Below are positions 1 through 61,141 of a DNA stretch of 61,141 nucleotides, piece after piece. The notes below the pieces were generated by a model that ran no database searches, had not been told where the DNA came from, and saw only the letters and a program-made list of their open reading frames with translations. Both the position numbers and the translations under genes were made by a program. Position 1 is the stretch's first letter. The number at the start of each line of letters is the position of its first letter. This stretch comes from a virus. Its lineage: Duplodnaviria > Caudoviricetes. The stretch lies in IMG/VR virus record IMGVR_UViG_3300037963_003681, positions 1 to 61,141 of that record, one strand, 5' to 3'.

Positions 1-3000
1 TTCTCCTGCACCTGATATAACCACATTAGCAGCTACTGCACCAGGAACTCCTTTACCAACAGTTGTTACAGTTCGCGCTCCTTGAGCATAGTTAATTCCT
101 GCTCTAGCACCGGTGTCAACAACCATCACAGCACCAGAAGACTGTTCCGAAGTCAGACCCATCTGACCACCAATATATTGCCCTGCCACTTGGCCAGCAA
201 GACTTCCGCCAAAATTACGAACCCCGGCAGTGTCACCTGCTATATCCATTCCAGGTCTAGGTATACTTAAATTAGGACGACGAAAACCAAACCTTCCTTT
301 AGCTTTAGGCTTTGTTGGCTTTGTTGTTGATGGACCAACATCATCAGCTATATCGATTCTTTGCTTTGTTGTTACTCCTTGCTGTCTATTTTTAGCATCT
401 AATGCATCATTATCCATATAGCCAATCAATTGTCCGTTGTGCATAACCGGAGTTTGATCATCATAAATATCAATAAAATCAATAGTCGTACCACCAGCAG
501 CGTAAATTACTCCACCCCTACTATAAGATTTACTTGAACCAGCACTACTATTAATTGCTTTTAACAAACCCATATTTTGTTTAGTAGCCTTAGCGTTAAC
601 AACAAATTCACCAGGCGTTAACATTGCGGGTACAGTATCAGTTCCTCTTGGTTGATAATTTACATAGGTTCCATCGCTCGCATAAACAGGACCACCACTA
701 GCTAAAGGTCTAGCATTTGTAGTAGCTCCTGGTCTGCTAATACCTAACCCAGTACCTCTTAATTGTGCGGTATTGAAATTAAGCTTCACATCTTTTAAAG
801 CTTTCAGGAAATGATTACTAGTAGCTTGTAATACTTCTTTTTGTTTCTCTAAGATACCTGATTGTACCTGTTGACTAGCACCGATTAATTCTTTTTGTTG
901 TTGTTGTAGCATTCCTTTTAATGCTTGTATCTCTTGACTTTCACCAGGATCTTGCCTTAGATTTTCAATAATTGTTCTAAAGATAGGACTATTTTCTACA
1001 CCCATACCTTGAGCCTTAGCAAATCCTTCTAAAAGATCTGCTCTGATATTATTAATTTCTGCTCCTTCTAAACCACTCATCTGACTTAATTGATTAAATA
1101 ATCCTAATGCTGATTTTGTTTGACCAGCAAATGCCTGTTGTGCTGCAGCGTATGCTTCTTGTTGTGTAGAACCATTTTTAAGTGCTTCAAAATAAGCACG
1201 TTGAGCAGATTGAGATTGATTTATGGTGGTAATTTGACCACTAAGAGTACTATCTAGTAGTCTAAATGAATTACTTAATTCTGCTAATTCTTGAGGAGTA
1301 CTTCCTACTAGCTGCTCTCCAAACTGTGCTCCTGCGGATTGTATGGCTTGTTGCTCTTGAGCTATTCTTCCAATTTCAGCTATAATATCATTTATATTAC
1401 CTTCAATACTTTTAGGTAGGTTTGCAATAGCGGCTTCTGTAGCCTTGAGTGAACTTTCAGTCTCTCCTAATTTTTTAGTTAACGAAAGAAAAGCTTTAGA
1501 AGATCTTGCACTAGCATTGTCAGCATTATTGCCAAGTCTATTTAAAGAGGCATTTATATTCTTGACTTGTAATTTGAGATTATCTCTACGTCTACCAAGA
1601 TCAGTTGGATTGAGATTAGCTGTTTGTACACCTGCCTTTGTAGCATCTGTTTGTCTTCGGGCATCAATTCTATCACGTACACTGATTCTTTCGCCCAGTG
1701 CTTGTTTAAGTGCAATATTACTTTGTAAAATAGTATTTTGGTATGATGCTTGACTATCTCTTAATGACTGTTGTAGTTTACCATATTCATTAGCTCCATT
1801 AGCAGCAAACTGTAAAGCATCTTGTAAAAACTTTGCTGCTTTAGCTGCAGATTCTAATGCTTGATTACCAATATTAAATTCTGGAATTTGTTCCTCTAAT
1901 AATTTTTGAATATCAACGCCATCTCCACCCTTAGCAATTGCTTCCATCAAATTTTTACGAATTTGTTCTGTAAGATTAGTCTGACCAAACTGAGCTTCTA
2001 ACTGTTTAGTAACAGCGTCAACAGTATTCTCAGCAATCTTTTGTGGAGACTCTCCAGCTTGTTGACCTCTTGCAGCCTGACCAGCAATAATATCATTAAC
2101 ATCCAGACTAAATCTAGACATCTGTTCCATAAATGCACTATCTTGTCCAGCGAATTGTGAGCCTTGTCGAATAGCAGCATTCTGTTCTGCTCTACTAAAA
2201 TTACTAGGATTAGCTAACACATCAACAGATTTTAGAGTTGCTGTAAATCCTGTAGCTCCACTTACAATTTTTTGAATTGCTGTACTAGCTTGTGCTAAAT
2301 CATTAGAAGCGCCATCAACAGCACTATTTAAATTATTAAATGTTCTAGTGATACTAGCTGATTGAACTCTAAGAGCTGCTGATAATTTTTTAGATTCTCT
2401 TTCTTTTTCTATTTCAGCTGATGTAGCTTTATCTGTGGCTCTTTCCTCAGACACCATTTTTTGTTTAAGTTTATTAATTTGTTTAGTCTTCAAAGCTTCT
2501 GCTTTGTTACTACCATTAATCTTAGCTACTTGTTCTTGGAAAGCCGGACTAGCCTCAACAATTCCCTCGTATAGTGCATCTAAGCTACCTCCACCAGCAG
2601 CCAATGCAGCACTGGTTTCATCTAGTGTTTTACCCAAAGATAAATACTTATCAATTATAGCTCTAGCTGCTGATCCGCCAGCTTCATTATCAGCAATCGC
2701 CTGACCTGAAATATCAGCTTCTGTTCTTTGATCTCCACCGAAACGTCCACCACTAACAAAACTTAGAGCACTACTGATCATTCCAGGTTGAGCAGCTCGT
2801 TCATTAGCTGATGCTTTTTCTGTTTCTGCTTGTTGAATCTTGTTGAAGTTGGCTATAAGAGCTTGTTGTGCTGAAGCGTCTTTTGTGTTTTTACTAAATC
2901 TCTCCATTGCAGTTTCGCTTGCTTTAACTGCTTTATCTATTTTAACACCAGCCATTTCTGCTTCTTTTTGAGCAACGGCACTAGTGTATCCATCAACAGC

Positions 3001-6000
3001 CATAACCAAACCAGCTATAGCCCCAGCTGCTGCACCAATAGGACCAAGTTGAGAACCAATAGCTACGGCTGTACTAAAACCAGTAGCAGCACCAGCTATA
3101 CCGGCACCTGTTGTTCCACCAACAGCATTGCCTACTTGATCAGCTAACATAGGTCCAGCAAAAGCTAATGCTGTTCCAAACTTCTGCATCCCTTGCATGA
3201 ACTTACCTTCACCAATTTTGTCGATACGCGCCTTTGCGTTTTGAAACGCAGTAGCTATTGATCCCATAGCTTTACGAAATGTGGGCATACTTGTATCTAG
3301 GGTCATACTAAATTTTCGAGTAGATGCATTAAGTTGTTTTGTTGTATTAATACCTTGTTGTATTGCAGCAGCCATAGCCTTAGTGGTGCTACCTGTTTTA
3401 ATAAGAGTGCCTTTATATGCAGTTAATGCTTTTCCTGCAGCCTCAGGTCGGAACTGAGCTTTAAGTTTTTGAGCAGCAGCATCTGATTCTCTGGCAAGAA
3501 ACGCCATATCATCACCACTACGACTTAAGCCTCCAGCGGCAACTCTCTGTTGTACAACATCAGCGGAAGTTCTAGTGTCAGCAGCACCTTGATTTGCTCC
3601 AACTCCAGTTTCTCTTGCTTTTATTCTGTCTTGTCTACTAGGATCTCTTTGTGCTCCCCCCATACCTTTGACACCCTTTTGTCCGCCAGCAATAGCATCA
3701 ATTTCATCATCAATTTCAGTGACACCTTTATTGATTTGTCTTGATAAAGTCTTGAATGCGTTTCCTACCTCTTCTGCTGGCCAACCATCAGTCAATTTCG
3801 CCAATCTTTCAAAAGCCGCTATATTTTTCTTAGCAGCTTGCTGTAACATCGCTGCATCTTTACGATTCAATCCACCACCAGATATTACATCATCAACTAA
3901 TCCACCATTAGCAAATGTTTGCACACCATCAACAAACCCGCCCTTGTTATATCCTCGAATTCTTTGACCTTTATTCAAAGCATGTAATTTAGAAGGACCT
4001 AAGCGTGCTGCACTCTTTTTATTTATTACAAACTCACCGGGTGTTAATAAAGCAGGAACAGTGTCGGACGCAGCAATACTGCCTCCTCTAGCAGCTTTTT
4101 GAATTTTAACATCCTTATCTAATACTCCCTTTTTTAGAATCGCTGACTCAGGTAACAAAGTTCTTTTAGCATCTATGAAATTAGGAATTGCACCTTCTGT
4201 TACAAACTTTTTTAAGTTTTTATTTGCTGTACCCTTAAAATCAAAGATTTCTTTTCCACCTTTCGCTTCACCTAAAACACTAGAAGCAAAAGACTCTAAT
4301 CCATAGCCCTCTATAGCTCTTATTGCTGCTGGATCTCCCGCAAGTTTGGTTTTAGCCGGTTTCATTCCAGCCTTCTTTAAAGATTGTCCTATACCTTTAT
4401 CCATTTCTTTTAAACTTGCCTTCAACCAGCTTTCACCGAATGCTTCACCTGCTTCTGGACCAAGCAACATATTATTTACAGTACCCTTTACTGGATATTT
4501 TCTATTTGCACTCCTTGGCGCTTTTTTAATCATTTGCTTAGCAGTTCTATTACCACTATCAGCAATAGCTTGTAGTTCTACTCCGGTAGTTGCCTCTTTA
4601 GGGCCAACAGCACCTTTACCTGAGAATGCTGCCAACTGACCTACTGTGGCACTTAGCTTAAATGGAGCAGATTGTAATCTTTTGTTTTTTCTCGTTTTCT
4701 TCTCTTGCTCTACCTTGCCTGCTGCGGCGCTTTTGTTTTTTTGATTAAATCTGTTTTCATTCATAGCAGCAAGAGTACCTGCTCCTAATTTGTTAACACT
4801 ACTTTTGCGTATAACAAACTCTCCCGGAGTAAGCATAGCAGGAACAGTATCACGATTACCAACTCCTGGAACCACACCTCCTCTTGCGTAGCCTCGAACA
4901 TAGCCTCCAGAATTCAGAGTATTACCGCTACCACGCTTTATGCCTCCTAAAAATCCTCCACCAAATTGTGTTAATGCTTTAAAACCTTTAATAGCAAAAA
5001 TAGCAGTTAAAGCAGGAAGTGCGCTTTTAGCTGCATCAGCAACAGATATCAATGCACTACTAATATCTAATGCTGCTCTTGTCAGATCTCTAAATCCTGT
5101 AGAACCAGCAATACTTCTAATTAAAGCAGTAAATTGTTCCTGTACTTTTTGAATTTGATTAGCAAGACTTTGCTGTGCTACAGCCGAATCCCTAGCTAAT
5201 GATGAGCTACCTTGTTGTGCGACATTCAATGCTCTTTGTGCTGTACTGAACTGTTGAATAAGCGGAATTACTTTACCAATTTGACGGAATCCACCCAATT
5301 CTTCTACAATTCTACCGAATCTTAAATCTCTAGGATCTAATTGTCTCAACCCCTGACTTAACAATTGTATTGCTTTATAAGGACCAACAAATTTACCTTC
5401 TAAATCAGTTAATGTAATTCCAAAAGCTTTTAAAGAATCAATTGTATCAGTTCTTTGTATTCTAGTAAAAATAGTTCGTAAACCAGTAGCAATAGTTTCT
5501 GCACTTTCACGAGTCGTAGCACGAACACTTGTAAAGACAGCAATAAATTGATTAAGAGCGTCTGTACCTTCAGCAACGCCTTTACTTGCAGATGCAAACA
5601 CACCACCAGCACGAGAAATAGCTGTAATAATATCACCAGCTTCAACAGCAAACCGACCAGCAACAGCATTAATACTACCTAATGCACCCTCAAGCTGATT
5701 AGCTCCTATACCAAACTGTTTCATTAAAGCAATACTACCCTCTACAGTTCTATTCAAATCATCGAATGTTGGAGCCAAAGCACTACGAGCCAAAGCCTGT
5801 AGAGCTTTAGAAGTATCACTAGCACTAAGACCAGCCTGTGCTAAAGTTCTAGATATACCGATTAAGTCTTTAGAAGCAACACCTAGTCCAGTGGACAGTC
5901 TTGTAATATTTTGAGTTAAGAAATCTAAACTACCTACAGAGGTTTTACTAACCTGTGCTACTTTAATAAGTTCTTTTTCAAAATCTAAAAAATCTTTTGT

Positions 6001-6480
6001 TGCTGAAGTAACGGCATTAGAAACTTTATATATCACACCTGTAACAGTTGCAAAGGCAGCAAATCTACGTACAGCTAAAGCTGATTGTCTACCAAACTCT
6101 TCAAATTCAGAAGTTAAAACATTAGTAGCTTTCGCAGCTTGCTGGTTACTTTTAGCAATTTGAGATGCGCTTTGTGCAACCTGAGATATTTTTTGCGGGG
6201 TAGATTGTAAACTTGAGGATAGTTTTTGAGCAGAAGATGCTAAGTTTGATAATGATCTACTGGTAGAAGCTGCTAGGGTTTGGGTTTGTCTAAGTGTTTT
6301 ATTAAATGTAGTGAAAGATTTGTTAACTGTACTAATTTGTTTGGCTGTCTTTTGATTAATTTGTACATTAACATTGGTATTGATACTACCTAATTGTTTG
6401 CGTATGTTACCAACAACCTGTCTAATGTTAGACGGTCCTCTTAGATTAATTTCCGCTGTAAGGTTAAATCCTTTAGCCAT
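1..6480 (-). CDS. Tail tape measure protein (partial, >2160 aa, runs off left edge)
   Basis: ATG at 6480 (MAKGFNLTAEINLRGP...). It is absent from the ORF track, consistent with no stop inside the window. It has a TP901-type TMP core (FEKELIKVAQVS...LAQAGLS...INAVAGRFAVEAGDI...RESAETIATGLRTIFTRI), is Ala/Gln-rich and helical, and carries three in-frame DTVPA(M/L)LTPGEFV motifs. It lies downstream of the tail tube genes. Confidence 0.92.
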   Translation of the reverse strand, partial: MAKGFNLTAEINLRGPSNIRQVVGNIRKQLGSINTNVNVQINQKTAKQISTVNKSFTTFNKTLRQTQTLAASTSRSLSNLASSAQKLSSSLQSTPQKISQVAQSASQIAKSNQQAAKATNVLTSEFEEFGRQSALAVRRFAAFATVTGVIYKVSNAVTSATKDFLDFEKELIKVAQVSKTSVGSLDFLTQNITRLSTGLGVASKDLIGISRTLAQAGLSASDTSKALQALARSALAPTFDDLNRTVEGSIALMKQFGIGANQLEGALGSINAVAGRFAVEAGDIITAISRAGGVFASASKGVAEGTDALNQFIAVFTSVRATTRESAETIATGLRTIFTRIQRTDTIDSLKAFGITLTDLEGKFVGPYKAIQLLSQGLRQLDPRDLRFGRIVEELGGFRQIGKVIPLIQQFSTAQRALNVAQQGSSSLARDSAVAQQSLANQIQKVQEQFTALIRSIAGSTGFRDLTRAALDISSALISVADAAKSALPALTAIFAIKGFKALTQFGGGFLGGIKRGSGNTLNSGGYVRGYARGGVVPGVGNRDTVPAMLTPGEFVIRKSSVNKLGAGTLAAMNENRFNQKNKSAAAGKVEQEKKTRKNKRLQSAPFKLSATVGQLAAFSGKGAVGPKEATTGVELQAIADSGNRTAKQMIKKAPRSANRKYPVKGTVNNMLLGPEAGEAFGESWLKASLKEMDKGIGQSLKKAGMKPAKTKLAGDPAAIRAIEGYGLESFASSVLGEAKGGKEIFDFKGTANKNLKKFVTEGAIPNFIDAKRTLLPESAILKKGVLDKDVKIQKAARGGSIAASDTVPALLTPGEFVINKKSAARLGPSKLHALNKGQRIRGYNKGGFVDGVQTFANGGLVDDVISGGGLNRKDAAMLQQAAKKNIAAFERLAKLTDGWPAEEVGNAFKTLSRQINKGVTEIDDEIDAIAGGQKGVKGMGGAQRDPSRQDRIKARETGVGANQGAADTRTSADVVQQRVAAGGLSRSGDDMAFLARESDAAAQKLKAQFRPEAAGKALTAYKGTLIKTGSTTKAMAAAIQQGINTTKQLNASTRKFSMTLDTSMPTFRKAMGSIATAFQNAKARIDKIGEGKFMQGMQKFGTALAFAGPMLADQVGNAVGGTTGAGIAGAATGFSTAVAIGSQLGPIGAAAGAIAGLVMAVDGYTSAVAQKEAEMAGVKIDKAVKASETAMERFSKNTKDASAQQALIANFNKIQQAETEKASANERAAQPGMISSALSFVSGGRFGGDQRTEADISGQAIADNEAGGSAARAIIDKYLSLGKTLDETSAALAAGGGSLDALYEGIVEASPAFQEQVAKINGSNKAEALKTKQINKLKQKMVSEERATDKATSAEIEKERESKKLSAALRVQSASITRTFNNLNSAVDGASNDLAQASTAIQKIVSGATGFTATLKSVDVLANPSNFSRAEQNAAIRQGSQFAGQDSAFMEQMSRFSLDVNDIIAGQAARGQQAGESPQKIAENTVDAVTKQLEAQFGQTNLTEQIRKNLMEAIAKGGDGVDIQKLLEEQIPEFNIGNQALESAAKAAKFLQDALQFAANGANEYGKLQQSLRDSQASYQNTILQSNIALKQALGERISVRDRIDARRQTDATKAGVQTANLNPTDLGRRRDNLKLQVKNINASLNRLGNNADNASARSSKAFLSLTKKLGETESSLKATEAAIANLPKSIEGNINDIIAEIGRIAQEQQAIQSAGAQFGEQLVGSTPQELAELSNSFRLLDSTLSGQITTINQSQSAQRAYFEALKNGSTQQEAYAAAQQAFAGQTKSALGLFNQLSQMSGLEGAEINNIRADLLEGFAKAQGMGVENSPIFRTIIENLRQDPGESQEIQALKGMLQQQQKELIGASQQVQSGILEKQKEVLQATSNHFLKALKDVKLNFNTAQLRGTGLGISRPGATTNARPLASGGPVYASDGTYVNYQPRGTDTVPAMLTPGEFVVNAKATKQNMGLLKAINSSAGSSKSYSRGGVIYAAGGTTIDFIDIYDDQTPVMHNGQLIGYMDNDALDAKNRQQGVTTKQRIDIADDVGPSTTKPTKPKAKGRFGFRRPNLSIPRPGMDIAGDTAGVRNFGGSLAGQVAGQYIGGQMGLTSEQSSGAVMVVDTGARAGINYAQGARTVTTVGKGVPGAVAANVVISGAGE

Positions 6481-6491
6481 AATTTACCCTT

Positions 6492-6530
6492 AAAAAAATA
6501 ACGCCACGCTAGTAGACAGCACGGCGCTAT
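6492..6530 (-). terminator. Intrinsic terminator-like hairpin between chaperone-like gene and tape measure
   Basis: Minus strand AGCGCCGTGCTG-TCTAC-TAGCGTGGCGTT followed by ATTTTTTT; the stem has several G-U pairs. Confidence 0.55.
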
Positions 6531-6562
6531 TTAAAGAAATGAAAACCACCCCGAAAAGAAAA

Positions 6563-7426
6563 TTAATCTGATTCAGCTTTTTTTGCATCCTCGTCATCTG
6601 TTTTTGGTGCTTCATCTTCTTTTTTCTCTTCTTCAAGTATTACTGGATTGCCATCATCATCTAAAAATGGTTGACTATCAACAACATAATCCCCATCTTC
6701 ATCAACTCTATTACCGTCTTTATCAACAAAATTACCTTCTTTATCAATAAATCTACCACTTTCATCAACCAAGCGTCCGTCCGAATCAACAGTATGGCCT
6801 TCTTTGTTAATAAACCTTAAGTCTTCATTAACAAATTTATACTTTTTCAAGAACTTATTTTCTGGTAAGTTCTTTTCAAAGTTATTATCTAAACCATAAA
6901 TCATAGTTGCCAATTTGCTAGCACCAGCCAAAGCGACAGGATCATCATTCCTATCCATATAGTCTGCTAAGTCCTTAAAATAAGGCTTATCATTTTCTTT
7001 ATACACCACACAAGCACTAACTAAATAATTAAATCTAGCATTATCGGCTTGTCCTTCAGCACTATGGTTATCCAAACTAGTTCTCACACTAATCAAATCT
7101 CTAATCTCTAATCTAACATCCCGCATTTTTAGGGCAAGCTTTTTAGCGTCTGTTAAAGAAAAACCACCCTTTGCAAGTCTTTTCTCTCCATCATTGAGTT
7201 CTTGTTGCAAATTATCATATTTGGCTTGTTTCTCTTTATTCCACAATCCCTGATCCTCAAGAACATCATCCATTTTGGCTCTCACAACACTATTACTTTT
7301 GATAGCATCAGTAAACGCTGTGTTGTACGCCTTTTGTGCTTCTCTTTGATCCGCTAACGAAGGAGATCTGGCTGTAAAAGTCTTTTCTTCTCCGTCTATT
7401 TCCACCTTAAAATCCTCAGTTTTCAT
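6563..7426 (-). CDS. Putative tail assembly chaperone-like protein (287 aa) with C-terminal DxxG repeats
   Basis: Lies immediately upstream of the TMP; helical core; about six 7-aa repeats (VDSDGRL/VDESGRF/IDKEGNF/VDKDGNR/VDEDGDY); acidic tail. Function inferred from synteny only. Confidence 0.55.
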   Translation of the reverse strand: MKTEDFKVEIDGEEKTFTARSPSLADQREAQKAYNTAFTDAIKSNSVVRAKMDDVLEDQGLWNKEKQAKYDNLQQELNDGEKRLAKGGFSLTDAKKLALKMRDVRLEIRDLISVRTSLDNHSAEGQADNARFNYLVSACVVYKENDKPYFKDLADYMDRNDDPVALAGASKLATMIYGLDNNFEKNLPENKFLKKYKFVNEDLRFINKEGHTVDSDGRLVDESGRFIDKEGNFVDKDGNRVDEDGDYVVDSQPFLDDDGNPVILEEEKKEDEAPKTDDEDAKKAESD

Positions 7427-7439
7427 ATTAGTCCCTTTC

Positions 7440-7727
7440 TTAAGTATCTTTAGGTTTACCTAAATTATAGTAATATCTAGTGTTAAAATCGTTAGTTTTT
7501 GCAAAGTCCTCCTTAATATTCCTAATTTGATTGTTTCCCTGATTTAAAATTTGATTTCGGGTATAATCCCAAAGCTCTGCAAATTCTTCTTCTCTTTCAG
7601 TTAAAGGACCATCTTTGAAGTGACCCCATAAATGTCCGAAATTTTTTTCTACTTTGTCTAAAGCGCCTATCATAGTAGTTTTAATACGCTTCTCCATTTG
7701 ATATCTTAGCTTGTCTTTATTTGGCAT
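7440..7727 (-). CDS. Hypothetical protein (95 aa), tail assembly region
   Basis: ORF with AGGA RBS; overlaps the end of the upstream gene. Confidence 0.7.
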   Translation of the reverse strand: MPNKDKLRYQMEKRIKTTMIGALDKVEKNFGHLWGHFKDGPLTEREEEFAELWDYTRNQILNQGNNQIRNIKEDFAKTNDFNTRYYYNLGKPKDT

Positions 7728-8769
7728 GATGATTCCTATTTAATTCTCTTAGTTTTTGTTGAATTTCTCCTCTAACATCCTCTAATTGACTATCTTGAAT
7801 TGTCCCATGCTGTTTTACAGCTTCATTTCTATGTCGAATTTTTTGTAATCCTATCTTAGAATTTAAATCCAAAATGTCTCTGGCTTGTTCTTTATCATCT
7901 CCAGCCATTAAGAAGACTTCACTGCTATTCCTAATTTTATCACTCATCATACTATCTACACCTTTTTCTTTCTTTTGCTTCTTAATTTCTTCTTGATTGT
8001 GTATCATCCAACCATCCAAAGCATCATCATCTGCAATAATTTCCGCATCGGGAGATTCTGGGTGTTCATAAATTCTATCATACATATTACTTATATTTAT
8101 TAAAGATTTTTGTTCCTCTGAATATTCTATAGCAGAGTATGGGAATAGGTTGTCTTTATTATTCGTATAATAATTTCTCCAATATTCACTTCTAGCAATT
8201 CTTTTAAAATCTATTATATCTAGAACATTTTTAGAAATAACATCAATAATATTACTAAATTTTACATAAGGAACTTTCTCTTGTGTAGAAAAAACAGGGG
8301 TTTGGGTGTTATTATAAAATAATGTATGTTTAATAATATATTCGTGTCTAGCTGCTTTGGCTAAGTTCTCTAATACTAAAAAATCGAAAGAGTGAACTTG
8401 CATATGTAATTTAGCTAACTGTTTTTTTAGGTTCTCAATTTGTTTTCTGTTTCTTTTACGTTTTTTAATATCTATATATTCTTTATATAAAGACACTTTA
8501 GCTTTATCTAATCTTTTTTCTGTGTCTTGTACGATTTGCTGATGATTTGGTAAAATAATTTTAGCATTAATAAGATACTGTAAAAGATCTTCTTCTAATA
8601 TAAAATCATTATACAAGTTAGACTCGTATATATCTTGATAGATCATATCCGCGTCTACTTGTAAATTTATAGAAGGACTACAAAGACAAAGCAGGTCGTT
8701 GCCATAAGACAGGACCTGCTTTTTGCTTAATATTCTATGAACTAATTGTTCTATATTTTTTGTTTCCAC
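7717..8769 (-). CDS. Hypothetical protein (350 aa), possible tail assembly chaperone
   Basis: GTG start; directly follows the tail tube gene; helical and charged. Confidence 0.55.
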   Translation of the reverse strand: METKNIEQLVHRILSKKQVLSYGNDLLCLCSPSINLQVDADMIYQDIYESNLYNDFILEEDLLQYLINAKIILPNHQQIVQDTEKRLDKAKVSLYKEYIDIKKRKRNRKQIENLKKQLAKLHMQVHSFDFLVLENLAKAARHEYIIKHTLFYNNTQTPVFSTQEKVPYVKFSNIIDVISKNVLDIIDFKRIARSEYWRNYYTNNKDNLFPYSAIEYSEEQKSLINISNMYDRIYEHPESPDAEIIADDDALDGWMIHNQEEIKKQKKEKGVDSMMSDKIRNSSEVFLMAGDDKEQARDILDLNSKIGLQKIRHRNEAVKQHGTIQDSQLEDVRGEIQQKLRELNRNHHAK

Positions 8770-8830
8770 TATTCAATATAATCCATCCTTTATTTCCTAT
8801 AATACCATCATCCATCTTCTAACGGTTAGC

Positions 8831-9943
8831 TTATGCTGCACCGAAATCAGTATCACTAACAACTGCGGTATACTCGTAACCAGCAGTATTAACACTACTA
8901 CCAGCTCCATCATCATTAGCAGGGAAGTGGGTGAAGTGACTATAGGTTAGGTAACTGTAAGTAGCAGTTGCGTTTCCACCACCGGTGTCTCCACCTTCGT
9001 AGCTTACGCTCTGTAGCTTACATTTCTTACCAAGGTCAAAACTACTACCGTCACAAAGCTGTACTTTAATCTGCTTATCGATCAAAGCCTTTGGATTAGC
9101 ACAAGCTTCTTCACTTTCAACAGCACCAACCATGTCACCAGTTGCTGCAATAGTTTCGATATCACAGGTAACTTCAACAGGGAAGTTGACAAAACGAGTA
9201 TAAGGTAATCTAGCACCTAAGGAGTAAATTTCTTCACGACCAAGGTCCATACTCATACTAACACTTTGAATTTTACTTTGACTTGGAATACCACCACTAG
9301 CAGTAACAACTGTGGAAGCATCAGCACCACCAGCAGTACCACTATTAGGGAATTTAGATCTACCTAAATCCAACATCTGTCTACGAACGATACCAGCACC
9401 ACTATTAGGATTATCAGCTGCAGGACGCATACCAGCACCAATATCTGTAGCACTAGGCTGCGATGAGGTTAAATTTAACCAACTCTTGTTATTACCCACA
9501 ATTGTAACATCTTCAGTAAAATTACCGTCTGAAGGGAAATTATACGTTACACTACTAAGGTATGCAGGTTGGATTTCACAAGCTGCAATAGCTGGACCAC
9601 TAGCGTCAGTAGCAGTATCATCATGAATTGTTAATCTGACACTACAACGATTTTCAGCAACTGCTGAGATGTCTCCAGTACCCATAGCCATACTATAAAT
9701 AGTAGGCATACCATCAAGTACCTTGTTAAGACTAACTTCAACATCAGGAATGTCTTCAAAATTTTCATAAAGATCCAATTGACCTAACTGATAGATAGGC
9801 TCTAGATTAAAATTTGTATTAATACCTACGCTCTGTAAGCCTTGAATCGTAGTAAAATCTGTGTTTGCTGGCGCATTGGAACCAGACGGTCCAGCAAGCT
9901 GAACTGACTGACAAGCGTAGAAAACTCTATTATTATTAGCCAT
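8831..9943 (-). CDS. Major tail (tube) protein, putative
   Basis: MANNNRVFYACQSV... with IQGLQSVGINTNFNLEPIYQLGQ and a second similar IQSVSMSMDLGREEIYSLGA segment; GGAG RBS; located between tail completion genes and the TMP. Confidence 0.7.
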   Translation of the reverse strand: MANNNRVFYACQSVQLAGPSGSNAPANTDFTTIQGLQSVGINTNFNLEPIYQLGQLDLYENFEDIPDVEVSLNKVLDGMPTIYSMAMGTGDISAVAENRCSVRLTIHDDTATDASGPAIAACEIQPAYLSSVTYNFPSDGNFTEDVTIVGNNKSWLNLTSSQPSATDIGAGMRPAADNPNSGAGIVRRQMLDLGRSKFPNSGTAGGADASTVVTASGGIPSQSKIQSVSMSMDLGREEIYSLGARLPYTRFVNFPVEVTCDIETIAATGDMVGAVESEEACANPKALIDKQIKVQLCDGSSFDLGKKCKLQSVSYEGGDTGGGNATATYSYLTYSHFTHFPANDDGAGSSVNTAGYEYTAVVSDTDFGAA

Positions 9944-9989
9944 AGTGGATCTCCGAAAGATGTTTTTGTGGGAATTTTAAATATTTACC

Positions 9990-10964
9990 TTATATGATGG
10001 TTTCAGACGTTATTCTAATTGTACACCAATGCAAATTTTTATTTAGACTTTCCATATCCAAAATAGCCAAATTTTTGATATAAGTCTTATTCCAAAAGTA
10101 TTTATCAACTAAATCGTAATACATTAATCCCGTAGGATTTTTAGCTCCTCTGTAATCTATAGGGCTAACGCCACTATTGACAACTTTTTGTATATCATAC
10201 AAGTCTATGTTCATTTCTTTTTGTAGTCTAATTATATCCGTAATTCTATTTTTATCTGCTGCATTTTCAGTAAAAACATGCAGTAAAATGTCCTGTCCAA
10301 CATTATGTGTAAGACTACCTATTTGCCAGGGTTCCGCATAACTTCGAGCAATAGGCTCTATGATAATGCAGGGCATCTGAACTCTATGATTTGCAGATAA
10401 ATTATACTCACCTTTATTTGTTTGATTAATTTGTGGACTAGGCTGATAAGTTAATTCTTGTAATTCTTTCCAGTATGGATTAGTACTACTTTTATAAACT
10501 TGACACCATCTGTAAGAATAATCAAGCTGTACCTTGCTACTTTTAGATATAGCCTTATCAAAAACTACCTGTCCCAGTGGGTAATTAATATAATAACCCG
10601 TATTAGCAACTCCTGTAGGGCCTGGAACATGGGTTCCATTGACACTTACTCCAGAGATACTATTAGGCGTATTATTGTCATTTACTCCATCAAAATAATA
10701 AAAACCACTCTCCCAAACCCAATCTTTTTTAGGAGATTGCCAAACTTGTCCTACTTTATATCCGGGAGTATCTGTGGTTTTAAGTTCGTGAAATGTACCA
10801 CCGTATAGACCACTAGAGGGTATATTGACATTAACAAACCCACCGATATTAAGAAAGCCCCAATCTAAGAAAGCTTTCATATTTTCTTCTAATTCGTTAA
10901 TTAGTGTGTTTTCTGTTAATCTGGCAACTTTATTAAAAACAGAATATTGCGGTAGGCTACTCAT
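9990..10964 (-). CDS. Putative tail terminator/neck protein (324 aa)
   Basis: Immediately precedes the tube gene; the C-terminal MPCIIIE...QDILLHVFTENAADKNRITDII segment resembles a tail-terminator fold. Mostly synteny. Confidence 0.5.
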   Translation of the reverse strand: MSSLPQYSVFNKVARLTENTLINELEENMKAFLDWGFLNIGGFVNVNIPSSGLYGGTFHELKTTDTPGYKVGQVWQSPKKDWVWESGFYYFDGVNDNNTPNSISGVSVNGTHVPGPTGVANTGYYINYPLGQVVFDKAISKSSKVQLDYSYRWCQVYKSSTNPYWKELQELTYQPSPQINQTNKGEYNLSANHRVQMPCIIIEPIARSYAEPWQIGSLTHNVGQDILLHVFTENAADKNRITDIIRLQKEMNIDLYDIQKVVNSGVSPIDYRGAKNPTGLMYYDLVDKYFWNKTYIKNLAILDMESLNKNLHWCTIRITSETII

Positions 10965-11617
10965 AGACTTCTCTCCAATTCAGACTGCATCATTGTTTCT
11001 ATTTTAGAATCTAACTGACTAATAGCTCTATACACCCAATTATTGTCAGCAACACCAACATACTTAGCTGGCATACGCCAATTTTTGGGCGATTTAATCA
11101 TAACAGCATTTCCTGTTCTAGATCTCTTACTTGGTCCTATTTTTATGGTATAATCTCTAACTAAAATATCTCCACCTCCTAATAATAACCAGTATAGCCA
11201 CGGTATCGCAGAACCCGTTTTTTTATCTATTATAGTAGCTTGATCCATACCTAATACATCAGAATAGTCTTGTTTAATCATACCTATAGATATACCACCA
11301 TTTAATGCAGAACCGGTTGGTACTACTCTTTTAACTGTAACTTCTACATTATTGACCCACGCATCAACTATGGCATTAACTCGCGCTGCAGGATTAGGAA
11401 TACCTAGCTCATCTTTTAACTGACCTCTTAAAAGAGATTGATATTCTCCTTCACTTTGAATAGCTTCTTTGACAATTGATTGTAGTTGTTTTTTTATTCT
11501 TTCTGATGCTTTAGTAAATCCACGATTGATTTCTACAGCTAAAGATTGTAGAATTTTTTGTTGTATATCTGTATTTGAATTTAAAAGCTTTAAGCTTATA
11601 TTCATGATTTTTGCCAC
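10961..11617 (-). CDS. Putative neck/tail-completion protein (218 aa)
   Basis: Lies between head-closure-like and terminator-like genes; helical N-terminus and NNWVYRAI C-terminal motif. Confidence 0.45.
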   Translation of the reverse strand: MAKIMNISLKLLNSNTDIQQKILQSLAVEINRGFTKASERIKKQLQSIVKEAIQSEGEYQSLLRGQLKDELGIPNPAARVNAIVDAWVNNVEVTVKRVVPTGSALNGGISIGMIKQDYSDVLGMDQATIIDKKTGSAIPWLYWLLLGGGDILVRDYTIKIGPSKRSRTGNAVMIKSPKNWRMPAKYVGVADNNWVYRAISQLDSKIETMMQSELERSL

Positions 11618-12120
11618 ATAGTAATAATATAATCATTAGAACCTAAACCTACTGGATTAGGCTCACCCGCTCTAGAATATCTGTAATTACCATAAGTTGA
11701 AATATTATTATCAATAATCATATTTTTACAATTTTTAAGTTTAGGTAGTAATGTAATAGAGCATATGCTTTGTACCATACCATCAGATATATTGATGGAA
11801 TCTGAACCCCAATTCATCCAATATTTACTATCAAAAATAATAGCTAGATTGACAATTTCATCTTTAGAACTATCAATAAAACCAAATCCATTACATACTG
11901 GACATATTGTTTCGTGAGCAAAATAAACATGGGGATTAGGCTTAGGTTTATTGGCTGATCTTTGTGTTATAGGATCAAACTCACAATTATAACATAAATC
12001 TCTTTTTATAGATTCAAATTCTAGAGTACATGGTACAGTTAGGGCGTTGGCTGCCAATAGCGTATCTATAGAATCTTTAAATAGTTTTTTAAATTCAGGA
12101 GTAATTACTTTATCAAACAT
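11602..12120 (-). CDS. Putative head-closure protein with Zn-finger insert (172 aa)
   Basis: CYNC...CPVC pair; GAGG RBS; synteny. Confidence 0.45.
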   Translation of the reverse strand: MFDKVITPEFKKLFKDSIDTLLAANALTVPCTLEFESIKRDLCYNCEFDPITQRSANKPKPNPHVYFAHETICPVCNGFGFIDSSKDEIVNLAIIFDSKYWMNWGSDSINISDGMVQSICSITLLPKLKNCKNMIIDNNISTYGNYRYSRAGEPNPVGLGSNDYIITMWQKS

Positions 12121-12140
12121 TTTATACCTCTATTTTATTA

Positions 12141-15100
12141 TTAATAACCGCCACCATAACCACCACCTCCACCACCTCCACCTCCATCAGCAGATTGGTA
12201 AATGGTAATAGTTTGAGTGTCGGTCACAGTAGATGATGCGGAAACGGAAGAAGCTTGTACTGTTACGATTACAGTCTGATCAGTGTCGGTATCTAAGTCT
12301 GTTGTTGTAAGTGTTGTAGTAGAACCGCTTGAACTTGATAATGCTGTGCCAGCTACAGAATTTATACTCCAAGCATAAACTACATCACTAGCAGTACCAA
12401 CATAACTAGCACTTAATGCAACATTCGATCCACCATTTACAGTAGTATTAGAGCTTATAGTAACTGATGTAAGTGTTGGTGTGCTAGAATCAGAGCTTTG
12501 TACAACAGTAATGGTCTTTGTTGTACTTACGCTAGTTCCAGCAGAAGCAGACGTTCCTGTTAAAGTTACGGTAACGGTTTGATCTGTATCTGTATCTAAA
12601 TCAGTAGTATTAAGAGTTGTAGATGATCCTGTAGCACTGGAAAGCGTTACACCTGTAGCAGAGCTAACGCTCCATGAATATGTGACATCTGTAGCGGTAC
12701 CTGCTTTAGAGGCCGTAAGGGTTAAACCAGAACCGCCTGTGACCGTAGATAAAGATAAAATATTTACATGAGTTAATGTAGGAGTTGGAGAGGTGCAAGA
12801 ATTATCGTATATTAAGTTATCTTGACCTCCCATATAGCCATGATAGTAACATTCATAAGAGGTAGTACTAAAGTCTCCACTAAAGATACCTGTCACACTA
12901 CCATAATAGAAAGTATAAGTATTACCATCTAAAGCCGCCTTGCTACCAACGGATGTAGTACCTGAGTATGCTATAGGTTTACTATTATTGTGGAAAGCTA
13001 TAGGATGATTAGATGGGACGTTGTTCAATACATAAGTTCCTGTATTAGCCTTAAATCTGTAAGAACTACTAGAATTACCATCAAAGACATATTTGTTACC
13101 ATCTCCTGTATTGGCTACAGTAACATCTATACTTCCATCTAAACATACGTCTGTTTTAGCAGGAGTAAGGGAATCGCAATCGTAGTTACCATGATAATGT
13201 TGCGACAATCCGTTAGGCATCCAATATACTACACTTAATACTGTGTGCTGGTGTGATGTTCCGTTGCCGTTTGGATCCCTATTAGAATCATATTCTGATG
13301 AATACAATGGATAATATCCATTAACGCAAACAGGCGATTCTGAATGATCGAGAAGGAATGATGTAGTTGCAGTCAATGTGTTGAAAGCACTATCAGATTT
13401 CACAGTTAAAGATATGTTGACATTCTCATCATTTCTTTGGGCTATGTTAGTAGTCCCTATAGGATAGAATGTGCCAGTATTTGTTCCTGATCCAGAAGCA
13501 TACGGGCTACCTATAATACTCCAAGTATATTCAAGATCAGTAGCTGTACCTACTGTGGTGCTACCCAATATCAAACCAGAGCCAGCTAGTAGCGAAGAAA
13601 CACCTGAGGTTATATTCAAACTAGTAAATGTAGTACCCTCTAATATATTGATTGTATATGCTTTTTCAAAGAATCTATTTGTTTGATCTGTAGTTCTCAA
13701 CCTAATATTGTGTGTAGGTTTAATGCCGTGACTAAGGATAGAATTAGTACGTAATTCGTTATTGACAATAGTAAAGTTGCTGTTGTCTGTATCATTTGTT
13801 CCTGTGACCAAACTGTATGTAAATGTGTCATTGTTGTTAGAGTCGGTTGTACTTAATGTACCAAGAATAGTTCCAACTGGAGCCTTTTCACTAATCGAAG
13901 TTGTGGATAGCGTAAGATCTGTTGGTGCAGTAGGATGAACAAATGGGACTCCATTAGGCATGTAGTATAATTGAGCGTTAATAGTATGTGTATGATACGT
14001 GCCATCTCCACCATTTAATAAACCGTAAGTACTAGCTGAATTAGCATCTAAGAAGACAGGGAAGTATCCATCAACAGTTAATGGTACTAACGATGGTGTT
14101 ATATCTTGACTGACCTTTTGTTGCTTAGAAAATGGACCCATGATATATGGATATTCAGGAACAACTAAACCACTACTAGTAAAAGTTAAATAGTACGCAT
14201 AGGTACCTTTCGGATATTCAGGTGTAACAGAATATCTACCATTGTATTGGTCTAATAAACCAGAGCCTTCAGCGTATTCGTAATCTTGAATAAATGCACC
14301 TGCAGTTAAATTATATGCAACATCATTAACAGAAATAGCATTTGTATACTTCCAATCTGCGGGTCTGTGTTCATCAGTAGGTTTGGTAATATATGAACTA
14401 GTCATTAAAGTACATGGCGATGAAGTATTTTCAGAATTTTCGTATCCAAAAGGACCATATATAGGATATCCATCAAAACTAAAACCTATAATTTTAGAAT
14501 GACCATTTGAATGTCTAAAGTAATCTCCATTAAAGTTACTACCGCTGTAATAAGGATTACTATTATAGACCTTGCTATCATCCCAACATCTTGTTAGAAA
14601 CTTACCATTATAGTACGCATATTTACTATCTTGATTTACATAACCTCCACAATCATCCATTTTGAAAAATGAACTGAAATGAGTCCTATTATATGTAAAG
14701 CCTGAAGGTGCAGCATAAACTCCTACTGCCTCCCCTGAAGCTCCGGGATTAGAAAATAATACTCCATTATTAAAGACGCCATTAAAACCTGTGTTAGCTG
14801 CTTCTGGAGATGATGTATTTGTAGCTCCTCTATATTGTAATTTAAAATTATATTCTTGATCTGCTATGGTATAATCATTAAAAAATGCACCTCTAGATGT
14901 AGAGCCATCATTAATTAAAGAAGAACCAGCTTTGGCTGGATAAGGATCTCCATCACTAGTAATAATTAAATTAGTTCCAGAAAAATATATGCTAGTTGTA
15001 CTATCATATGCTCCATCTATATTAGATATTTCTAGTCCGTCAGCAGTAAACCACACTTCATCAGGTAGAGCTATTCTTTTCCAGCTATTAAAATCAACGC

Positions 15101-16496
15101 ATAAATACACATAGTTTTCATCATAATAAACATCTCCAGCCCTGCCTCGTGTAGATGGACTATGTAAAGTTCCTGTAGTAAAAGGAGAAAATACTTTATC
15201 TAAACTAAATGTAAGAGATTTAAAACTATTGTTATATTCAAGTGTTATACCTCCAGTGCCAATAATATTTATTTTTTCATTATTACTTAGATTACAACTA
15301 ACTTGAGGTGTATCAGCATTAACAGGTGAATTACCAATGATCAGATTAACTGCTGATGGAGCAGGAAAATCTATAGAATCATTATCTACTTTCACATAAC
15401 CTAAATTATTCCACCTTGTGGTATTATCACCTATTTTTAATAATCTAGTATCTGTTTCATAGGCAGCTTCTCCTATAGCTAAAATAGGATTAATTCCTGT
15501 CCAATTAGCAGCAGTATCTCTTCTAATCCTAATACGTGTATAGTTAGCATGATTGAAGTCTAGAGGAGTAACAAATATTGGCTTTTCTGGAATGACTATA
15601 TTACTATCATCAGAAAATGGTCCAGTTCCCGCTCCATTGGTTGCTGCCACCCTAAAATAATATTGGTTATCATTTACCAAATTATTAACAATAGTGCTAG
15701 TACCAGTAATCGCTGTGCTAAATTGCGTCCATCCAGTATTAGCAGTATTGTCGTAGTATTCTACTGTGTACTTAGTAACGTCGTGTCCACCATTATCTAT
15801 TGGTGGTTGCCATGTTAATGTAGCGTAGGCATCTGCACCACTAGCTACAGGCAATAATGGCTTAGACGGAGGAACAGCATAATATGATATTACTGCTGAA
15901 TCAAAAGACATCGCCCTAAGTGTTTGTGTCCTTGTTGGTGCTTTAAATACTAAATAGAAATAATCGTTTGAACTATAGACTTCAGAAAAAACTAAACCAC
16001 TAACCGGCTCTGTTAAATCTAATTGTGTTCTAAAGTCTGGGTCACCTAAGAAATTTTTTGAAGTAGTACCTCCAAAATCATATACTGGAGTCTCAAAGAA
16101 TTGTGTTTCTATAAAATGTCCCTGACTAAAAGAAGGTACAAAATTAAAATTAGTACCAACTATGCCGCTAACATCTTGATTATAGCCAGAAATATTTTCA
16201 AATGAAATATTAAGATTAAAAGAACGTAGACTATCCTTAGGAATACCGGGTTGAAATTCTAGTACAGTCGCATAATCTCCAACTGTTTTTTGGGTAATAC
16301 CATGCTCAATTCCAGTGCCAGCATAATATCCAATCCAAGAAGGTAAAAAAGCACCTCCAGAAAGTGGACTACCTATGTCTGCGATTGGGGTTCCGTCACC
16401 AGCCTGCAATTCCGTAACATTGACTTCATAAATGTGAAAAGCATCAACACCATCTACAGGATAGTTTTGAAGAGTTTTAGATAGTATTATACTCAT
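12141..16496 (-). CDS. Multidomain virion fibre/adhesin (1451 aa): FN3, Mtd_N-like, YHYH-like, cadherin-like, His-rich repeats, cupredoxin-like, Ig/PKD-like repeats
   Basis: FN3 (LTWQPPIDNGG...YYFRVAATNGAGTGPFS); RIRIRRDTAANWTGINPILAIGEAAYETDT; GHSKIIGFSFDGYPIYGP...LDQYNGRYSVTPEYPKGTYAYY; LSTTSISEKAPVGT...FTYSLV...IRLRTTD; HPIAF...CYYHGYM; ends GGGGGGGGYGGGY. Confidence 0.85.
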   Translation of the reverse strand: MSIILSKTLQNYPVDGVDAFHIYEVNVTELQAGDGTPIADIGSPLSGGAFLPSWIGYYAGTGIEHGITQKTVGDYATVLEFQPGIPKDSLRSFNLNISFENISGYNQDVSGIVGTNFNFVPSFSQGHFIETQFFETPVYDFGGTTSKNFLGDPDFRTQLDLTEPVSGLVFSEVYSSNDYFYLVFKAPTRTQTLRAMSFDSAVISYYAVPPSKPLLPVASGADAYATLTWQPPIDNGGHDVTKYTVEYYDNTANTGWTQFSTAITGTSTIVNNLVNDNQYYFRVAATNGAGTGPFSDDSNIVIPEKPIFVTPLDFNHANYTRIRIRRDTAANWTGINPILAIGEAAYETDTRLLKIGDNTTRWNNLGYVKVDNDSIDFPAPSAVNLIIGNSPVNADTPQVSCNLSNNEKINIIGTGGITLEYNNSFKSLTFSLDKVFSPFTTGTLHSPSTRGRAGDVYYDENYVYLCVDFNSWKRIALPDEVWFTADGLEISNIDGAYDSTTSIYFSGTNLIITSDGDPYPAKAGSSLINDGSTSRGAFFNDYTIADQEYNFKLQYRGATNTSSPEAANTGFNGVFNNGVLFSNPGASGEAVGVYAAPSGFTYNRTHFSSFFKMDDCGGYVNQDSKYAYYNGKFLTRCWDDSKVYNSNPYYSGSNFNGDYFRHSNGHSKIIGFSFDGYPIYGPFGYENSENTSSPCTLMTSSYITKPTDEHRPADWKYTNAISVNDVAYNLTAGAFIQDYEYAEGSGLLDQYNGRYSVTPEYPKGTYAYYLTFTSSGLVVPEYPYIMGPFSKQQKVSQDITPSLVPLTVDGYFPVFLDANSASTYGLLNGGDGTYHTHTINAQLYYMPNGVPFVHPTAPTDLTLSTTSISEKAPVGTILGTLSTTDSNNNDTFTYSLVTGTNDTDNSNFTIVNNELRTNSILSHGIKPTHNIRLRTTDQTNRFFEKAYTINILEGTTFTSLNITSGVSSLLAGSGLILGSTTVGTATDLEYTWSIIGSPYASGSGTNTGTFYPIGTTNIAQRNDENVNISLTVKSDSAFNTLTATTSFLLDHSESPVCVNGYYPLYSSEYDSNRDPNGNGTSHQHTVLSVVYWMPNGLSQHYHGNYDCDSLTPAKTDVCLDGSIDVTVANTGDGNKYVFDGNSSSSYRFKANTGTYVLNNVPSNHPIAFHNNSKPIAYSGTTSVGSKAALDGNTYTFYYGSVTGIFSGDFSTTSYECYYHGYMGGQDNLIYDNSCTSPTPTLTHVNILSLSTVTGGSGLTLTASKAGTATDVTYSWSVSSATGVTLSSATGSSTTLNTTDLDTDTDQTVTVTLTGTSASAGTSVSTTKTITVVQSSDSSTPTLTSVTISSNTTVNGGSNVALSASYVGTASDVVYAWSINSVAGTALSSSSGSTTTLTTTDLDTDTDQTVIVTVQASSVSASSTVTDTQTITIYQSADGGGGGGGGGYGGGY

Positions 16497-19129
16497 AGTT
16501 TTTTAACTCCCAACAAAAATCCGTTAACATCATTTATCAATCCTGTAGTCCACGGTTGATTATCAGGATCATTGTATTGATAAAATTGATGAATCCTACC
16601 ATATCTAGTTTTCGTTAATGTTTGCACATCTCCTAATTCTATATAGTTATCTACTTCAGCCTTCATTTCTACAGGAGGTGGGAAATTTTCGACATATCTT
16701 AAAGAATTTCTATTAAGTCTCCAACCATCAATATAACCATTGCCTTCAATTGCCAAAGGAACTCTTGTATTAGTATTTTGATAAGTACTCAGTCCGTAAT
16801 TAGCTTTTACAGCAGCATAAGCACCAAAATTTTTGGCTAACTGTAGTGAATCTTCCCAATAAAATAATTCATTATTACCTGTTCTACCACCAGCAGCGGT
16901 TGTAGTTTCACCCCAGCTTGTATATTGATAGATATTACTTAGATGATTATTGTCTTTATCACGTATAGTTAAGCCATAATTAGTACCAGATTGTCCATCA
17001 AGAAATGCAATCAGACCAGTAGATGTCCTGCTCAATGCTATATGATGCCAGCCTAAATCACCAATACCAGTAGTAGGAAAAGACAGATCTAAAATTCCTG
17101 TAAATGAGTTATTTCCAGGACCATCATCTGGTTGAGAACTTGAAGTTTTATAGGTAAGTGCGCCTGTACTAACAATGAGGTCCCACGAATGTTCAAGATA
17201 AACGGCAGCGTCTTGAAAATAAGTGAAACTGTCACTTCCGTGTCTATAACTTTTAGAAGCTATGGTGATTGTATCATTTAAACCTGAAAACTGAACCCAA
17301 GCTTCAAGAGTAAAATCCAAAGGATTAGGAGAACCAACATTGTCAGAATTACCATAAAATCCTCCGTTGCGAGCATTAAAATCAATATTCTTTGTCATAG
17401 AAATATCAAAATTACGTACAAATTCTCCACTATTAATTTTGAAACTACGAAAACCTATTCTAGCTTGTTCAGTAACAAACTCTCCACTTTTTTGGAATTC
17501 AAATTTATTGCGAGTCCTATCAAAAAACGGGTCAGTGTTCTCTTCAAAACTTAAAAACGCTACGATACCAGTACTTAAAACATCTGCATTTCCTGTATTC
17601 ATAACAGGTATATATCTTGTATCTAAAAATTCTTTCTTAGCTTGAGCATAAAATTTGATACCTCCAATAGCATCTTGAATAGTACCTAAAGCATTTGATG
17701 CGACTTTGTCAGGAGTTCCATAATTTCTTGTGTATCTCTCATATGGTACAGCTGTAATGGCTCCACTAACAGATGTAGAAATTTTACCAGTATCACCATC
17801 TAAATTTTTAAGAGCTAGTCTAGCACTTGAGGTATTGGTTGACCATTCATTAAGACCAGAATTAACATAATCATCCGATAAGTTACCATCGATACCAGGA
17901 ACAAACGGAACTACTTTAGCATTTTTACCTAGAAAAGTACTAGTAGTACCAACATTATCCGATAATATAACATCATCAATAAGTGTCATACTGCCTTTAC
18001 CATAATAAATATTATCTAAATTATTACCTATATAATAGGCACTTGCATATTGTGGTTGAATTGTTTTAACATCTTCCCAATCCAAACTTCCATTGTAAGT
18101 TCTATTAAAAAATCTAATATTATCATAATTAAATCCACTAATATAAATTTTGTCTTCCCAATTGTCTTTATCTGAGACAGTATCATCTGTTGGTATTTTA
18201 AGCAGATCTACGTCTTCTAATTTAATTTGTAAATATGGCACCGCTCCTGTTCCAACAACACCAAATTGTAAATGGCACCATCTACTAATAGGACACAAAA
18301 CATTTTCTCTATAATAATTAATACCATCAAACTGATAATCCCAATGTTCAGCATCTACAGTTAATATTCTACCGGGCATGTTTCCGCTATTATTAGTAGA
18401 TCTAGTTCCAAAAACAGATCTTACTCTATAATTATTTAAATCGTTCGTGATATTCATATCAAAATGACCACTAACACCTTGTGTTTGTTCAACTTCAATA
18501 GCCATCGTCATTTTTTGATTTTCTAAGGTTTCAAGATGATTACCTGTAACTTTCACAGCATGTAAAATTAATCCTGTAACATTTCCGCTACAGAAAGCCA
18601 CTATAGGATGTTTACTGTCAAATCGACCATCTTTATCACTAGAAGCATAATTTGTATCTTTAGTTTCAAGACCTAATATGCGAGTAGTCAAAAATGTGCT
18701 ATCACCAGAAGGTCTATTGAAACCACTGAGTTGAACATATGTAATAGGAGCCAAAGCATTAGTGTCAGAAATATCTAAATTACTTAATGCAAGAAAACCT
18801 GGAGGTGCTCCAAATCCAGGATAACCATTTCCACTATGATTATAGCTCGTACCTGATACTAAAGAGGATCTATATATACCAGTAGGTAAAATACCATTGT
18901 TAGGAGAATAAAAATTATAATAACCAGGACCAAAACCATTTGTACTACCATCGTCATCATACTCAAAATTAGCATCAGGATAATTAGTTGAATTATGATT
19001 ATAGCTATATCCACCAAAAGAATACTTAGCATATTCCAGGGGTTGCCCAGGCTGATAACTCCAGTGATTTGGGTCTAAATCTTTAGTAATAGTACAACGG
19101 TCAAATCCGTCGAAAAATAATATTGACAT
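16493..19129 (-). CDS. Virion protein with concanavalin-A/LamG-like domain (878 aa)
   Basis: MSILFFDGFD start; DFTLEAWVQF...WHHIALSR...LIAFLDG...GYIDGWRL LamG signature. Confidence 0.8.
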   Translation of the reverse strand: MSILFFDGFDRCTITKDLDPNHWSYQPGQPLEYAKYSFGGYSYNHNSTNYPDANFEYDDDGSTNGFGPGYYNFYSPNNGILPTGIYRSSLVSGTSYNHSGNGYPGFGAPPGFLALSNLDISDTNALAPITYVQLSGFNRPSGDSTFLTTRILGLETKDTNYASSDKDGRFDSKHPIVAFCSGNVTGLILHAVKVTGNHLETLENQKMTMAIEVEQTQGVSGHFDMNITNDLNNYRVRSVFGTRSTNNSGNMPGRILTVDAEHWDYQFDGINYYRENVLCPISRWCHLQFGVVGTGAVPYLQIKLEDVDLLKIPTDDTVSDKDNWEDKIYISGFNYDNIRFFNRTYNGSLDWEDVKTIQPQYASAYYIGNNLDNIYYGKGSMTLIDDVILSDNVGTTSTFLGKNAKVVPFVPGIDGNLSDDYVNSGLNEWSTNTSSARLALKNLDGDTGKISTSVSGAITAVPYERYTRNYGTPDKVASNALGTIQDAIGGIKFYAQAKKEFLDTRYIPVMNTGNADVLSTGIVAFLSFEENTDPFFDRTRNKFEFQKSGEFVTEQARIGFRSFKINSGEFVRNFDISMTKNIDFNARNGGFYGNSDNVGSPNPLDFTLEAWVQFSGLNDTITIASKSYRHGSDSFTYFQDAAVYLEHSWDLIVSTGALTYKTSSSQPDDGPGNNSFTGILDLSFPTTGIGDLGWHHIALSRTSTGLIAFLDGQSGTNYGLTIRDKDNNHLSNIYQYTSWGETTTAAGGRTGNNELFYWEDSLQLAKNFGAYAAVKANYGLSTYQNTNTRVPLAIEGNGYIDGWRLNRNSLRYVENFPPPVEMKAEVDNYIELGDVQTLTKTRYGRIHQFYQYNDPDNQPWTTGLINDVNGFLLGVKKL

Positions 19130-19161
19130 TATATCTCCTTAATACCTTTAATATACCCCTT

Positions 19162-20853
19162 TTATGGAATAAACTCATTTGAAACAGATGCTGATGTAGC
19201 ACCAACAGAATAGCCTCCACAACCAGCACAATCCGCAGGTTCTGCATATTTTTCTGGAGTAAAGTTTCGAGCATATCTAGCCCTATCTGTAATCATTACA
19301 TCATCTATTTTACCTTTAAATGCATTATAGACCACGCCTCTTTCAGTATTGAATGTGTCAGAACTATCATAGTCCTTACGTTGTTCTGCTCCAATAACCA
19401 TATATTGACCTGTTACCATAACGCCATATGCTGCTGTCTTTTTATCTTTTTCTTCTCCATTAACATATAATCTTATCCTGTTATTAAATTTAGATACTGC
19501 TATATGACTAAATTCAGTAGTCGATAAGGTCAAGTTTTCTGTTTCAAGTGTAGTGGTCTGAGTGGTGCCTCCACCCTCGAATTCATCATCCGTTCTCCAC
19601 CCTTTAAATTCAAATTTGATTTTTTGTCCCTGACGATAAAGATTCCAGTTTGCAATGTTTGTTTCTGCGTAATTCTCTTCATCATAATGATAAGGATTAG
19701 CTGCCGAAATTAAACTTTGTGTACCATCATTAGCGCTGTTTGGTTTTATCCACATCTCAACAGTGAAGTCTCCAAGCAAAGACCAATTATCTAAAGTAGT
19801 ATTAAAATTTCTATCTACTTGTAGATGAGAACGAGTACCCGGTGTTGGTAGAGAATGATATACTCCATCAAATGCTAGGCTACCAGCCCCAAACTTTGAC
19901 TCAGAACTAACAGTAACACCTTCTAAAAATACAATATCCTTTTCTCTACAACTATGGTCTTTAAGAGATGTATAGATATCGGTAGTAGAATTAGGCTGTA
20001 AGAAAAATCTTATATCGCAATACGAATGTAGATCAGGACCAATAGGACTTAAAATATTAGTGTAACTATATTCCCCAGTACCCACAGCATTTACTGCAGC
20101 GACTCTAAAAATATATGGATGTCCATTAATTAAAGGATCCACATTTACACTATTGATTAAACCAATACCGCTAGATTGTTCTGTTAATAAAAATGTATCA
20201 CCTATAATTCTATTTTCTTCTTCTTCTAGTACTCTTCTGTGATCATACCTTTTGTAATTGCAAGTAGTTTTATAATGTTCTGATATCAAAGAAACAGCAG
20301 GACCAGGTTCAAATATTATATTGTTAGTATTTTCAGCAGTAATTTGGTCTCCATTTTCAGTAAAAGCAAAAATTGCAGTAGTATAGTTTTGAGAGTCTGT
20401 CAATATAAGATTGTCTTCATCTTCGGTTAATGTACGACTTAAAAAACAATCTGTATATTCTAAAATATAGGTTGTAAGAGGTGATCTACGAGGATTGGGT
20501 GTATTCCAAGTAAAGTCTATTCTTGAGTCTTCAATAGTAGTAGATAAAAATCTAGTAATTTCAGGTACTTCTGGAGGTGGATCATATGTTAATACGTCTA
20601 CAGCTTCATAGGTTACTGTGCCTAATGTGCTTAATTCACCCAAAGAAACAATATCAGCAGCTAAGTAAGTTACAGAAGGAATAGCTTGAGGTTCTGTAAA
20701 AGTAGCAACATCAGGAGCCAAATATGTAACACCAGCATCTCTGGAAGCCTCAGTAAACGTAGCAATATCTGAACACAAAAAAGATATTATTGCTTCTCTT
20801 ATTTCTGCTTCATCATATTGTGATGATATGCCTTGAAATGGTGGTAAAATCAT
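19162..20853 (-). CDS. Virion protein with FN3 and LamG domains (563 aa)
   Basis: YIFRVAAVNAVGTGEYS; SKFGAGSLAFDG...DFTVEMWIKP...HIAVSK...LYVNG...GKIDDVMIT..ARY. Confidence 0.82.
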   Translation of the reverse strand: MILPPFQGISSQYDEAEIREAIISFLCSDIATFTEASRDAGVTYLAPDVATFTEPQAIPSVTYLAADIVSLGELSTLGTVTYEAVDVLTYDPPPEVPEITRFLSTTIEDSRIDFTWNTPNPRRSPLTTYILEYTDCFLSRTLTEDEDNLILTDSQNYTTAIFAFTENGDQITAENTNNIIFEPGPAVSLISEHYKTTCNYKRYDHRRVLEEEENRIIGDTFLLTEQSSGIGLINSVNVDPLINGHPYIFRVAAVNAVGTGEYSYTNILSPIGPDLHSYCDIRFFLQPNSTTDIYTSLKDHSCREKDIVFLEGVTVSSESKFGAGSLAFDGVYHSLPTPGTRSHLQVDRNFNTTLDNWSLLGDFTVEMWIKPNSANDGTQSLISAANPYHYDEENYAETNIANWNLYRQGQKIKFEFKGWRTDDEFEGGGTTQTTTLETENLTLSTTEFSHIAVSKFNNRIRLYVNGEEKDKKTAAYGVMVTGQYMVIGAEQRKDYDSSDTFNTERGVVYNAFKGKIDDVMITDRARYARNFTPEKYAEPADCAGCGGYSVGATSASVSNEFIP

Positions 20854-20864
20854 GTTGATACATC

Positions 20865-22016
20865 CTATGGTCCAGAGTTGTCTTTAGTTGTATCTCCAGA
20901 TAATATGGTGATCGTATCAGAAATCTTTACTAAAGTAGCTATTGAATGTTGTCCTACTAATTTAGTATGTTGATATCTATTTACAACAGCATTGACCCCA
21001 GTAAATCTTACCTGTCCAGAGCCTAATTGCACTAGCAAACAATTAAAACCATTTGTAATATCAGAATTTATGCTCAAATTTACAGGGCCAGTATCAAAAT
21101 CAAATGTTATAACTTTACCATTATCGCTTTGTACAATTTCATATGTAGAAGACGTTTGCGTATTTGTCGTAGCAGAAAATCTATTTATTTGACCATCGTT
21201 AAAAGTTTGAGTTCCATTAAAAGAATTATTACCATTTAAAACAGCAAAAGATCCTGAATTATGAACAGCTATGGAACCTAAACCCAAAGTAGTTCTTTGA
21301 GTCTCAGCGTCTGGATCATTTAAAAAGTTTTTACTTGTGTTTGAAAGTGTTATGAGTTCAAAATCATTATTGGCATTAGCATATAAAATTTTGCCTGTTT
21401 CTACAGTTAAATTAGATAAATCTTGCAGGATGGCATTGTAAGCCTGTACATCTTGCCCAATAGACAAACCAGTTACAGAAATCGTCAGACTATTAGAATC
21501 TGCATCTTGATAGTTTAAGTTGATATTAGAACCTTCTGTTAATAATACATCAACTCTATCATCTACAGACTCATTAAAGTTAATTAAGTCTGAAGCCACA
21601 TGATTGTGTCCCACCAAAGTATTTGTGATAGTTACTTGATTAGAAGAATTGTTTATAGATATATCTGTACCAACACCTTCAATAAATGTTAAAGAAGAAT
21701 TGCTATTATCAATAGTAAAAGAATCTATAGAATTAGATATTACTAAAGATGCCACGCCAGAACCAGTTTCACCTTGTGGGCCAACATTACCTTGTGGGCC
21801 AACAGGTCCTACTGGGCCTTGTGGACCTATTTCACCTTGTGGGCCGGGTAATCCTGATCCTGGCGGGCCTTGAACACCAACATTAGCAGTAATGTTACTT
21901 ACAGTAGCATCACTAGTTGTAACTAATAAATGAGTAGCACTAATTTCAGATGGATCTGTAACATCTGAAACAGTTATTTTTTGTTCGGATTGTGGGTTAA
22001 TATTTAAAGTTGCCAT
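20865..22016 (-). CDS. Collagen-repeat fibre protein (383 aa)
   Basis: GXY run ([28 protein letters not shown]); [13 protein letters not shown] and QRTTLGLG fibre motifs; C-terminal SDNGKVITF...[14 protein letters not shown] domain. Confidence 0.8.
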
Positions 22017-22018
22017 AA

Positions 22019-25000
22019 TTAATAAACATAAGTGTAGTTATCTGTACCTGTTTCATCTGAAACCTGAATTTTAACAGTGTTATGTACTGACCAATCAATA
22101 CCATAATCAGAGCTTAAAGTTAATTTAACATCTAACATATCAGTGGTATTATTATATTGATCCTCAATAATACTACCTGTGCCAACTGTGTGTCTTAGGA
22201 ATCCACAGTAATCAAAATCGCCACCAATACCAGCCGCAATTTGAATATCTGGACTATGATTGTATAATGGCCTCTTACCACCAGAAATACTAAAGGTCAA
22301 ATCATCTCCAACTTTATTGACTGTTCCTGTGACAATAGCTATAGGCTTATTAACGTGTAGTACATGATTTGTAAAGAACTTTTTAGGTGATAAACCAACA
22401 TGTGGATATGAGACAGTATCAAATACTGGGGTATCAATATTATCCATTGTTGCAATCTTGTAGATTAAATCTTCATTTTCTCTAGTATTAGATCTACCTG
22501 TAATCTGGAATGTGTATTTACCCTCAGTATTGTATACAGTATTGTATGGCATAATTTTAATATTGTCATCAATGTTTTCGTAAACTTTAACGTAATCATT
22601 CTTATTAAATCCTTCTAGCCATCCAGTACCAGCAGCAGTATTTCCTAGATAAACTAAGTTTCCATCACCAGATGCTACAGAAACATAACCGTTGTGTTCT
22701 AGTAAATTTAAATCTGTAGATGTAAATCTGTCCTTATCCACACCTATGCTATCTCCAACAGTATAAGTAAAGTTACCACTGACCAGTAATTCATTGTTGG
22801 TTAAATCTACATCTTGAATTATAGAACGGAAATCTACTGTAGATTTGCCATTAGAAATATTAGAACCACCCAAATTAGTAACAATAGACAGATAGTCACC
22901 ATCAATATTATTAGCTGCTACTGTAATTGTATCACTGTATTGTAACTCTGGATTACCAAATGCGGGATTGGTATAGAATTCAACTTTAATCATATCTCCA
23001 ACACTAGGATTGACACCAGAAATTTTTAAGGTAGTATCACTATAAGTATAATCTGATCTAAGGCCAGTAGTAGTAGGTTTGAGTAAGTCTTTCTGGATAA
23101 TACCTGATATCTTAGGCAAAAATGTTTCCATGCTATATAAACCAGAAACAACACCATTACCAGAGTGAGAGTAAGGAATAGCTTCCCCAATTCCAGCACT
23201 TGTTGGAACATATCCCCCAACAGCTATACCTATTAATGGAGTCATAACAACACCATTAGGATCACCATCTGTTAAGCTGTTAATCACAGATACGCTATCA
23301 AAGCCGACAATATTTAAAGGAGGAAAAGTATTTTGTGTAGGCACAGTAGTAAGATTATCACCCTTATGTATCCATACGTAATCATTAGATGATTCTGGGG
23401 TTGCTAATGGATCGTAGGTTGGAAAGACATCAGAATCTTTAGATATAGTTAATTTATATACAGTACCTGATTCTCTAGATAGAGTTCTAGTATCAAAACT
23501 ACTACCAGCACCAACTGTGCCATTTTGTATAGAAACACCGGACATCATATCGATAATGTCGTAGCCAAGACTTGCACTTCTACTATTGCCTTGTATTAAT
23601 CTTTGAGATTCTGTATCTCCATATGCAAGTCTAGTAGCTAAAGCAAATCTAATACCGTTGAATGAGAAGAAATAATCTTGAGCTGGTGGGGGGTCGACTA
23701 CCTCTGCATGTATTTCTGGCACAGCGATACCAGAAATATATAATACTCCTGTTTGGTGACAATCAGACCATGATACGCTAGATGTAATATCTACATCTGA
23801 ATTAACTCTATCTATTCTCAAATCGCTGAATGAATCAAATGCCTGTAATCCAGTAAGAGAAGCTTTAAATGAAGGAAGCATAGCACCTAATAAACCACGT
23901 TTGGTATTGCCTCCACCAGCTGGTTGGTCTTTACCTTGCGTAGCTACTCCTCCACCCAATATGCAATATTGTGTACTACTAACAATATTACCCTCAAAAA
24001 ACGTATCAAAATTTGAAAGATTTAAAGATTCACTTTGACCCTTGAGTATTTGAGCATTTCCAGTAATAGGTGCAACCTGACTTGGATTTTGTAGTGATTC
24101 TGATCCAGTAATATGGATTCCCGTATCATCACTAAACAGTTTGTAGCTTCCGTCATTACCATTGTTATGTGAATCAAATGCGATATATATTTCATCACCA
24201 CTAGAAATTTGTTGGTTGGTTTGTAGATTTTCTCCTGATTGAATAATATAAATTCTTAAATCATTTGTTACCGCAGTTCCAGAAAATAGTATTTCACTAA
24301 CACCACATTTATTATGAGGCAAAACACTTCTACATGTTAATGCTTCTACAATAGTTGGAGGTCTGCCAACATCTTGACTTCTGTCTTTAATTAAAGCTAA
24401 CCCAGATTTTGGTGACACAGCAATATTTTCATCTTTAAAGTAAACCGTCATCCCAATATCAGGATCATTTGGTACTGAAGCATCTGTAAATGTAATAGTT
24501 TGAGTTGCTGTTTTATCTCTAGCATCAGTTACAGTTAACGTTAGTTTTTCTGCATATGCTCCTCCACTGGCAAAAGTTGTTGGATAACCTTCAACCTTTA
24601 GATAGCCATGACCCATATTAGAGTAAGGAGCAACCGGTGTATTGGCATTTTCTGGAAAATACTGACTATAACTCAATCCTGGTGGCACAGAACCCGAAAC
24701 AGAATAGCTCTTAATACCTGTTACATTAGTGCATAATGCTTCGCCTCCCGGTTTAAAATCTAACTGTTTTGTATAGTAAGTATTGCAGAATGGGAGCATC
24801 TTATCCATACCTACATAGTTATCATTGATAGTTATTGTTGGCGGATTTCCGTCAAAAGATCCTTCAATATAGTTAAATGCAAATGGAACTTGGTCAGTGT
24901 TAGGTAAATACGGCGATTCTGGTAATAGGCTTGTATCAGTATCTATGGCTGTAATTGTAAAGTCTTTTCTACCTAATAAAACGCAACTAGGTAGACCAGA

Positions 25001-28000
25001 GAAGTGATAGCTCCAAGAACCACCTTGATCTCCAGGATTCCATGTAGGAGCTTTAACCAGGCACTGTAATTGTGTTTCTATAAGAGGATTATAACCAGTA
25101 CAGAACGTAGGCATATCTGTAAGAATAATAGTAGGAGGATAATTAGCATGTGCTAAACCTCCAATAGTTTTAAACTGTAACTCCCATGAATCGTCACCTT
25201 GATCGACATTAATTGCACCACCGGGAGTATATCCAAGTATGCCAGTTATTTTAAGTGGTATACCATCAAGTTCGTTGCTCTCGATTTCCATAGTGCTTAA
25301 TTTAGCAACAGCTATAATTTTATCTTTACCTATACCCTTGCAGTCTACAGTTATAGTATCGCCTGTCAAATTAAATCTAGCATCATATTTATCTGTCATC
25401 GCATCAGAAGTGTATGAGTTAGTCCAAATATTTAAATGCCTATCATATTTACGCACTGTTTTATCTGTTGGTAAAGTGATACTGTTTTCTTTTAGAGATG
25501 CTGGGAATGAAATTTGATTAGACTGATTTTCATTTAAATCAAAAATATCAGCCTTAGTAAAGAATTCATTGTCAGGAGTTGTATAAACATCAGCAGAAAT
25601 ATTTTTCATTCTAGTAAATGAATCATAAGATATAGAATAGTCATCATTTGTCGTGTTACTAGAATATTCATCATCTATGTAAATAGATATTGGATACAAT
25701 CCAGTTTCCGCTATAAATCTACCTAAAGCATCTTTATTAGCTACTGCTGCTACTTTCCATTTCTTAATACCTGTTTCGTAAGTATAGGTTAAGTTGTATT
25801 GTGGAATTTCAAAGTCATATGTTCCTAGATTTGGAGCGTTAAAGATTTTTGCATTTGGAATGTTTGATGCATCGTGTTCGCAAATACCACTAACAATATA
25901 GAATTCCATAGACCAAGGTTCATTGGTAGTGAATGGTATGGTAGTAGTTTGTGGTATACCTTCGAATACTACGTTCTTATAAAATATGGTATTAAAACCG
26001 ATATTACGACTATAGGTTTGATATGTATATCCTCCAAACTCATCATAAACAGCCTGTTTAATTGAAACGCTTACAGATTGATTAACAAATCTACCTGAAT
26101 CATCTCTATATACAGGTGAATCTCCTGTGGTTTGTGGAGTTGCGGTAATATCAAATCTTTTTGTGTTGGAATTGTAGCTAGCATTATCTAAGGATATATT
26201 ATATTCAGCATCAGTATTAAATGTAATATTTAAATTATTTGTTACTTCTGATGATGTCGGACCTAATAATGCAGGTATTGAGAACTTAACCTTATCTTGT
26301 TGATCTGTATTTAAATAATAGGTAGAAGAGAAGTTATTAAATTCAACATTATATGCTGGGCGGTCTGCTATATGATCTAAGACAGATAGCACTCCTGTAA
26401 CAACACCAAGAGTAGTGTAAGGTGTTGTAGTCAAATCTTTAACTGTTAATTGTAGATTGTAGATACCTGTATTTGCACCCCTAGTATCGCCAGAGAATAC
26501 AACAGATGTAGCATCTGCATAAGCTCTAGCGTAATTACTGGAATCGGGCATATTAGCTAACTCTAAAAACAATTCATTACTCGTAAGTTTTGTATTAACA
26601 TCTAATTTAGTAATATCAAAACCAACTTCCCACATATTACCACTGGCTACATATCCTGTGGGATAGAAGCTAGTAATATTTGGAATCTTGTATTTAGAAA
26701 TCGAGATAGTTTGGTCAGCATCACCAGTAAGATCTGATGTTCTAACAATAATATCTTTATTAGTATAATCTTCTTTTGGTGGATTCCATTTTAATCCTAT
26801 GTTCCAGCCACTACCGTGCCAACCAAAACTTGCTGGTTCATTAAATTCTAATTGGTAAATACCAATACCGGACAATGAAACTTTAGGAATAGAATGCCTT
26901 GGTTTGTCGAATAAACTCAAATCTCCATTTGTAGTGGTTACTTTAAACATCACTTGATTTACATTGTCAGGTATGCTCAAACTATTATTACTTATATCAG
27001 CAAAATCATCGCTATCATTAAATCTATACTGAATACCACTAATATTAATTGGGCTAGGTAATATAGAGTACAAAGTGCTTTCTGTTTCACTTGGTCCACC
27101 TAACTTAATAGTATGTCCTGTTGGAGAAGGCTGATCTCCTTGCAGGTGTATTGTATGCTTCCATCTTTTACTGTCATTATCAAAATAATTTAAAATTTTC
27201 TTCGATGTAGACGATAATCCGTCTATATTACCTTCAGATAAAGTAAATGCATTATCTACATTAGGATTAAGATGACTTTTAATGTTTTGGGTACTATCAA
27301 TAATATATACTAACCCAGATTTATTAATCATGTCAGCATCAAATGCAGGGCTTATCGTTAAAGCATTTGGAGATATGACATCTTTAATTGGATATGATTG
27401 TGTTAAGCTGGGTGCTTCATCATCAAAATCAAAGAACATAGTCTTACCAGCAGCAACATTAGTAAATGGTGCTGTACTAATGCCAGATACAGTTACGCAT
27501 AAAGTACCTGACATACAAGTATCTGTATCAAATACTACACTATAGGTTCCTGTCTGGGCAGCAGCTACGGATGCTCCTGTATTATCAAGAGGATAGTGAG
27601 AAGTTGTGCCTCCATAAGTGTGATAATAAAGATTGTTATAATCTAACACATTAAAGAAACCAGACGTAGACTTAGTAAATTCTACAATACCTTTGTTTGG
27701 TAGTGCTTGATCATGAGCAACACCTAAAGGTGTTTTGTGTCTAAATGAATTTTCATAAACTAGATCCCAAGCTACATCACCAGGTCTAGGAGGAATAGTT
27801 CTGTCTCCTTCTATAACTATACCACTTACTATGTTTGATTCACTAGTTGCATTAAATTTACTAAGATGTTTAGACACACCACTATCGGCTATATTAACAC
27901 TATTAAATTTATCTATAATAAATTCATCCTCTTCAAGTAAGAATGACTTAATAGTATTAAATTGAGACATTTTGATGATATTACCATTAAAGAAAACTTG

Positions 28001-31000
28001 TTTATTTTTCTGATCTGAACCACAATATGTATTGTTGGTTTTAATATATGGTAACACATGATAATCTTGAGCTAATAACGATCTGTAATTAGGATCTAGT
28101 GCAGGAATGTATTGAGGTAATTTGGTATCGCAATCAACACAATCATTAGCATCAAGTGTTGGTACAGGAGTGTATACTAGTTCAGCTTCAGCAGGATTAA
28201 TATAAGGAAAATAATCTACTGTGGTATTTAGTGTTTGAGCATTTTCTAAAATATATGGTTTAATTGTTACACTATCTAATGTCTTAGCTGTTAGTAGTAG
28301 ATCGTTTTTGAAATGACTTTTCTTGCTTTTGCCAACAAAAACTTTGATCTTATCAAACCTATTAACATTAAGTGTTAGATCTAACTCACCCGTTAATCCG
28401 ACATCTAAAGAACCAGTTTTAAATACTTCTGTCTGAGCTATAGGTGTAGCACGATTTATAAGTGCTCTATATCTCTCTGTCTGCTGTTCAAAAGTAGTAT
28501 GATATACAATTAATCCTGTGTTTTGTATACCGGATATATGGTATGTCCCTTCTAATTTAATCCTGTTACTATTTTGACCAAGGTATATAAATTCTAAATA
28601 TCCAGAATTATTTGTAGTAGTTTGAATATGATGATAATAAGGATCACTAGAATGGCCAACACCACTAATTCCTGTAGCTACATTTAGGTTTGGATCACTA
28701 GAGTCTGTGCAATAATACTCTGAATATCCGATATCGTTAATTGTAGCTTGTCTAACAATTCTAGATCCTTCATACAAAGCATCAGATCCAGTAGCGAATA
28801 TAGAAGCGTGACCTATATGATTAGAGTCAAGTTTAGCCGCGATATTAGCAGAGATCACGTTGTGGTTTTTAGGTATGACACCACTAAAAATAAAGCCATC
28901 AACTAATGAATCAATCTCATATCCATACTTATCGCTATTGCTATGATTAAGCATGAGTCCCGTTTGTAATCTGTTTATTAAACTATTATCAATAGTACAA
29001 GTGCCAGCGGCATCTTTACCCTTACTCATAATACCTGTAAATATAATATCTTCTGATGAAAGTGTGGTTTCCAATGTCGCTGAAGTTTCTAACAACATAT
29101 TATCTTTATCTGGCTCTAAGTCTCTTAGTCCAGTTTTACGACCAATCATAGTATCATCAATTAAAACATTTATAGGATCTGAAGAGTACGCAAAACCTGT
29201 TGGAAAACTGACTTTAACATTATCGAATGGCTGTATAACTCCAGACTTTATTACAAAAGAAAATAATTTACTACTATGATCGTACTCAAAATTAATTTTA
29301 TCGTATATATGATTAAGATATGTTTTATTATATCTGATATCATAAATATTTTGGTGATTATTAAATAAAGAGCCGCTAAATGTTATACCATTGGTTAAAT
29401 AAGAACCCTTAATAGATTTTTCATAGTAATCAGGACGACTTGTTTCTTTCAATAGATAATTCTTATAGTCTTGAACCATCACACGATTACCTGTAACAGA
29501 CACTACGTCAAATGTATAGTCTTTAGGTCTACGATTAGCAGTAGAATCAATCACTGATGTATTGGTGTGATGCCATTTTTTACGAACGTCAACAAATTCT
29601 ACAGGTACTCTATTAATAATTGTAAACGCTTCTTCTTTATAGCCATGTCCCTTATCAACATTACCAGTGAAAGTACCTCGTCTGTTAATAGATCCATTAG
29701 CTTGAATACCACTATTTGGCATAAAGTAATTGTTTTCAATTTGAATAGTGTCTTCATCTACAATTTTAATACCTGTATATTGTGCTGCTACTGGTAAATC
29801 TAACGAGCCGATAGATGATGCAAAATTATAAGCATATACATTATTTTGTTTTCTACTATCTAAATTAATATCTTTATTAAAATTCAATGTAACAACACCG
29901 GTACCAGCCTGAGTATATACATCCACTAAACCTGTAACATAATGACCAGTACTAGCGTAGTCCGATTCAAATCCTTTAAATCCAGATACATAAGAAACTA
30001 TATTACATCCAGTTACTTGTGGATAAGCATGCTGTTTTAATCCGCTAATTGGATAATTATTATCTTCTGCTGCGTTTTCTTGATACACAATCTTTCTAGA
30101 CGCAGTACTACCTGCATATGGTTCACTGAACTTTACAAAATGTTTATTGCTACTAAAAGCAAATTGTATAAGCTTTCCCCAATTATAATAGTAATTAAAT
30201 ACATTATCTGATTGATCCACAGCAGCTTCATAAATAAGTTTAATATCACCCTGAACAGAGCCCGGTAGCACTAAACACGCATCACCAGATCTAGCAGCTA
30301 TAGCGTAGTCATGCACTATGGGATCATTATTTTCCGCAATAAAATTATCAAACTTATCAACCATTAAATTACCATTGTCTTTTACAACTCTATAACTATC
30401 AAATAGTTCATAAGCACTATTCGCTATTTCTATTCTTGTTCCGTGATCTTTTGGATCGCTTGAAATAATTCTATTACTGTTTTCTGCATTAATCATATGA
30501 TTGTCTTCAGTAAGAAAACGACAGAAATCTCCAGAACCAATACCATACAAGGCTAATACTGGATTTTCTACAGCGTCACGGAAAGCAAAAGTATCAGTAT
30601 CATATTTAATATTTGACCGTTTTAGATCACCAGTAGGAGGAGGATTAAAATTTTGTAGATTGGTTGTATTATCTACAGTGGTAGGGTCACCTGTTCTGTC
30701 TGTATAAGATACTGTAGCATTTTCAATTAAATCTCTGTCACTACAATTAGGATATCCTGATGCCCAAATAATATTAGTATTAAATGCATCTGCTATTTGG
30801 AATCTTTGCAAACCTGTTTCTGGTGGTGTGCTAAATTGACCGCTGGCTTCTGAAGTAATACCACTAACCGCACCTAGTACACTAGATTCCGTAGACATAA
30901 ACAATGGTTCAAAACCATGATGAGTAACAATGTGATGACCGTCTTGTTCAGTTAGTAGTTCTTCTGCAAAATCAGTACTTAATTCAGTTTTGAGAGTAGT

Positions 31001-34000
31001 TCTAACTTCGTCTATTGTTACAGAATAGTCGTTATATCCATTAACGGTAAACTGTCTTGGTAATGATACACTACCGGAAGCCTTAATAGTTTGTCCAGCA
31101 AAAAATGTATTATCATTATCTCTATAACTATCTACAAAATAAATACGTCCATCACTTAATCCTGGGGTACCAGACATACTAAAAGGAGCATATCTATTTG
31201 TAACAGTATAATCTGTACCATAGCCTATAATGTCAACTAAAGAAGGAAGACTTAAATAACTAGACGAACCTGTAATAGAAGATGTAGCAAAATCTTGTAC
31301 AATATTGAAACACTCTACAAAATCAGCACCATTTACTAAATTACCTGAAAAAGAATTGGAAGCAGTTTCAAACTCAAGATAAGGATTATAAGAGCCAACA
31401 CAATCAAGTGTACTGATTAAAGAACCAGATGGAAGATTTTCATCTATACTAGTACTAGATAAAACAATGTCCGTAATGTCATCATTATTGCCATCAAAGT
31501 ATTCAAAAACTTGATATTCATTGTCGGTAACTGTTAAAAAGAAATCAGCGTGAATCTTGCTATGGTTATTTTCTGCGTAAACTCTAATGTTATATGTGCC
31601 TATTTTACAACCACCGGGAGAACCACTAAATGTTCGTGTAGCGGGAGTAAAGGTTATCCATGCTGGCAAGGGATGTCCATTCTGTAATGAAGCAGAAAAA
31701 GTCAGAGACCCTTCATCGTCTTCTTCGTTGAATATATTCGCAGGAAACGTATAGTCAAGAGTTTCTGTAATATCAACAGTGTGATTTGGAATATTTATGT
31801 GACTATAAGGAGACTTTTTATCATTAACAGTGATAGTGAAATTTTTCTCAAAAGTTTTACCCGCTATATAATTTGATGCTTTAAGTCTAATATTATAAAT
31901 ATTTTTAACTTCATAGTCTAATGGGTTTATAGCTACTAAATGGAATCTATCGTTATCATTTAATATTTCAAATGAGCTGTTGTCATCATCTAAATATCCA
32001 TCAGTTAATTCGTATTTTACAGGTTGGTACGATATATCTAAAGGAGTATCTACCCCAGTAGTATATATAGTTAATTGATCATTTCCTGGATGATTTTTAA
32101 ATCTCGTATAAAAGCATCTGTGTTTATTAAATATAGTTTTATCTGATTCAAAATTACCATCTATTACTTGTTTATGTGATAAAAATACTGAACCAGAATT
32201 TGATACTAATGGCAAAGTATGTACAAACCTACCAGAAGGATAGCTGCCTCTTTTGGGAATGTTTATACCAGAAATTAGAATTGTAGTATTATCACCTCTA
32301 TATCCAGTATAATTATGATGAATTTCAAAAGTACTATAAAATTGTTCACCGTCTTGAGTAGTATCAGCAAAAATTTTGTGAGCATTAGTAAATATGCCAC
32401 TAGAATAATTTGCTCCATTTACCCCATCTAATACAGAGATGCTACGATCATCAACAACTATGTCAGCATAATCAACAAGCTCTCCTGATCGATAATTAAT
32501 GATACCTGTATAATAAGGTCTTTCTGCATAAAAAGTATCTTTACCTATCACAGAGTAAACATTATAACCTTTGTCTGCTACAGGTTGTCCTGTTACATTA
32601 GTAAATCTTAAATCTATTTTGGAACCTACTGTTAAACCGTGATTGTCAGATACAATTTCAATACCTCTGTTGGTCGTATGCATTCTAAAATTACCAGAAT
32701 ATACTGGCGTATCAATATCTAAAACTAAATCGCCTCTGTTAGTTTTATAATATGATCCTGTAACTTGTTTTAATTCTTTGGTATATATGTAATAATCTTC
32801 TCGATTTTGTACAGACAATGCGTTGCTTTGTATAGGAGGATGTGTTACTTTAACATCTTGTTGCTGTCTATCTCCATTAGTATGACTAAATGTATGGTAA
32901 TGATTTTTAATTTGAGAATTATTGAACAGTTCTCTTTTCTTGGCTTGTTGTGGATGAGTTGTTAGATTGACTATTTGTGTAAAATTATTTGAATCTCTAT
33001 AAGTAGCATTTTTAAATATACCACTCATGAACTCATACTGAGCCACACCGGTGCCAAAAGCTTTGGTAATTAATAATTCTAAATTATATGCAAAGGTTTT
33101 ATTATTTGGTATAGTTATACTTGGAGTTAAAGTTCTCCATGTATTACCAGCTTCAACACCCTGAAGATGCATTGTAATTTGACTATGTTGAGCATGTTCT
33201 AACCTAGCTAATGATGTTGGATCATTGTGATTAAAAGCACCAAATGATAATTGGTTAGGAACATAAGCATAGCCATGATCTCCTATGGCTACTGAATTGT
33301 TTGTATTAACTTTTGAATTACTATTAAGGGCTATGGAATTATTACCAGTTACCGCATTATTTGTTCCTACTACTAAATTATTATTACCATCAATTATATT
33401 TGATTGTCCTATAGAAACAGATGATGTAGCAGAAGAAACTGTTCCTGATCCAACCACCAAACTTTGATTGTCATCTAGTATGATATCTCCAGCAGGATTT
33501 TGATATACAACAGAGCTATCTATTCTACCAGCTGGATCGTTTACTCCATCATTAAATTTTGGTAGATATGTATTGGTACCTTGAATATGATCAAATGTAA
33601 CATTATTATATGAAAATGCACCAGTAATATTAGCGGCATTTCTATAGTAAGAACCGTGTTGGCTATCTAGTAAATCAGTATTTAAATTAGTAACTAATCT
33701 AGTATTGCTACTTACATCAAATGGTGGATCTGTATTAGCATTAGGATCATCTACACGAATTTGTTTTCTAAAAGTAATATTAGACGTAAAAACCTTTTGG
33801 CCTTCTATTTCTTCATCACCCTTTAATTTAACATAAAGACCATCAGCTATATTTCTTAATAATATGGTTGAACTATCACCATCTAAGTTAGATACTACAT
33901 ATACAGAATTAGCATCACCACCATTAAGATCGTCTTCATCTCCATTTCCTGTATCCGCACCTGAAGCAAATACATTTGTGACAAGTTTTAGCTCATCATT

Positions 34001-35335
34001 AGCAGGATAGTATGCTAAAATACCAGTTTTATTTGAGTAAAGACCACCATAGATAAAACTCACACCTCTTGGTTGATCAGGTAGTATATTAGAATTATTG
34101 GTGGCTAATACAGGTAGATTGTCATAAATACTAGTTTCACCATTTAGATAAACATCTCCAGCTAACGTAGTAGTACCGTCTATGGTTTTTGTGCCAGTAT
34201 CAGGCACAGGAGTGTAACCTAGAGAAGATATAATATCAGCTTGATCAGCGTATAATACTGATGACACTAAGCCATTAGAATCAACACCTATTTTTGTATA
34301 AGTACCTGGAGCTACGGCAGACGGTAACACATTTGTATTGAGTATACCCGTTAAATTAATGGCATCTCTAAAATAATCTTGGTGATGACCGTCCAATAAG
34401 TCTGCGTCTAAATTAGATCCAGGCCCATCATTTCCTGGATGAAGTGGTATATATCCTAAAATGTCTATGACATCATTGTAAGTAAGGGTTGTGCCACTAA
34501 CTACTCTGCCTTTATCGTCTGTAACAATTTTAGAATAAGTTCCAGGAGTACCTGTTGTACTCAGTTTGATAAGATCATCTTCTACAATAATATCGGCTGA
34601 AGAAGGTATATTGATCGCAACAGTACCGTTGGGTACTTCTAAGCCTCCTCCTCCAACCAAACCAGATCCTGCTACAATATTAACAGATATGCCACTGAGT
34701 AAAAAATTGCCTGTGTTAATAGGAAAAGATTTAATTTTAGTACCATCAAAATACACAAGTCGATTTTGAGTATAAAAATTGTTGTTCGTACCACCTTTAC
34801 TAATTGGTACTTGACCTTGAATAGTACCTAGATCTAATTCACTAGTTCTTGCTATTGTTCCGTCTACTACTATTTCATTACTGGAACCAATAGTTAAGCC
34901 TTCACCTAGTAAGGTATCTAATGTGACAGTATTATTTGAATCTATCTTTCGTAAACCTGAACCAGCCAAAACACCTGTTACACTATTGCTGGTTCCTGCT
35001 GTATCTAAAATATCTTGAACACTATACGAAGACGATGATAATTTATCTCCATCAAAAAAGATAATATTACCACTAGAATATGTGGTATTGTTTGTCCCTC
35101 CACTACTTAAAGGTAATACATCAAAAGTTGGAGCATCCTGACCAGCTGGGCCTTGAGCACCTGTCTCACCTTTATCCCCTTGAGGTCCTTGTTCTATACT
35201 TACAACTTTAATCGTATTGCTACGATCATCAGAGATAAGTACACGCGTAGTCTGTATAGATTGAGTCTCGTCTACTCTAGATACTAGTAAGTATTGATTT
35301 TTATTAAAGTCTTCGTTAACAGTTATTTGCGTCAT
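22019..35335 (-). CDS. Giant fibre/adhesin-like virion protein (4438 aa)
   Basis: Short collagen stretch; fibre shaft motifs (PGTYSKIVTDDKGRV, LDADLLDG); YadA-head-like VSIGQSN..SVAIG repeats; cadherin (PLDYEVKNIYNIRLKAS) and CADG/He_PIG (LPAWITFTPATRTFSGSP) domains; further Ig-like domains. Confidence 0.85.
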   Translation of the reverse strand: MTQITVNEDFNKNQYLLVSRVDETQSIQTTRVLISDDRSNTIKVVSIEQGPQGDKGETGAQGPAGQDAPTFDVLPLSSGGTNNTTYSSGNIIFFDGDKLSSSSYSVQDILDTAGTSNSVTGVLAGSGLRKIDSNNTVTLDTLLGEGLTIGSSNEIVVDGTIARTSELDLGTIQGQVPISKGGTNNNFYTQNRLVYFDGTKIKSFPINTGNFLLSGISVNIVAGSGLVGGGGLEVPNGTVAINIPSSADIIVEDDLIKLSTTGTPGTYSKIVTDDKGRVVSGTTLTYNDVIDILGYIPLHPGNDGPGSNLDADLLDGHHQDYFRDAINLTGILNTNVLPSAVAPGTYTKIGVDSNGLVSSVLYADQADIISSLGYTPVPDTGTKTIDGTTTLAGDVYLNGETSIYDNLPVLATNNSNILPDQPRGVSFIYGGLYSNKTGILAYYPANDELKLVTNVFASGADTGNGDEDDLNGGDANSVYVVSNLDGDSSTILLRNIADGLYVKLKGDEEIEGQKVFTSNITFRKQIRVDDPNANTDPPFDVSSNTRLVTNLNTDLLDSQHGSYYRNAANITGAFSYNNVTFDHIQGTNTYLPKFNDGVNDPAGRIDSSVVYQNPAGDIILDDNQSLVVGSGTVSSATSSVSIGQSNIIDGNNNLVVGTNNAVTGNNSIALNSNSKVNTNNSVAIGDHGYAYVPNQLSFGAFNHNDPTSLARLEHAQHSQITMHLQGVEAGNTWRTLTPSITIPNNKTFAYNLELLITKAFGTGVAQYEFMSGIFKNATYRDSNNFTQIVNLTTHPQQAKKRELFNNSQIKNHYHTFSHTNGDRQQQDVKVTHPPIQSNALSVQNREDYYIYTKELKQVTGSYYKTNRGDLVLDIDTPVYSGNFRMHTTNRGIEIVSDNHGLTVGSKIDLRFTNVTGQPVADKGYNVYSVIGKDTFYAERPYYTGIINYRSGELVDYADIVVDDRSISVLDGVNGANYSSGIFTNAHKIFADTTQDGEQFYSTFEIHHNYTGYRGDNTTILISGINIPKRGSYPSGRFVHTLPLVSNSGSVFLSHKQVIDGNFESDKTIFNKHRCFYTRFKNHPGNDQLTIYTTGVDTPLDISYQPVKYELTDGYLDDDNSSFEILNDNDRFHLVAINPLDYEVKNIYNIRLKASNYIAGKTFEKNFTITVNDKKSPYSHINIPNHTVDITETLDYTFPANIFNEEDDEGSLTFSASLQNGHPLPAWITFTPATRTFSGSPGGCKIGTYNIRVYAENNHSKIHADFFLTVTDNEYQVFEYFDGNNDDITDIVLSSTSIDENLPSGSLISTLDCVGSYNPYLEFETASNSFSGNLVNGADFVECFNIVQDFATSSITGSSSYLSLPSLVDIIGYGTDYTVTNRYAPFSMSGTPGLSDGRIYFVDSYRDNDNTFFAGQTIKASGSVSLPRQFTVNGYNDYSVTIDEVRTTLKTELSTDFAEELLTEQDGHHIVTHHGFEPLFMSTESSVLGAVSGITSEASGQFSTPPETGLQRFQIADAFNTNIIWASGYPNCSDRDLIENATVSYTDRTGDPTTVDNTTNLQNFNPPPTGDLKRSNIKYDTDTFAFRDAVENPVLALYGIGSGDFCRFLTEDNHMINAENSNRIISSDPKDHGTRIEIANSAYELFDSYRVVKDNGNLMVDKFDNFIAENNDPIVHDYAIAARSGDACLVLPGSVQGDIKLIYEAAVDQSDNVFNYYYNWGKLIQFAFSSNKHFVKFSEPYAGSTASRKIVYQENAAEDNNYPISGLKQHAYPQVTGCNIVSYVSGFKGFESDYASTGHYVTGLVDVYTQAGTGVVTLNFNKDINLDSRKQNNVYAYNFASSIGSLDLPVAAQYTGIKIVDEDTIQIENNYFMPNSGIQANGSINRRGTFTGNVDKGHGYKEEAFTIINRVPVEFVDVRKKWHHTNTSVIDSTANRRPKDYTFDVVSVTGNRVMVQDYKNYLLKETSRPDYYEKSIKGSYLTNGITFSGSLFNNHQNIYDIRYNKTYLNHIYDKINFEYDHSSKLFSFVIKSGVIQPFDNVKVSFPTGFAYSSDPINVLIDDTMIGRKTGLRDLEPDKDNMLLETSATLETTLSSEDIIFTGIMSKGKDAAGTCTIDNSLINRLQTGLMLNHSNSDKYGYEIDSLVDGFIFSGVIPKNHNVISANIAAKLDSNHIGHASIFATGSDALYEGSRIVRQATINDIGYSEYYCTDSSDPNLNVATGISGVGHSSDPYYHHIQTTTNNSGYLEFIYLGQNSNRIKLEGTYHISGIQNTGLIVYHTTFEQQTERYRALINRATPIAQTEVFKTGSLDVGLTGELDLTLNVNRFDKIKVFVGKSKKSHFKNDLLLTAKTLDSVTIKPYILENAQTLNTTVDYFPYINPAEAELVYTPVPTLDANDCVDCDTKLPQYIPALDPNYRSLLAQDYHVLPYIKTNNTYCGSDQKNKQVFFNGNIIKMSQFNTIKSFLLEEDEFIIDKFNSVNIADSGVSKHLSKFNATSESNIVSGIVIEGDRTIPPRPGDVAWDLVYENSFRHKTPLGVAHDQALPNKGIVEFTKSTSGFFNVLDYNNLYYHTYGGTTSHYPLDNTGASVAAAQTGTYSVVFDTDTCMSGTLCVTVSGISTAPFTNVAAGKTMFFDFDDEAPSLTQSYPIKDVISPNALTISPAFDADMINKSGLVYIIDSTQNIKSHLNPNVDNAFTLSEGNIDGLSSTSKKILNYFDNDSKRWKHTIHLQGDQPSPTGHTIKLGGPSETESTLYSILPSPINISGIQYRFNDSDDFADISNNSLSIPDNVNQVMFKVTTTNGDLSLFDKPRHSIPKVSLSGIGIYQLEFNEPASFGWHGSGWNIGLKWNPPKEDYTNKDIIVRTSDLTGDADQTISISKYKIPNITSFYPTGYVASGNMWEVGFDITKLDVNTKLTSNELFLELANMPDSSNYARAYADATSVVFSGDTRGANTGIYNLQLTVKDLTTTPYTTLGVVTGVLSVLDHIADRPAYNVEFNNFSSTYYLNTDQQDKVKFSIPALLGPTSSEVTNNLNITFNTDAEYNISLDNASYNSNTKRFDITATPQTTGDSPVYRDDSGRFVNQSVSVSIKQAVYDEFGGYTYQTYSRNIGFNTIFYKNVVFEGIPQTTTIPFTTNEPWSMEFYIVSGICEHDASNIPNAKIFNAPNLGTYDFEIPQYNLTYTYETGIKKWKVAAVANKDALGRFIAETGLYPISIYIDDEYSSNTTNDDYSISYDSFTRMKNISADVYTTPDNEFFTKADIFDLNENQSNQISFPASLKENSITLPTDKTVRKYDRHLNIWTNSYTSDAMTDKYDARFNLTGDTITVDCKGIGKDKIIAVAKLSTMEIESNELDGIPLKITGILGYTPGGAINVDQGDDSWELQFKTIGGLAHANYPPTIILTDMPTFCTGYNPLIETQLQCLVKAPTWNPGDQGGSWSYHFSGLPSCVLLGRKDFTITAIDTDTSLLPESPYLPNTDQVPFAFNYIEGSFDGNPPTITINDNYVGMDKMLPFCNTYYTKQLDFKPGGEALCTNVTGIKSYSVSGSVPPGLSYSQYFPENANTPVAPYSNMGHGYLKVEGYPTTFASGGAYAEKLTLTVTDARDKTATQTITFTDASVPNDPDIGMTVYFKDENIAVSPKSGLALIKDRSQDVGRPPTIVEALTCRSVLPHNKCGVSEILFSGTAVTNDLRIYIIQSGENLQTNQQISSGDEIYIAFDSHNNGNDGSYKLFSDDTGIHITGSESLQNPSQVAPITGNAQILKGQSESLNLSNFDTFFEGNIVSSTQYCILGGGVATQGKDQPAGGGNTKRGLLGAMLPSFKASLTGLQAFDSFSDLRIDRVNSDVDITSSVSWSDCHQTGVLYISGIAVPEIHAEVVDPPPAQDYFFSFNGIRFALATRLAYGDTESQRLIQGNSRSASLGYDIIDMMSGVSIQNGTVGAGSSFDTRTLSRESGTVYKLTISKDSDVFPTYDPLATPESSNDYVWIHKGDNLTTVPTQNTFPPLNIVGFDSVSVINSLTDGDPNGVVMTPLIGIAVGGYVPTSAGIGEAIPYSHSGNGVVSGLYSMETFLPKISGIIQKDLLKPTTTGLRSDYTYSDTTLKISGVNPSVGDMIKVEFYTNPAFGNPELQYSDTITVAANNIDGDYLSIVTNLGGSNISNGKSTVDFRSIIQDVDLTNNELLVSGNFTYTVGDSIGVDKDRFTSTDLNLLEHNGYVSVASGDGNLVYLGNTAAGTGWLEGFNKNDYVKVYENIDDNIKIMPYNTVYNTEGKYTFQITGRSNTRENEDLIYKIATMDNIDTPVFDTVSYPHVGLSPKKFFTNHVLHVNKPIAIVTGTVNKVGDDLTFSISGGKRPLYNHSPDIQIAAGIGGDFDYCGFLRHTVGTGSIIEDQYNNTTDMLDVKLTLSSDYGIDWSVHNTVKIQVSDETGTDNYTYVY

Positions 35336-35763
35336 TAACAGGTTCCACAGTCATCTTGAGAATCAAAATTACAATTAAAAGCATCAGTATCAGAAACGTT
35401 ACGCTCTATAGTCGAAATCGTTCCTTGTAAAATTCTAAAAACTTTTTTACCTCCACCACTATATAGGTCGTTAGGTTCTTGTAATTCTAAATCATAAGAT
35501 GCACTTGTGAAAGTATATGCAGCTGTTACAGAAGCGGGAATTTTTAAACTAATTTTACCAACTAATGGATCTATAACAAATTCATAATCTGCACCCGTAT
35601 GATTACTATTAAAGGTGTTGATTACATCATTGTTATCCTTCCATCTTAGTCTAGCACACCAATTGGTTAAATTTATTGGATTATTATTATCATCTTTATA
35701 TTCAAAAGAAATTACGAAAGCTGTACCTTTTTCTATAGTAAAGCTATAATCTGCTGCTGCCAT
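35335..35763 (-). CDS. Small fibre-attachment (BppU-N-like) protein, 142 aa, paralog of 44025..44429
   Basis: YSFTIEKGTAF...PINLTNWCARLRWK...YDLELQ...RILQGTI; abuts the giant fibre gene. Confidence 0.65.
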   Translation of the reverse strand: MAAADYSFTIEKGTAFVISFEYKDDNNNPINLTNWCARLRWKDNNDVINTFNSNHTGADYEFVIDPLVGKISLKIPASVTAAYTFTSASYDLELQEPNDLYSGGGKKVFRILQGTISTIERNVSDTDAFNCNFDSQDDCGTC

Positions 35764-35783
35764 AATTATTCCTCATGTTGATA

Positions 35784-36305
35784 TTATGAATAAAAATATC
35801 TTGACCTATCTGAACCGTCTTGCAAATATCTAGGGTCAAATTCATTACCAACAAAAGGTCCAAGAATAGCATGAATAGCTTGAACATTACCTATCTGGTG
35901 ATCTTCTTTAAGCTTTTCATAAAGCGCACACGGGCCTTGGTTTAAAATCACCTCATAGCCTCTCATACCTCCACCTACAACCAGCTGAGCAGGCCCTAGT
36001 GAAGCTCTAATGCCATCGGAAGCTGCTCTTGTTCTAAGAGAGCTTTGATCTAGCATACATGAAGCTTTGAGAGCAGTTAAACCAATAAAGTCAAGATCTT
36101 TTTCTTGAGCTAAAACAGGATCAGGACTAATATCGGGATTGACAATATTAATCGAGTAATTAACTTTTAAATCTACCTCTTTGATAACATATTGAGCTGC
36201 TACAACAATTAATTGCTGAACCCTCTCATCGCTATAGGTAGGAGTATCAGAAAGGTCATTAATCCATGACCTTACAATAAGAGGCATTTCTACATTCCAT
36301 GACAT
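35784..36305 (-). CDS. Putative head-tail adaptor (173 aa)
   Basis: IVRSWINDLSDTPTYSDERVQQLI N-terminus resembles head-tail connectors; synteny. Confidence 0.55.
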   Translation of the reverse strand: MSWNVEMPLIVRSWINDLSDTPTYSDERVQQLIVVAAQYVIKEVDLKVNYSINIVNPDISPDPVLAQEKDLDFIGLTALKASCMLDQSSLRTRAASDGIRASLGPAQLVVGGGMRGYEVILNQGPCALYEKLKEDHQIGNVQAIHAILGPFVGNEFDPRYLQDGSDRSRYFYS

Positions 36306-36373
36306 AATTTAGGCCCATTTAAAGTAATATTTGCAAATATAGAATTCTATTCGTTTTATACACCTAAGCCTAA

Positions 36374-36682
36374 TTAAGATGATATAATATCATTCTGCTG
36401 GCCTAATTTGTTTACATATGCTATTAAAGAACCCATAGCTGCTGCTAAGTCAGTATCTGTAGCTGATTCTTCTAACATATTCTCCACTCTAATCCATTGA
36501 CCACCATTTGGTTCTAATTCTGCCACTCCATCAAACATGCCATATTTATGTAATTTGACTTCTCCAACGACTTCTCCGTTAGGATCTGGACCTTTAATAA
36601 CAATTTCTTCTACCCATACTCTGTCATATACTTTTTCAGGTATGGTGGTTGGTGACGCTGCTGATAAAATTGGTAAAGACAT
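36374..36682 (-). CDS. Hypothetical protein (102 aa), possible fibre chaperone
   Basis: GGAG RBS; directly after the 2339-aa fibre. Confidence 0.6.
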   Translation of the reverse strand: MSLPILSAASPTTIPEKVYDRVWVEEIVIKGPDPNGEVVGEVKLHKYGMFDGVAELEPNGGQWIRVENMLEESATDTDLAAAMGSLIAYVNKLGQQNDIISS

Positions 36683-36692
36683 CGTTTTCTCC

Positions 36693-39600
36693 TTAAGGTA
36701 TAATTTCTGGACTCATATTAGAGAGAATATTGGCTTCTCTATAGGCTGATGTTTCATTTAATCCTCCTACTTCTAGTAAATCAACTTTAGCTACCCAATT
36801 TACATTTGTAGAAGCTGCACCTTTGCATTGAACTAATAGATAGTCTGTTTGACCTGATTGGGCTCCAGCAAAGGCTAATTGTACATCCCAAGCGCTATTA
36901 GATTCTGCAATGACTGTTTTACTAGCGGACCCAACTAAAGCTGTACCAAAAGCATCATTAACTATACAAGCCTTAATTTGATATGCAGCATGCTGTCTTC
37001 CACCTGCAGTAGCTCCCGTATTTGTTCTACGTCCTACAATATTAACATCGGCCATAAATGTTTTATTAGAAGGTAGTTTAACACCGCTATACATTCCGTT
37101 ATTCATTTCTAAGCTAGTAAACGTAGCATTAGTAGTTCTACCAGTTAATAAGTTAATACTGTTTTGAGCATTACCAGGGAAATCTCCCCAAGCGGCTTCT
37201 GTGGAATGTACGATTGTACCACTTTGATGATGTAGTCCACTAACACCAACAATTAATCCTGTAGTAGCGGTAATACCTTGTGTATTAATGGATGAAGATA
37301 AGTCTATATTGACTTCTGTATCAGGAGTTTCTGTAATAGCAAAATTAGAAGCAAAATCTAAAGTAACAATGTCCGCACCACCAACTTGACTACCATTAGC
37401 TTTAACGGTTGTCATACTACCGCCACCTCCACCTCCTCCAGCATTAGCATCTACATATGCTTTAACTGATTGTTGAGTTGGAACTTTAGTAGCAGAATTT
37501 GAAGACATGTTATCTTCATCTATAACAAAATCCATACTTGATGTTGAAGTATCGGTATTCATAACCGCACCAGCAGCGTTTACATTTGTTGCGTCGGTGA
37601 CATCAGCAGACGCTTCTATACCGTCAAGCTTGGTTTTGTCTCCGTTAGCAAAGGCTCCTTCTGATGGCTTAACTTGCAAGGTGGAAATAGTAACGCCTTT
37701 AACACCTGCAAGGTCGGTTAATTCACTATCCATCAAGGCTCCGGCTGCTGTTACGTTAGCAGTATCTGTTACATCTGCGCTGGCTTCAATACCATCCAGT
37801 TTACTGTGATCTGCTGTTGTAAAGTTTTCATCTGTCTGAGATGCGACAACAAAATCAATAGTACCATCAGCGTCTTGGTAAGTAACAGTGATACCTGTCT
37901 CAGTATTACCAGAAAGCATTGCTCCAACAATATCTTGTATTTCTTCATCTGTTTGATCTGCTGTAGCATTGGCTTCAATACCATCAAGTTTAGTTTTGTC
38001 GCCATCAGCAAAAGCACCCTCTGAAGGCTTAGACTGTAAAGTAGAAATAGTAACACCTTTAACGCCTGCAAGGTCAGTTAATTCACTGTCCATCAAAGCT
38101 CCTGCGGCTGTTACATTAGCAGTATCTGTGACATCTGCACTACTCTCGACTGAATCCAATTTAGTCTCTTGAGCATCTGTCATAAATCTCTTATCAGATG
38201 CGTCTGTCATATTGGTAGTAACAAAATTAGGCGAAGCACCGGCTACTACTGATTGGTCTAATGCTTTAACGTCAGCAATGCTTGCTAACTCACTATCCAT
38301 CAGAGCACCAGCAGAAGTTACATTAGCTGTGTCTGTGACATCTGCGCTAGCTTCAATACCATCCAGTTTACTGTGGTCTGCTGTGGTAAAATTCTCATCT
38401 GTTTGAGACGCAACAACAAAATCGATAGTGCCATCAGCATCTTGATAAGTTACTGTAATACCTGTTTCGGTATTACTTGAGAGCATAGCCCCAACGATAT
38501 CTTGTATTTCTTCGTCTGTTTGATCAGCAGTTGCACCAGTTTCAATACCATCTAATTTAGTCTTATCTCCATTGGCAAATGCTCCCTCTGATGGAGGTTG
38601 TTGAGCACTGTCGGCCTTGGTTCCTTGAGCAGCAGTCGCGTAATCTGAAGAATCAAATGCTTTAACTTGTGATAAGTTTGTAACTTCAGAATCCATAAGA
38701 GCACCAGCACTAGTCACATTGGCTGTATCTGTAACGTCCGCATTCGCCTCTATACCGTCTAGTTTGCTATGATCTGCCGTGGTAAAGTTTTCATCGGTTT
38801 GACTAGCTACTACAAAGTCTATGGTCCCATCAGCATCTTGATATGTAACAGTAATCCCTGTCTCTGTATTTCCTGTAAGCATACCACCAACAAAGTCTTC
38901 TACCTGTTCTTCGGTAAGCTGTGTGTCTGTAGTAGAATATGTGTTTGTATCAACGCTACCATCGGCTTTTAAGAATTGACTAGATGTACCACCATCTTTA
39001 ACAAAACTATCAGCCTCAACTTTTCCACTAAAATGACCAGAACCAGTAACATCTATGTCGCCAGTGCCAGTTATATCTTTAGAGTTAAGATCTAAATTAC
39101 CACCGAGTTGTGGCGTGGTGTCTTCAACTACATTCCCTATGCCGCCGCCACCTCCAGCACTAGCTGTGGCTGTAGTTAAAGCAGTAACGTGACCGTTGCT
39201 ATCAAGTGTAATATCTTGAATAAAAGTATTTCCACTATTATCAGAAGAACTAGCAGCGCTAATGTTTGGATGTGCAGTTAAATAACCAGCACTGTCAATA
39301 TAGGCTTTTACTGACTGCTGAGTAGGAACCTTAGTGTCTGAATCAGATGACATATTGTCTTCATCCACTACAAAACTCATGCTCGCAGTAGAAGTGTCAG
39401 TATTCATTACTGCACCAGCTGCGTCAACATTAGTTGCATCGGTCACATCCGCACTAGCTTCAATAGCATCTAGCTTTGTCTTGTCCCCATCAGCGAATGC
39501 TCCTTCAGATGGCTTCACTTGCAATGTAGATATCGTGACTCCTTTAACACCAGCTAAGTCTGTTAACTCGCTGTCCATTAATGCACCAGCACTAGTTACA

Positions 39601-42600
39601 TTAGCTGTATCAGTTACGTCTGCTCCTGCTTCTATACCGTCCAATTTACTGTGGTCTGCAGTTGTAAAGTTCTCGTCTGTTTGACTAGCTACAACAAAGT
39701 CTAATGTACCATCACTATCATCATATGTGACTGTGATACCTGTTTCAGTATTACCTGTAACCATGCCTCCGACAAAATCTTCTACTTGTTCCTCTGTAAG
39801 TTGCGTATCTGTAGTAGAATACGTATTTGTATCAACACTTCCGTCAGCTTTCAAAAATTGACTAGATGTACCATGCTGTGTTTTAAAGCCAGATGCCGTA
39901 ATAACTCCACTGACATCTAACCTAGTTTGAGGAGAATCTGTCCCAACACCAATACTATCTGCACTGGCATCTATATAGAAAACATTATTTTCATTATCTC
40001 CATTATATTGTAAATCTACATTTGCTTTATTAACATTAAATCTAAAACCTAGTGAGGTATCTCTTAATTCTAATTTAGTACTACTGTTATTACCTCCAGC
40101 AGTTAGAGTCAAGGTTTTACTGTCTTTAGCACTGACGAACGTAGCGCCATCAGTATTCGCACATATCATAAAGTCGTTACTGCCATCCATACTACTATGT
40201 CGAAGTCCCATTGCATTAGTAATCCCATTAGCATCACTACAAGAACCAATGTGTAGTCCACCATCAACATCGCCACTACTTTTAATCTGAATACCACAAT
40301 GATTAGGCATAGTTTCCTGTAGTATAATATGACCTGTAGTACTTATGTCTCCAGAACCTATAATGTCTTTACCATTAACATCTAGATTACCACCAAGTTG
40401 TGGAGTTGTATCTTCTACAATGTTAGAAATACCACCTCCTCCACCACCGCCTTCAAATACTGAACCACTTTGAAAAATAGTTCCAGAGATTTCTATATCT
40501 CCAACAACATGTAATTTTCTAGCAGGAGATGTAGTTCCAAGACCAAGGTTTCCAGTAGGGACAACGATATTTGCATCAACATGTCGTGTGTTGATTGTTA
40601 TGTCTGTAGCTGTAGTAGAACCACCTTCTATTTTAATTCCATTAAGATTTGTTATCTGTATATTGTTTCTGGTGTCTTGAGTTCCACCACCAACTATTCT
40701 TATGTCAGAATTAGGACTAAATAAACGTTTGACACTACTACTGGCAGATACTCCAAAATAATTGGCCGCAGTTTCAAAAGCGGTTTTGAATTCTCCACTG
40801 TTCTGTATATCACCGATTATATCGATATCACCAGCCCCAGTTATATTATTAGAATTTAAATCTAAATTTCCACCTAGCTGTGGAGTCGTGTCTTCTACGA
40901 CATTAGAAATACCTCCACCTCCACCTCCACCTTGAAATACTGAACCGCTTTGGAAGATAGTACCAGAGATTTCTACATCACCGACGACATGTAATTTACG
41001 AACTGGGTCAGTTGTTGCAATACCGACATTGCCATCACCTGAAGTAATGACCATGCGAGTAGTATTATCTGTTGTAAGATACAGATCATGAGCTGATTCA
41101 GTACCTATTAAGCCAGCTAGATCACTACTAGAAGATTGTAGTTTAGTCACTACAGGTAGATCTCTAGATAAAAATCTTGCAAATGATCCTTGAGCTTGTA
41201 CATGTCCCACAACGTCTAACGTATAATCTGGAGAAGATGTGCCAAGGCCAATCCTGTCCGTACTAGCATCAGCGTAAAATAAATTCTGATCAGAGTTCCC
41301 CTCAATCCTAAAGTCTACATTCTCTCCATCCTCGTTAAAGACACTTACAGCAGGGGATAAATTTAACCTTTCTTTACTAACGCCAACGCTGTCAAAAGCA
41401 TTAAATGTTATAGAACTACTCTTTTGCCTATTAGTAACTACAAAACTATTACTAACCACTTGTATTGCAGTGCCGCTAAGGGCACCATGACCCGTAGTAT
41501 CATTAGTTAATTTAAGCTCTGGATAATTAGTAGCAGCAATGTGTATAGATGTATCACCGCCAGCCGGTGCTGGATTTACTGTCCCAACACCAACTTTACC
41601 ACCCATCGCTTGCAGTGCTATATCTTTTCCCCAACTACTACCAGGTTCAACGGCTTGTATATAGAAAACGTCATCTGTAGCATCTGCGCCAATCAATCCT
41701 CCGATAGTAGCTCCACTATTTTGAATTTTTATATGAGCTGTATTTTCACTATTATATCTTGCAGTATTATGCTGTATTCTAACTTTATTATTACCGGGAT
41801 TATCGGTTCCAATTCCAATACTATCAGTACTGGCATCAGCATAAATTAAGTTATTAGAAGTACCATGTACAGCAAAATCAAGATTCTCATTATTTAGATT
41901 AAATGCAACTTTTGTACTGTCGAATTTCATTTTTTCATTATGCTGTCCAACACCAAACATAAAGTTATTAACTAGTAATTGATATGTTTGATTATTATTA
42001 CCACCCCTAATAATAACAGAAGATCCGTCTTTTGCGCTCATAAATGTATGATCGCCCTTACTTAATAGCATGTACTCTTGAGAACCATCTAGTTTAGTAT
42101 GAGTTAGTCCCGTATATAAATCGTCATCATAAGAAGAACCATAAGAATTGTAAACAATTTCACCCAAGTGTAATCCTTGACCAGAAGAATTTACAATAGC
42201 TAAACCTAATCCAGTAGGAGTGTGTGTGAATCTACCGATACCAACAACATCTAATGTGTGAGCTGGTGTGCCTGTTCCTATACCAACATTACCATTAGGA
42301 TCTACTGTAACTCTTTCGCTTCCAGCCGTAGAGATTCTAACATCATTATCTTGAAATCGAATGTAAGTATCTGTATCAGTTCTATGATAGATATACTCAC
42401 CAAGCCCAATATCACCAGCAACGTCTAGTTCCCAAGAAGGCTCACCTACTCCATTAATACCTAACTTATTTGTAGATGCATCAAACTTTATTCCAGGGTT
42501 TCCTTGATTAGAACCATTACCCTTAACAACAAAATCAATATTATTAGCTCCGTCGTTAATAGTAACTTCGTGCGGAGCAGAGCCTCTTTTCTCCGCAGTA

Positions 42601-43712
42601 ACAAACGCCAGACCGCCTGGCTTCAAAACTATCGTATTATCAAGGAAATTAATGAGCGTATCTGTATCATCATTATGATAAATGTGTTGATCAACACCAA
42701 TTTTACTAAAAATTCCAGTACCAGTTATATCTATGTTGCCAACACCTGTAATGTTTTGAGAATTAATATCTAAATTACCGCCAAGCTGAGGAGTAGTATC
42801 ATCTACAATATCTCCTCCACCTCTAAACTCACCAGCATCTACCTTTTTAAGTTGTGAATCTGTAGCATCCCAAATTAATAAATAATCTGAATCTGCACTA
42901 GTTACTTCCACTCTACTGTTAATTAAATCAGGATTTACATTAAATTCTGTACTTTCTAATGATAGTCCTGTTCCTGCTGTATATTCTGTATTAGTATCTG
43001 TAACAGTTTCTGTAGCTGCAGTTATACCTATTACGTGACCATTACTATCTAATAAAATATCTTGGATATAAGTTCTACCACTATTATCAGAAGAAGAAGC
43101 AGCTGATGCTATAGTAGGATGAGAAGTTAAGTAATTTTGCAGATCTACTATCTGGGATTCAGTTATTCGTAAAGCACCTGTATGTTGAACTACTGAACTT
43201 TCGGTGATGTTAGTATCTGGTACATTAGCCCATGTAACTGCTGAAGATAAATCGTTTGTTTCGGTAAATGATGTTAAATAATTTTGTAAATCTACTATTT
43301 GAGATTCTGTAAGTCTTAATGCTCCACTATGTTGAATAACAGAGCTTTCCGTAATATTAGCATCTGGTACATTAACCCAAGTGACAGATGAAGATAGATC
43401 ATTAGTTTCTGTAACAGCACCGGATTCTGTAGCTGTAGTAATACCTATAACATGTCCATTATTATCAAGCAAAATATCTTGTATATATGTACGACCACTA
43501 TTATTTGATGAACTAGCTGCTGATATATTAGGGTGAGATTGTAAATAATCTAGTCCACTACCTATAGGATTTAAGCCACTCCATGCTGTAGTTCCATCTC
43601 CTATTTTTAATATATTATTAGTAGTATCAAACCCTGGTTCACCTTGTGATAATACAGGATTACTACTCCAATCCGTCCCTCTTCTTAATTTAATTGTATT
43701 ATTAACTGGCAT
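36693..43712 (-). CDS. Long repetitive fibre protein (2339 aa)
   Basis: N-terminal Mtd_N-like (IKLRRG..WSSNPVLSQGEPGFDTTNNILKIGDG); four (E/D)DTTPQLGGNLD modules; several G(N/K)VGIGT..P...LDV shaft repeats; KLDGIEA.ADVTD repeat array. Confidence 0.88.
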   Translation of the reverse strand: MPVNNTIKLRRGTDWSSNPVLSQGEPGFDTTNNILKIGDGTTAWSGLNPIGSGLDYLQSHPNISAASSSNNSGRTYIQDILLDNNGHVIGITTATESGAVTETNDLSSSVTWVNVPDANITESSVIQHSGALRLTESQIVDLQNYLTSFTETNDLSSAVTWANVPDTNITESSVVQHTGALRITESQIVDLQNYLTSHPTIASAASSSDNSGRTYIQDILLDSNGHVIGITAATETVTDTNTEYTAGTGLSLESTEFNVNPDLINSRVEVTSADSDYLLIWDATDSQLKKVDAGEFRGGGDIVDDTTPQLGGNLDINSQNITGVGNIDITGTGIFSKIGVDQHIYHNDDTDTLINFLDNTIVLKPGGLAFVTAEKRGSAPHEVTINDGANNIDFVVKGNGSNQGNPGIKFDASTNKLGINGVGEPSWELDVAGDIGLGEYIYHRTDTDTYIRFQDNDVRISTAGSERVTVDPNGNVGIGTGTPAHTLDVVGIGRFTHTPTGLGLAIVNSSGQGLHLGEIVYNSYGSSYDDDLYTGLTHTKLDGSQEYMLLSKGDHTFMSAKDGSSVIIRGGNNNQTYQLLVNNFMFGVGQHNEKMKFDSTKVAFNLNNENLDFAVHGTSNNLIYADASTDSIGIGTDNPGNNKVRIQHNTARYNSENTAHIKIQNSGATIGGLIGADATDDVFYIQAVEPGSSWGKDIALQAMGGKVGVGTVNPAPAGGDTSIHIAATNYPELKLTNDTTGHGALSGTAIQVVSNSFVVTNRQKSSSITFNAFDSVGVSKERLNLSPAVSVFNEDGENVDFRIEGNSDQNLFYADASTDRIGLGTSSPDYTLDVVGHVQAQGSFARFLSRDLPVVTKLQSSSSDLAGLIGTESAHDLYLTTDNTTRMVITSGDGNVGIATTDPVRKLHVVGDVEISGTIFQSGSVFQGGGGGGGISNVVEDTTPQLGGNLDLNSNNITGAGDIDIIGDIQNSGEFKTAFETAANYFGVSASSSVKRLFSPNSDIRIVGGGTQDTRNNIQITNLNGIKIEGGSTTATDITINTRHVDANIVVPTGNLGLGTTSPARKLHVVGDIEISGTIFQSGSVFEGGGGGGGISNIVEDTTPQLGGNLDVNGKDIIGSGDISTTGHIILQETMPNHCGIQIKSSGDVDGGLHIGSCSDANGITNAMGLRHSSMDGSNDFMICANTDGATFVSAKDSKTLTLTAGGNNSSTKLELRDTSLGFRFNVNKANVDLQYNGDNENNVFYIDASADSIGVGTDSPQTRLDVSGVITASGFKTQHGTSSQFLKADGSVDTNTYSTTDTQLTEEQVEDFVGGMVTGNTETGITVTYDDSDGTLDFVVASQTDENFTTADHSKLDGIEAGADVTDTANVTSAGALMDSELTDLAGVKGVTISTLQVKPSEGAFADGDKTKLDAIEASADVTDATNVDAAGAVMNTDTSTASMSFVVDEDNMSSDSDTKVPTQQSVKAYIDSAGYLTAHPNISAASSSDNSGNTFIQDITLDSNGHVTALTTATASAGGGGGIGNVVEDTTPQLGGNLDLNSKDITGTGDIDVTGSGHFSGKVEADSFVKDGGTSSQFLKADGSVDTNTYSTTDTQLTEEQVEDFVGGMLTGNTETGITVTYQDADGTIDFVVASQTDENFTTADHSKLDGIEANADVTDTANVTSAGALMDSEVTNLSQVKAFDSSDYATAAQGTKADSAQQPPSEGAFANGDKTKLDGIETGATADQTDEEIQDIVGAMLSSNTETGITVTYQDADGTIDFVVASQTDENFTTADHSKLDGIEASADVTDTANVTSAGALMDSELASIADVKALDQSVVAGASPNFVTTNMTDASDKRFMTDAQETKLDSVESSADVTDTANVTAAGALMDSELTDLAGVKGVTISTLQSKPSEGAFADGDKTKLDGIEANATADQTDEEIQDIVGAMLSGNTETGITVTYQDADGTIDFVVASQTDENFTTADHSKLDGIEASADVTDTANVTAAGALMDSELTDLAGVKGVTISTLQVKPSEGAFANGDKTKLDGIEASADVTDATNVNAAGAVMNTDTSTSSMDFVIDEDNMSSNSATKVPTQQSVKAYVDANAGGGGGGGSMTTVKANGSQVGGADIVTLDFASNFAITETPDTEVNIDLSSSINTQGITATTGLIVGVSGLHHQSGTIVHSTEAAWGDFPGNAQNSINLLTGRTTNATFTSLEMNNGMYSGVKLPSNKTFMADVNIVGRRTNTGATAGGRQHAAYQIKACIVNDAFGTALVGSASKTVIAESNSAWDVQLAFAGAQSGQTDYLLVQCKGAASTNVNWVAKVDLLEVGGLNETSAYREANILSNMSPEIIP
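37450..39880 (-). repeat. Intragenic mosaic repeat array in the 2339-aa fibre
   Basis: Recurrent blocks GNTETGITVTYQDADGTIDFVVASQTDENFTTADHSKLDGIEA, ADVTDTANVTSAGALMDSE, PSEGAFA(D/N)GDKTKLD and DEDNMSS.S.TKVPTQQSVKAY, with synonymous DNA divergence between copies. Confidence 0.9.
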
Positions 43713-43734
43713 GATATTATCCTATATTATATAA

Positions 43735-44025
43735 CTACGGAGAACCACCATCAATTATAGTATGGTAAAGATATAACGGACTACTCATTCCACTACCAGC
43801 AATACTAGCCATTCCACTGAGTGTAATAGGCATATTATTAGCTATATAAGTACTCAATCCAACTACATCAGTAGCATAACTAATAGTAGAAGAAAATCCT
43901 GTTTGGATTTCAATAGTGTTTACAACTGTACTAGTTACTTCTAGATTTTCAGTATTATCTTCTGTAGAAGTTTCAATCTCTAATGTAGTAGTTACATCTG
44001 AAATTTCTAAAGTAAAATCGCTCAT
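43735..44025 (-). CDS. Small acidic virion-associated protein (96 aa)
   Basis: Repeated LEI(S/E)T motifs; ends IIDGGSP; abuts the upstream gene. Confidence 0.65.
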   Translation of the reverse strand: MSDFTLEISDVTTTLEIETSTEDNTENLEVTSTVVNTIEIQTGFSSTISYATDVVGLSTYIANNMPITLSGMASIAGSGMSSPLYLYHTIIDGGSP

Positions 44026-44429
44026 TAGGTATTACACTCCAAGGCTGTACTAGATTTACTATAACGTTTCTGTATAGTTACAGTACCATACAGTAGTCTA
44101 GTAACAAATTTACCACCTTGGCTGTAATGATCTTCATCGGACTGTAACTCTAGGTCATATTTAGCTGTATTAAAATCAAATCCATTAGTAGTACCAGCAG
44201 GAAATAATAAATTAATTTTACCTGAAGATCCTTCGATATTAAAATCATAAGAAGTTTTATTAGCATTATCACTATCAAAAGTTTGTGTGACATTTGCACT
44301 GGTTTTCCAAGTAAGCCTAGCACACCAACCTGTTAAATCAATGACAGTACCAGCACTGTCCTTATAAATTAAAGACATTTTGAACGATGAGCCTTGCTCA
44401 ATGTCAAAATTGTATAGACTTGCTCCCAT
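44025..44429 (-). CDS. Small fibre-attachment (BppU-N-like) protein, 134 aa, paralog of 35335..35763
   Basis: YNFDIEQGSSF...VIDLTGWCARLTWK...YDLELQ...RLLYGTV. Confidence 0.65.
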   Translation of the reverse strand: MGASLYNFDIEQGSSFKMSLIYKDSAGTVIDLTGWCARLTWKTSANVTQTFDSDNANKTSYDFNIEGSSGKINLLFPAGTTNGFDFNTAKYDLELQSDEDHYSQGGKFVTRLLYGTVTIQKRYSKSSTALECNT

Positions 44430-44480
44430 AATAATTTACCTTGTATAGAGTAGTATATTAGTTAGATACACCCGAGACAT

Positions 44481-44512
44481 AAAAAAAGCCACCCATTTGG
44501 TGGGCGGCTTTT
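44481..44512 (-). terminator. Rho-independent terminator after major capsid gene
   Basis: Minus strand AAAA-GCCGCCCA-CCAAA-TGGGTGGC-TTTTTTT. Confidence 0.88.
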
Positions 44513-44535
44513 CCTATTACATCTATAAAGATAGA

Positions 44536-45549
44536 TTATAGAGAACCAAGAAGTACTCGTCTGTTATCAAGAACAGCAAAGCCTTGCTCAGCCCAACCGT
44601 AGAAACCAGCTCTCTTCTGACGATGAAGGGTATCGTCTTCGTAGATCTGTACTCCTTCACGGACAGGCATGATAAAGCTGTCTCTCTTGCGAAGATCAAG
44701 ACCAACAACAATTTCAGTGTTGTGACCAGATGGCATTCCAGCACCGAGAGTGGTAGCATAGAAGTTCTGGTATTCTTGGCTTGCACCAAGTTCGTCTAGA
44801 TCATGCAAGTTGACACCGAAGATTCTATTTACGCTACCATCAGCAGCGGTATAGATCTCACGACGAGTAACTTCATCAACCTGATCAACACCCCAGTTAC
44901 GAATGTCTTCCATAGCTTCTGGAGAGACATACAAATCGGTAAGAGCACCTCTGTTGTTGCTAGCAGAGTTACCACCACCGTTACGACGCATGACAGTTTT
45001 AAGAAGAGAAACAAGTCTCTTGCTAAACTGACCAGCTGTTGCGTCACTATCATAAACAACGATATTACGGTCAACACCAGCTGCGAGAATGGTGTGCCAT
45101 CCATCGTCATTCATCTTCTTGACAAAAGAAGCTTCGAGAACTTCCATTGCACGACCGACTACGTCCCAACGAGCGTCACGAGCATACTTTAAGAGATAGT
45201 CGATGCTTGCACCGATATCAAAAGTAGGAACCATGACGTAATCGCCTTCGACGTGACGTTCTGGAATATAGCCATGATTAGGAACAGTATAGGCAACAAA
45301 GTCCTTTTCTGTACCTGGGGCTAAGAAATCAAGTGGGAATTCTGGAGTAGCACTCTGTGCCAACTGAATTGGCTCAAAGATACCATCGAGAATGTTTCCA
45401 CTAAGAACACCTTGACGGAGTGGCTGCTCAAGGGCTTTTGCAAATTCTGCATTAGCTGCAAGAGAAGTCTCTCTGTGCTGCGAACCAGATTTGACCAAAA
45501 GATCAGTCAATTCTGGAGTAGGTTGAAATGCTTTAGTTTCTGCTGACAT
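44536..45549 (-). CDS. Major capsid protein (HK97 fold), about 337 aa
   Basis: Likely start MSAETKAF at 45549 with AAGGAG RBS; follows protease and decoration genes; ends GFYGWAEQGFAVLDNRRVLLG; followed by a strong terminator. Confidence 0.85.
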   Translation of the reverse strand: MSAETKAFQPTPELTDLLVKSGSQHRETSLAANAEFAKALEQPLRQGVLSGNILDGIFEPIQLAQSATPEFPLDFLAPGTEKDFVAYTVPNHGYIPERHVEGDYVMVPTFDIGASIDYLLKYARDARWDVVGRAMEVLEASFVKKMNDDGWHTILAAGVDRNIVVYDSDATAGQFSKRLVSLLKTVMRRNGGGNSASNNRGALTDLYVSPEAMEDIRNWGVDQVDEVTRREIYTAADGSVNRIFGVNLHDLDELGASQEYQNFYATTLGAGMPSGHNTEIVVGLDLRKRDSFIMPVREGVQIYEDDTLHRQKRAGFYGWAEQGFAVLDNRRVLLGSL

Positions 45550-45571
45550 GTTAGTTTTCTCCTTTTTAAAG

Positions 45572-46024
45572 TTAGGCAATGTTAATAGCGACCTTGGCGA
45601 ACCCGTCTGAATCTTTGCTACTCAAAAATGTACCGACTCTGGCTCCGCCGCCAGAAGTCGAAATATTACCATTGTTATGAACAAACGCACCTGAACCTGC
45701 AGATGGAACTGCACCAGTATCAAGATTGCTTGTGGTAATCTGTCCAACTTGGAGCAAAGTAACTTTGCCACCCTTCTGAACTTCATCTTTATGATAATTG
45801 ATATGCTGTCTTGTAAGATCAAGATCAACAATATCGTTAAGAAGAATACCAACAGGATTAGCACTTGCTAAAGCCGATGTATATTCAACAACTGCACTGG
45901 AATCATCCATAGAAACACCTGATCCAGCTGTCTTAACAGAAGCTACACCACCACGAGTGGCAGTCGCGTCTGAGAAGAAAGATACATCAGTCTGAGTTTC
46001 GATACGATCTGGTTTAAGAGCCAT
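45572..46024 (-). CDS. Capsid decoration/cement protein, putative (150 aa)
   Basis: Small Gly/Ala/Ser-rich protein between scaffold and MCP; GGAG RBS. Confidence 0.6.
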   Translation of the reverse strand: MALKPDRIETQTDVSFFSDATATRGGVASVKTAGSGVSMDDSSAVVEYTSALASANPVGILLNDIVDLDLTRQHINYHKDEVQKGGKVTLLQVGQITTSNLDTGAVPSAGSGAFVHNNGNISTSGGGARVGTFLSSKDSDGFAKVAINIA

Positions 46025-46037
46025 GTTTTATCTCCCT

Positions 46038-47666
46038 TTATTTTGAGGTGTTACCGAGTCTAGCACTTACAAATTCTACAAGTTCTGCGCGAACACTAGC
46101 TTCTGCTGATTCTGTTTCTGATGCGTCACTTCCAACGCTCAGATCAACGGTTTCGTCAGCTTCAACTTCTTCTAAAGCTGATTCAGCTTCTTCAAGTTCG
46201 TCTGATTCTGAAGCCTTTTCTTTCTCTTCTTTCTTCTTTTCTAAAGCTTCTTTAAGAGCTGGTGGCATCTTTGCCTCAGCATCTTCTTCAGCCTGTGCAG
46301 GCTTCATAGTAGCCAGAAGTGAAGTCATAGATTCAAATGCTTCGTCATCAAGACTTTCAAATTTCTCAACAGCAGCGGAAGCAGCGTCGTCATCGAGACC
46401 CGCTTCAACCAAATTGGCTTTTCTCTTCATAAGCATATCTTTTCTGGCCTGTTCTTCTTCCTTCATCTTGTAACCAGCGATAACTTCGTTGGCTTCTTCA
46501 AGAGAGGTTTGAGCGGCCTTAAGAGCTTCTTCGAGTTCTGCTTTGCTTGCTAATATTTCTTCAAGCTCAGCTTTTGATTTGTCTTCTTTGTTTTTCATCT
46601 CAGCCATTAATTCTTTCTTGGATTTAACTTCTTCTTCCATCTTCATGGCAAGAGTTTCTAACTCCTCAGACTTGGCTTCGAGCATTTCTTCTTTTTCTTT
46701 CATAGCTGCCTCTAGGGTTTGGTTGGTTTTCTCTAGTTCAGAAGCTAACGTTTTTGCTTCCTCTGTTTGGTCACAACTAGCTGCAACAGTGTCTAACTTA
46801 TCACTAATTTCTGCAACTTGTTTTTCGATATTTTCACTCATAATGATATTCTCCGTGTCTTCGCTAGTTATGGGCTTATTATGTACTACACCTGAATTTG
46901 ATAAATTGTCATTTTTTTTATCCAATAAATCCTCAATTAATTGTCTTTGAAATATTATACTATCCGGATTAGCTGGTTTGTCAACAAAACCTTTACCACT
47001 AAATGTAATATTTCTTAAAACTCTACCAATTTTATAATCTTCTTGTTCACCTCGTCCTCCGTAAGCTCTAAGATATTTTGATAAGTAGGCTGTCTCTTCG
47101 TTACGAGCTAAAACTTTATATTCACCTGTAATTTTATTTGTTAAGCCGTAATCAAAACCTTTGAAATAACACTCCATACTAACGTATTTTGTGCCATTTT
47201 CAATCTCAGCAATCAATCTTTCTGCTCTTTCTTTGAGTTCTGGTGTGCTATAGGCTCTGTAAATAACAGATCCTGTAACAATATGAAATTTTTCTGGTAG
47301 ATCATCCAAGCTGGTTTCATCAGCAATAGTTTTACCTTCTAAATCAATTGGCCAATTTGATGTGATATGACCAATAATTGTATTTTCATCATGTTCTAAA
47401 TTAGTAGGCTTATCTTCTGGGGTCGCTCTTGCTGCCCAAACTTCTGCCTTATCAAATACATCGTCATTTCTGTTCCATGACGAACTTACTAAAATAGACT
47501 GTACATAATATAAATCCGCGTCACTAATGGATGCAGCTACTTTAGTTTTTAATTGTTTATTTTGTGTAATATCACATGGTTCTACAATTGAAGCATATGT
47601 AATGCTATTAGAGGCAGATATTTTACCTGCTAAACCATCATCGCTTTCTTGAGGATATATGATCAT
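46038..47666 (-). CDS. Prohead protease-scaffold fusion (542 aa)
   Basis: N-terminal NRNDDVF...NLEHD...IIGHI...VSMEC...FSGKGFVDKPAN protease-like domain; C-terminal E/K/A-rich coiled coil. Confidence 0.78.
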   Translation of the reverse strand: MIIYPQESDDGLAGKISASNSITYASIVEPCDITQNKQLKTKVAASISDADLYYVQSILVSSSWNRNDDVFDKAEVWAARATPEDKPTNLEHDENTIIGHITSNWPIDLEGKTIADETSLDDLPEKFHIVTGSVIYRAYSTPELKERAERLIAEIENGTKYVSMECYFKGFDYGLTNKITGEYKVLARNEETAYLSKYLRAYGGRGEQEDYKIGRVLRNITFSGKGFVDKPANPDSIIFQRQLIEDLLDKKNDNLSNSGVVHNKPITSEDTENIIMSENIEKQVAEISDKLDTVAASCDQTEEAKTLASELEKTNQTLEAAMKEKEEMLEAKSEELETLAMKMEEEVKSKKELMAEMKNKEDKSKAELEEILASKAELEEALKAAQTSLEEANEVIAGYKMKEEEQARKDMLMKRKANLVEAGLDDDAASAAVEKFESLDDEAFESMTSLLATMKPAQAEEDAEAKMPPALKEALEKKKEEKEKASESDELEEAESALEEVEADETVDLSVGSDASETESAEASVRAELVEFVSARLGNTSK

Positions 47667-49843
47667 TTAGTTATACCTTTATCGTTCAAAGTGCAATAAA
47701 AACTAGATTTAGCCTGCTTTTGATCATCAACAGACAAATCTCTATTTAATTGTGAAGCCAACTGTCTTAACCATACACTATAAGCGGTCAACTGTGTATA
47801 ATTTAAGTCGTTTAATTTTTCTGTAATAGTTTCGGAATTTATTATGCAGAATGGTTTGATATTGAAAAGAATACTACTCTTGACGTTTTCGAGTTCTTTA
47901 AGTTGATCATTAGATAAACTTCTGAGATTATTTTTTCCAAAGAAATCAAGTAATATTGGATTGATAATTTCGCTTATCTTTCCCTGAGCTTCGGTAGCCC
48001 ATAGCTGCAATGATGCTCCTGTCTGGGGCGAGAACGTTCGTTCTTTTCGTTTCTCTGTATCTTTTGATAATTTGGGTCGTCCTTGCTGCGGTTCTCCAGG
48101 CAAAGATTCTGGCGAATCTTTTGCCAACTTTGTTGGTTTTGGCTTTTGCCGCATTTCGAGTGAACTTTTCTCTCCTTCTTTCTTAGGATCAAGTTCCAAT
48201 CCAACTTCGCTCGGGGAAGCAACTCCGCTTTGTAAAGCGATTTTCTTAAGAGCGTTTTCGGGTTCGGGATCATGATATGGACTAGCTTTACCAACCATTC
48301 TATCCTTCTTTCTGTCTCTATCTTCTCTGTTTAGTCTAGTCTTCTCCATTTCTGGATCAAAACCGAATCTTGTCTGCAATAGCTCATCAGAAACAATATT
48401 TCTATCTGCTAATTGAATTAATAAAGCTTTTTCAGATTCTTCGTTTGATAAATCCATTCGATCAAATTCTACCTTAGCAGGTGCTCTGAAGCCCATAGCT
48501 TTCTGTACTAATCCTATCTCTCTTTCCCAAAATTCTGTCAACATATCTCTACCATATTGTAATCTTTGTGTCAAAGTTTTGAGACTGATAAAGTTATTAG
48601 TAGTACCAGCAGCCCCGTAGGTTCCAGTAAGAGTAGGAGGAATTCCTAAGCCAGCATATACTGAATTTAAGTGTGGCGTATATTTTGCCTCTCCTAAAAA
48701 TTGATGTACATTAGTTCTTGACTCTAGTAATTCGATATCTGGACCCCAAACCAAATCCATTGTACCTCCACCAACATTATTACCAAGTATATTAGCGAGC
48801 TTTGCTGCTGCTGCTTTTGTTGGAGCAATTTTGTGCTCTAGGCTACCTAGCTTGAATATTCTAATATTAGAAATAGCACCATCTAATGCTGCCATATCTG
48901 CTAACTTCAATTTTTCAATTACAGTAATATCATCCATAATAGAATAGATCATAGGGAAAGCCCATCTTTGCCAATCATCCTTCTTATAATGATAAACCAT
49001 GGTTTTTTGTGGATCTAATGGATATGCTTTTCTAGTAGCCGCTGCTTCTAAAATAGCGTCAGGTAATTGAGCTATTACATCTTTTTCTGCTTGATTTTTG
49101 GGAGCGTTAATTAATTTACGTAAAGTAGCAGGTATGGTTAATTCATATCTTTTATCACTTACAAACGAAGCTAAAGAACCCGCACATACTTCTACATAAA
49201 CAGGATCTATAAAAGTATATCTCCAAGGAATCTCTCTTTTTTCTACTTGCACACTCTCTAGATCGGTAATAATTAAATCTGGAGAAGCAACACTTTTGTA
49301 TAACTTATCTGCAACTTTTAAACTTAGTTTACCTGTTTGTCTATTGATTACAACATTACCACTCTTGTAAAGATTATTTAGAAATCTTTCACTTCTTTCT
49401 TTACCTTTACATTTTTTAAACCACCTTCTGTAGAATCTCTCAATACGTTTATTTTTATGAACTAATCTAATACCCTGTGCGCCAAAATCCCCCATTAAAT
49501 CAACCACGTTTTTAACGAGGCCAACTCTTTGATAAATATCCTCTGCCCTTTTCATTACTCCTTTAATTTTACGTGGAACTGCTTCGTCTGGTCTGAAGAA
49601 ATCATAGTCAGTTCGGGTTAATCCTGGTTTACCCGATGTATTAGTAGATAGGTTAGAATAATCTAATCCGTGTCTACGCATAGCTGTAGTATGATCTATA
49701 CCAACGTACTCTTCCATAGATTCTGAAGATTTGGTTAAAGCTTCTTTTTTAGAAGCTAAATCATCTCCCCATGCTACGTAAGCCTCTTCTCCTACTAAAG
49801 ATTGGTCCTGTATGGCGTCACTTTTAGGGTATTTTTTTGTCAT
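47663..49843 (-). CDS. Portal protein (726 aa)
   Basis: Between TerL and protease; YQRVGLVKNVVDLMGDFG, YHYKKDDWQRWAFP, VYAGLGIPPTL. Confidence 0.82.
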   Translation of the reverse strand: MTKKYPKSDAIQDQSLVGEEAYVAWGDDLASKKEALTKSSESMEEYVGIDHTTAMRRHGLDYSNLSTNTSGKPGLTRTDYDFFRPDEAVPRKIKGVMKRAEDIYQRVGLVKNVVDLMGDFGAQGIRLVHKNKRIERFYRRWFKKCKGKERSERFLNNLYKSGNVVINRQTGKLSLKVADKLYKSVASPDLIITDLESVQVEKREIPWRYTFIDPVYVEVCAGSLASFVSDKRYELTIPATLRKLINAPKNQAEKDVIAQLPDAILEAAATRKAYPLDPQKTMVYHYKKDDWQRWAFPMIYSIMDDITVIEKLKLADMAALDGAISNIRIFKLGSLEHKIAPTKAAAAKLANILGNNVGGGTMDLVWGPDIELLESRTNVHQFLGEAKYTPHLNSVYAGLGIPPTLTGTYGAAGTTNNFISLKTLTQRLQYGRDMLTEFWEREIGLVQKAMGFRAPAKVEFDRMDLSNEESEKALLIQLADRNIVSDELLQTRFGFDPEMEKTRLNREDRDRKKDRMVGKASPYHDPEPENALKKIALQSGVASPSEVGLELDPKKEGEKSSLEMRQKPKPTKLAKDSPESLPGEPQQGRPKLSKDTEKRKERTFSPQTGASLQLWATEAQGKISEIINPILLDFFGKNNLRSLSNDQLKELENVKSSILFNIKPFCIINSETITEKLNDLNYTQLTAYSVWLRQLASQLNRDLSVDDQKQAKSSFYCTLNDKGITK

Positions 49844-49890
49844 AGTTTACCGTTTCAATTGTAATAGTATTGCAATTCCATTAACTTATT

Positions 49891-49896
49891 ATACAC
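49891..49896 (-). promoter_or_regulatory. GTGTAT putative late-promoter element upstream of portal (also at 36358, 44466, 55263)
   Basis: The same hexamer occurs in four short intergenic gaps, 37-53 nt upstream of start codons, each followed by an AT-rich stretch. Confidence 0.55.
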
Positions 49897-49899
49897 TTT

Positions 49900-51933
49900 T
49901 TATTTATAGATACCAGTATAAAAATCATCATTCGCTCCTCCTGTGAACCAATCTGGGCCTTTGTACATATCTCCCTCTTGATTCACTATCTCTGTGCGAT
50001 TTCCTCCAATAACATCGTAATCCGGTCTAGCGAGTTGTTGTCTAGTTTGTCTAGCTAACATATTAGCTATTACCAAGGAGCTATATCTGTCTTTTCTTAA
50101 TCGACCCTTTTTACCTGTTTGCAACTTGACCTCAGGTGTATCCCATTTGTCTCTTGCTCCTGATCCTGTACTAGTCTGTGTCATAACAATAGTAGTTAGT
50201 TCGTTCTTAAGATCTTCTATTTCTAAAATACATTCACTCAAACTATCATATAGTGGACTTAAATCTGTCTTCAATATATCTTTACCTTCTTCATCTAATG
50301 CTAAACCTAAAGTTAGCTGATCGAATCTTGGAAATAACAAAACTCTATCTTCAAAATCTTTTCTTAGTCCGTGATTAGCCTGTGCTGTCCAATCTGCCTT
50401 TGCAAATTGAACCATATCTAAAATATGTAATCCCTGCTGTGAATCTGTATCTTTGCTTTTATCATAGTTAATTACTGGCCATATCAATTGTTCATTAGGT
50501 TCCAAATTCTTTGGGTCATGTAAAGCCTCTTCAATAGCGATACCACCACCCTGAGCATCCATACCAATTACCTTTGGAGGAAATGTCCTCATAAGATTTC
50601 TAATCTTCCTTGCACAAAAACCATAAAAATCATGTTCATTAGTAAGACCTGATTTCTGTCTCTCTTTAAAATTGCTTCTATTGGTAGTCCAACAATATAC
50701 AATTCTAGAATGATCAGGATGCAATTCCAAAATAACTATACTGAAATTGTCTTTTTCCGATGCTGGATCAATACCATATACATATTGATTATGAATATTA
50801 CCTTGAGTAGTAGCATCAAACAATATAGTTTTATCTCCAATAATAATAGGATCACTTTCATTAGCCACACATGCTTCCAACATGCTCCTCTTAAAAAATC
50901 CATCGCTGTCTTTTGTAAAACATGCAGCATATTCCATATTATAAATACCAGTATGAATTGTAGCTTTAGCTCTAGCTACCTGCTTATCATCCATAAAACC
51001 TTTAGGAATTAACTCGTAAGGTATTCTAATAATGCTATAATCCTGCCAATTAAAATTATCTGGAACCTCACCCTTGAAAAGATCCTCTAACTTCTGCTTA
51101 TCACCTTTGCTTTCAATAATAGATTTGTATCTTCTCCAGTACTGAGCAAAATGTTTAAAACTATAATCAGCAGTTCCTGATATAATAGCTTGATTTCCCA
51201 TCTTAGTATCTAATGCTTCTAACTGTTCATTCCATATCCCAGCTTCTGTCATAGCTTTTTTCTTCGCTGCTTCTTTTACATTTTCAATAGGACTAGCAGA
51301 GACAGCAGCAAAACCTGCAACAACTGTTTCATATATGTCTGGTGATATTGATGCGAATTCGTCAGCGATAATAATATGTGCTCTGAGTCCTCTAATCTTG
51401 GAGCCATCTCCCATTGGAACTGCAATTGTCCAACTGTCACCAAGTCGTATCGTACACCTATCTACATCTCTTCTCGGCCCATCTTCATTCCCAGAAAAAA
51501 TGCTTCTAAGGATCGGACTGTTCCTCCACATAGTTTCCATATATTCAAATATAATTTTACTCTGTCTAAATGCAGCACCTACAATTACAATCTTAGTGCC
51601 AGGATAGAAGGTACATCTTAAGACGGCATACAAAGCCAAAAGAAACGATTTACCCCAACCACGAGAAGCTATATACATAGGGAATGGTCTGTTCCAAAAT
51701 TCCTGTAGTATAACACATTGCATAGGATGCAACTCTATGTTAAATAATAATTTACAAGTTGCCCCTACATACTTTGGGTCACGTAGTAATTTCATAAGGT
51801 GTAGATCTGGGTTTTCGATCTCGGTCTCGGTCCTATGAATCATTGGATTCGTAGGTACTTGGATTTTTGACAGATCCCCCAGACCTAGCCATGCATCATC
51901 AAATATCTGTTTTGGGTTGTCCGTGGTACTCAT
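49900..51933 (-). CDS. terL: Terminase large subunit (677 aa)
   Basis: LHPMQ Q-motif, Walker A ASRGWGKS, Walker B IIIADEF, nuclease YGIDPAS and KDRYSSL. Confidence 0.93.
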   Translation of the reverse strand: MSTTDNPKQIFDDAWLGLGDLSKIQVPTNPMIHRTETEIENPDLHLMKLLRDPKYVGATCKLLFNIELHPMQCVILQEFWNRPFPMYIASRGWGKSFLLALYAVLRCTFYPGTKIVIVGAAFRQSKIIFEYMETMWRNSPILRSIFSGNEDGPRRDVDRCTIRLGDSWTIAVPMGDGSKIRGLRAHIIIADEFASISPDIYETVVAGFAAVSASPIENVKEAAKKKAMTEAGIWNEQLEALDTKMGNQAIISGTADYSFKHFAQYWRRYKSIIESKGDKQKLEDLFKGEVPDNFNWQDYSIIRIPYELIPKGFMDDKQVARAKATIHTGIYNMEYAACFTKDSDGFFKRSMLEACVANESDPIIIGDKTILFDATTQGNIHNQYVYGIDPASEKDNFSIVILELHPDHSRIVYCWTTNRSNFKERQKSGLTNEHDFYGFCARKIRNLMRTFPPKVIGMDAQGGGIAIEEALHDPKNLEPNEQLIWPVINYDKSKDTDSQQGLHILDMVQFAKADWTAQANHGLRKDFEDRVLLFPRFDQLTLGLALDEEGKDILKTDLSPLYDSLSECILEIEDLKNELTTIVMTQTSTGSGARDKWDTPEVKLQTGKKGRLRKDRYSSLVIANMLARQTRQQLARPDYDVIGGNRTEIVNQEGDMYKGPDWFTGGANDDFYTGIYK

Positions 51934-52378
51934 AAATTTTTCTCATGATTGCTAATGCTTCTTTTTCTGCATTTGCAGCATTGCCACAAAAAACAATTTT
52001 AACATTATGTAGTATTTGTAATTCATTAATATGTTTAAGAATAAACTTAGGACTAATCCTTAATTTACTCCACATCCTTTTAGGTACTGTAGATCCCACA
52101 GGATACTTTAGTACATCTTCTAGATCGAATTCAAATAATAAAAAAGGATACTTAAATTGAGACAATCTTTCTACAACGTCCTTGAATCTTTTTTCCGTAA
52201 TATTATTTGCAAACTCACTTACATTTCCTTTCCTTTCGATACAAAATAAATCTTCGAGTCCTCTCAAAGAATAGTCTCCTGTATCTAATTTAGCTACGGT
52301 CTGTTCCATTTTATCAAATGTCCACGGATGTTGTTCTCTAGTATCTACTATAATATGAAAGTTACTGAAGTCTATCAT
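51899..52378 (-). CDS. ERCC4-domain nuclease (159 aa)
   Basis: IIVDTREQ, LDTGDYS and CIERK motifs. Confidence 0.88.
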   Translation of the reverse strand: MIDFSNFHIIVDTREQHPWTFDKMEQTVAKLDTGDYSLRGLEDLFCIERKGNVSEFANNITEKRFKDVVERLSQFKYPFLLFEFDLEDVLKYPVGSTVPKRMWSKLRISPKFILKHINELQILHNVKIVFCGNAANAEKEALAIMRKIYEYHGQPKTDI

Positions 52379-52631
52379 TGGCTAATATCTTTAAAAAAGT
52401 GGATGCGTATAATTCTTCCTGACCTTTAATTAAATTGTGGTGATATCTGCAAAGCGTAATTCCGTTAGCCACCTCAAATCTCAACCCAGGATAATGTGCC
52501 CAGGTTTTAATATGATGAGCATTCAACTTTTTCTTAATTTTACAATTTGGCCATCTGCAACAATAGTGATCTCTTCTATATACAGCTTGTCGCCATTTTT
52601 TATATTGAGGATCACCATAGTTTCTAAACAT
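52362..52631 (-). CDS. HNH endonuclease (89 aa), probably packaging-associated
   Basis: WRQAVYRRDHYCC..C...LNAHHIK...NGITLCRYHH; near TerL. Confidence 0.88.
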   Translation of the reverse strand: MFRNYGDPQYKKWRQAVYRRDHYCCRWPNCKIKKKLNAHHIKTWAHYPGLRFEVANGITLCRYHHNLIKGQEELYASTFLKILANDRLQ

Positions 52632-53595
52632 CGTTTTTCACCATGTCCTGTACTAAATCAATAAAACTCATTTGAGGTTCCCATCCTAGTTTTTCCTTAG
52701 CTAGACTAGGATCCCCACACAAATACTCTACCTCTGCTGGACGAAATAAATCCGGGTCAATTTCTACATGATCTTTTACACTTAAATTTGCTCCTTTAAA
52801 TGCCATTTCTAAAAATTCTTTTACGCTATGTGTTTCTCCGGTAGCAATTACAAAGTCTTGTGGTTGTTCCTGCTGAAGCATCATCCACATAGCCCGCACA
52901 TAATCCTTAGCATGACCCCAATCTCGATGAGCATCCAAGTTCCCCAGCTTCAATTTATCTGTTCTTTCTTTTCTGATTAATTCCCCAATATACTTAGTGA
53001 TTTTTCTAGTTACAAAATTCTCGCCTCTTCTAGCGCTTTCATGATTAAACAATATCCCACAACAAGCGAAAAGGCTATAAGCAGATCTATAAATCTCCAC
53101 CATATTATGAGAAGCCAGCTTTGCAACCCCGTAAGGACTTTGCGGTAGCATTTCTGTTTTTTCATTTTGATATTTTCTACCGTTTTTCTCGCTTGAGTAA
53201 TTTCGCCCAAACATCTCGCTTGTGCTTGCTTGATATAGCTTGGTATGAGGAGAGTGATGACGTATAGCCTCCAATATATTGGTTACACCTATAGTATTTA
53301 TTTCAAACGTGGTTGAAGGTTGCTTGAAACTAGTTCCAACATGAGATTGTGCAGCAAGATTGTAAAACTCATCTGGTTGGTATTTATTAACTGTTTGAGT
53401 AACTCCACTAGGATCAGTAAGATCAAATTCAGTTAGTTTATATCGGGGATTTGAGAGTAGGTGATTAATACGATTTAGATTATTTGTACTGGATCTTCTA
53501 TGACATCCTATTACGTTATATTCTTTCTCTAATAATAGTTCTGATAGATATGAGCCATCTTGTCCGGTTATTCCTGTTATAATGGCAGTTTTCAT
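52624..53595 (-). CDS. gmd: GDP-mannose 4,6-dehydratase
   Basis: ITGITGQDGSYL, YNLAAQSHV, YQASTSE, PQSPYGVAK, GILFNHES, FVTRKIT, RDWGHAKDYV and FRPAEV motifs are all intact. Confidence 0.96.
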   Translation of the reverse strand: MKTAIITGITGQDGSYLSELLLEKEYNVIGCHRRSSTNNLNRINHLLSNPRYKLTEFDLTDPSGVTQTVNKYQPDEFYNLAAQSHVGTSFKQPSTTFEINTIGVTNILEAIRHHSPHTKLYQASTSEMFGRNYSSEKNGRKYQNEKTEMLPQSPYGVAKLASHNMVEIYRSAYSLFACCGILFNHESARRGENFVTRKITKYIGELIRKERTDKLKLGNLDAHRDWGHAKDYVRAMWMMLQQEQPQDFVIATGETHSVKEFLEMAFKGANLSVKDHVEIDPDLFRPAEVEYLCGDPSLAKEKLGWEPQMSFIDLVQDMVKNDV

Positions 53596-53598
53596 ATA

Positions 53599-54435
53599 TT
53601 ATTCCTTATCCTTTTCTACTATGGTTTCTGGAGTTAATAATGGGCTGTCTACAGTATCATCAGCATAATTATGGTATTCTGCTAGTAGTTTTTTATTTTT
53701 ATCTACAGCCATAGCCATAATTTCCATTTCTCGTCCTTCCTTTTCTCTAATCTCTTCGTCTTCTAACATACGAATCAATCCGATCCAACTGCTTTTACCA
53801 TCCTCGATACGTTTAATACGTTGTTCTCTGGTGGCTTTTAAATCTTTACTTATCTTCTGTTGTTCATTTAATAGTTTAGTATATTCGTTTGTATAGTTAG
53901 CTATGCTATTACGAGCAAATGAGAGTTGGGTTTCCAGATTGGCAAGTTTAGCAGCATCACGGGCATCTTCTGGTAATTTATATTCATTATCTACTTCTTC
54001 TTGTAATTTTTCAGTGTCAGATATGTGGCGTTTTCTTTCTTTCATAGATCTGTTGATAAGAATGTCTATGGTTATAAATTGTTTGATTTGTAGTTCTTCT
54101 GCAGGTAGTACGTCTTCTCTAAATTGTTTTACTAGACCTATCCATGTGTCTTCAAAGTATTGTAGTTCTCCTGTGGATTTGTCGAACTGTTTTGTAATTT
54201 CTATCCAAAAGGTCTTTGCATGTAGTTTTTGTCGTAATGTTGTATCATTCTCTTGTTCATCTTTAGATTTAAGTCCAATTTTAGATTCACTGATATATCG
54301 TTCTACTGGTTTAATTGTTCTATTTAAATTGTCTGCAATTTGTTGTACAGGTAGAATGGCTACATGATCTCTGATATATTGTTCTTCTTCTAAACTTAGT
54401 TGTCCACGTTTTCTTGGCGGGGTTTTAGATTTCAT
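53599..54435 (-). CDS. HTH plus coiled-coil protein (278 aa), candidate terminase small subunit
   Basis: N-terminal HTH-like LPVQQIADNLNRTIKPVERYI; long coiled coil; upstream of TerL in the same operon. Confidence 0.4.
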   Translation of the reverse strand: MKSKTPPRKRGQLSLEEEQYIRDHVAILPVQQIADNLNRTIKPVERYISESKIGLKSKDEQENDTTLRQKLHAKTFWIEITKQFDKSTGELQYFEDTWIGLVKQFREDVLPAEELQIKQFITIDILINRSMKERKRHISDTEKLQEEVDNEYKLPEDARDAAKLANLETQLSFARNSIANYTNEYTKLLNEQQKISKDLKATREQRIKRIEDGKSSWIGLIRMLEDEEIREKEGREMEIMAMAVDKNKKLLAEYHNYADDTVDSPLLTPETIVEKDKE

Positions 54436-55102
54436 AATTATGTTCTTTGAGGATTTCTTTAATACATTCTAATAACTTGTTAAGGTCGGTTTTATATACC
54501 TTATCACCATATCGTAATTTTAAATATGCTGGTCTATGTTGTGCTGGTATGTTCTCATCTAGTATTTTAAGGATTTGTTCGTTGGATACAATTTCTAATA
54601 TAGATTGTTCTGAGGATAGTCTGGATATCGAAACATTTTGAGATTGTAGATCTTCTATACCTACTGGTTTCATAATGTTCTTTTTATTGGTATTACGGTT
54701 ATTCCATGTATTATATTCTTGGCAGTTAGTTTTGTCAGTATACTCTTCACATTGGTTTGTAGAAGTTTTGCAGTGGGGATCATAGAATATACAAGATAGA
54801 CAAGGTTTGTCGGGACGTTGATAATTATCACGTTTATAGTTAAATAGTCTGTTTCTTACGTGGGTCCAAAGAAAGTTTTCTAGTGGACGTTTATTATCAT
54901 ATTTATTTAATCCTTCAAGAGCAAAAATTGCTGCTTGTTGTTTCATGTCCTCGTAGCTATGGTATCCGAATTTAAATTTATGTCCAAGTCTTTTACTAAT
55001 GTTATCTAATACTAATAAAAATTCTTGTTCGTCCACACCATTAGGTAGAGTCGATTTCTTTTTCTTCGTTGTTTTCTTCTTCGTCGCTTTTTTCTTGGTC
55101 AT
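54425..55102 (-). CDS. Phage sigma-factor-like protein (225 aa)
   Basis: Sigma70 region 2-like EDMKQQAAIFALEGLNKYDNKRPLENFLWTHVRNRLFNYKRD; Cys-rich insert (CLSC..C..C..C); short region-4-like C-terminus. Confidence 0.7.
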   Translation of the reverse strand: MTKKKATKKKTTKKKKSTLPNGVDEQEFLLVLDNISKRLGHKFKFGYHSYEDMKQQAAIFALEGLNKYDNKRPLENFLWTHVRNRLFNYKRDNYQRPDKPCLSCIFYDPHCKTSTNQCEEYTDKTNCQEYNTWNNRNTNKKNIMKPVGIEDLQSQNVSISRLSSEQSILEIVSNEQILKILDENIPAQHRPAYLKLRYGDKVYKTDLNKLLECIKEILKEHNYEI

Positions 55103-55214
55103 GTAATAAGCTTGCTATGCTTTTCCCGTCTGGTTTGTTTAGATCTTCTGTGACATCCAGTGCTCCAGAAGCTTTAGTTTCCAAAACAGAATTTACATTC
55201 GTAACTTTATTCAT
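55041..55214 (-). CDS. Small acidic hypothetical protein (57 aa), not in ORF track
   Basis: AAGGA RBS; MNKVTNVNSVLETKASG...EEKEIDST*; first gene of the late operon. Confidence 0.6.
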   Translation of the reverse strand: MNKVTNVNSVLETKASGALDVTEDLNKPDGKSIASLLHDQEKSDEEENNEEKEIDST

Positions 55215-55250
55215 AATAAATTCCTTGCCTCGATTTAAAATTGTACTACT

Positions 55251-55278
55251 ATAATACTATAAATACACGATTTGTCAA
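55251..55278 (-). promoter_or_regulatory. Sigma70-like promoter of late/sigma operon with nested GTGTAT element
   Basis: Minus strand TTGACA-AATCGTGTATTTATAG(16)-TATTAT. Confidence 0.55.
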
Positions 55279-55294
55279 CTTTAAGGCATAAATT

Positions 55295-55540
55295 ATGAAA
55301 AAGTACAAGAAATGGAGCAGTGAAGAGTTGTGTTATATCTCTGAAAACTGCAACAAAATGAAGGATAAGGAATTGGCAACTTTGTTAACTGAGAAATGTA
55401 ATGTTGAAATAACGGTAGATATGATCAGGAGACAAAGACGCAAATTACAGATACGAAAGAAACAGGGACGTCATAAAAACCAGCAAAAAGAGACTAGTAG
55501 TGTGGAGACAGGGAATGTAGGGTCTACTACTATAGTTTAG
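55295..55540 (+). CDS. Small basic HTH/Myb-like DNA-binding protein (81 aa)
   Basis: KWSSEELCYI...DKELATLL...ITVDMIRRQRRKLQIRK; divergent from the late operon. Confidence 0.6.
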   Translation: MKKYKKWSSEELCYISENCNKMKDKELATLLTEKCNVEITVDMIRRQRRKLQIRKKQGRHKNQQKETSSVETGNVGSTTIV

Positions 55541-55739
55541 GTAATACATATAAAATTATCACTTCTTACTTTTTTTGCATCCCCCCGCGTTTTTGAGACA
55601 CGATCTCAATACCTATGTAAAATGAAAAAACCCCCATATTGAGGGGAAAGCTATAAAAACATATTCTAAAATGTGATTTTACATATATTTTCTAATATTG
55701 AGACAATTATTGTACAATCTACTGTACATGCTTATACCG

Positions 55740-55785
55740 TGTAGCATTTTGCATTGCATTTTGCAATTATTGTAGCATTTTGCAT
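55740..55785 (+). repeat. Direct repeat TGTAGCATTTTGCAT x2 (31-bp period) plus a third GCATTTTGCA; enhancer-like
   Basis: Exact copies at 55740-55754 and 55771-55785; the core is also at 55756-55765. Confidence 0.8.
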
Positions 55786-55849
55786 ATCGTGTTTCATAAT
55801 GAGAATACGAATAACCCTATAAAACAAGTATAAAAATTTTTTTTAGTTT

Positions 55850-55865
55850 TGGCACGCCGATTGCA
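55850..55865 (+). promoter_or_regulatory. Sigma54 (-24/-12) promoter
   Basis: TGGCACG-CCGA-TTGCA is an exact match to TGGCACG-N4-TTGCW. Confidence 0.8.
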
Positions 55866-55903
55866 TATTTATATAAACATGAAAAGCAATAAAAAATTAT
55901 CAC

Positions 55904-55940
55904 TTGACAGATTCAAGAAAATAGTTTCTAATGCCGATAT
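55904..55940 (+). promoter_or_regulatory. Overlapping sigma70 and sigma28-type promoters
   Basis: TTGACA-N17-TCTAAT and TCAA(55913)-N16-GCCGATAT(55933). Confidence 0.7.
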
Positions 55941-55971
55941 AAGAAATAACACTACTTTGAAAGGAAATGAA

Positions 55972-56178
55972 ATGAAAATTCAATTAGCACAATCTACAAT
56001 CCTCAATACCGATCTTCGCGTTATCGACATTCACAGCCGCCAAGTTGTGGTTCGTTGGTCGACTCAAAAGGTTATCGGGTTCGCCGATAATGGCGGTTTT
56101 TCACAAGACCCGCTACGTGTCCGGTATTTTCAAAATCTACTTGATATGTATAATATCGACGGAGTTTGGCACGCTTGA
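55972..56178 (+). CDS. Hypothetical early protein (68 aa)
   Basis: AAAGGA RBS supports the start MKIQLAQS rather than the track's 55849 start. Confidence 0.65.
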   Translation: MKIQLAQSTILNTDLRVIDIHSRQVVVRWSTQKVIGFADNGGFSQDPLRVRYFQNLLDMYNIDGVWHA

Positions 56179-56203
56179 CGTAGACCGGCCGATAGTGTAG
56201 ACT
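56175..56203 (+). promoter_or_regulatory. Sigma70-like promoter containing GCCGATAG
   Basis: TTGACG-N17-TAGACT, with a sigma28-like -10 box in the spacer but no clear sigma28 -35. Confidence 0.55.
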
Positions 56204-56212
56204 TTTGACATT

Positions 56213-56233
56213 CACCACCACCACCACCACCAC
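56213..56233 (+). repeat. (CAC)7 microsatellite in leader of HNH gene
   Basis: Seven perfect CAC units. Confidence 0.9.
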
Positions 56234-56243
56234 GAGAAAAATT

Positions 56244-56684
56244 ATGAGACGCAAACAACCGATTCCCGCCGCCCTACGATTGCAAGTGATCGACCGTGAC
56301 AATGGCCGCTGCCGTGCTTGTGGTATCGGCGACCGTGACGCCCTACAAGCCGATCATATCAAGCCAGAATCGAAGGGTGGTAAAACTACTCTCGACAATC
56401 TGCAAGCCTTGTGCGGTGTCTGCAATAATCGCAAACAAAATACCGTGGTCGAGTTGGACATCCGCCCCGCTGTCGAGGGGTTCGGTGATTATGCTGAGGT
56501 AATGCAAGCCCGAACGGAATTCCTCGAAACACTTGCAAACGTCCGACAATCTGAAGTCCGACGATTAGAGGGTCTGGTCAAGGCATGGCGGGAAGCCAAT
56601 GTCCGGGGTTGCATCATCCGCAATCGCCTAGAAAAGATGGTCGACAAACGCAAGGTCGAAAAAATCCTACGATCCACCCGATAG
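56244..56684 (+). CDS. HNH endonuclease-domain protein (about 146 aa)
   Basis: VIDRDNGRCRACG...ADHIKPESKGGKTTLDNLQALCGVCNNRK; likely start MRRKQPIP. Confidence 0.88.
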   Translation: MRRKQPIPAALRLQVIDRDNGRCRACGIGDRDALQADHIKPESKGGKTTLDNLQALCGVCNNRKQNTVVELDIRPAVEGFGDYAEVMQARTEFLETLANVRQSEVRRLEGLVKAWREANVRGCIIRNRLEKMVDKRKVEKILRSTR

Positions 56685-56689
56685 AGGGG

Positions 56690-56727
56690 TTGACAAAATT
56701 AAAGTTTTTAGTTTATAATGCCGATAT
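56690..56727 (+). promoter_or_regulatory. Overlapping sigma70 and sigma28-type promoters
   Basis: TTGACA-N18-TATAAT and TAAA(GTTT)(56700)-N16-GCCGATAT(56720). Confidence 0.8.
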
Positions 56728-56753
56728 AACAAATAACACGAAAGGAATTAAAA

Positions 56754-56918
56754 ATGAAAGTATTTGATAAAAAACAAGTTGAGGAATTATTTCAAGTCGT
56801 CACAATGTACATCACAGATTGCTGTGGTGAATATGTTTCAGATGATAGTTCAGACATCTGCCCAGCATGTGGCGAACATACCGAAATCATCACAGAAGAA
56901 TATGAGGTGACTAAATGA
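56754..56918 (+). CDS. Small Zn-ribbon-like protein (54 aa), not in ORF track
   Basis: AAAGGA RBS; TDCCGE...DICPACGEH; ATGA overlap with the next gene. Confidence 0.75.
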   Translation: MKVFDKKQVEELFQVVTMYITDCCGEYVSDDSSDICPACGEHTEIITEEYEVTK

Positions 56919-57097
56919 CAGATCGAGAATATTACAACTGCGTGTTTCCTGTAAGTCGGCCTAACGTATGGGTCGTGTATGATGCACAAAATGGAAACAA
57001 GATTGGCGAAGTTGGTGCTATGTCAGAAAACGAGGCTAGACAGAAGGTAGCCCAGCATGTTATGATACCGTTCACCCTGTCACATATTGAGGAGTAG
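56915..57097 (+). CDS. Hypothetical protein (60 aa)
   Basis: GAGG RBS; coupled to the previous gene. Confidence 0.7.
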   Translation: MTDREYYNCVFPVSRPNVWVVYDAQNGNKIGEVGAMSENEARQKVAQHVMIPFTLSHIEE

Positions 57098-57101
57098 TAA
57101 A

Positions 57102-57455
57102 TTGAAAACTTGCAAAGTAAATCCACTGAAACTAAATGAGACACGATTCCTAGCAGACGTTCACAATAAGGAGGGTCGATATGTTAAACGCTACTTTTTT
57201 AGCAACGGACTTGGCGCTAGTGTCGTCTGTCATGATGGTAGCTATGGTGGTCATTCAGGCTTTTTTGAGTTGGCGGTTATGAAGTATAAGCTCGGGACAG
57301 ACCCGGAACTAACAAGCAAGCTCATTTACGACACACAAATAAATAAAGATCTTGGCTGCGTAGATGTTCTTGCATGGCTTGACTTTCATGACGTAGCTGC
57401 TAAACTTATACAGATTCGTAACTATAACACTGGGGAGTACGCTATCAATGAATGA
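57102..57455 (+). CDS. Conserved phage hypothetical protein (about 117 aa)
   Basis: FSNGLGASVVCHDGSYGG..GFFELAV motif resembles a common phage small-protein family; TTG start after GAGGAG. Confidence 0.7.
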   Translation: MKTCKVNPLKLNETRFLADVHNKEGRYVKRYFFSNGLGASVVCHDGSYGGHSGFFELAVMKYKLGTDPELTSKLIYDTQINKDLGCVDVLAWLDFHDVAAKLIQIRNYNTGEYAINE

Positions 57456-57609
57456 ACTTATAGAACAAAACCTTTACGATATACTTGACAAGTATGATAC
57501 AGCGAAGGTAAAACTATACTACCTTGCTTGTGCGGAAACAGGCGATGAGTACGGAATGAAAGTAGCAAACCACATTTTATATTGCAGGGGAGAAGAGACT
57601 TATGTATAA
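57448..57609 (+). CDS. Hypothetical protein (53 aa), not in ORF track
   Basis: GGAG RBS; MNELIEQNLYDILDKY...; fills the gap between its neighbours. Confidence 0.6.
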   Translation: MNELIEQNLYDILDKYDTAKVKLYYLACAETGDEYGMKVANHILYCRGEETYV

Positions 57610-57895
57610 CACAGAAAAGCTAATGAGAAAATATCCTATGCTATCGGCTGCTTGGGATGAATGCACACAAATATGGGAAGGTATTGAGCAGAATGGAACG
57701 GTTCACAAATTCAATCGTAGAGTTTTACTATCTAATGGTATGGAAAGTAAATCAGGCCGTAAGGTGGATGATAGGTATCTTAGCAGTAATGATAAGATGA
57801 TTAATCCTGTAGGTAAGCCGGGGAGTGATGAAAGATTAGAGGCATTACGTTTACATTACGAGACAACCAACGAAGAATCACCATTTGGGACGTAA
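57602..57895 (+). CDS. Hypothetical protein (97 aa)
   Basis: ORF with purine-rich RBS; C-terminal GKPGSDERLEALRLHYE motif. Confidence 0.7.
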   Translation: MYNTEKLMRKYPMLSAAWDECTQIWEGIEQNGTVHKFNRRVLLSNGMESKSGRKVDDRYLSSNDKMINPVGKPGSDERLEALRLHYETTNEESPFGT

Positions 57896-57919
57896 ACCCT
57901 TACCAGTAAACGACTTACG
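57891..57919. repeat. 29-bp palindromic element, copy 1
   Basis: CGTAAACCCTTA-CCAGT-AAACGACTTACG. Confidence 0.75.
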
Positions 57920-57975
57920 GCAACCGAGCCCGCAGCGAAGGGTGGTGTACATATGTACCACCTAACCCACAGGGC

Positions 57976-57998
57976 TGGATAATATGGATACAGCCAGC
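57976..57998 (+). repeat. 23-bp intergenic repeat, copy 1 (copy 2 at 60193-60215)
   Basis: TGGAT(A/T)ATATGGATACAGCCAGC, 22/23 identical. Confidence 0.85.
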
Positions 57999-58029
57999 GA
58001 GAAAAGCCGGAAATTTTTCTGTTTTTTAT

Positions 58030-58058
58030 TCAAGATATCCACCTGGACAAACCGATAT
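58030..58058 (+). promoter_or_regulatory. Sigma28-type promoter
   Basis: TCAA-N17-ACCGATAT, with TGGACA in the spacer. Confidence 0.5.
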
Positions 58059-58092
58059 CATATATATAGGAAACAATACCACACGGAGAAAA

Positions 58093-58251
58093 ATGATGTT
58101 GACAATCGCCACACTATTGAGTATGTTTGTAGGATTCGAGGGATATGATAATGGCAAAGTTTACTTTGGAGTTTATACCCCTCAATGTGAGTATGGTTAT
58201 GTGATCACGCCGGAGGAAATTTACTTGGACACAATTTTTGAAAAAAACTAA
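58093..58251 (+). CDS. Small protein (52 aa) with hydrophobic N-terminus, not in ORF track
   Basis: GGAG RBS; MMLTIATLLSMFVGFEGYDNGKVYFG... Confidence 0.65.
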   Translation: MMLTIATLLSMFVGFEGYDNGKVYFGVYTPQCEYGYVITPEEIYLDTIFEKN

Positions 58252-58288
58252 ATTTTTCACTTGACAACGCCGATAATGTATGTATACT
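58249..58288 (+). promoter_or_regulatory. Overlapping sigma28-type and sigma70 promoters
   Basis: TAAA(58249)-N16-GCCGATAA(58269) and TTGACA(58261)-N16-TATACT. Confidence 0.8.
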
Positions 58289-58321
58289 TGGAATATAACA
58301 CTTAACCTTGGAGACTTGATT

Positions 58322-58540
58322 ATGACACCGCAAGAAAACATTTATCGTTCAGATGAAGACGTTGTTGATGGGCTTGACATTCGTGACATGATGGAGGATG
58401 ATCAGTACGAACATGCCTTCTATGATGATGTTGATGACGGACAGCCTGATCTTGAGCAGGAATGTGACGACCTGTACGGATACGGGCCGGAATGGGATTG
58501 CTACCACGATTGTATTGACTATCCAGAGGATTGGGGGTAA
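58322..58540 (+). CDS. Highly acidic small protein (72 aa)
   Basis: GGAG RBS; 26 D/E versus 2 R and 0 K; DDGQPDLEQE motif. Confidence 0.75.
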   Translation: MTPQENIYRSDEDVVDGLDIRDMMEDDQYEHAFYDDVDDGQPDLEQECDDLYGYGPEWDCYHDCIDYPEDWG

Positions 58541-58543
58541 AAT

Positions 58544-58726
58544 ATGGACATGCCATACTATTTTGACGAATTTGCGACTGAAGATATACAGATGTGGGTG
58601 CGTGAGGCAGGCAAGGAAATTCCACGGGCAAAGTTGAGAGGAGACTTGGACGATGTAAAAAATTGGGAAAATATTGTTCGATCAGGTTCTAAGGAATTAC
58701 TACGACGATGGAGGGACGGAGAATGA
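58544..58726 (+). CDS. Hypothetical protein (60 aa)
   Basis: ORF in operon. Confidence 0.65.
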   Translation: MDMPYYFDEFATEDIQMWVREAGKEIPRAKLRGDLDDVKNWENIVRSGSKELLRRWRDGE

Positions 58727-58950
58727 ATAACGCTATGGATCCAAATTTCAGATATTACGACTGTTCAAATATTGTCAATGAAATTACTGGCGAAGAGGAA
58801 AACAATTTGTCGATAATGGTAGCAGTGCCTAAGATTGATCTTAGTACAGCAGAGAATAGACAGGAAAATCTAGCGGCCATTTCAGGTATTGTAGAGGAGC
58901 AATACGGTGGCGGTGTCGAAAGTTTTACTTGTGAGGAGTATACAGGATGA
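58723..58950 (+). CDS. Acidic hypothetical protein (75 aa)
   Basis: ATGA overlap with the previous gene; GGAG/GAGG upstream. Confidence 0.65.
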   Translation: MNNAMDPNFRYYDCSNIVNEITGEEENNLSIMVAVPKIDLSTAENRQENLAAISGIVEEQYGGGVESFTCEEYTG

Positions 58951-59138
58951 GTTTTTTAGAATTAGATTTTGCTAGTGTTGTAATCGGTTACGCTATTGGT
59001 GTCGCTCTAATGTGGAGCATACACACACTTTTATTTGAGGAGGAACTTGATGAATCGACGACAAAGAGACACGATGAAGCTGTTAGGAATAGCCCTTATT
59101 CTTGGAATTATCCTTACGATAGCTCTACATCTAACTGA
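58947..59138 (+). CDS. Small membrane protein (63 aa)
   Basis: FASVVIGYAIGVALMWSIHTLLF hydrophobic helix; GAGGAG RBS. Confidence 0.6.
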   Translation: MSFLELDFASVVIGYAIGVALMWSIHTLLFEEELDESTTKRHDEAVRNSPYSWNYPYDSSTSN

Positions 59139-59169
59139 AGGGGCGGCGGCTCCACCTAACTTTTTATAA
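59050..59169 (+). CDS. Small membrane peptide (39 aa), not in ORF track
   Basis: GAGGAGGA RBS; MNRRQRDTMKLLGIALILGIILTIALHL... Confidence 0.6.
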   Translation: MNRRQRDTMKLLGIALILGIILTIALHLTEGAAAPPNFL

Positions 59170-59174
59170 ATCCG

Positions 59175-59203
59175 CGTAACTCGTTGCTGTATAAGGACTT
59201 ACG
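59175..59203. repeat. 29-bp palindromic element, copy 2
   Basis: CGTAACTCGTTG-CTGTA-TAAGGACTTACG. Confidence 0.8.
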
Positions 59204-59241
59204 GCAACGGGGCGGGCTCAAAATTTTTTTTATTTTTTCTA

Positions 59242-59278
59242 TTGACAGCTAAAGTTTTGCATGGTAAAATGTCGATAT
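59242..59278 (+). promoter_or_regulatory. Overlapping sigma70 and sigma28-type promoters
   Basis: TTGACA-N17-TAAAAT (with TGn extension) and TAAA(GTTT)(59250)-N17-GTCGATAT. Confidence 0.75.
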
Positions 59279-59298
59279 AACACTTAGGAGGAAACAAT

Positions 59299-59610
59299 AT
59301 GACACACGCAGAAGCAACCGCATTAGTTTTGGGAAAGAATAACAGAATGCAACGCAAGGTAGCCAACAATACCACCGCAAGAATCAAGCCGGATGGTAGC
59401 GTAGCTTTCATGCTGTACAGTACAGACGTTGTGACTATTCACGATGACGATAGCGTAACGCTAAGGCATGGTGGACACAAAACAGACACAACAAAAAACA
59501 GAATCAATCGTTTCAGTCCTTTTTATGTACGCCAAAAAAATTGGGAATGGTATGTAAATGGGATTGCAGCTTTTGAGGATGGAATGACGATTAAGAATTA
59601 TAAGTCTTGA
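59299..59610 (+). CDS. Phage hypothetical protein (103 aa)
   Basis: AGGAGG RBS; RKVANNT...TTKNRINRF...VRQKNWEWYV. Confidence 0.8.
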   Translation: MTHAEATALVLGKNNRMQRKVANNTTARIKPDGSVAFMLYSTDVVTIHDDDSVTLRHGGHKTDTTKNRINRFSPFYVRQKNWEWYVNGIAAFEDGMTIKNYKS

Positions 59611-59635
59611 CACGGTGTCAAGTCTATGGTAGAAT
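59606..59635 (+). promoter_or_regulatory. Sigma70 promoter whose -35 box lies within a perfect palindrome
   Basis: CTTGACAC-G-GTGTCAAG; TTGACA-N17-TAGAAT with TG extension. Confidence 0.75.
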
Positions 59636-59671
59636 GTTAGTATGGTTTTTTCACACTTTGGAGTTTTTATT

Positions 59672-60055
59672 ATGGATAACGTGTTTATTTCTCTGAGCAT
59701 TATTGTTGTATCGGCTACAGCGTTGGTAATGTTCGGTATCTATTCTGTTTACGGTGGTCGTGCTGCTAGTCTATGCGAAGCAAAGCCGGGGCAGGTTTAC
59801 AATTTCGAGTACATGCAGCCATTGAATGGTGAAAGCAAGCGTGTACTGGCAAGAGTCATCGAGAAGCCGCACAGGTTTTCCGATGCTAACCTTCGCAGTA
59901 TGAATGCTAGGTCTTCTTATCGTAAGAATGATCCGACATTCAAACGAACTAATCACATCGTGACATGTGAAACGCACGATGGTGAAATTCGACAGTTCTA
60001 CTGTGAACGTGTCAAGAATTGCCGCAAGCCGCTGTTTGGTACGCTTGTGGCGTAA
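59672..60055 (+). CDS. Membrane-anchored hypothetical protein (about 127 aa)
   Basis: GGAG RBS before MDNVFISLSIIVVSATALVMFGIY (TM helix), followed by a soluble basic domain. Confidence 0.7.
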   Translation: MDNVFISLSIIVVSATALVMFGIYSVYGGRAASLCEAKPGQVYNFEYMQPLNGESKRVLARVIEKPHRFSDANLRSMNARSSYRKNDPTFKRTNHIVTCETHDGEIRQFYCERVKNCRKPLFGTLVA

Positions 60056-60083
60056 CGCTCTCTTCGTGGTGTGTGTGAACCGG

Positions 60084-60164
60084 CCTAAGTTGTTGCCTAG
60101 CAATGACTTAGGTTCGGTCATGCCCGCACGATTTCCGTAAGTGCTTGCCAGCTATAGACTTACG
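60084..60164. repeat. 29-bp palindromic element, copies 3 and 4
   Basis: CCTAAGTTGTTG-CCTAG-CAATGACTTAGG (60084-60112) and CGTAAGTGCTTG-CCAGC-TATAGACTTACG (60136-60164). Confidence 0.82.
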
Positions 60165-60235
60165 ACGATTTGTCCTACCCAAACCAACCCGTTGGATTAT
60201 ATGGATACAGCCAGCCAAAAAAGCGCAAAATTTTC

Positions 60236-60275
60236 TCAAGATTATTGTTGACACAGGACGATAATAGGGTATACT
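60236..60275 (+). promoter_or_regulatory. Overlapping sigma28-type and sigma70 promoters
   Basis: TCAA(60236)-N17-GACGATAA and TTGACA(60248)-N16-TATACT. Confidence 0.72.
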
Positions 60276-60301
60276 AAGGTGAAACACTAACGGAGGCAGT
60301 T

Positions 60302-61075
60302 ATGAAATTCTCAGCAGCAAATACTAAGCTCAAAAAATTATACAAACTCGCAACAACAATTCTCAAGCGGTGGTTGGGTCAGAAAATTGGACGGTCTACT
60401 CCCAAAGTTTATTCTTTCGATATTTTATCGGGGGTAGACTGTCCTTTTGCTTTCAACTGCAAGTCTCAGGCCGAAGAACAGGCAGACGGTAGTCGCAGAA
60501 TCAAGGACGGGCCAGATACAAAATTCCGTTGTTTTTCTGCTAGTCAAGAAGTATTGTTCACTAATACATATCTCAGCCGCAAGCGTAATCACGACGCTAT
60601 TCACGCACTAGCAACGTCCGACGATATGGCAGACGCATTGTGTGCAGCATTACCCAAGGATGCCAGAGTCGTTCGTATTCATGTGTCTGGCGATATGTTC
60701 AGTCACAAGTATTTCATGGCATGGATCAAAGTCGCAGAGCGTAATCAAGATGTTTTATTCTATGCTTACACTAAGTCTCTGACGTATTGGGTTCGTAGTC
60801 GTGACCTTGTGCCGACTAATCTTGTTCTGACTGCATCATACGGTGGTCGTGACGATCATCTGATTGCAGAGCATGGTCTGCGATCTGCTAAGGTTGTTTT
60901 CAGCAGACAAGAAGCCGCCGATCTTGGTCTGGAAATCGACAACGACGATAGTCATGCTTGCGATCCGACAAAAGCAAATCAGGATTTTGCTCTGCTGATT
61001 CACGGCGTTCAACCCAAGGGCAGCAAAGCAGCGGAAGCCTTGAAGATTCTCAAAAAAGAGGAGGTAGCAGCATGA
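60302..61075 (+). CDS. Gene product 88 (GP88)-like protein (257 aa)
   Basis: SFDILSGVDCPFAFNC...CFSA...VRIHVSGDMFS...YAYTKS...PTNLVLTASYG; GGAGG RBS. Confidence 0.75.
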   Translation: MKFSAANTKLKKLYKLATTILKRWLGQKIGRSTPKVYSFDILSGVDCPFAFNCKSQAEEQADGSRRIKDGPDTKFRCFSASQEVLFTNTYLSRKRNHDAIHALATSDDMADALCAALPKDARVVRIHVSGDMFSHKYFMAWIKVAERNQDVLFYAYTKSLTYWVRSRDLVPTNLVLTASYGGRDDHLIAEHGLRSAKVVFSRQEAADLGLEIDNDDSHACDPTKANQDFALLIHGVQPKGSKAAEALKILKKEEVAA

Positions 61076-61141
61076 AAGCCTACGTAGCATCTGGTAATTT
61101 TAGGAAAGTAATAAATTCGGATCTTGGCAAAAAAGATATAA
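61072..61141 (+). CDS. Partial hypothetical protein (runs off right edge)
   Basis: GAGGAGG RBS; ATGA overlap; MKAYVASGNFRKVINS... Confidence 0.55.
   Translation, partial: MKAYVASGNFRKVINSDLGKKDI

Follow-up and report, generated by a model that had tools for sequence, protein, structure and literature searches.

The locus analysed here raises the question of whether a phage early gene may be placed under an enhancer-dependent sigma-54 promoter for which the host supplies both the sigma factor and the activator. Phage early transcription is usually described as relying on the host sigma-70 and then on phage-made factors. A search of the full-text literature found no paper describing sigma-54-type promoters in phage; two phage papers that mention sigma-54 deal with phage proteins resembling activators or sigma-54 and not with phage promoters. 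The window (the whole stretch of 61,141 nucleotides under analysis) is a 41%-complete fragment of an uncultured giant phage from a marine clade whose genomes measure about 230 kb. Judged from its sequence, the interval 55742–55877 probably forms a complete sigma-54-class, enhancer-dependent promoter module, directed rightward into the early-gene array and composed of the following elements.

55742–55754, no strand assigned: activator-type dyad 1, TAGCATTTTGCAT, two mismatches to TTGCA-W3-TGCAA, centre at about -128 (motif scan; aligned with relatives)
55754–55766, no strand assigned: activator-type dyad 2, TTGCATTTTGCAA, perfect TTGCA-W3-TGCAA, centre at about -116 (motif scan)
55773–55785, no strand assigned: activator-type dyad 3, TAGCATTTTGCAT, two mismatches, centre at about -97 (motif scan; aligned with relatives)
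55796–55808, plus strand: conserved ATAATGAGAATAC block between the dyads and the box (alignment with relatives)
55816–55849, plus strand: remnant of a CCTAT palindrome (ATAGG partner in relatives) and the A5T8 tract (direct reading, alignment)
55850–55865, plus strand: sigma-54-type -24/-12 box TGGCACGCCGATTGCA (direct reading, pattern scan, shuffles)
55875–55877, plus strand: predicted transcript start, placed 11–13 nt past the GC

The perfect -24/-12 box that an earlier note on this DNA had placed at 55850 is confirmed by direct reading as TGGCACG-CCGA-TTGCA, with the GG (55851–55852) and GC (55863–55864) doublets one helical turn apart within TGGCAC-N5-TTGCW, as is characteristic of the sigma-54 class. 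It is the single perfect match to TGGCACG-N4-TTGCW in the 61,141 bases, and it is intergenic, co-oriented with the gene and 106 nt ahead of its ATG (55972). That A/T-rich intergenic sequence might yield such a match by chance had to be considered, since many windows were scanned and a 16-mer of such information content turns up somewhere; the strict pattern, however, was found in 0 of 500 block shuffles (the looser TGGCAYR-N4-TTGCW in 18 of 500), and the relatives discussed below already refute this reading, the probability of which we consider negligible.

Upstream of the box, the two identical 15-mers described earlier are indeed present (TGTAGCATTTTGCAT at 55740–55754 and 55771–55785, 31 bp apart), while a third, middle and perfect dyad had been missed; the three GCATTTTGCA cores lie at 55744, 55756 and 55775. 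Dyad 2 (55754–55766) is the sole perfect TTGCA-W3-TGCAA site of the window, exact matches averaging 0.00 in 100 shuffles. Allowing up to two mismatches gives no enrichment across the window (7 sites, shuffle mean 8.56), so the signal resides in the exact site and in the clustering of three dyads within 44 nt. With centres at -128, -116 and -97 the dyads occupy the stretch about 80–150 nt upstream that is typical of activator sites, and they also show the LuxO/qrr-type arrangement of TTGCA-W3-TGCAA sites, at least one of them perfect, about 90–120 nt upstream. The repeats had been likened to those bound by NtrC, the dyad consensus of which is TGCACY-N5-RGTGCA. This comparison has to be abandoned: no such dyad is present near the repeats, which match the LuxO consensus instead, and the window holds two 2-mismatch matches, both distant, against 6.07 expected. 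The A/T tract noted between the repeats and the promoter was found again as A5T8 at 55832–55844, and the whole segment 55816–55849 is likely a bend or flexible spacer for looping; inspection by eye between dyads and box gave no match to the IHF consensus. The ATAATGAGAATAC block is kept with one or two changes in the window and in L165, L169, L007 and L004, and is not found in L225-227.

The relatives provide the strongest evidence. In 600,670 nt of the loci of 80 relatives TGGCAYR-N4-TTGCW occurs 136 times, while in the same sequence the backwards pattern gives 0 occurrences and spacers of 2, 3, 5 and 6 give 0, 1, 0 and 0. The 113 distinct TGGCA-N6-TTGC sites show the degeneracy of the sigma-54 consensus: 110 have a pyrimidine (C or T) at position 5, 109 a purine (G or A) at position 6, and 101 have T or A at the last position. 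Most of the distinct boxes (73 of 97) lie outside any ORF of at least 100 aa, and the complete relatives carry 7, 3, 3, 1 and 3 boxes with no occurrence of the control pattern. When orthologous modules were collected by means of an anchor that excludes the box, 24 of 32 module tails held it, the remaining 8 being unrelated sequences; in all 20 co-oriented orthologous modules TGGCA and TTGCA/GTGCA are invariant at fixed spacing around ten different six-base middles. The box, the dyads and the A/T tract are conserved in related phages, while the flanks, the six middle bases of the box and even the downstream gene vary. Of 98 boxes, 23 have TTGCA-W3-TGCAA with at most one mismatch between -180 and -30, and none has it in a downstream stretch of the same length; at least two such sites precede 14 of these boxes and follow 0, a looser dyad pattern gives 24 upstream versus 0 downstream, and the dyad centres of the relatives cluster near -118 and -98. 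In L169, L007, L004, L225-227 and L270 a gene begins about 40–70 nt past the box and is preceded by a purine-rich or Shine-Dalgarno-like stretch. The search of related phages that had been proposed as a check therefore reveals box and upstream repeats as a conserved, orientation-specific module.

The surroundings of the module contain further elements, which bear on what else may drive the gene.

55593–55609, no strand assigned: dyad TTGAGA-CACGA-TCTCAA, about 250 nt upstream of the box (direct reading)
55621–55645, minus strand: terminator-like hairpin with T-run, CCCTCAATATGGGGG TTTTTTCATT (terminator/promoter scan)
55904–55952, plus strand: copy of the clade-wide early promoter, TTGACA, 17 nt, TCTAAT, then conserved GCCGATATAAGAAATAACAC (direct reading, repeat/motif comparison)
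55972–56178, plus strand: 68-aa ORF with the ribosome-binding site AAAGGAAA, a movable cassette (ORF calling)
56690–56739, plus strand: second, intact early promoter, TTGACA, 18 nt, TATAAT, GCCGATAT, fitting TAAAGTTT-N12-GCCGATAT (promoter scan)
56754–56918, plus strand: 54-aa CxxC...CxxC (zinc-ribbon-like) ORF (ORF calling, relatives)

The earlier suggestion that three sigma classes converge on one gene is not borne out by this inspection. The sigma-70-like element combines a 6/6 TTGACA (55904–55909) and a 17-nt spacer with TCTAAT (55927–55932), a defective -10 in which position 2 is not A, and 55904–55932 is missing from the promoters listed by the scan, so that the element falls short of a sigma-70 promoter. 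The intact copy, in contrast, scores 12/12 consensus matches at 56690–56719, and 31 nt of the early-promoter copies (at 56709–56739) are 94% identical. The sigma-28 (FliA/SigD) consensus is TAAA, 14–16 nt, GCCGATAW; at 55933–55940 GCCGATAT represents the -10-like part alone, with no TAAA 14–16 nt upstream, the full pattern occurring only at 56700 and 58249 (0.06 expected). GYCGATAW as such is enriched (12 versus 4.05), and the supposed sigma-28 element belongs to the clade-wide early-promoter motif, in which it forms the conserved part following the -10. Since the weakened sigma-70-like copy lies between the box and the gene, the sigma-54-type and the early promoter would act in tandem. A further candidate, TTGGCA-N17-TATAAA read as a sigma-70 promoter, was rejected; in the relatives, aligned by eye, the TATA-rich block lies 12–15 nt after TGGCA.

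The gene itself is not the first early gene, as had been stated, but the second plus-strand ORF after the strand switch, ORF 55295–55540 preceding it. Its 68-aa product matched no protein family, and in L270 a homologue immediately follows the box, a place taken in most close relatives by the homologue of the 54-aa zinc-ribbon-like ORF. The dyad at 55593–55609 was correctly described and is probably a separate element, a hairpin or binding site behind ORF 55295–55540: it is kept as TTGAGACTGATTCTCAA in L169 and L004, partially in L165, and is absent from the alignment in L007 and L225-227. The AAAAAACCCCC stretch of the hairpin at 55621–55645 recurs in the aligned relatives.

Two metatranscriptome runs cover small shares of the stretch as assembled contigs, the depth and ends of which are uninformative on transcript starts. 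One RNA contig spans 55771–55872, upstream of the predicted start, and its ends cannot mark starts and DNA carry-over is possible. The leader 55876–55975 folds no better than shuffled sequences (z 0.00).

As a separate observation, variants of the locus diverge at the predicted start, 55875–55877: one contig of RNA run X20 has the joint 55872>56277, and one contig of DNA run X12 joins 55875 to 55970 with 32 other letters.

The arrangement of boxes across the clade introduces a different explanation, less probable than a promoter but of appreciable weight, according to which boxes and dyads are operators of one or more other DNA-binding proteins, an unrecognised phage or host factor. Such a protein might modulate the sigma-70-like early promoters next to its sites, or serve to terminate or insulate early cassettes, and the likeness to sigma-54 and LuxO sites would reflect convergence on TGGCA/TTGCA half-sites. 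A binding protein other than sigma-54 is a live rival because the boxes are often inverted or face to face and stand at fixed distances from early promoters. By our own tally of the box list, about half of the relatives' boxes run counter to the direction of the early genes. For 22 of 97, a box of the opposite orientation lies no more than 60 nt away, in a face-to-face arrangement at offsets of 18/19 or back to back at -24 to -34; such inverted and paired arrangements are unusual for promoters, and inverted, face-to-face boxes recur in the viral contigs L261 and L263 of higher G+C. Where two boxes face each other, the sequence at their centre reads TTGCA-N3-TGCAA, suggesting one half-site vocabulary. 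Palindromes of the forms GACGTAAGT-N15-ACTTACGTC and CTGCCA-TTT-TGGCAG are located on both sides of boxes (type B palindromes 11 times on either side, type C once upstream and 5 times downstream); no palindrome of any of the three types is found close to 48 of 98 boxes. A box lies within 260 nt upstream of 41 of 68 distinct TATAAT-GYCGATA early promoters at sharply preferred distances (-81 to -84 for 17 of 30 co-oriented boxes, -109 to -116 for 16 of 26 inverted ones, -85 for the box of the window), and these fixed distances to sigma-70-like promoters fit an upstream operator too, as does the presence of the boxes in phages without an activator gene. Against an operator, the motif reproduces the sigma-54 consensus both in spacing and in its free positions, and in the class to which the window belongs the dyads stand strictly upstream of the box, at the distances published for LuxO. 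In this class the gene start comes soon after the box and most relatives have no sigma-70 promoter there, so something must initiate behind the box; no candidate binding protein was found.

The same dyads could in principle be read as replication-origin iterons or as a packaging site at the divergence of the gene strands, a coincidence that the earlier note had named as fatal to the promoter. The three repeats adjoin A/T-rich DNA and the GC skew changes sign near 54–56 kb, but this change coincides with that of the coding strand and hence is no independent evidence of an origin. No DnaA-box-like site is present in 55100–56000, the window as a whole containing 8 versus 8.96 expected. A single locus contains as many as three dyad arrays (L172, L173), each before a box and a gene, and in the complete, DTR-bounded genome G003, where one module was seen, the region lies at 160–167 kb of 230,691 bases, far from the terminal repeats. 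An origin or packaging site is thus very unlikely.

The promoter reading requires factors acting in trans. Searches of five complete (100%) relatives with PF00158 returned a RuvB-like protein only and with PF04552 no match; PF04963 and PF02954 had no match in four complete relatives. G003, one of the complete relatives searched, carries a module of this type. The earlier remark that the window encodes no activator thus extends to these genomes: no sigma-54, activator ATPase or Fis-type HTH was found in the window or in the complete relatives searched, so the trans factors would have to be those of the host and a host-dependent promoter is the best reading.

As to the host, Shine-Dalgarno sites precede 29 of 41 genes (background 0.084), which together with the TTGACA/TATAAT promoters fits a bacterium using such sites. 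The search for cultured relatives gave no DNA match in 50,697 phage records; the matches listed for the terminase reach 21–26% identity and come from phages of Bacillus, Clostridium and Microcystis, and neither the portal nor the sigma-like protein had a match in the phage protein comparison. The capsid protein falls into virus-only clusters of a protein atlas. The best matches of the GP88-like and Gmd proteins are in Synechococcus phages at 37–52%, too weak for naming a host; Synechococcus hosts are not known to have sigma-54, and S. elongatus gave no match in the control profile searches. Contigs of relatives were binned in a Flavobacteriales MAG (one contig), an unclassified MAG and an archaeal MAG, assignments that we treated as binning noise. 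The Flavobacteriales MAG has rpoN; dyad pairs were found in 4 of its 41 relatives, its own match being the sequence of the phage module, and the composite pattern of dyad and box occurred in 0 of 301 Flavobacteriales genomes in a scan run without a Vibrionaceae positive control. The Flavobacteriales and Synechococcus links, weak as they are, concern hosts that make the promoter reading more difficult. The Moraphages, T4-like aquatic jumbo phages (PMC12619734), were considered as relatives and set aside, nothing in the evidence placing the clade among them.

If the module is a host-dependent promoter, the host sigma-54 RNA polymerase would sit on the box as a closed complex, while a host activator of the NtrC family with LuxO-like DNA specificity would assemble on the dyads, loop over the A/T tract and open the promoter with ATP. 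The state of this activator would then determine transcription of the 68-aa gene, or of the zinc-ribbon gene in relatives. A widespread marine phage lineage would thus repeatedly use enhancer-dependent sigma-54 promoters without a sigma-54 or activator of its own, and part of its programme would be conditional on the signalling state of the host, since the phosphorylation or ligand state of the activator would decide expression. The module also provides a handle on the host, which needs rpoN and an activator binding TTGCA-W3-TGCAA. In a Vibrio relative the signal would be the quorum-sensing state, since low cell density is the condition under which LuxO is active. A more specific proposal, which we offer tentatively and consider rather doubtful, is that the part of the clade with the module infects a Vibrio-like host and has copied the qrr promoter architecture, so that certain early genes are turned on by LuxO~P and sigma-54 only when cell density is low; the inverted boxes of relatives followed by hairpins with 9-bp stems may then drive small phage RNAs likewise. 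In that case a lytic giant phage would sense the host quorum state via a borrowed enhancer, without its own receptor or regulator.

Among known systems, E. coli sigma-54 holoenzyme can occupy sites other than classical promoters according to PMC4591121, and such occupancy could explain the inverted boxes, although the E. coli sites described there are intragenic and chromosomal while the phage boxes are intergenic and regularly placed. A close likeness is to the Vibrio qrr genes. According to PMC11443567, their LuxO sites have the consensus TTGCA-W3-TGCAA at positions -89 to -120, with one to three close dyads about 90–120 nt upstream of the promoters and at least one of them perfect; the phage module likewise combines a -24/-12 box with such dyads at similar distances. 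The V. cholerae LuxO ChIP-seq sites given in Table 1 of PMC10328515 include ttgcattttgcaa and ttgcaaaatgcaa; the TTGCATTTTGCAA of the window is identical to the qrr3 site and the TTGCAAAATGCAA of relatives to the qrr1 site of the same data. The phage module differs in its location, which is not a chromosome, in having a host that may not be a Vibrio, and in preceding small protein genes and no Qrr RNA, since neither the window nor 19 loci gave an Rfam match at gathering score. TTGCA-W3-TGCAA is also present before boxes of pilin-like and sensor-like genes in metagenome contigs with GC of 0.32–0.65, and because the dyad thus precedes sigma-54 boxes of many unrelated bacterial genes, LuxO is a lead and not an identification. 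At E. coli glnAp2 paired NtrC sites lie about 100–140 nt upstream of the sigma-54 promoter, about three helical turns apart; the phage locus shares paired sites at comparable distance and phasing upstream of a sigma-54-type box, but not the NtrC dyad. The lytic phages T4, T5 and SPO1 possess arrays of early promoters for the host sigma-70, and the phage clade similarly places several strong TTGACA/TATAAT promoters before small early genes; in contrast to those phages, many of its copies have a sigma-54-type box at a fixed upstream distance, and its early promoters carry the conserved GYCGATATAAG after the -10.

All features that the earlier note had described were found in place on direct reading of the sequence. 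The sigma-54-type -24/-12 element reported at 55850 (hereafter the box) reads TGGCACGCCGATTGCA at 55850-55865 of the plus strand and is the sole perfect match to TGGCACG-N4-TTGCW in the window; block shuffles produced this pattern in 0 of 500 cases and the looser TGGCAYR-N4-TTGCW in 18 of 500. Together with the repeats at 55742-55785 and an A/T tract the box forms a module predicted from its sequence to be a complete host-activator-dependent sigma-54-type promoter. This proposal appears to be largely right in kind, the module being conserved and phage trans factors absent, and is refined in detail by three LuxO-type dyads, a clade-wide system and a variable cargo.

The window is an entire IMG/VR virus record (61,141 bases, rated 41% complete). 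Its minus-strand gene block, which also holds a portal-sized ORF and a capsid protein, extends to 55102. Small plus-strand ORFs, many preceded by strong TTGACA/TATAAT promoters, start at 55295, and the module sits in a 431-nt gap between the ORFs 55295-55540 and 55972-56178. The main features are as follows.

1-6480, minus strand, giant ORF of more than 2160 aa among the structural genes
22019-35335, minus strand, giant ORF of 4438 aa among the structural genes
36693-43712, minus strand, giant ORF of 2339 aa among the structural genes
49900-51933, minus strand, large terminase
51899-52378, minus strand, ERCC4-domain nuclease
52624-53595, minus strand, GDP-mannose 4,6-dehydratase-like gene, about 50% identity to Synechococcus phage and archaeal virus homologues
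54425-55102, minus strand, 225-aa sigma-like protein with weak sigma-70 region-2 likeness, the final minus-strand gene
55904-55952, 56690-56739 and 59242-59280, early-promoter copies, found also in relatives (loci L165-L244)
56244-56684, HNH endonuclease gene, its leader carrying (CAC)7 at 56213-56233

The sigma-like protein (PHROG sigma factor E 3.1e-5; Pfam E 0.0027, below the cut-off) is kept in 183 viral contigs, always adjoining a promoter-rich junction. The dehydratase-like and nuclease genes are placed between the terminase and the regulators. The G+C content is about 0.44 in the HNH and early regions versus a lower 0.33-0.38 in the structural genes, and the HNH leader of one relative (L226) has an (AAC) repeat at the place of the (CAC)7. 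Window DNA is contained in marine metagenome runs from eight studies, and the window belongs to a marine phage clade with genomes of about 230 kb. No DNA match to cultured phages was obtained and none of them is close; the terminase shares 21-26% identity with theirs among the matches listed, and a search of the portal protein against phages gave no match.

Conservation in related phages, which the earlier note had proposed as a check, was found for the box and the repeats alike. Exact-word scans of IMG/VR gave two contigs with both the box and the 15-mer repeat, in which the entire module is kept, set between different flanks and before a different gene. From the 183 viral-contig relatives of the sigma-like protein 80 loci were retained, on contigs that reach about 232 kb in length, several of them 100% complete. 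In these loci (600,670 nt) TGGCAYR-N4-TTGCW occurs 136 times and the backwards pattern never; spacers altered to 2, 3, 5 and 6 gave 0, 1, 0 and 0 occurrences. The free positions of the TGGCA-N6-TTGC sites are Y in 110, R in 109 and W in 101 of 113, the letters of sigma-54 promoters. Most distinct boxes (73/97) lie outside ORFs of at least 100 aa. Five complete genomes carry 7, 3, 3, 1 and 3 boxes and 0 copies of the control pattern; in the complete relative G003, which has a module of the window's type, six of seven boxes fall within 5 kb, adjoining the sigma-like gene. When modules were collected by an anchor that leaves out the box (a LuxO-type dyad, then a CCTAT...ATAG/AGTA block), 24 of the 32 distinct tails contained a box and 8 were unrelated sequences. 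Fixed spacing of TGGCA and TTGCA (in one case GTGCA) is seen in all 20 co-oriented modules, whose six middle bases occur in 10 forms. We consider a chance match excluded because the clade is enriched in boxes with exact spacing, the module aligns in relatives and the anchor-collected modules keep the box.

A clade-wide early promoter with the consensus T-rich stretch, TTGACA, TAAAG, TATAAT, GYCGATATAAG and a purine-rich leader has one of its copies at 55904-55952; the -10 there is TCTAAT, and the second copy, 56690-56739, is intact. This consensus is kept far beyond sigma-70 needs and is one base off the sigma-28 spacing. Of the sigma-28 promoter claimed for the locus, the stretch GCCGATAT is present and is conserved after the early-promoter -10, but the full sigma-28 pattern occurs at 56700 and 58249 and is absent from the 55904-55952 copy. 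GYCGATAW is enriched in the window (12 versus 4.05 expected), with seven plus-strand copies at 55933-59278. Among distinct TATAAT-GYCGATA early promoters, 41 of 68 are preceded by a box at no more than 260 nt, and the distances from the C of CGATA peak at -81 to -84 for co-oriented and at -109 to -116 for inverted boxes; the window box is at -85. These preferred distances indicate that the promoter stacking described earlier is a conserved design of the clade, but they would be explained as well if the box served as an operator lying upstream of the sigma-70-like early promoter, the main rival to a sigma-54-type promoter.

About half of the relatives' boxes (97 distinct) point against the early genes, and for 22 of the 97 a box of opposite orientation lies no more than 60 nt away, arranged face to face (offsets 18/19) or back to back. 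At one relative's locus (L172) some inverted boxes and a co-oriented box have one dyad array in common, like ordinary divergent sigma-54 promoters; other inverted boxes have hairpin-forming palindromes on their 3' side. The face-to-face double box (TGGCAYR-N4-TTGCW, 2-3 nt, the same inverted) is a palindrome of about 35 bp centred on TTGCA-N3-TGCAA. Besides recurring in the clade, it is seen in two viral contigs richer in G+C, L261 (0.56, with 9 boxes over 7.1 kb) and L263 (0.46, with 7 boxes over 7.0 kb).

161365-161398 of G003 (L258), also L180, L184, L230, L235, L261 and L263: face-to-face double boxes
162855-162883 and 163961-163989 of G003 (L258), also L220 and further loci: palindromes whose stems reach 9 bp, GACGTAAGT-N15-ACTTACGTC, and CTGCCA-TTT-TGGCAG pairs

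Both palindrome types flank boxes, often just 3' of inverted ones; the former lies upstream of boxes 11 times and downstream 11 times, the latter once and five times. Terminators, binding sites or small-RNA bodies are possible roles for them, and 48 of 98 boxes have neither type nor a TTGCA-W3-TGCAA dyad nearby.

A replication origin or packaging site, with which the repeats might instead have coincided, is improbable. DnaA boxes do not cluster here, some relatives carry more than one array, with the arrays linked to promoters, and in a complete relative bounded by terminal repeats the region is remote from both termini. The observation that no activator is encoded in the window was confirmed and extends to relatives, since neither a sigma-54 activator ATPase nor the sigma-54 DNA-binding domain was found in the window, two partial and five complete relatives, where PF00158 picked up a RuvB-like protein of 301 aa and nothing else; the sigma-54 core-binding domain and a Fis-type HTH were absent from the window and four complete relatives. 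Were the module to act as a sigma-54 promoter, all trans factors would come from the host. A Shine-Dalgarno motif stands in front of 29 of 41 genes (background 0.084) and TTGACA/TATAAT promoters are plentiful in the window, features that argue against a Bacteroidota host. One relative's contig was binned in a Flavobacteriales MAG in which rpoN is present, and none of 301 Flavobacteriales genomes contained the composite of dyad, 60-90 nt and box. A few window genes resemble cyanophage genes. A full-text literature search found no description of sigma-54-type promoters in a phage genome; the phage papers found to mention sigma-54 concern proteins.

The 68-aa ORF behind the box (55972-56178) has no family match. 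In one contig of an RNA run (X20) 55872 is joined to 56277, and in a DNA run (X12) 55876-55969 is replaced by 32 other letters; the break point of these variants is the predicted transcript start. A homologue of the 68-aa ORF stands directly behind the box at L270, and in most close relatives the place is taken by a zinc-ribbon-like ORF, a homologue of 56754-56918. Judged from these arrangements, what stays the same is the module and what changes is its cargo.

The paired 15-mers of the earlier note are present, but the core GCATTTTGCA occurs three times rather than twice (55744, 55756 and 55775). As 13-mers the dyads read TAGCATTTTGCAT, TTGCATTTTGCAA and TAGCATTTTGCAT, with centres at about -128, -116 and -97 when +1 is set at the predicted start, 55876. 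The middle one is a perfect TTGCA-W3-TGCAA, a site whose mean count in 100 shuffles was 0.00 when an exact match was required; if up to two mismatches are allowed, the window as a whole shows no enrichment (7 sites versus 8.56 expected). The closest relative by protein (L165, 96%) has the box TGGCACGATACTTGCA and the dyads GCATAATGCA, GCATTTTGCA and GCATATTGCA, and at L007, L004 and L169 the A/T centres of all three dyads are flipped (GCAAAATGCA), the behaviour expected of dyad sites. Across the clade 23 of 98 distinct boxes have a dyad with at most one mismatch at -180 to -30, and none has one in the downstream stretch of the same length; two or more dyads precede 14 boxes and follow none. 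This strictly upstream placement is the polarity predicted for an upstream activator site.

The composite of dyad, 60-90 nt and box was found at 18 viral loci, 13 in this clade and 5 outside it by sequence, and at no fewer than 118 loci, a lower bound, in metagenome contigs; at least two dyads occur in 31 of 103 distinct metagenome matches listed with sufficient flank. Among the matches listed, dyad and box precede pilin-like, sensor-like and other bacterial genes at a G+C of 0.32-0.65, which argues that activators make wide use of TTGCA-W3-TGCAA as a site. Type IV pilin-like genes (N-terminal GFTLIEL...) follow sigma-54 boxes at the metagenome loci L287, L323, L345, L369, L326, L353 and L378, the first four with at least two dyads at about -70 to -130; these loci suggest that activators besides LuxO use the dyad. 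The enhancer-like repeats are upheld as activator-type dyads 5' of the box, of the LuxO type and not NtrC sites. LuxO, the characterised user of this dyad, is for the window a candidate only and not a proven identity. TTGCA-W3-TGCAA is the published consensus of LuxO, an NtrC-family activator of the vibrio qrr genes (PMC11443567), and the ChIP-seq sites of V. cholerae LuxO at qrr1-4 include ttgcaaaatgcaa, ttgcaatttgcaa and ttgcattttgcaa (PMC10328515). The dyad centres of the clade concentrate near -118 and -98; LuxO sites at qrr genes lie at -89 to -120, often paired, with at least one of them perfect (PMC11443567).
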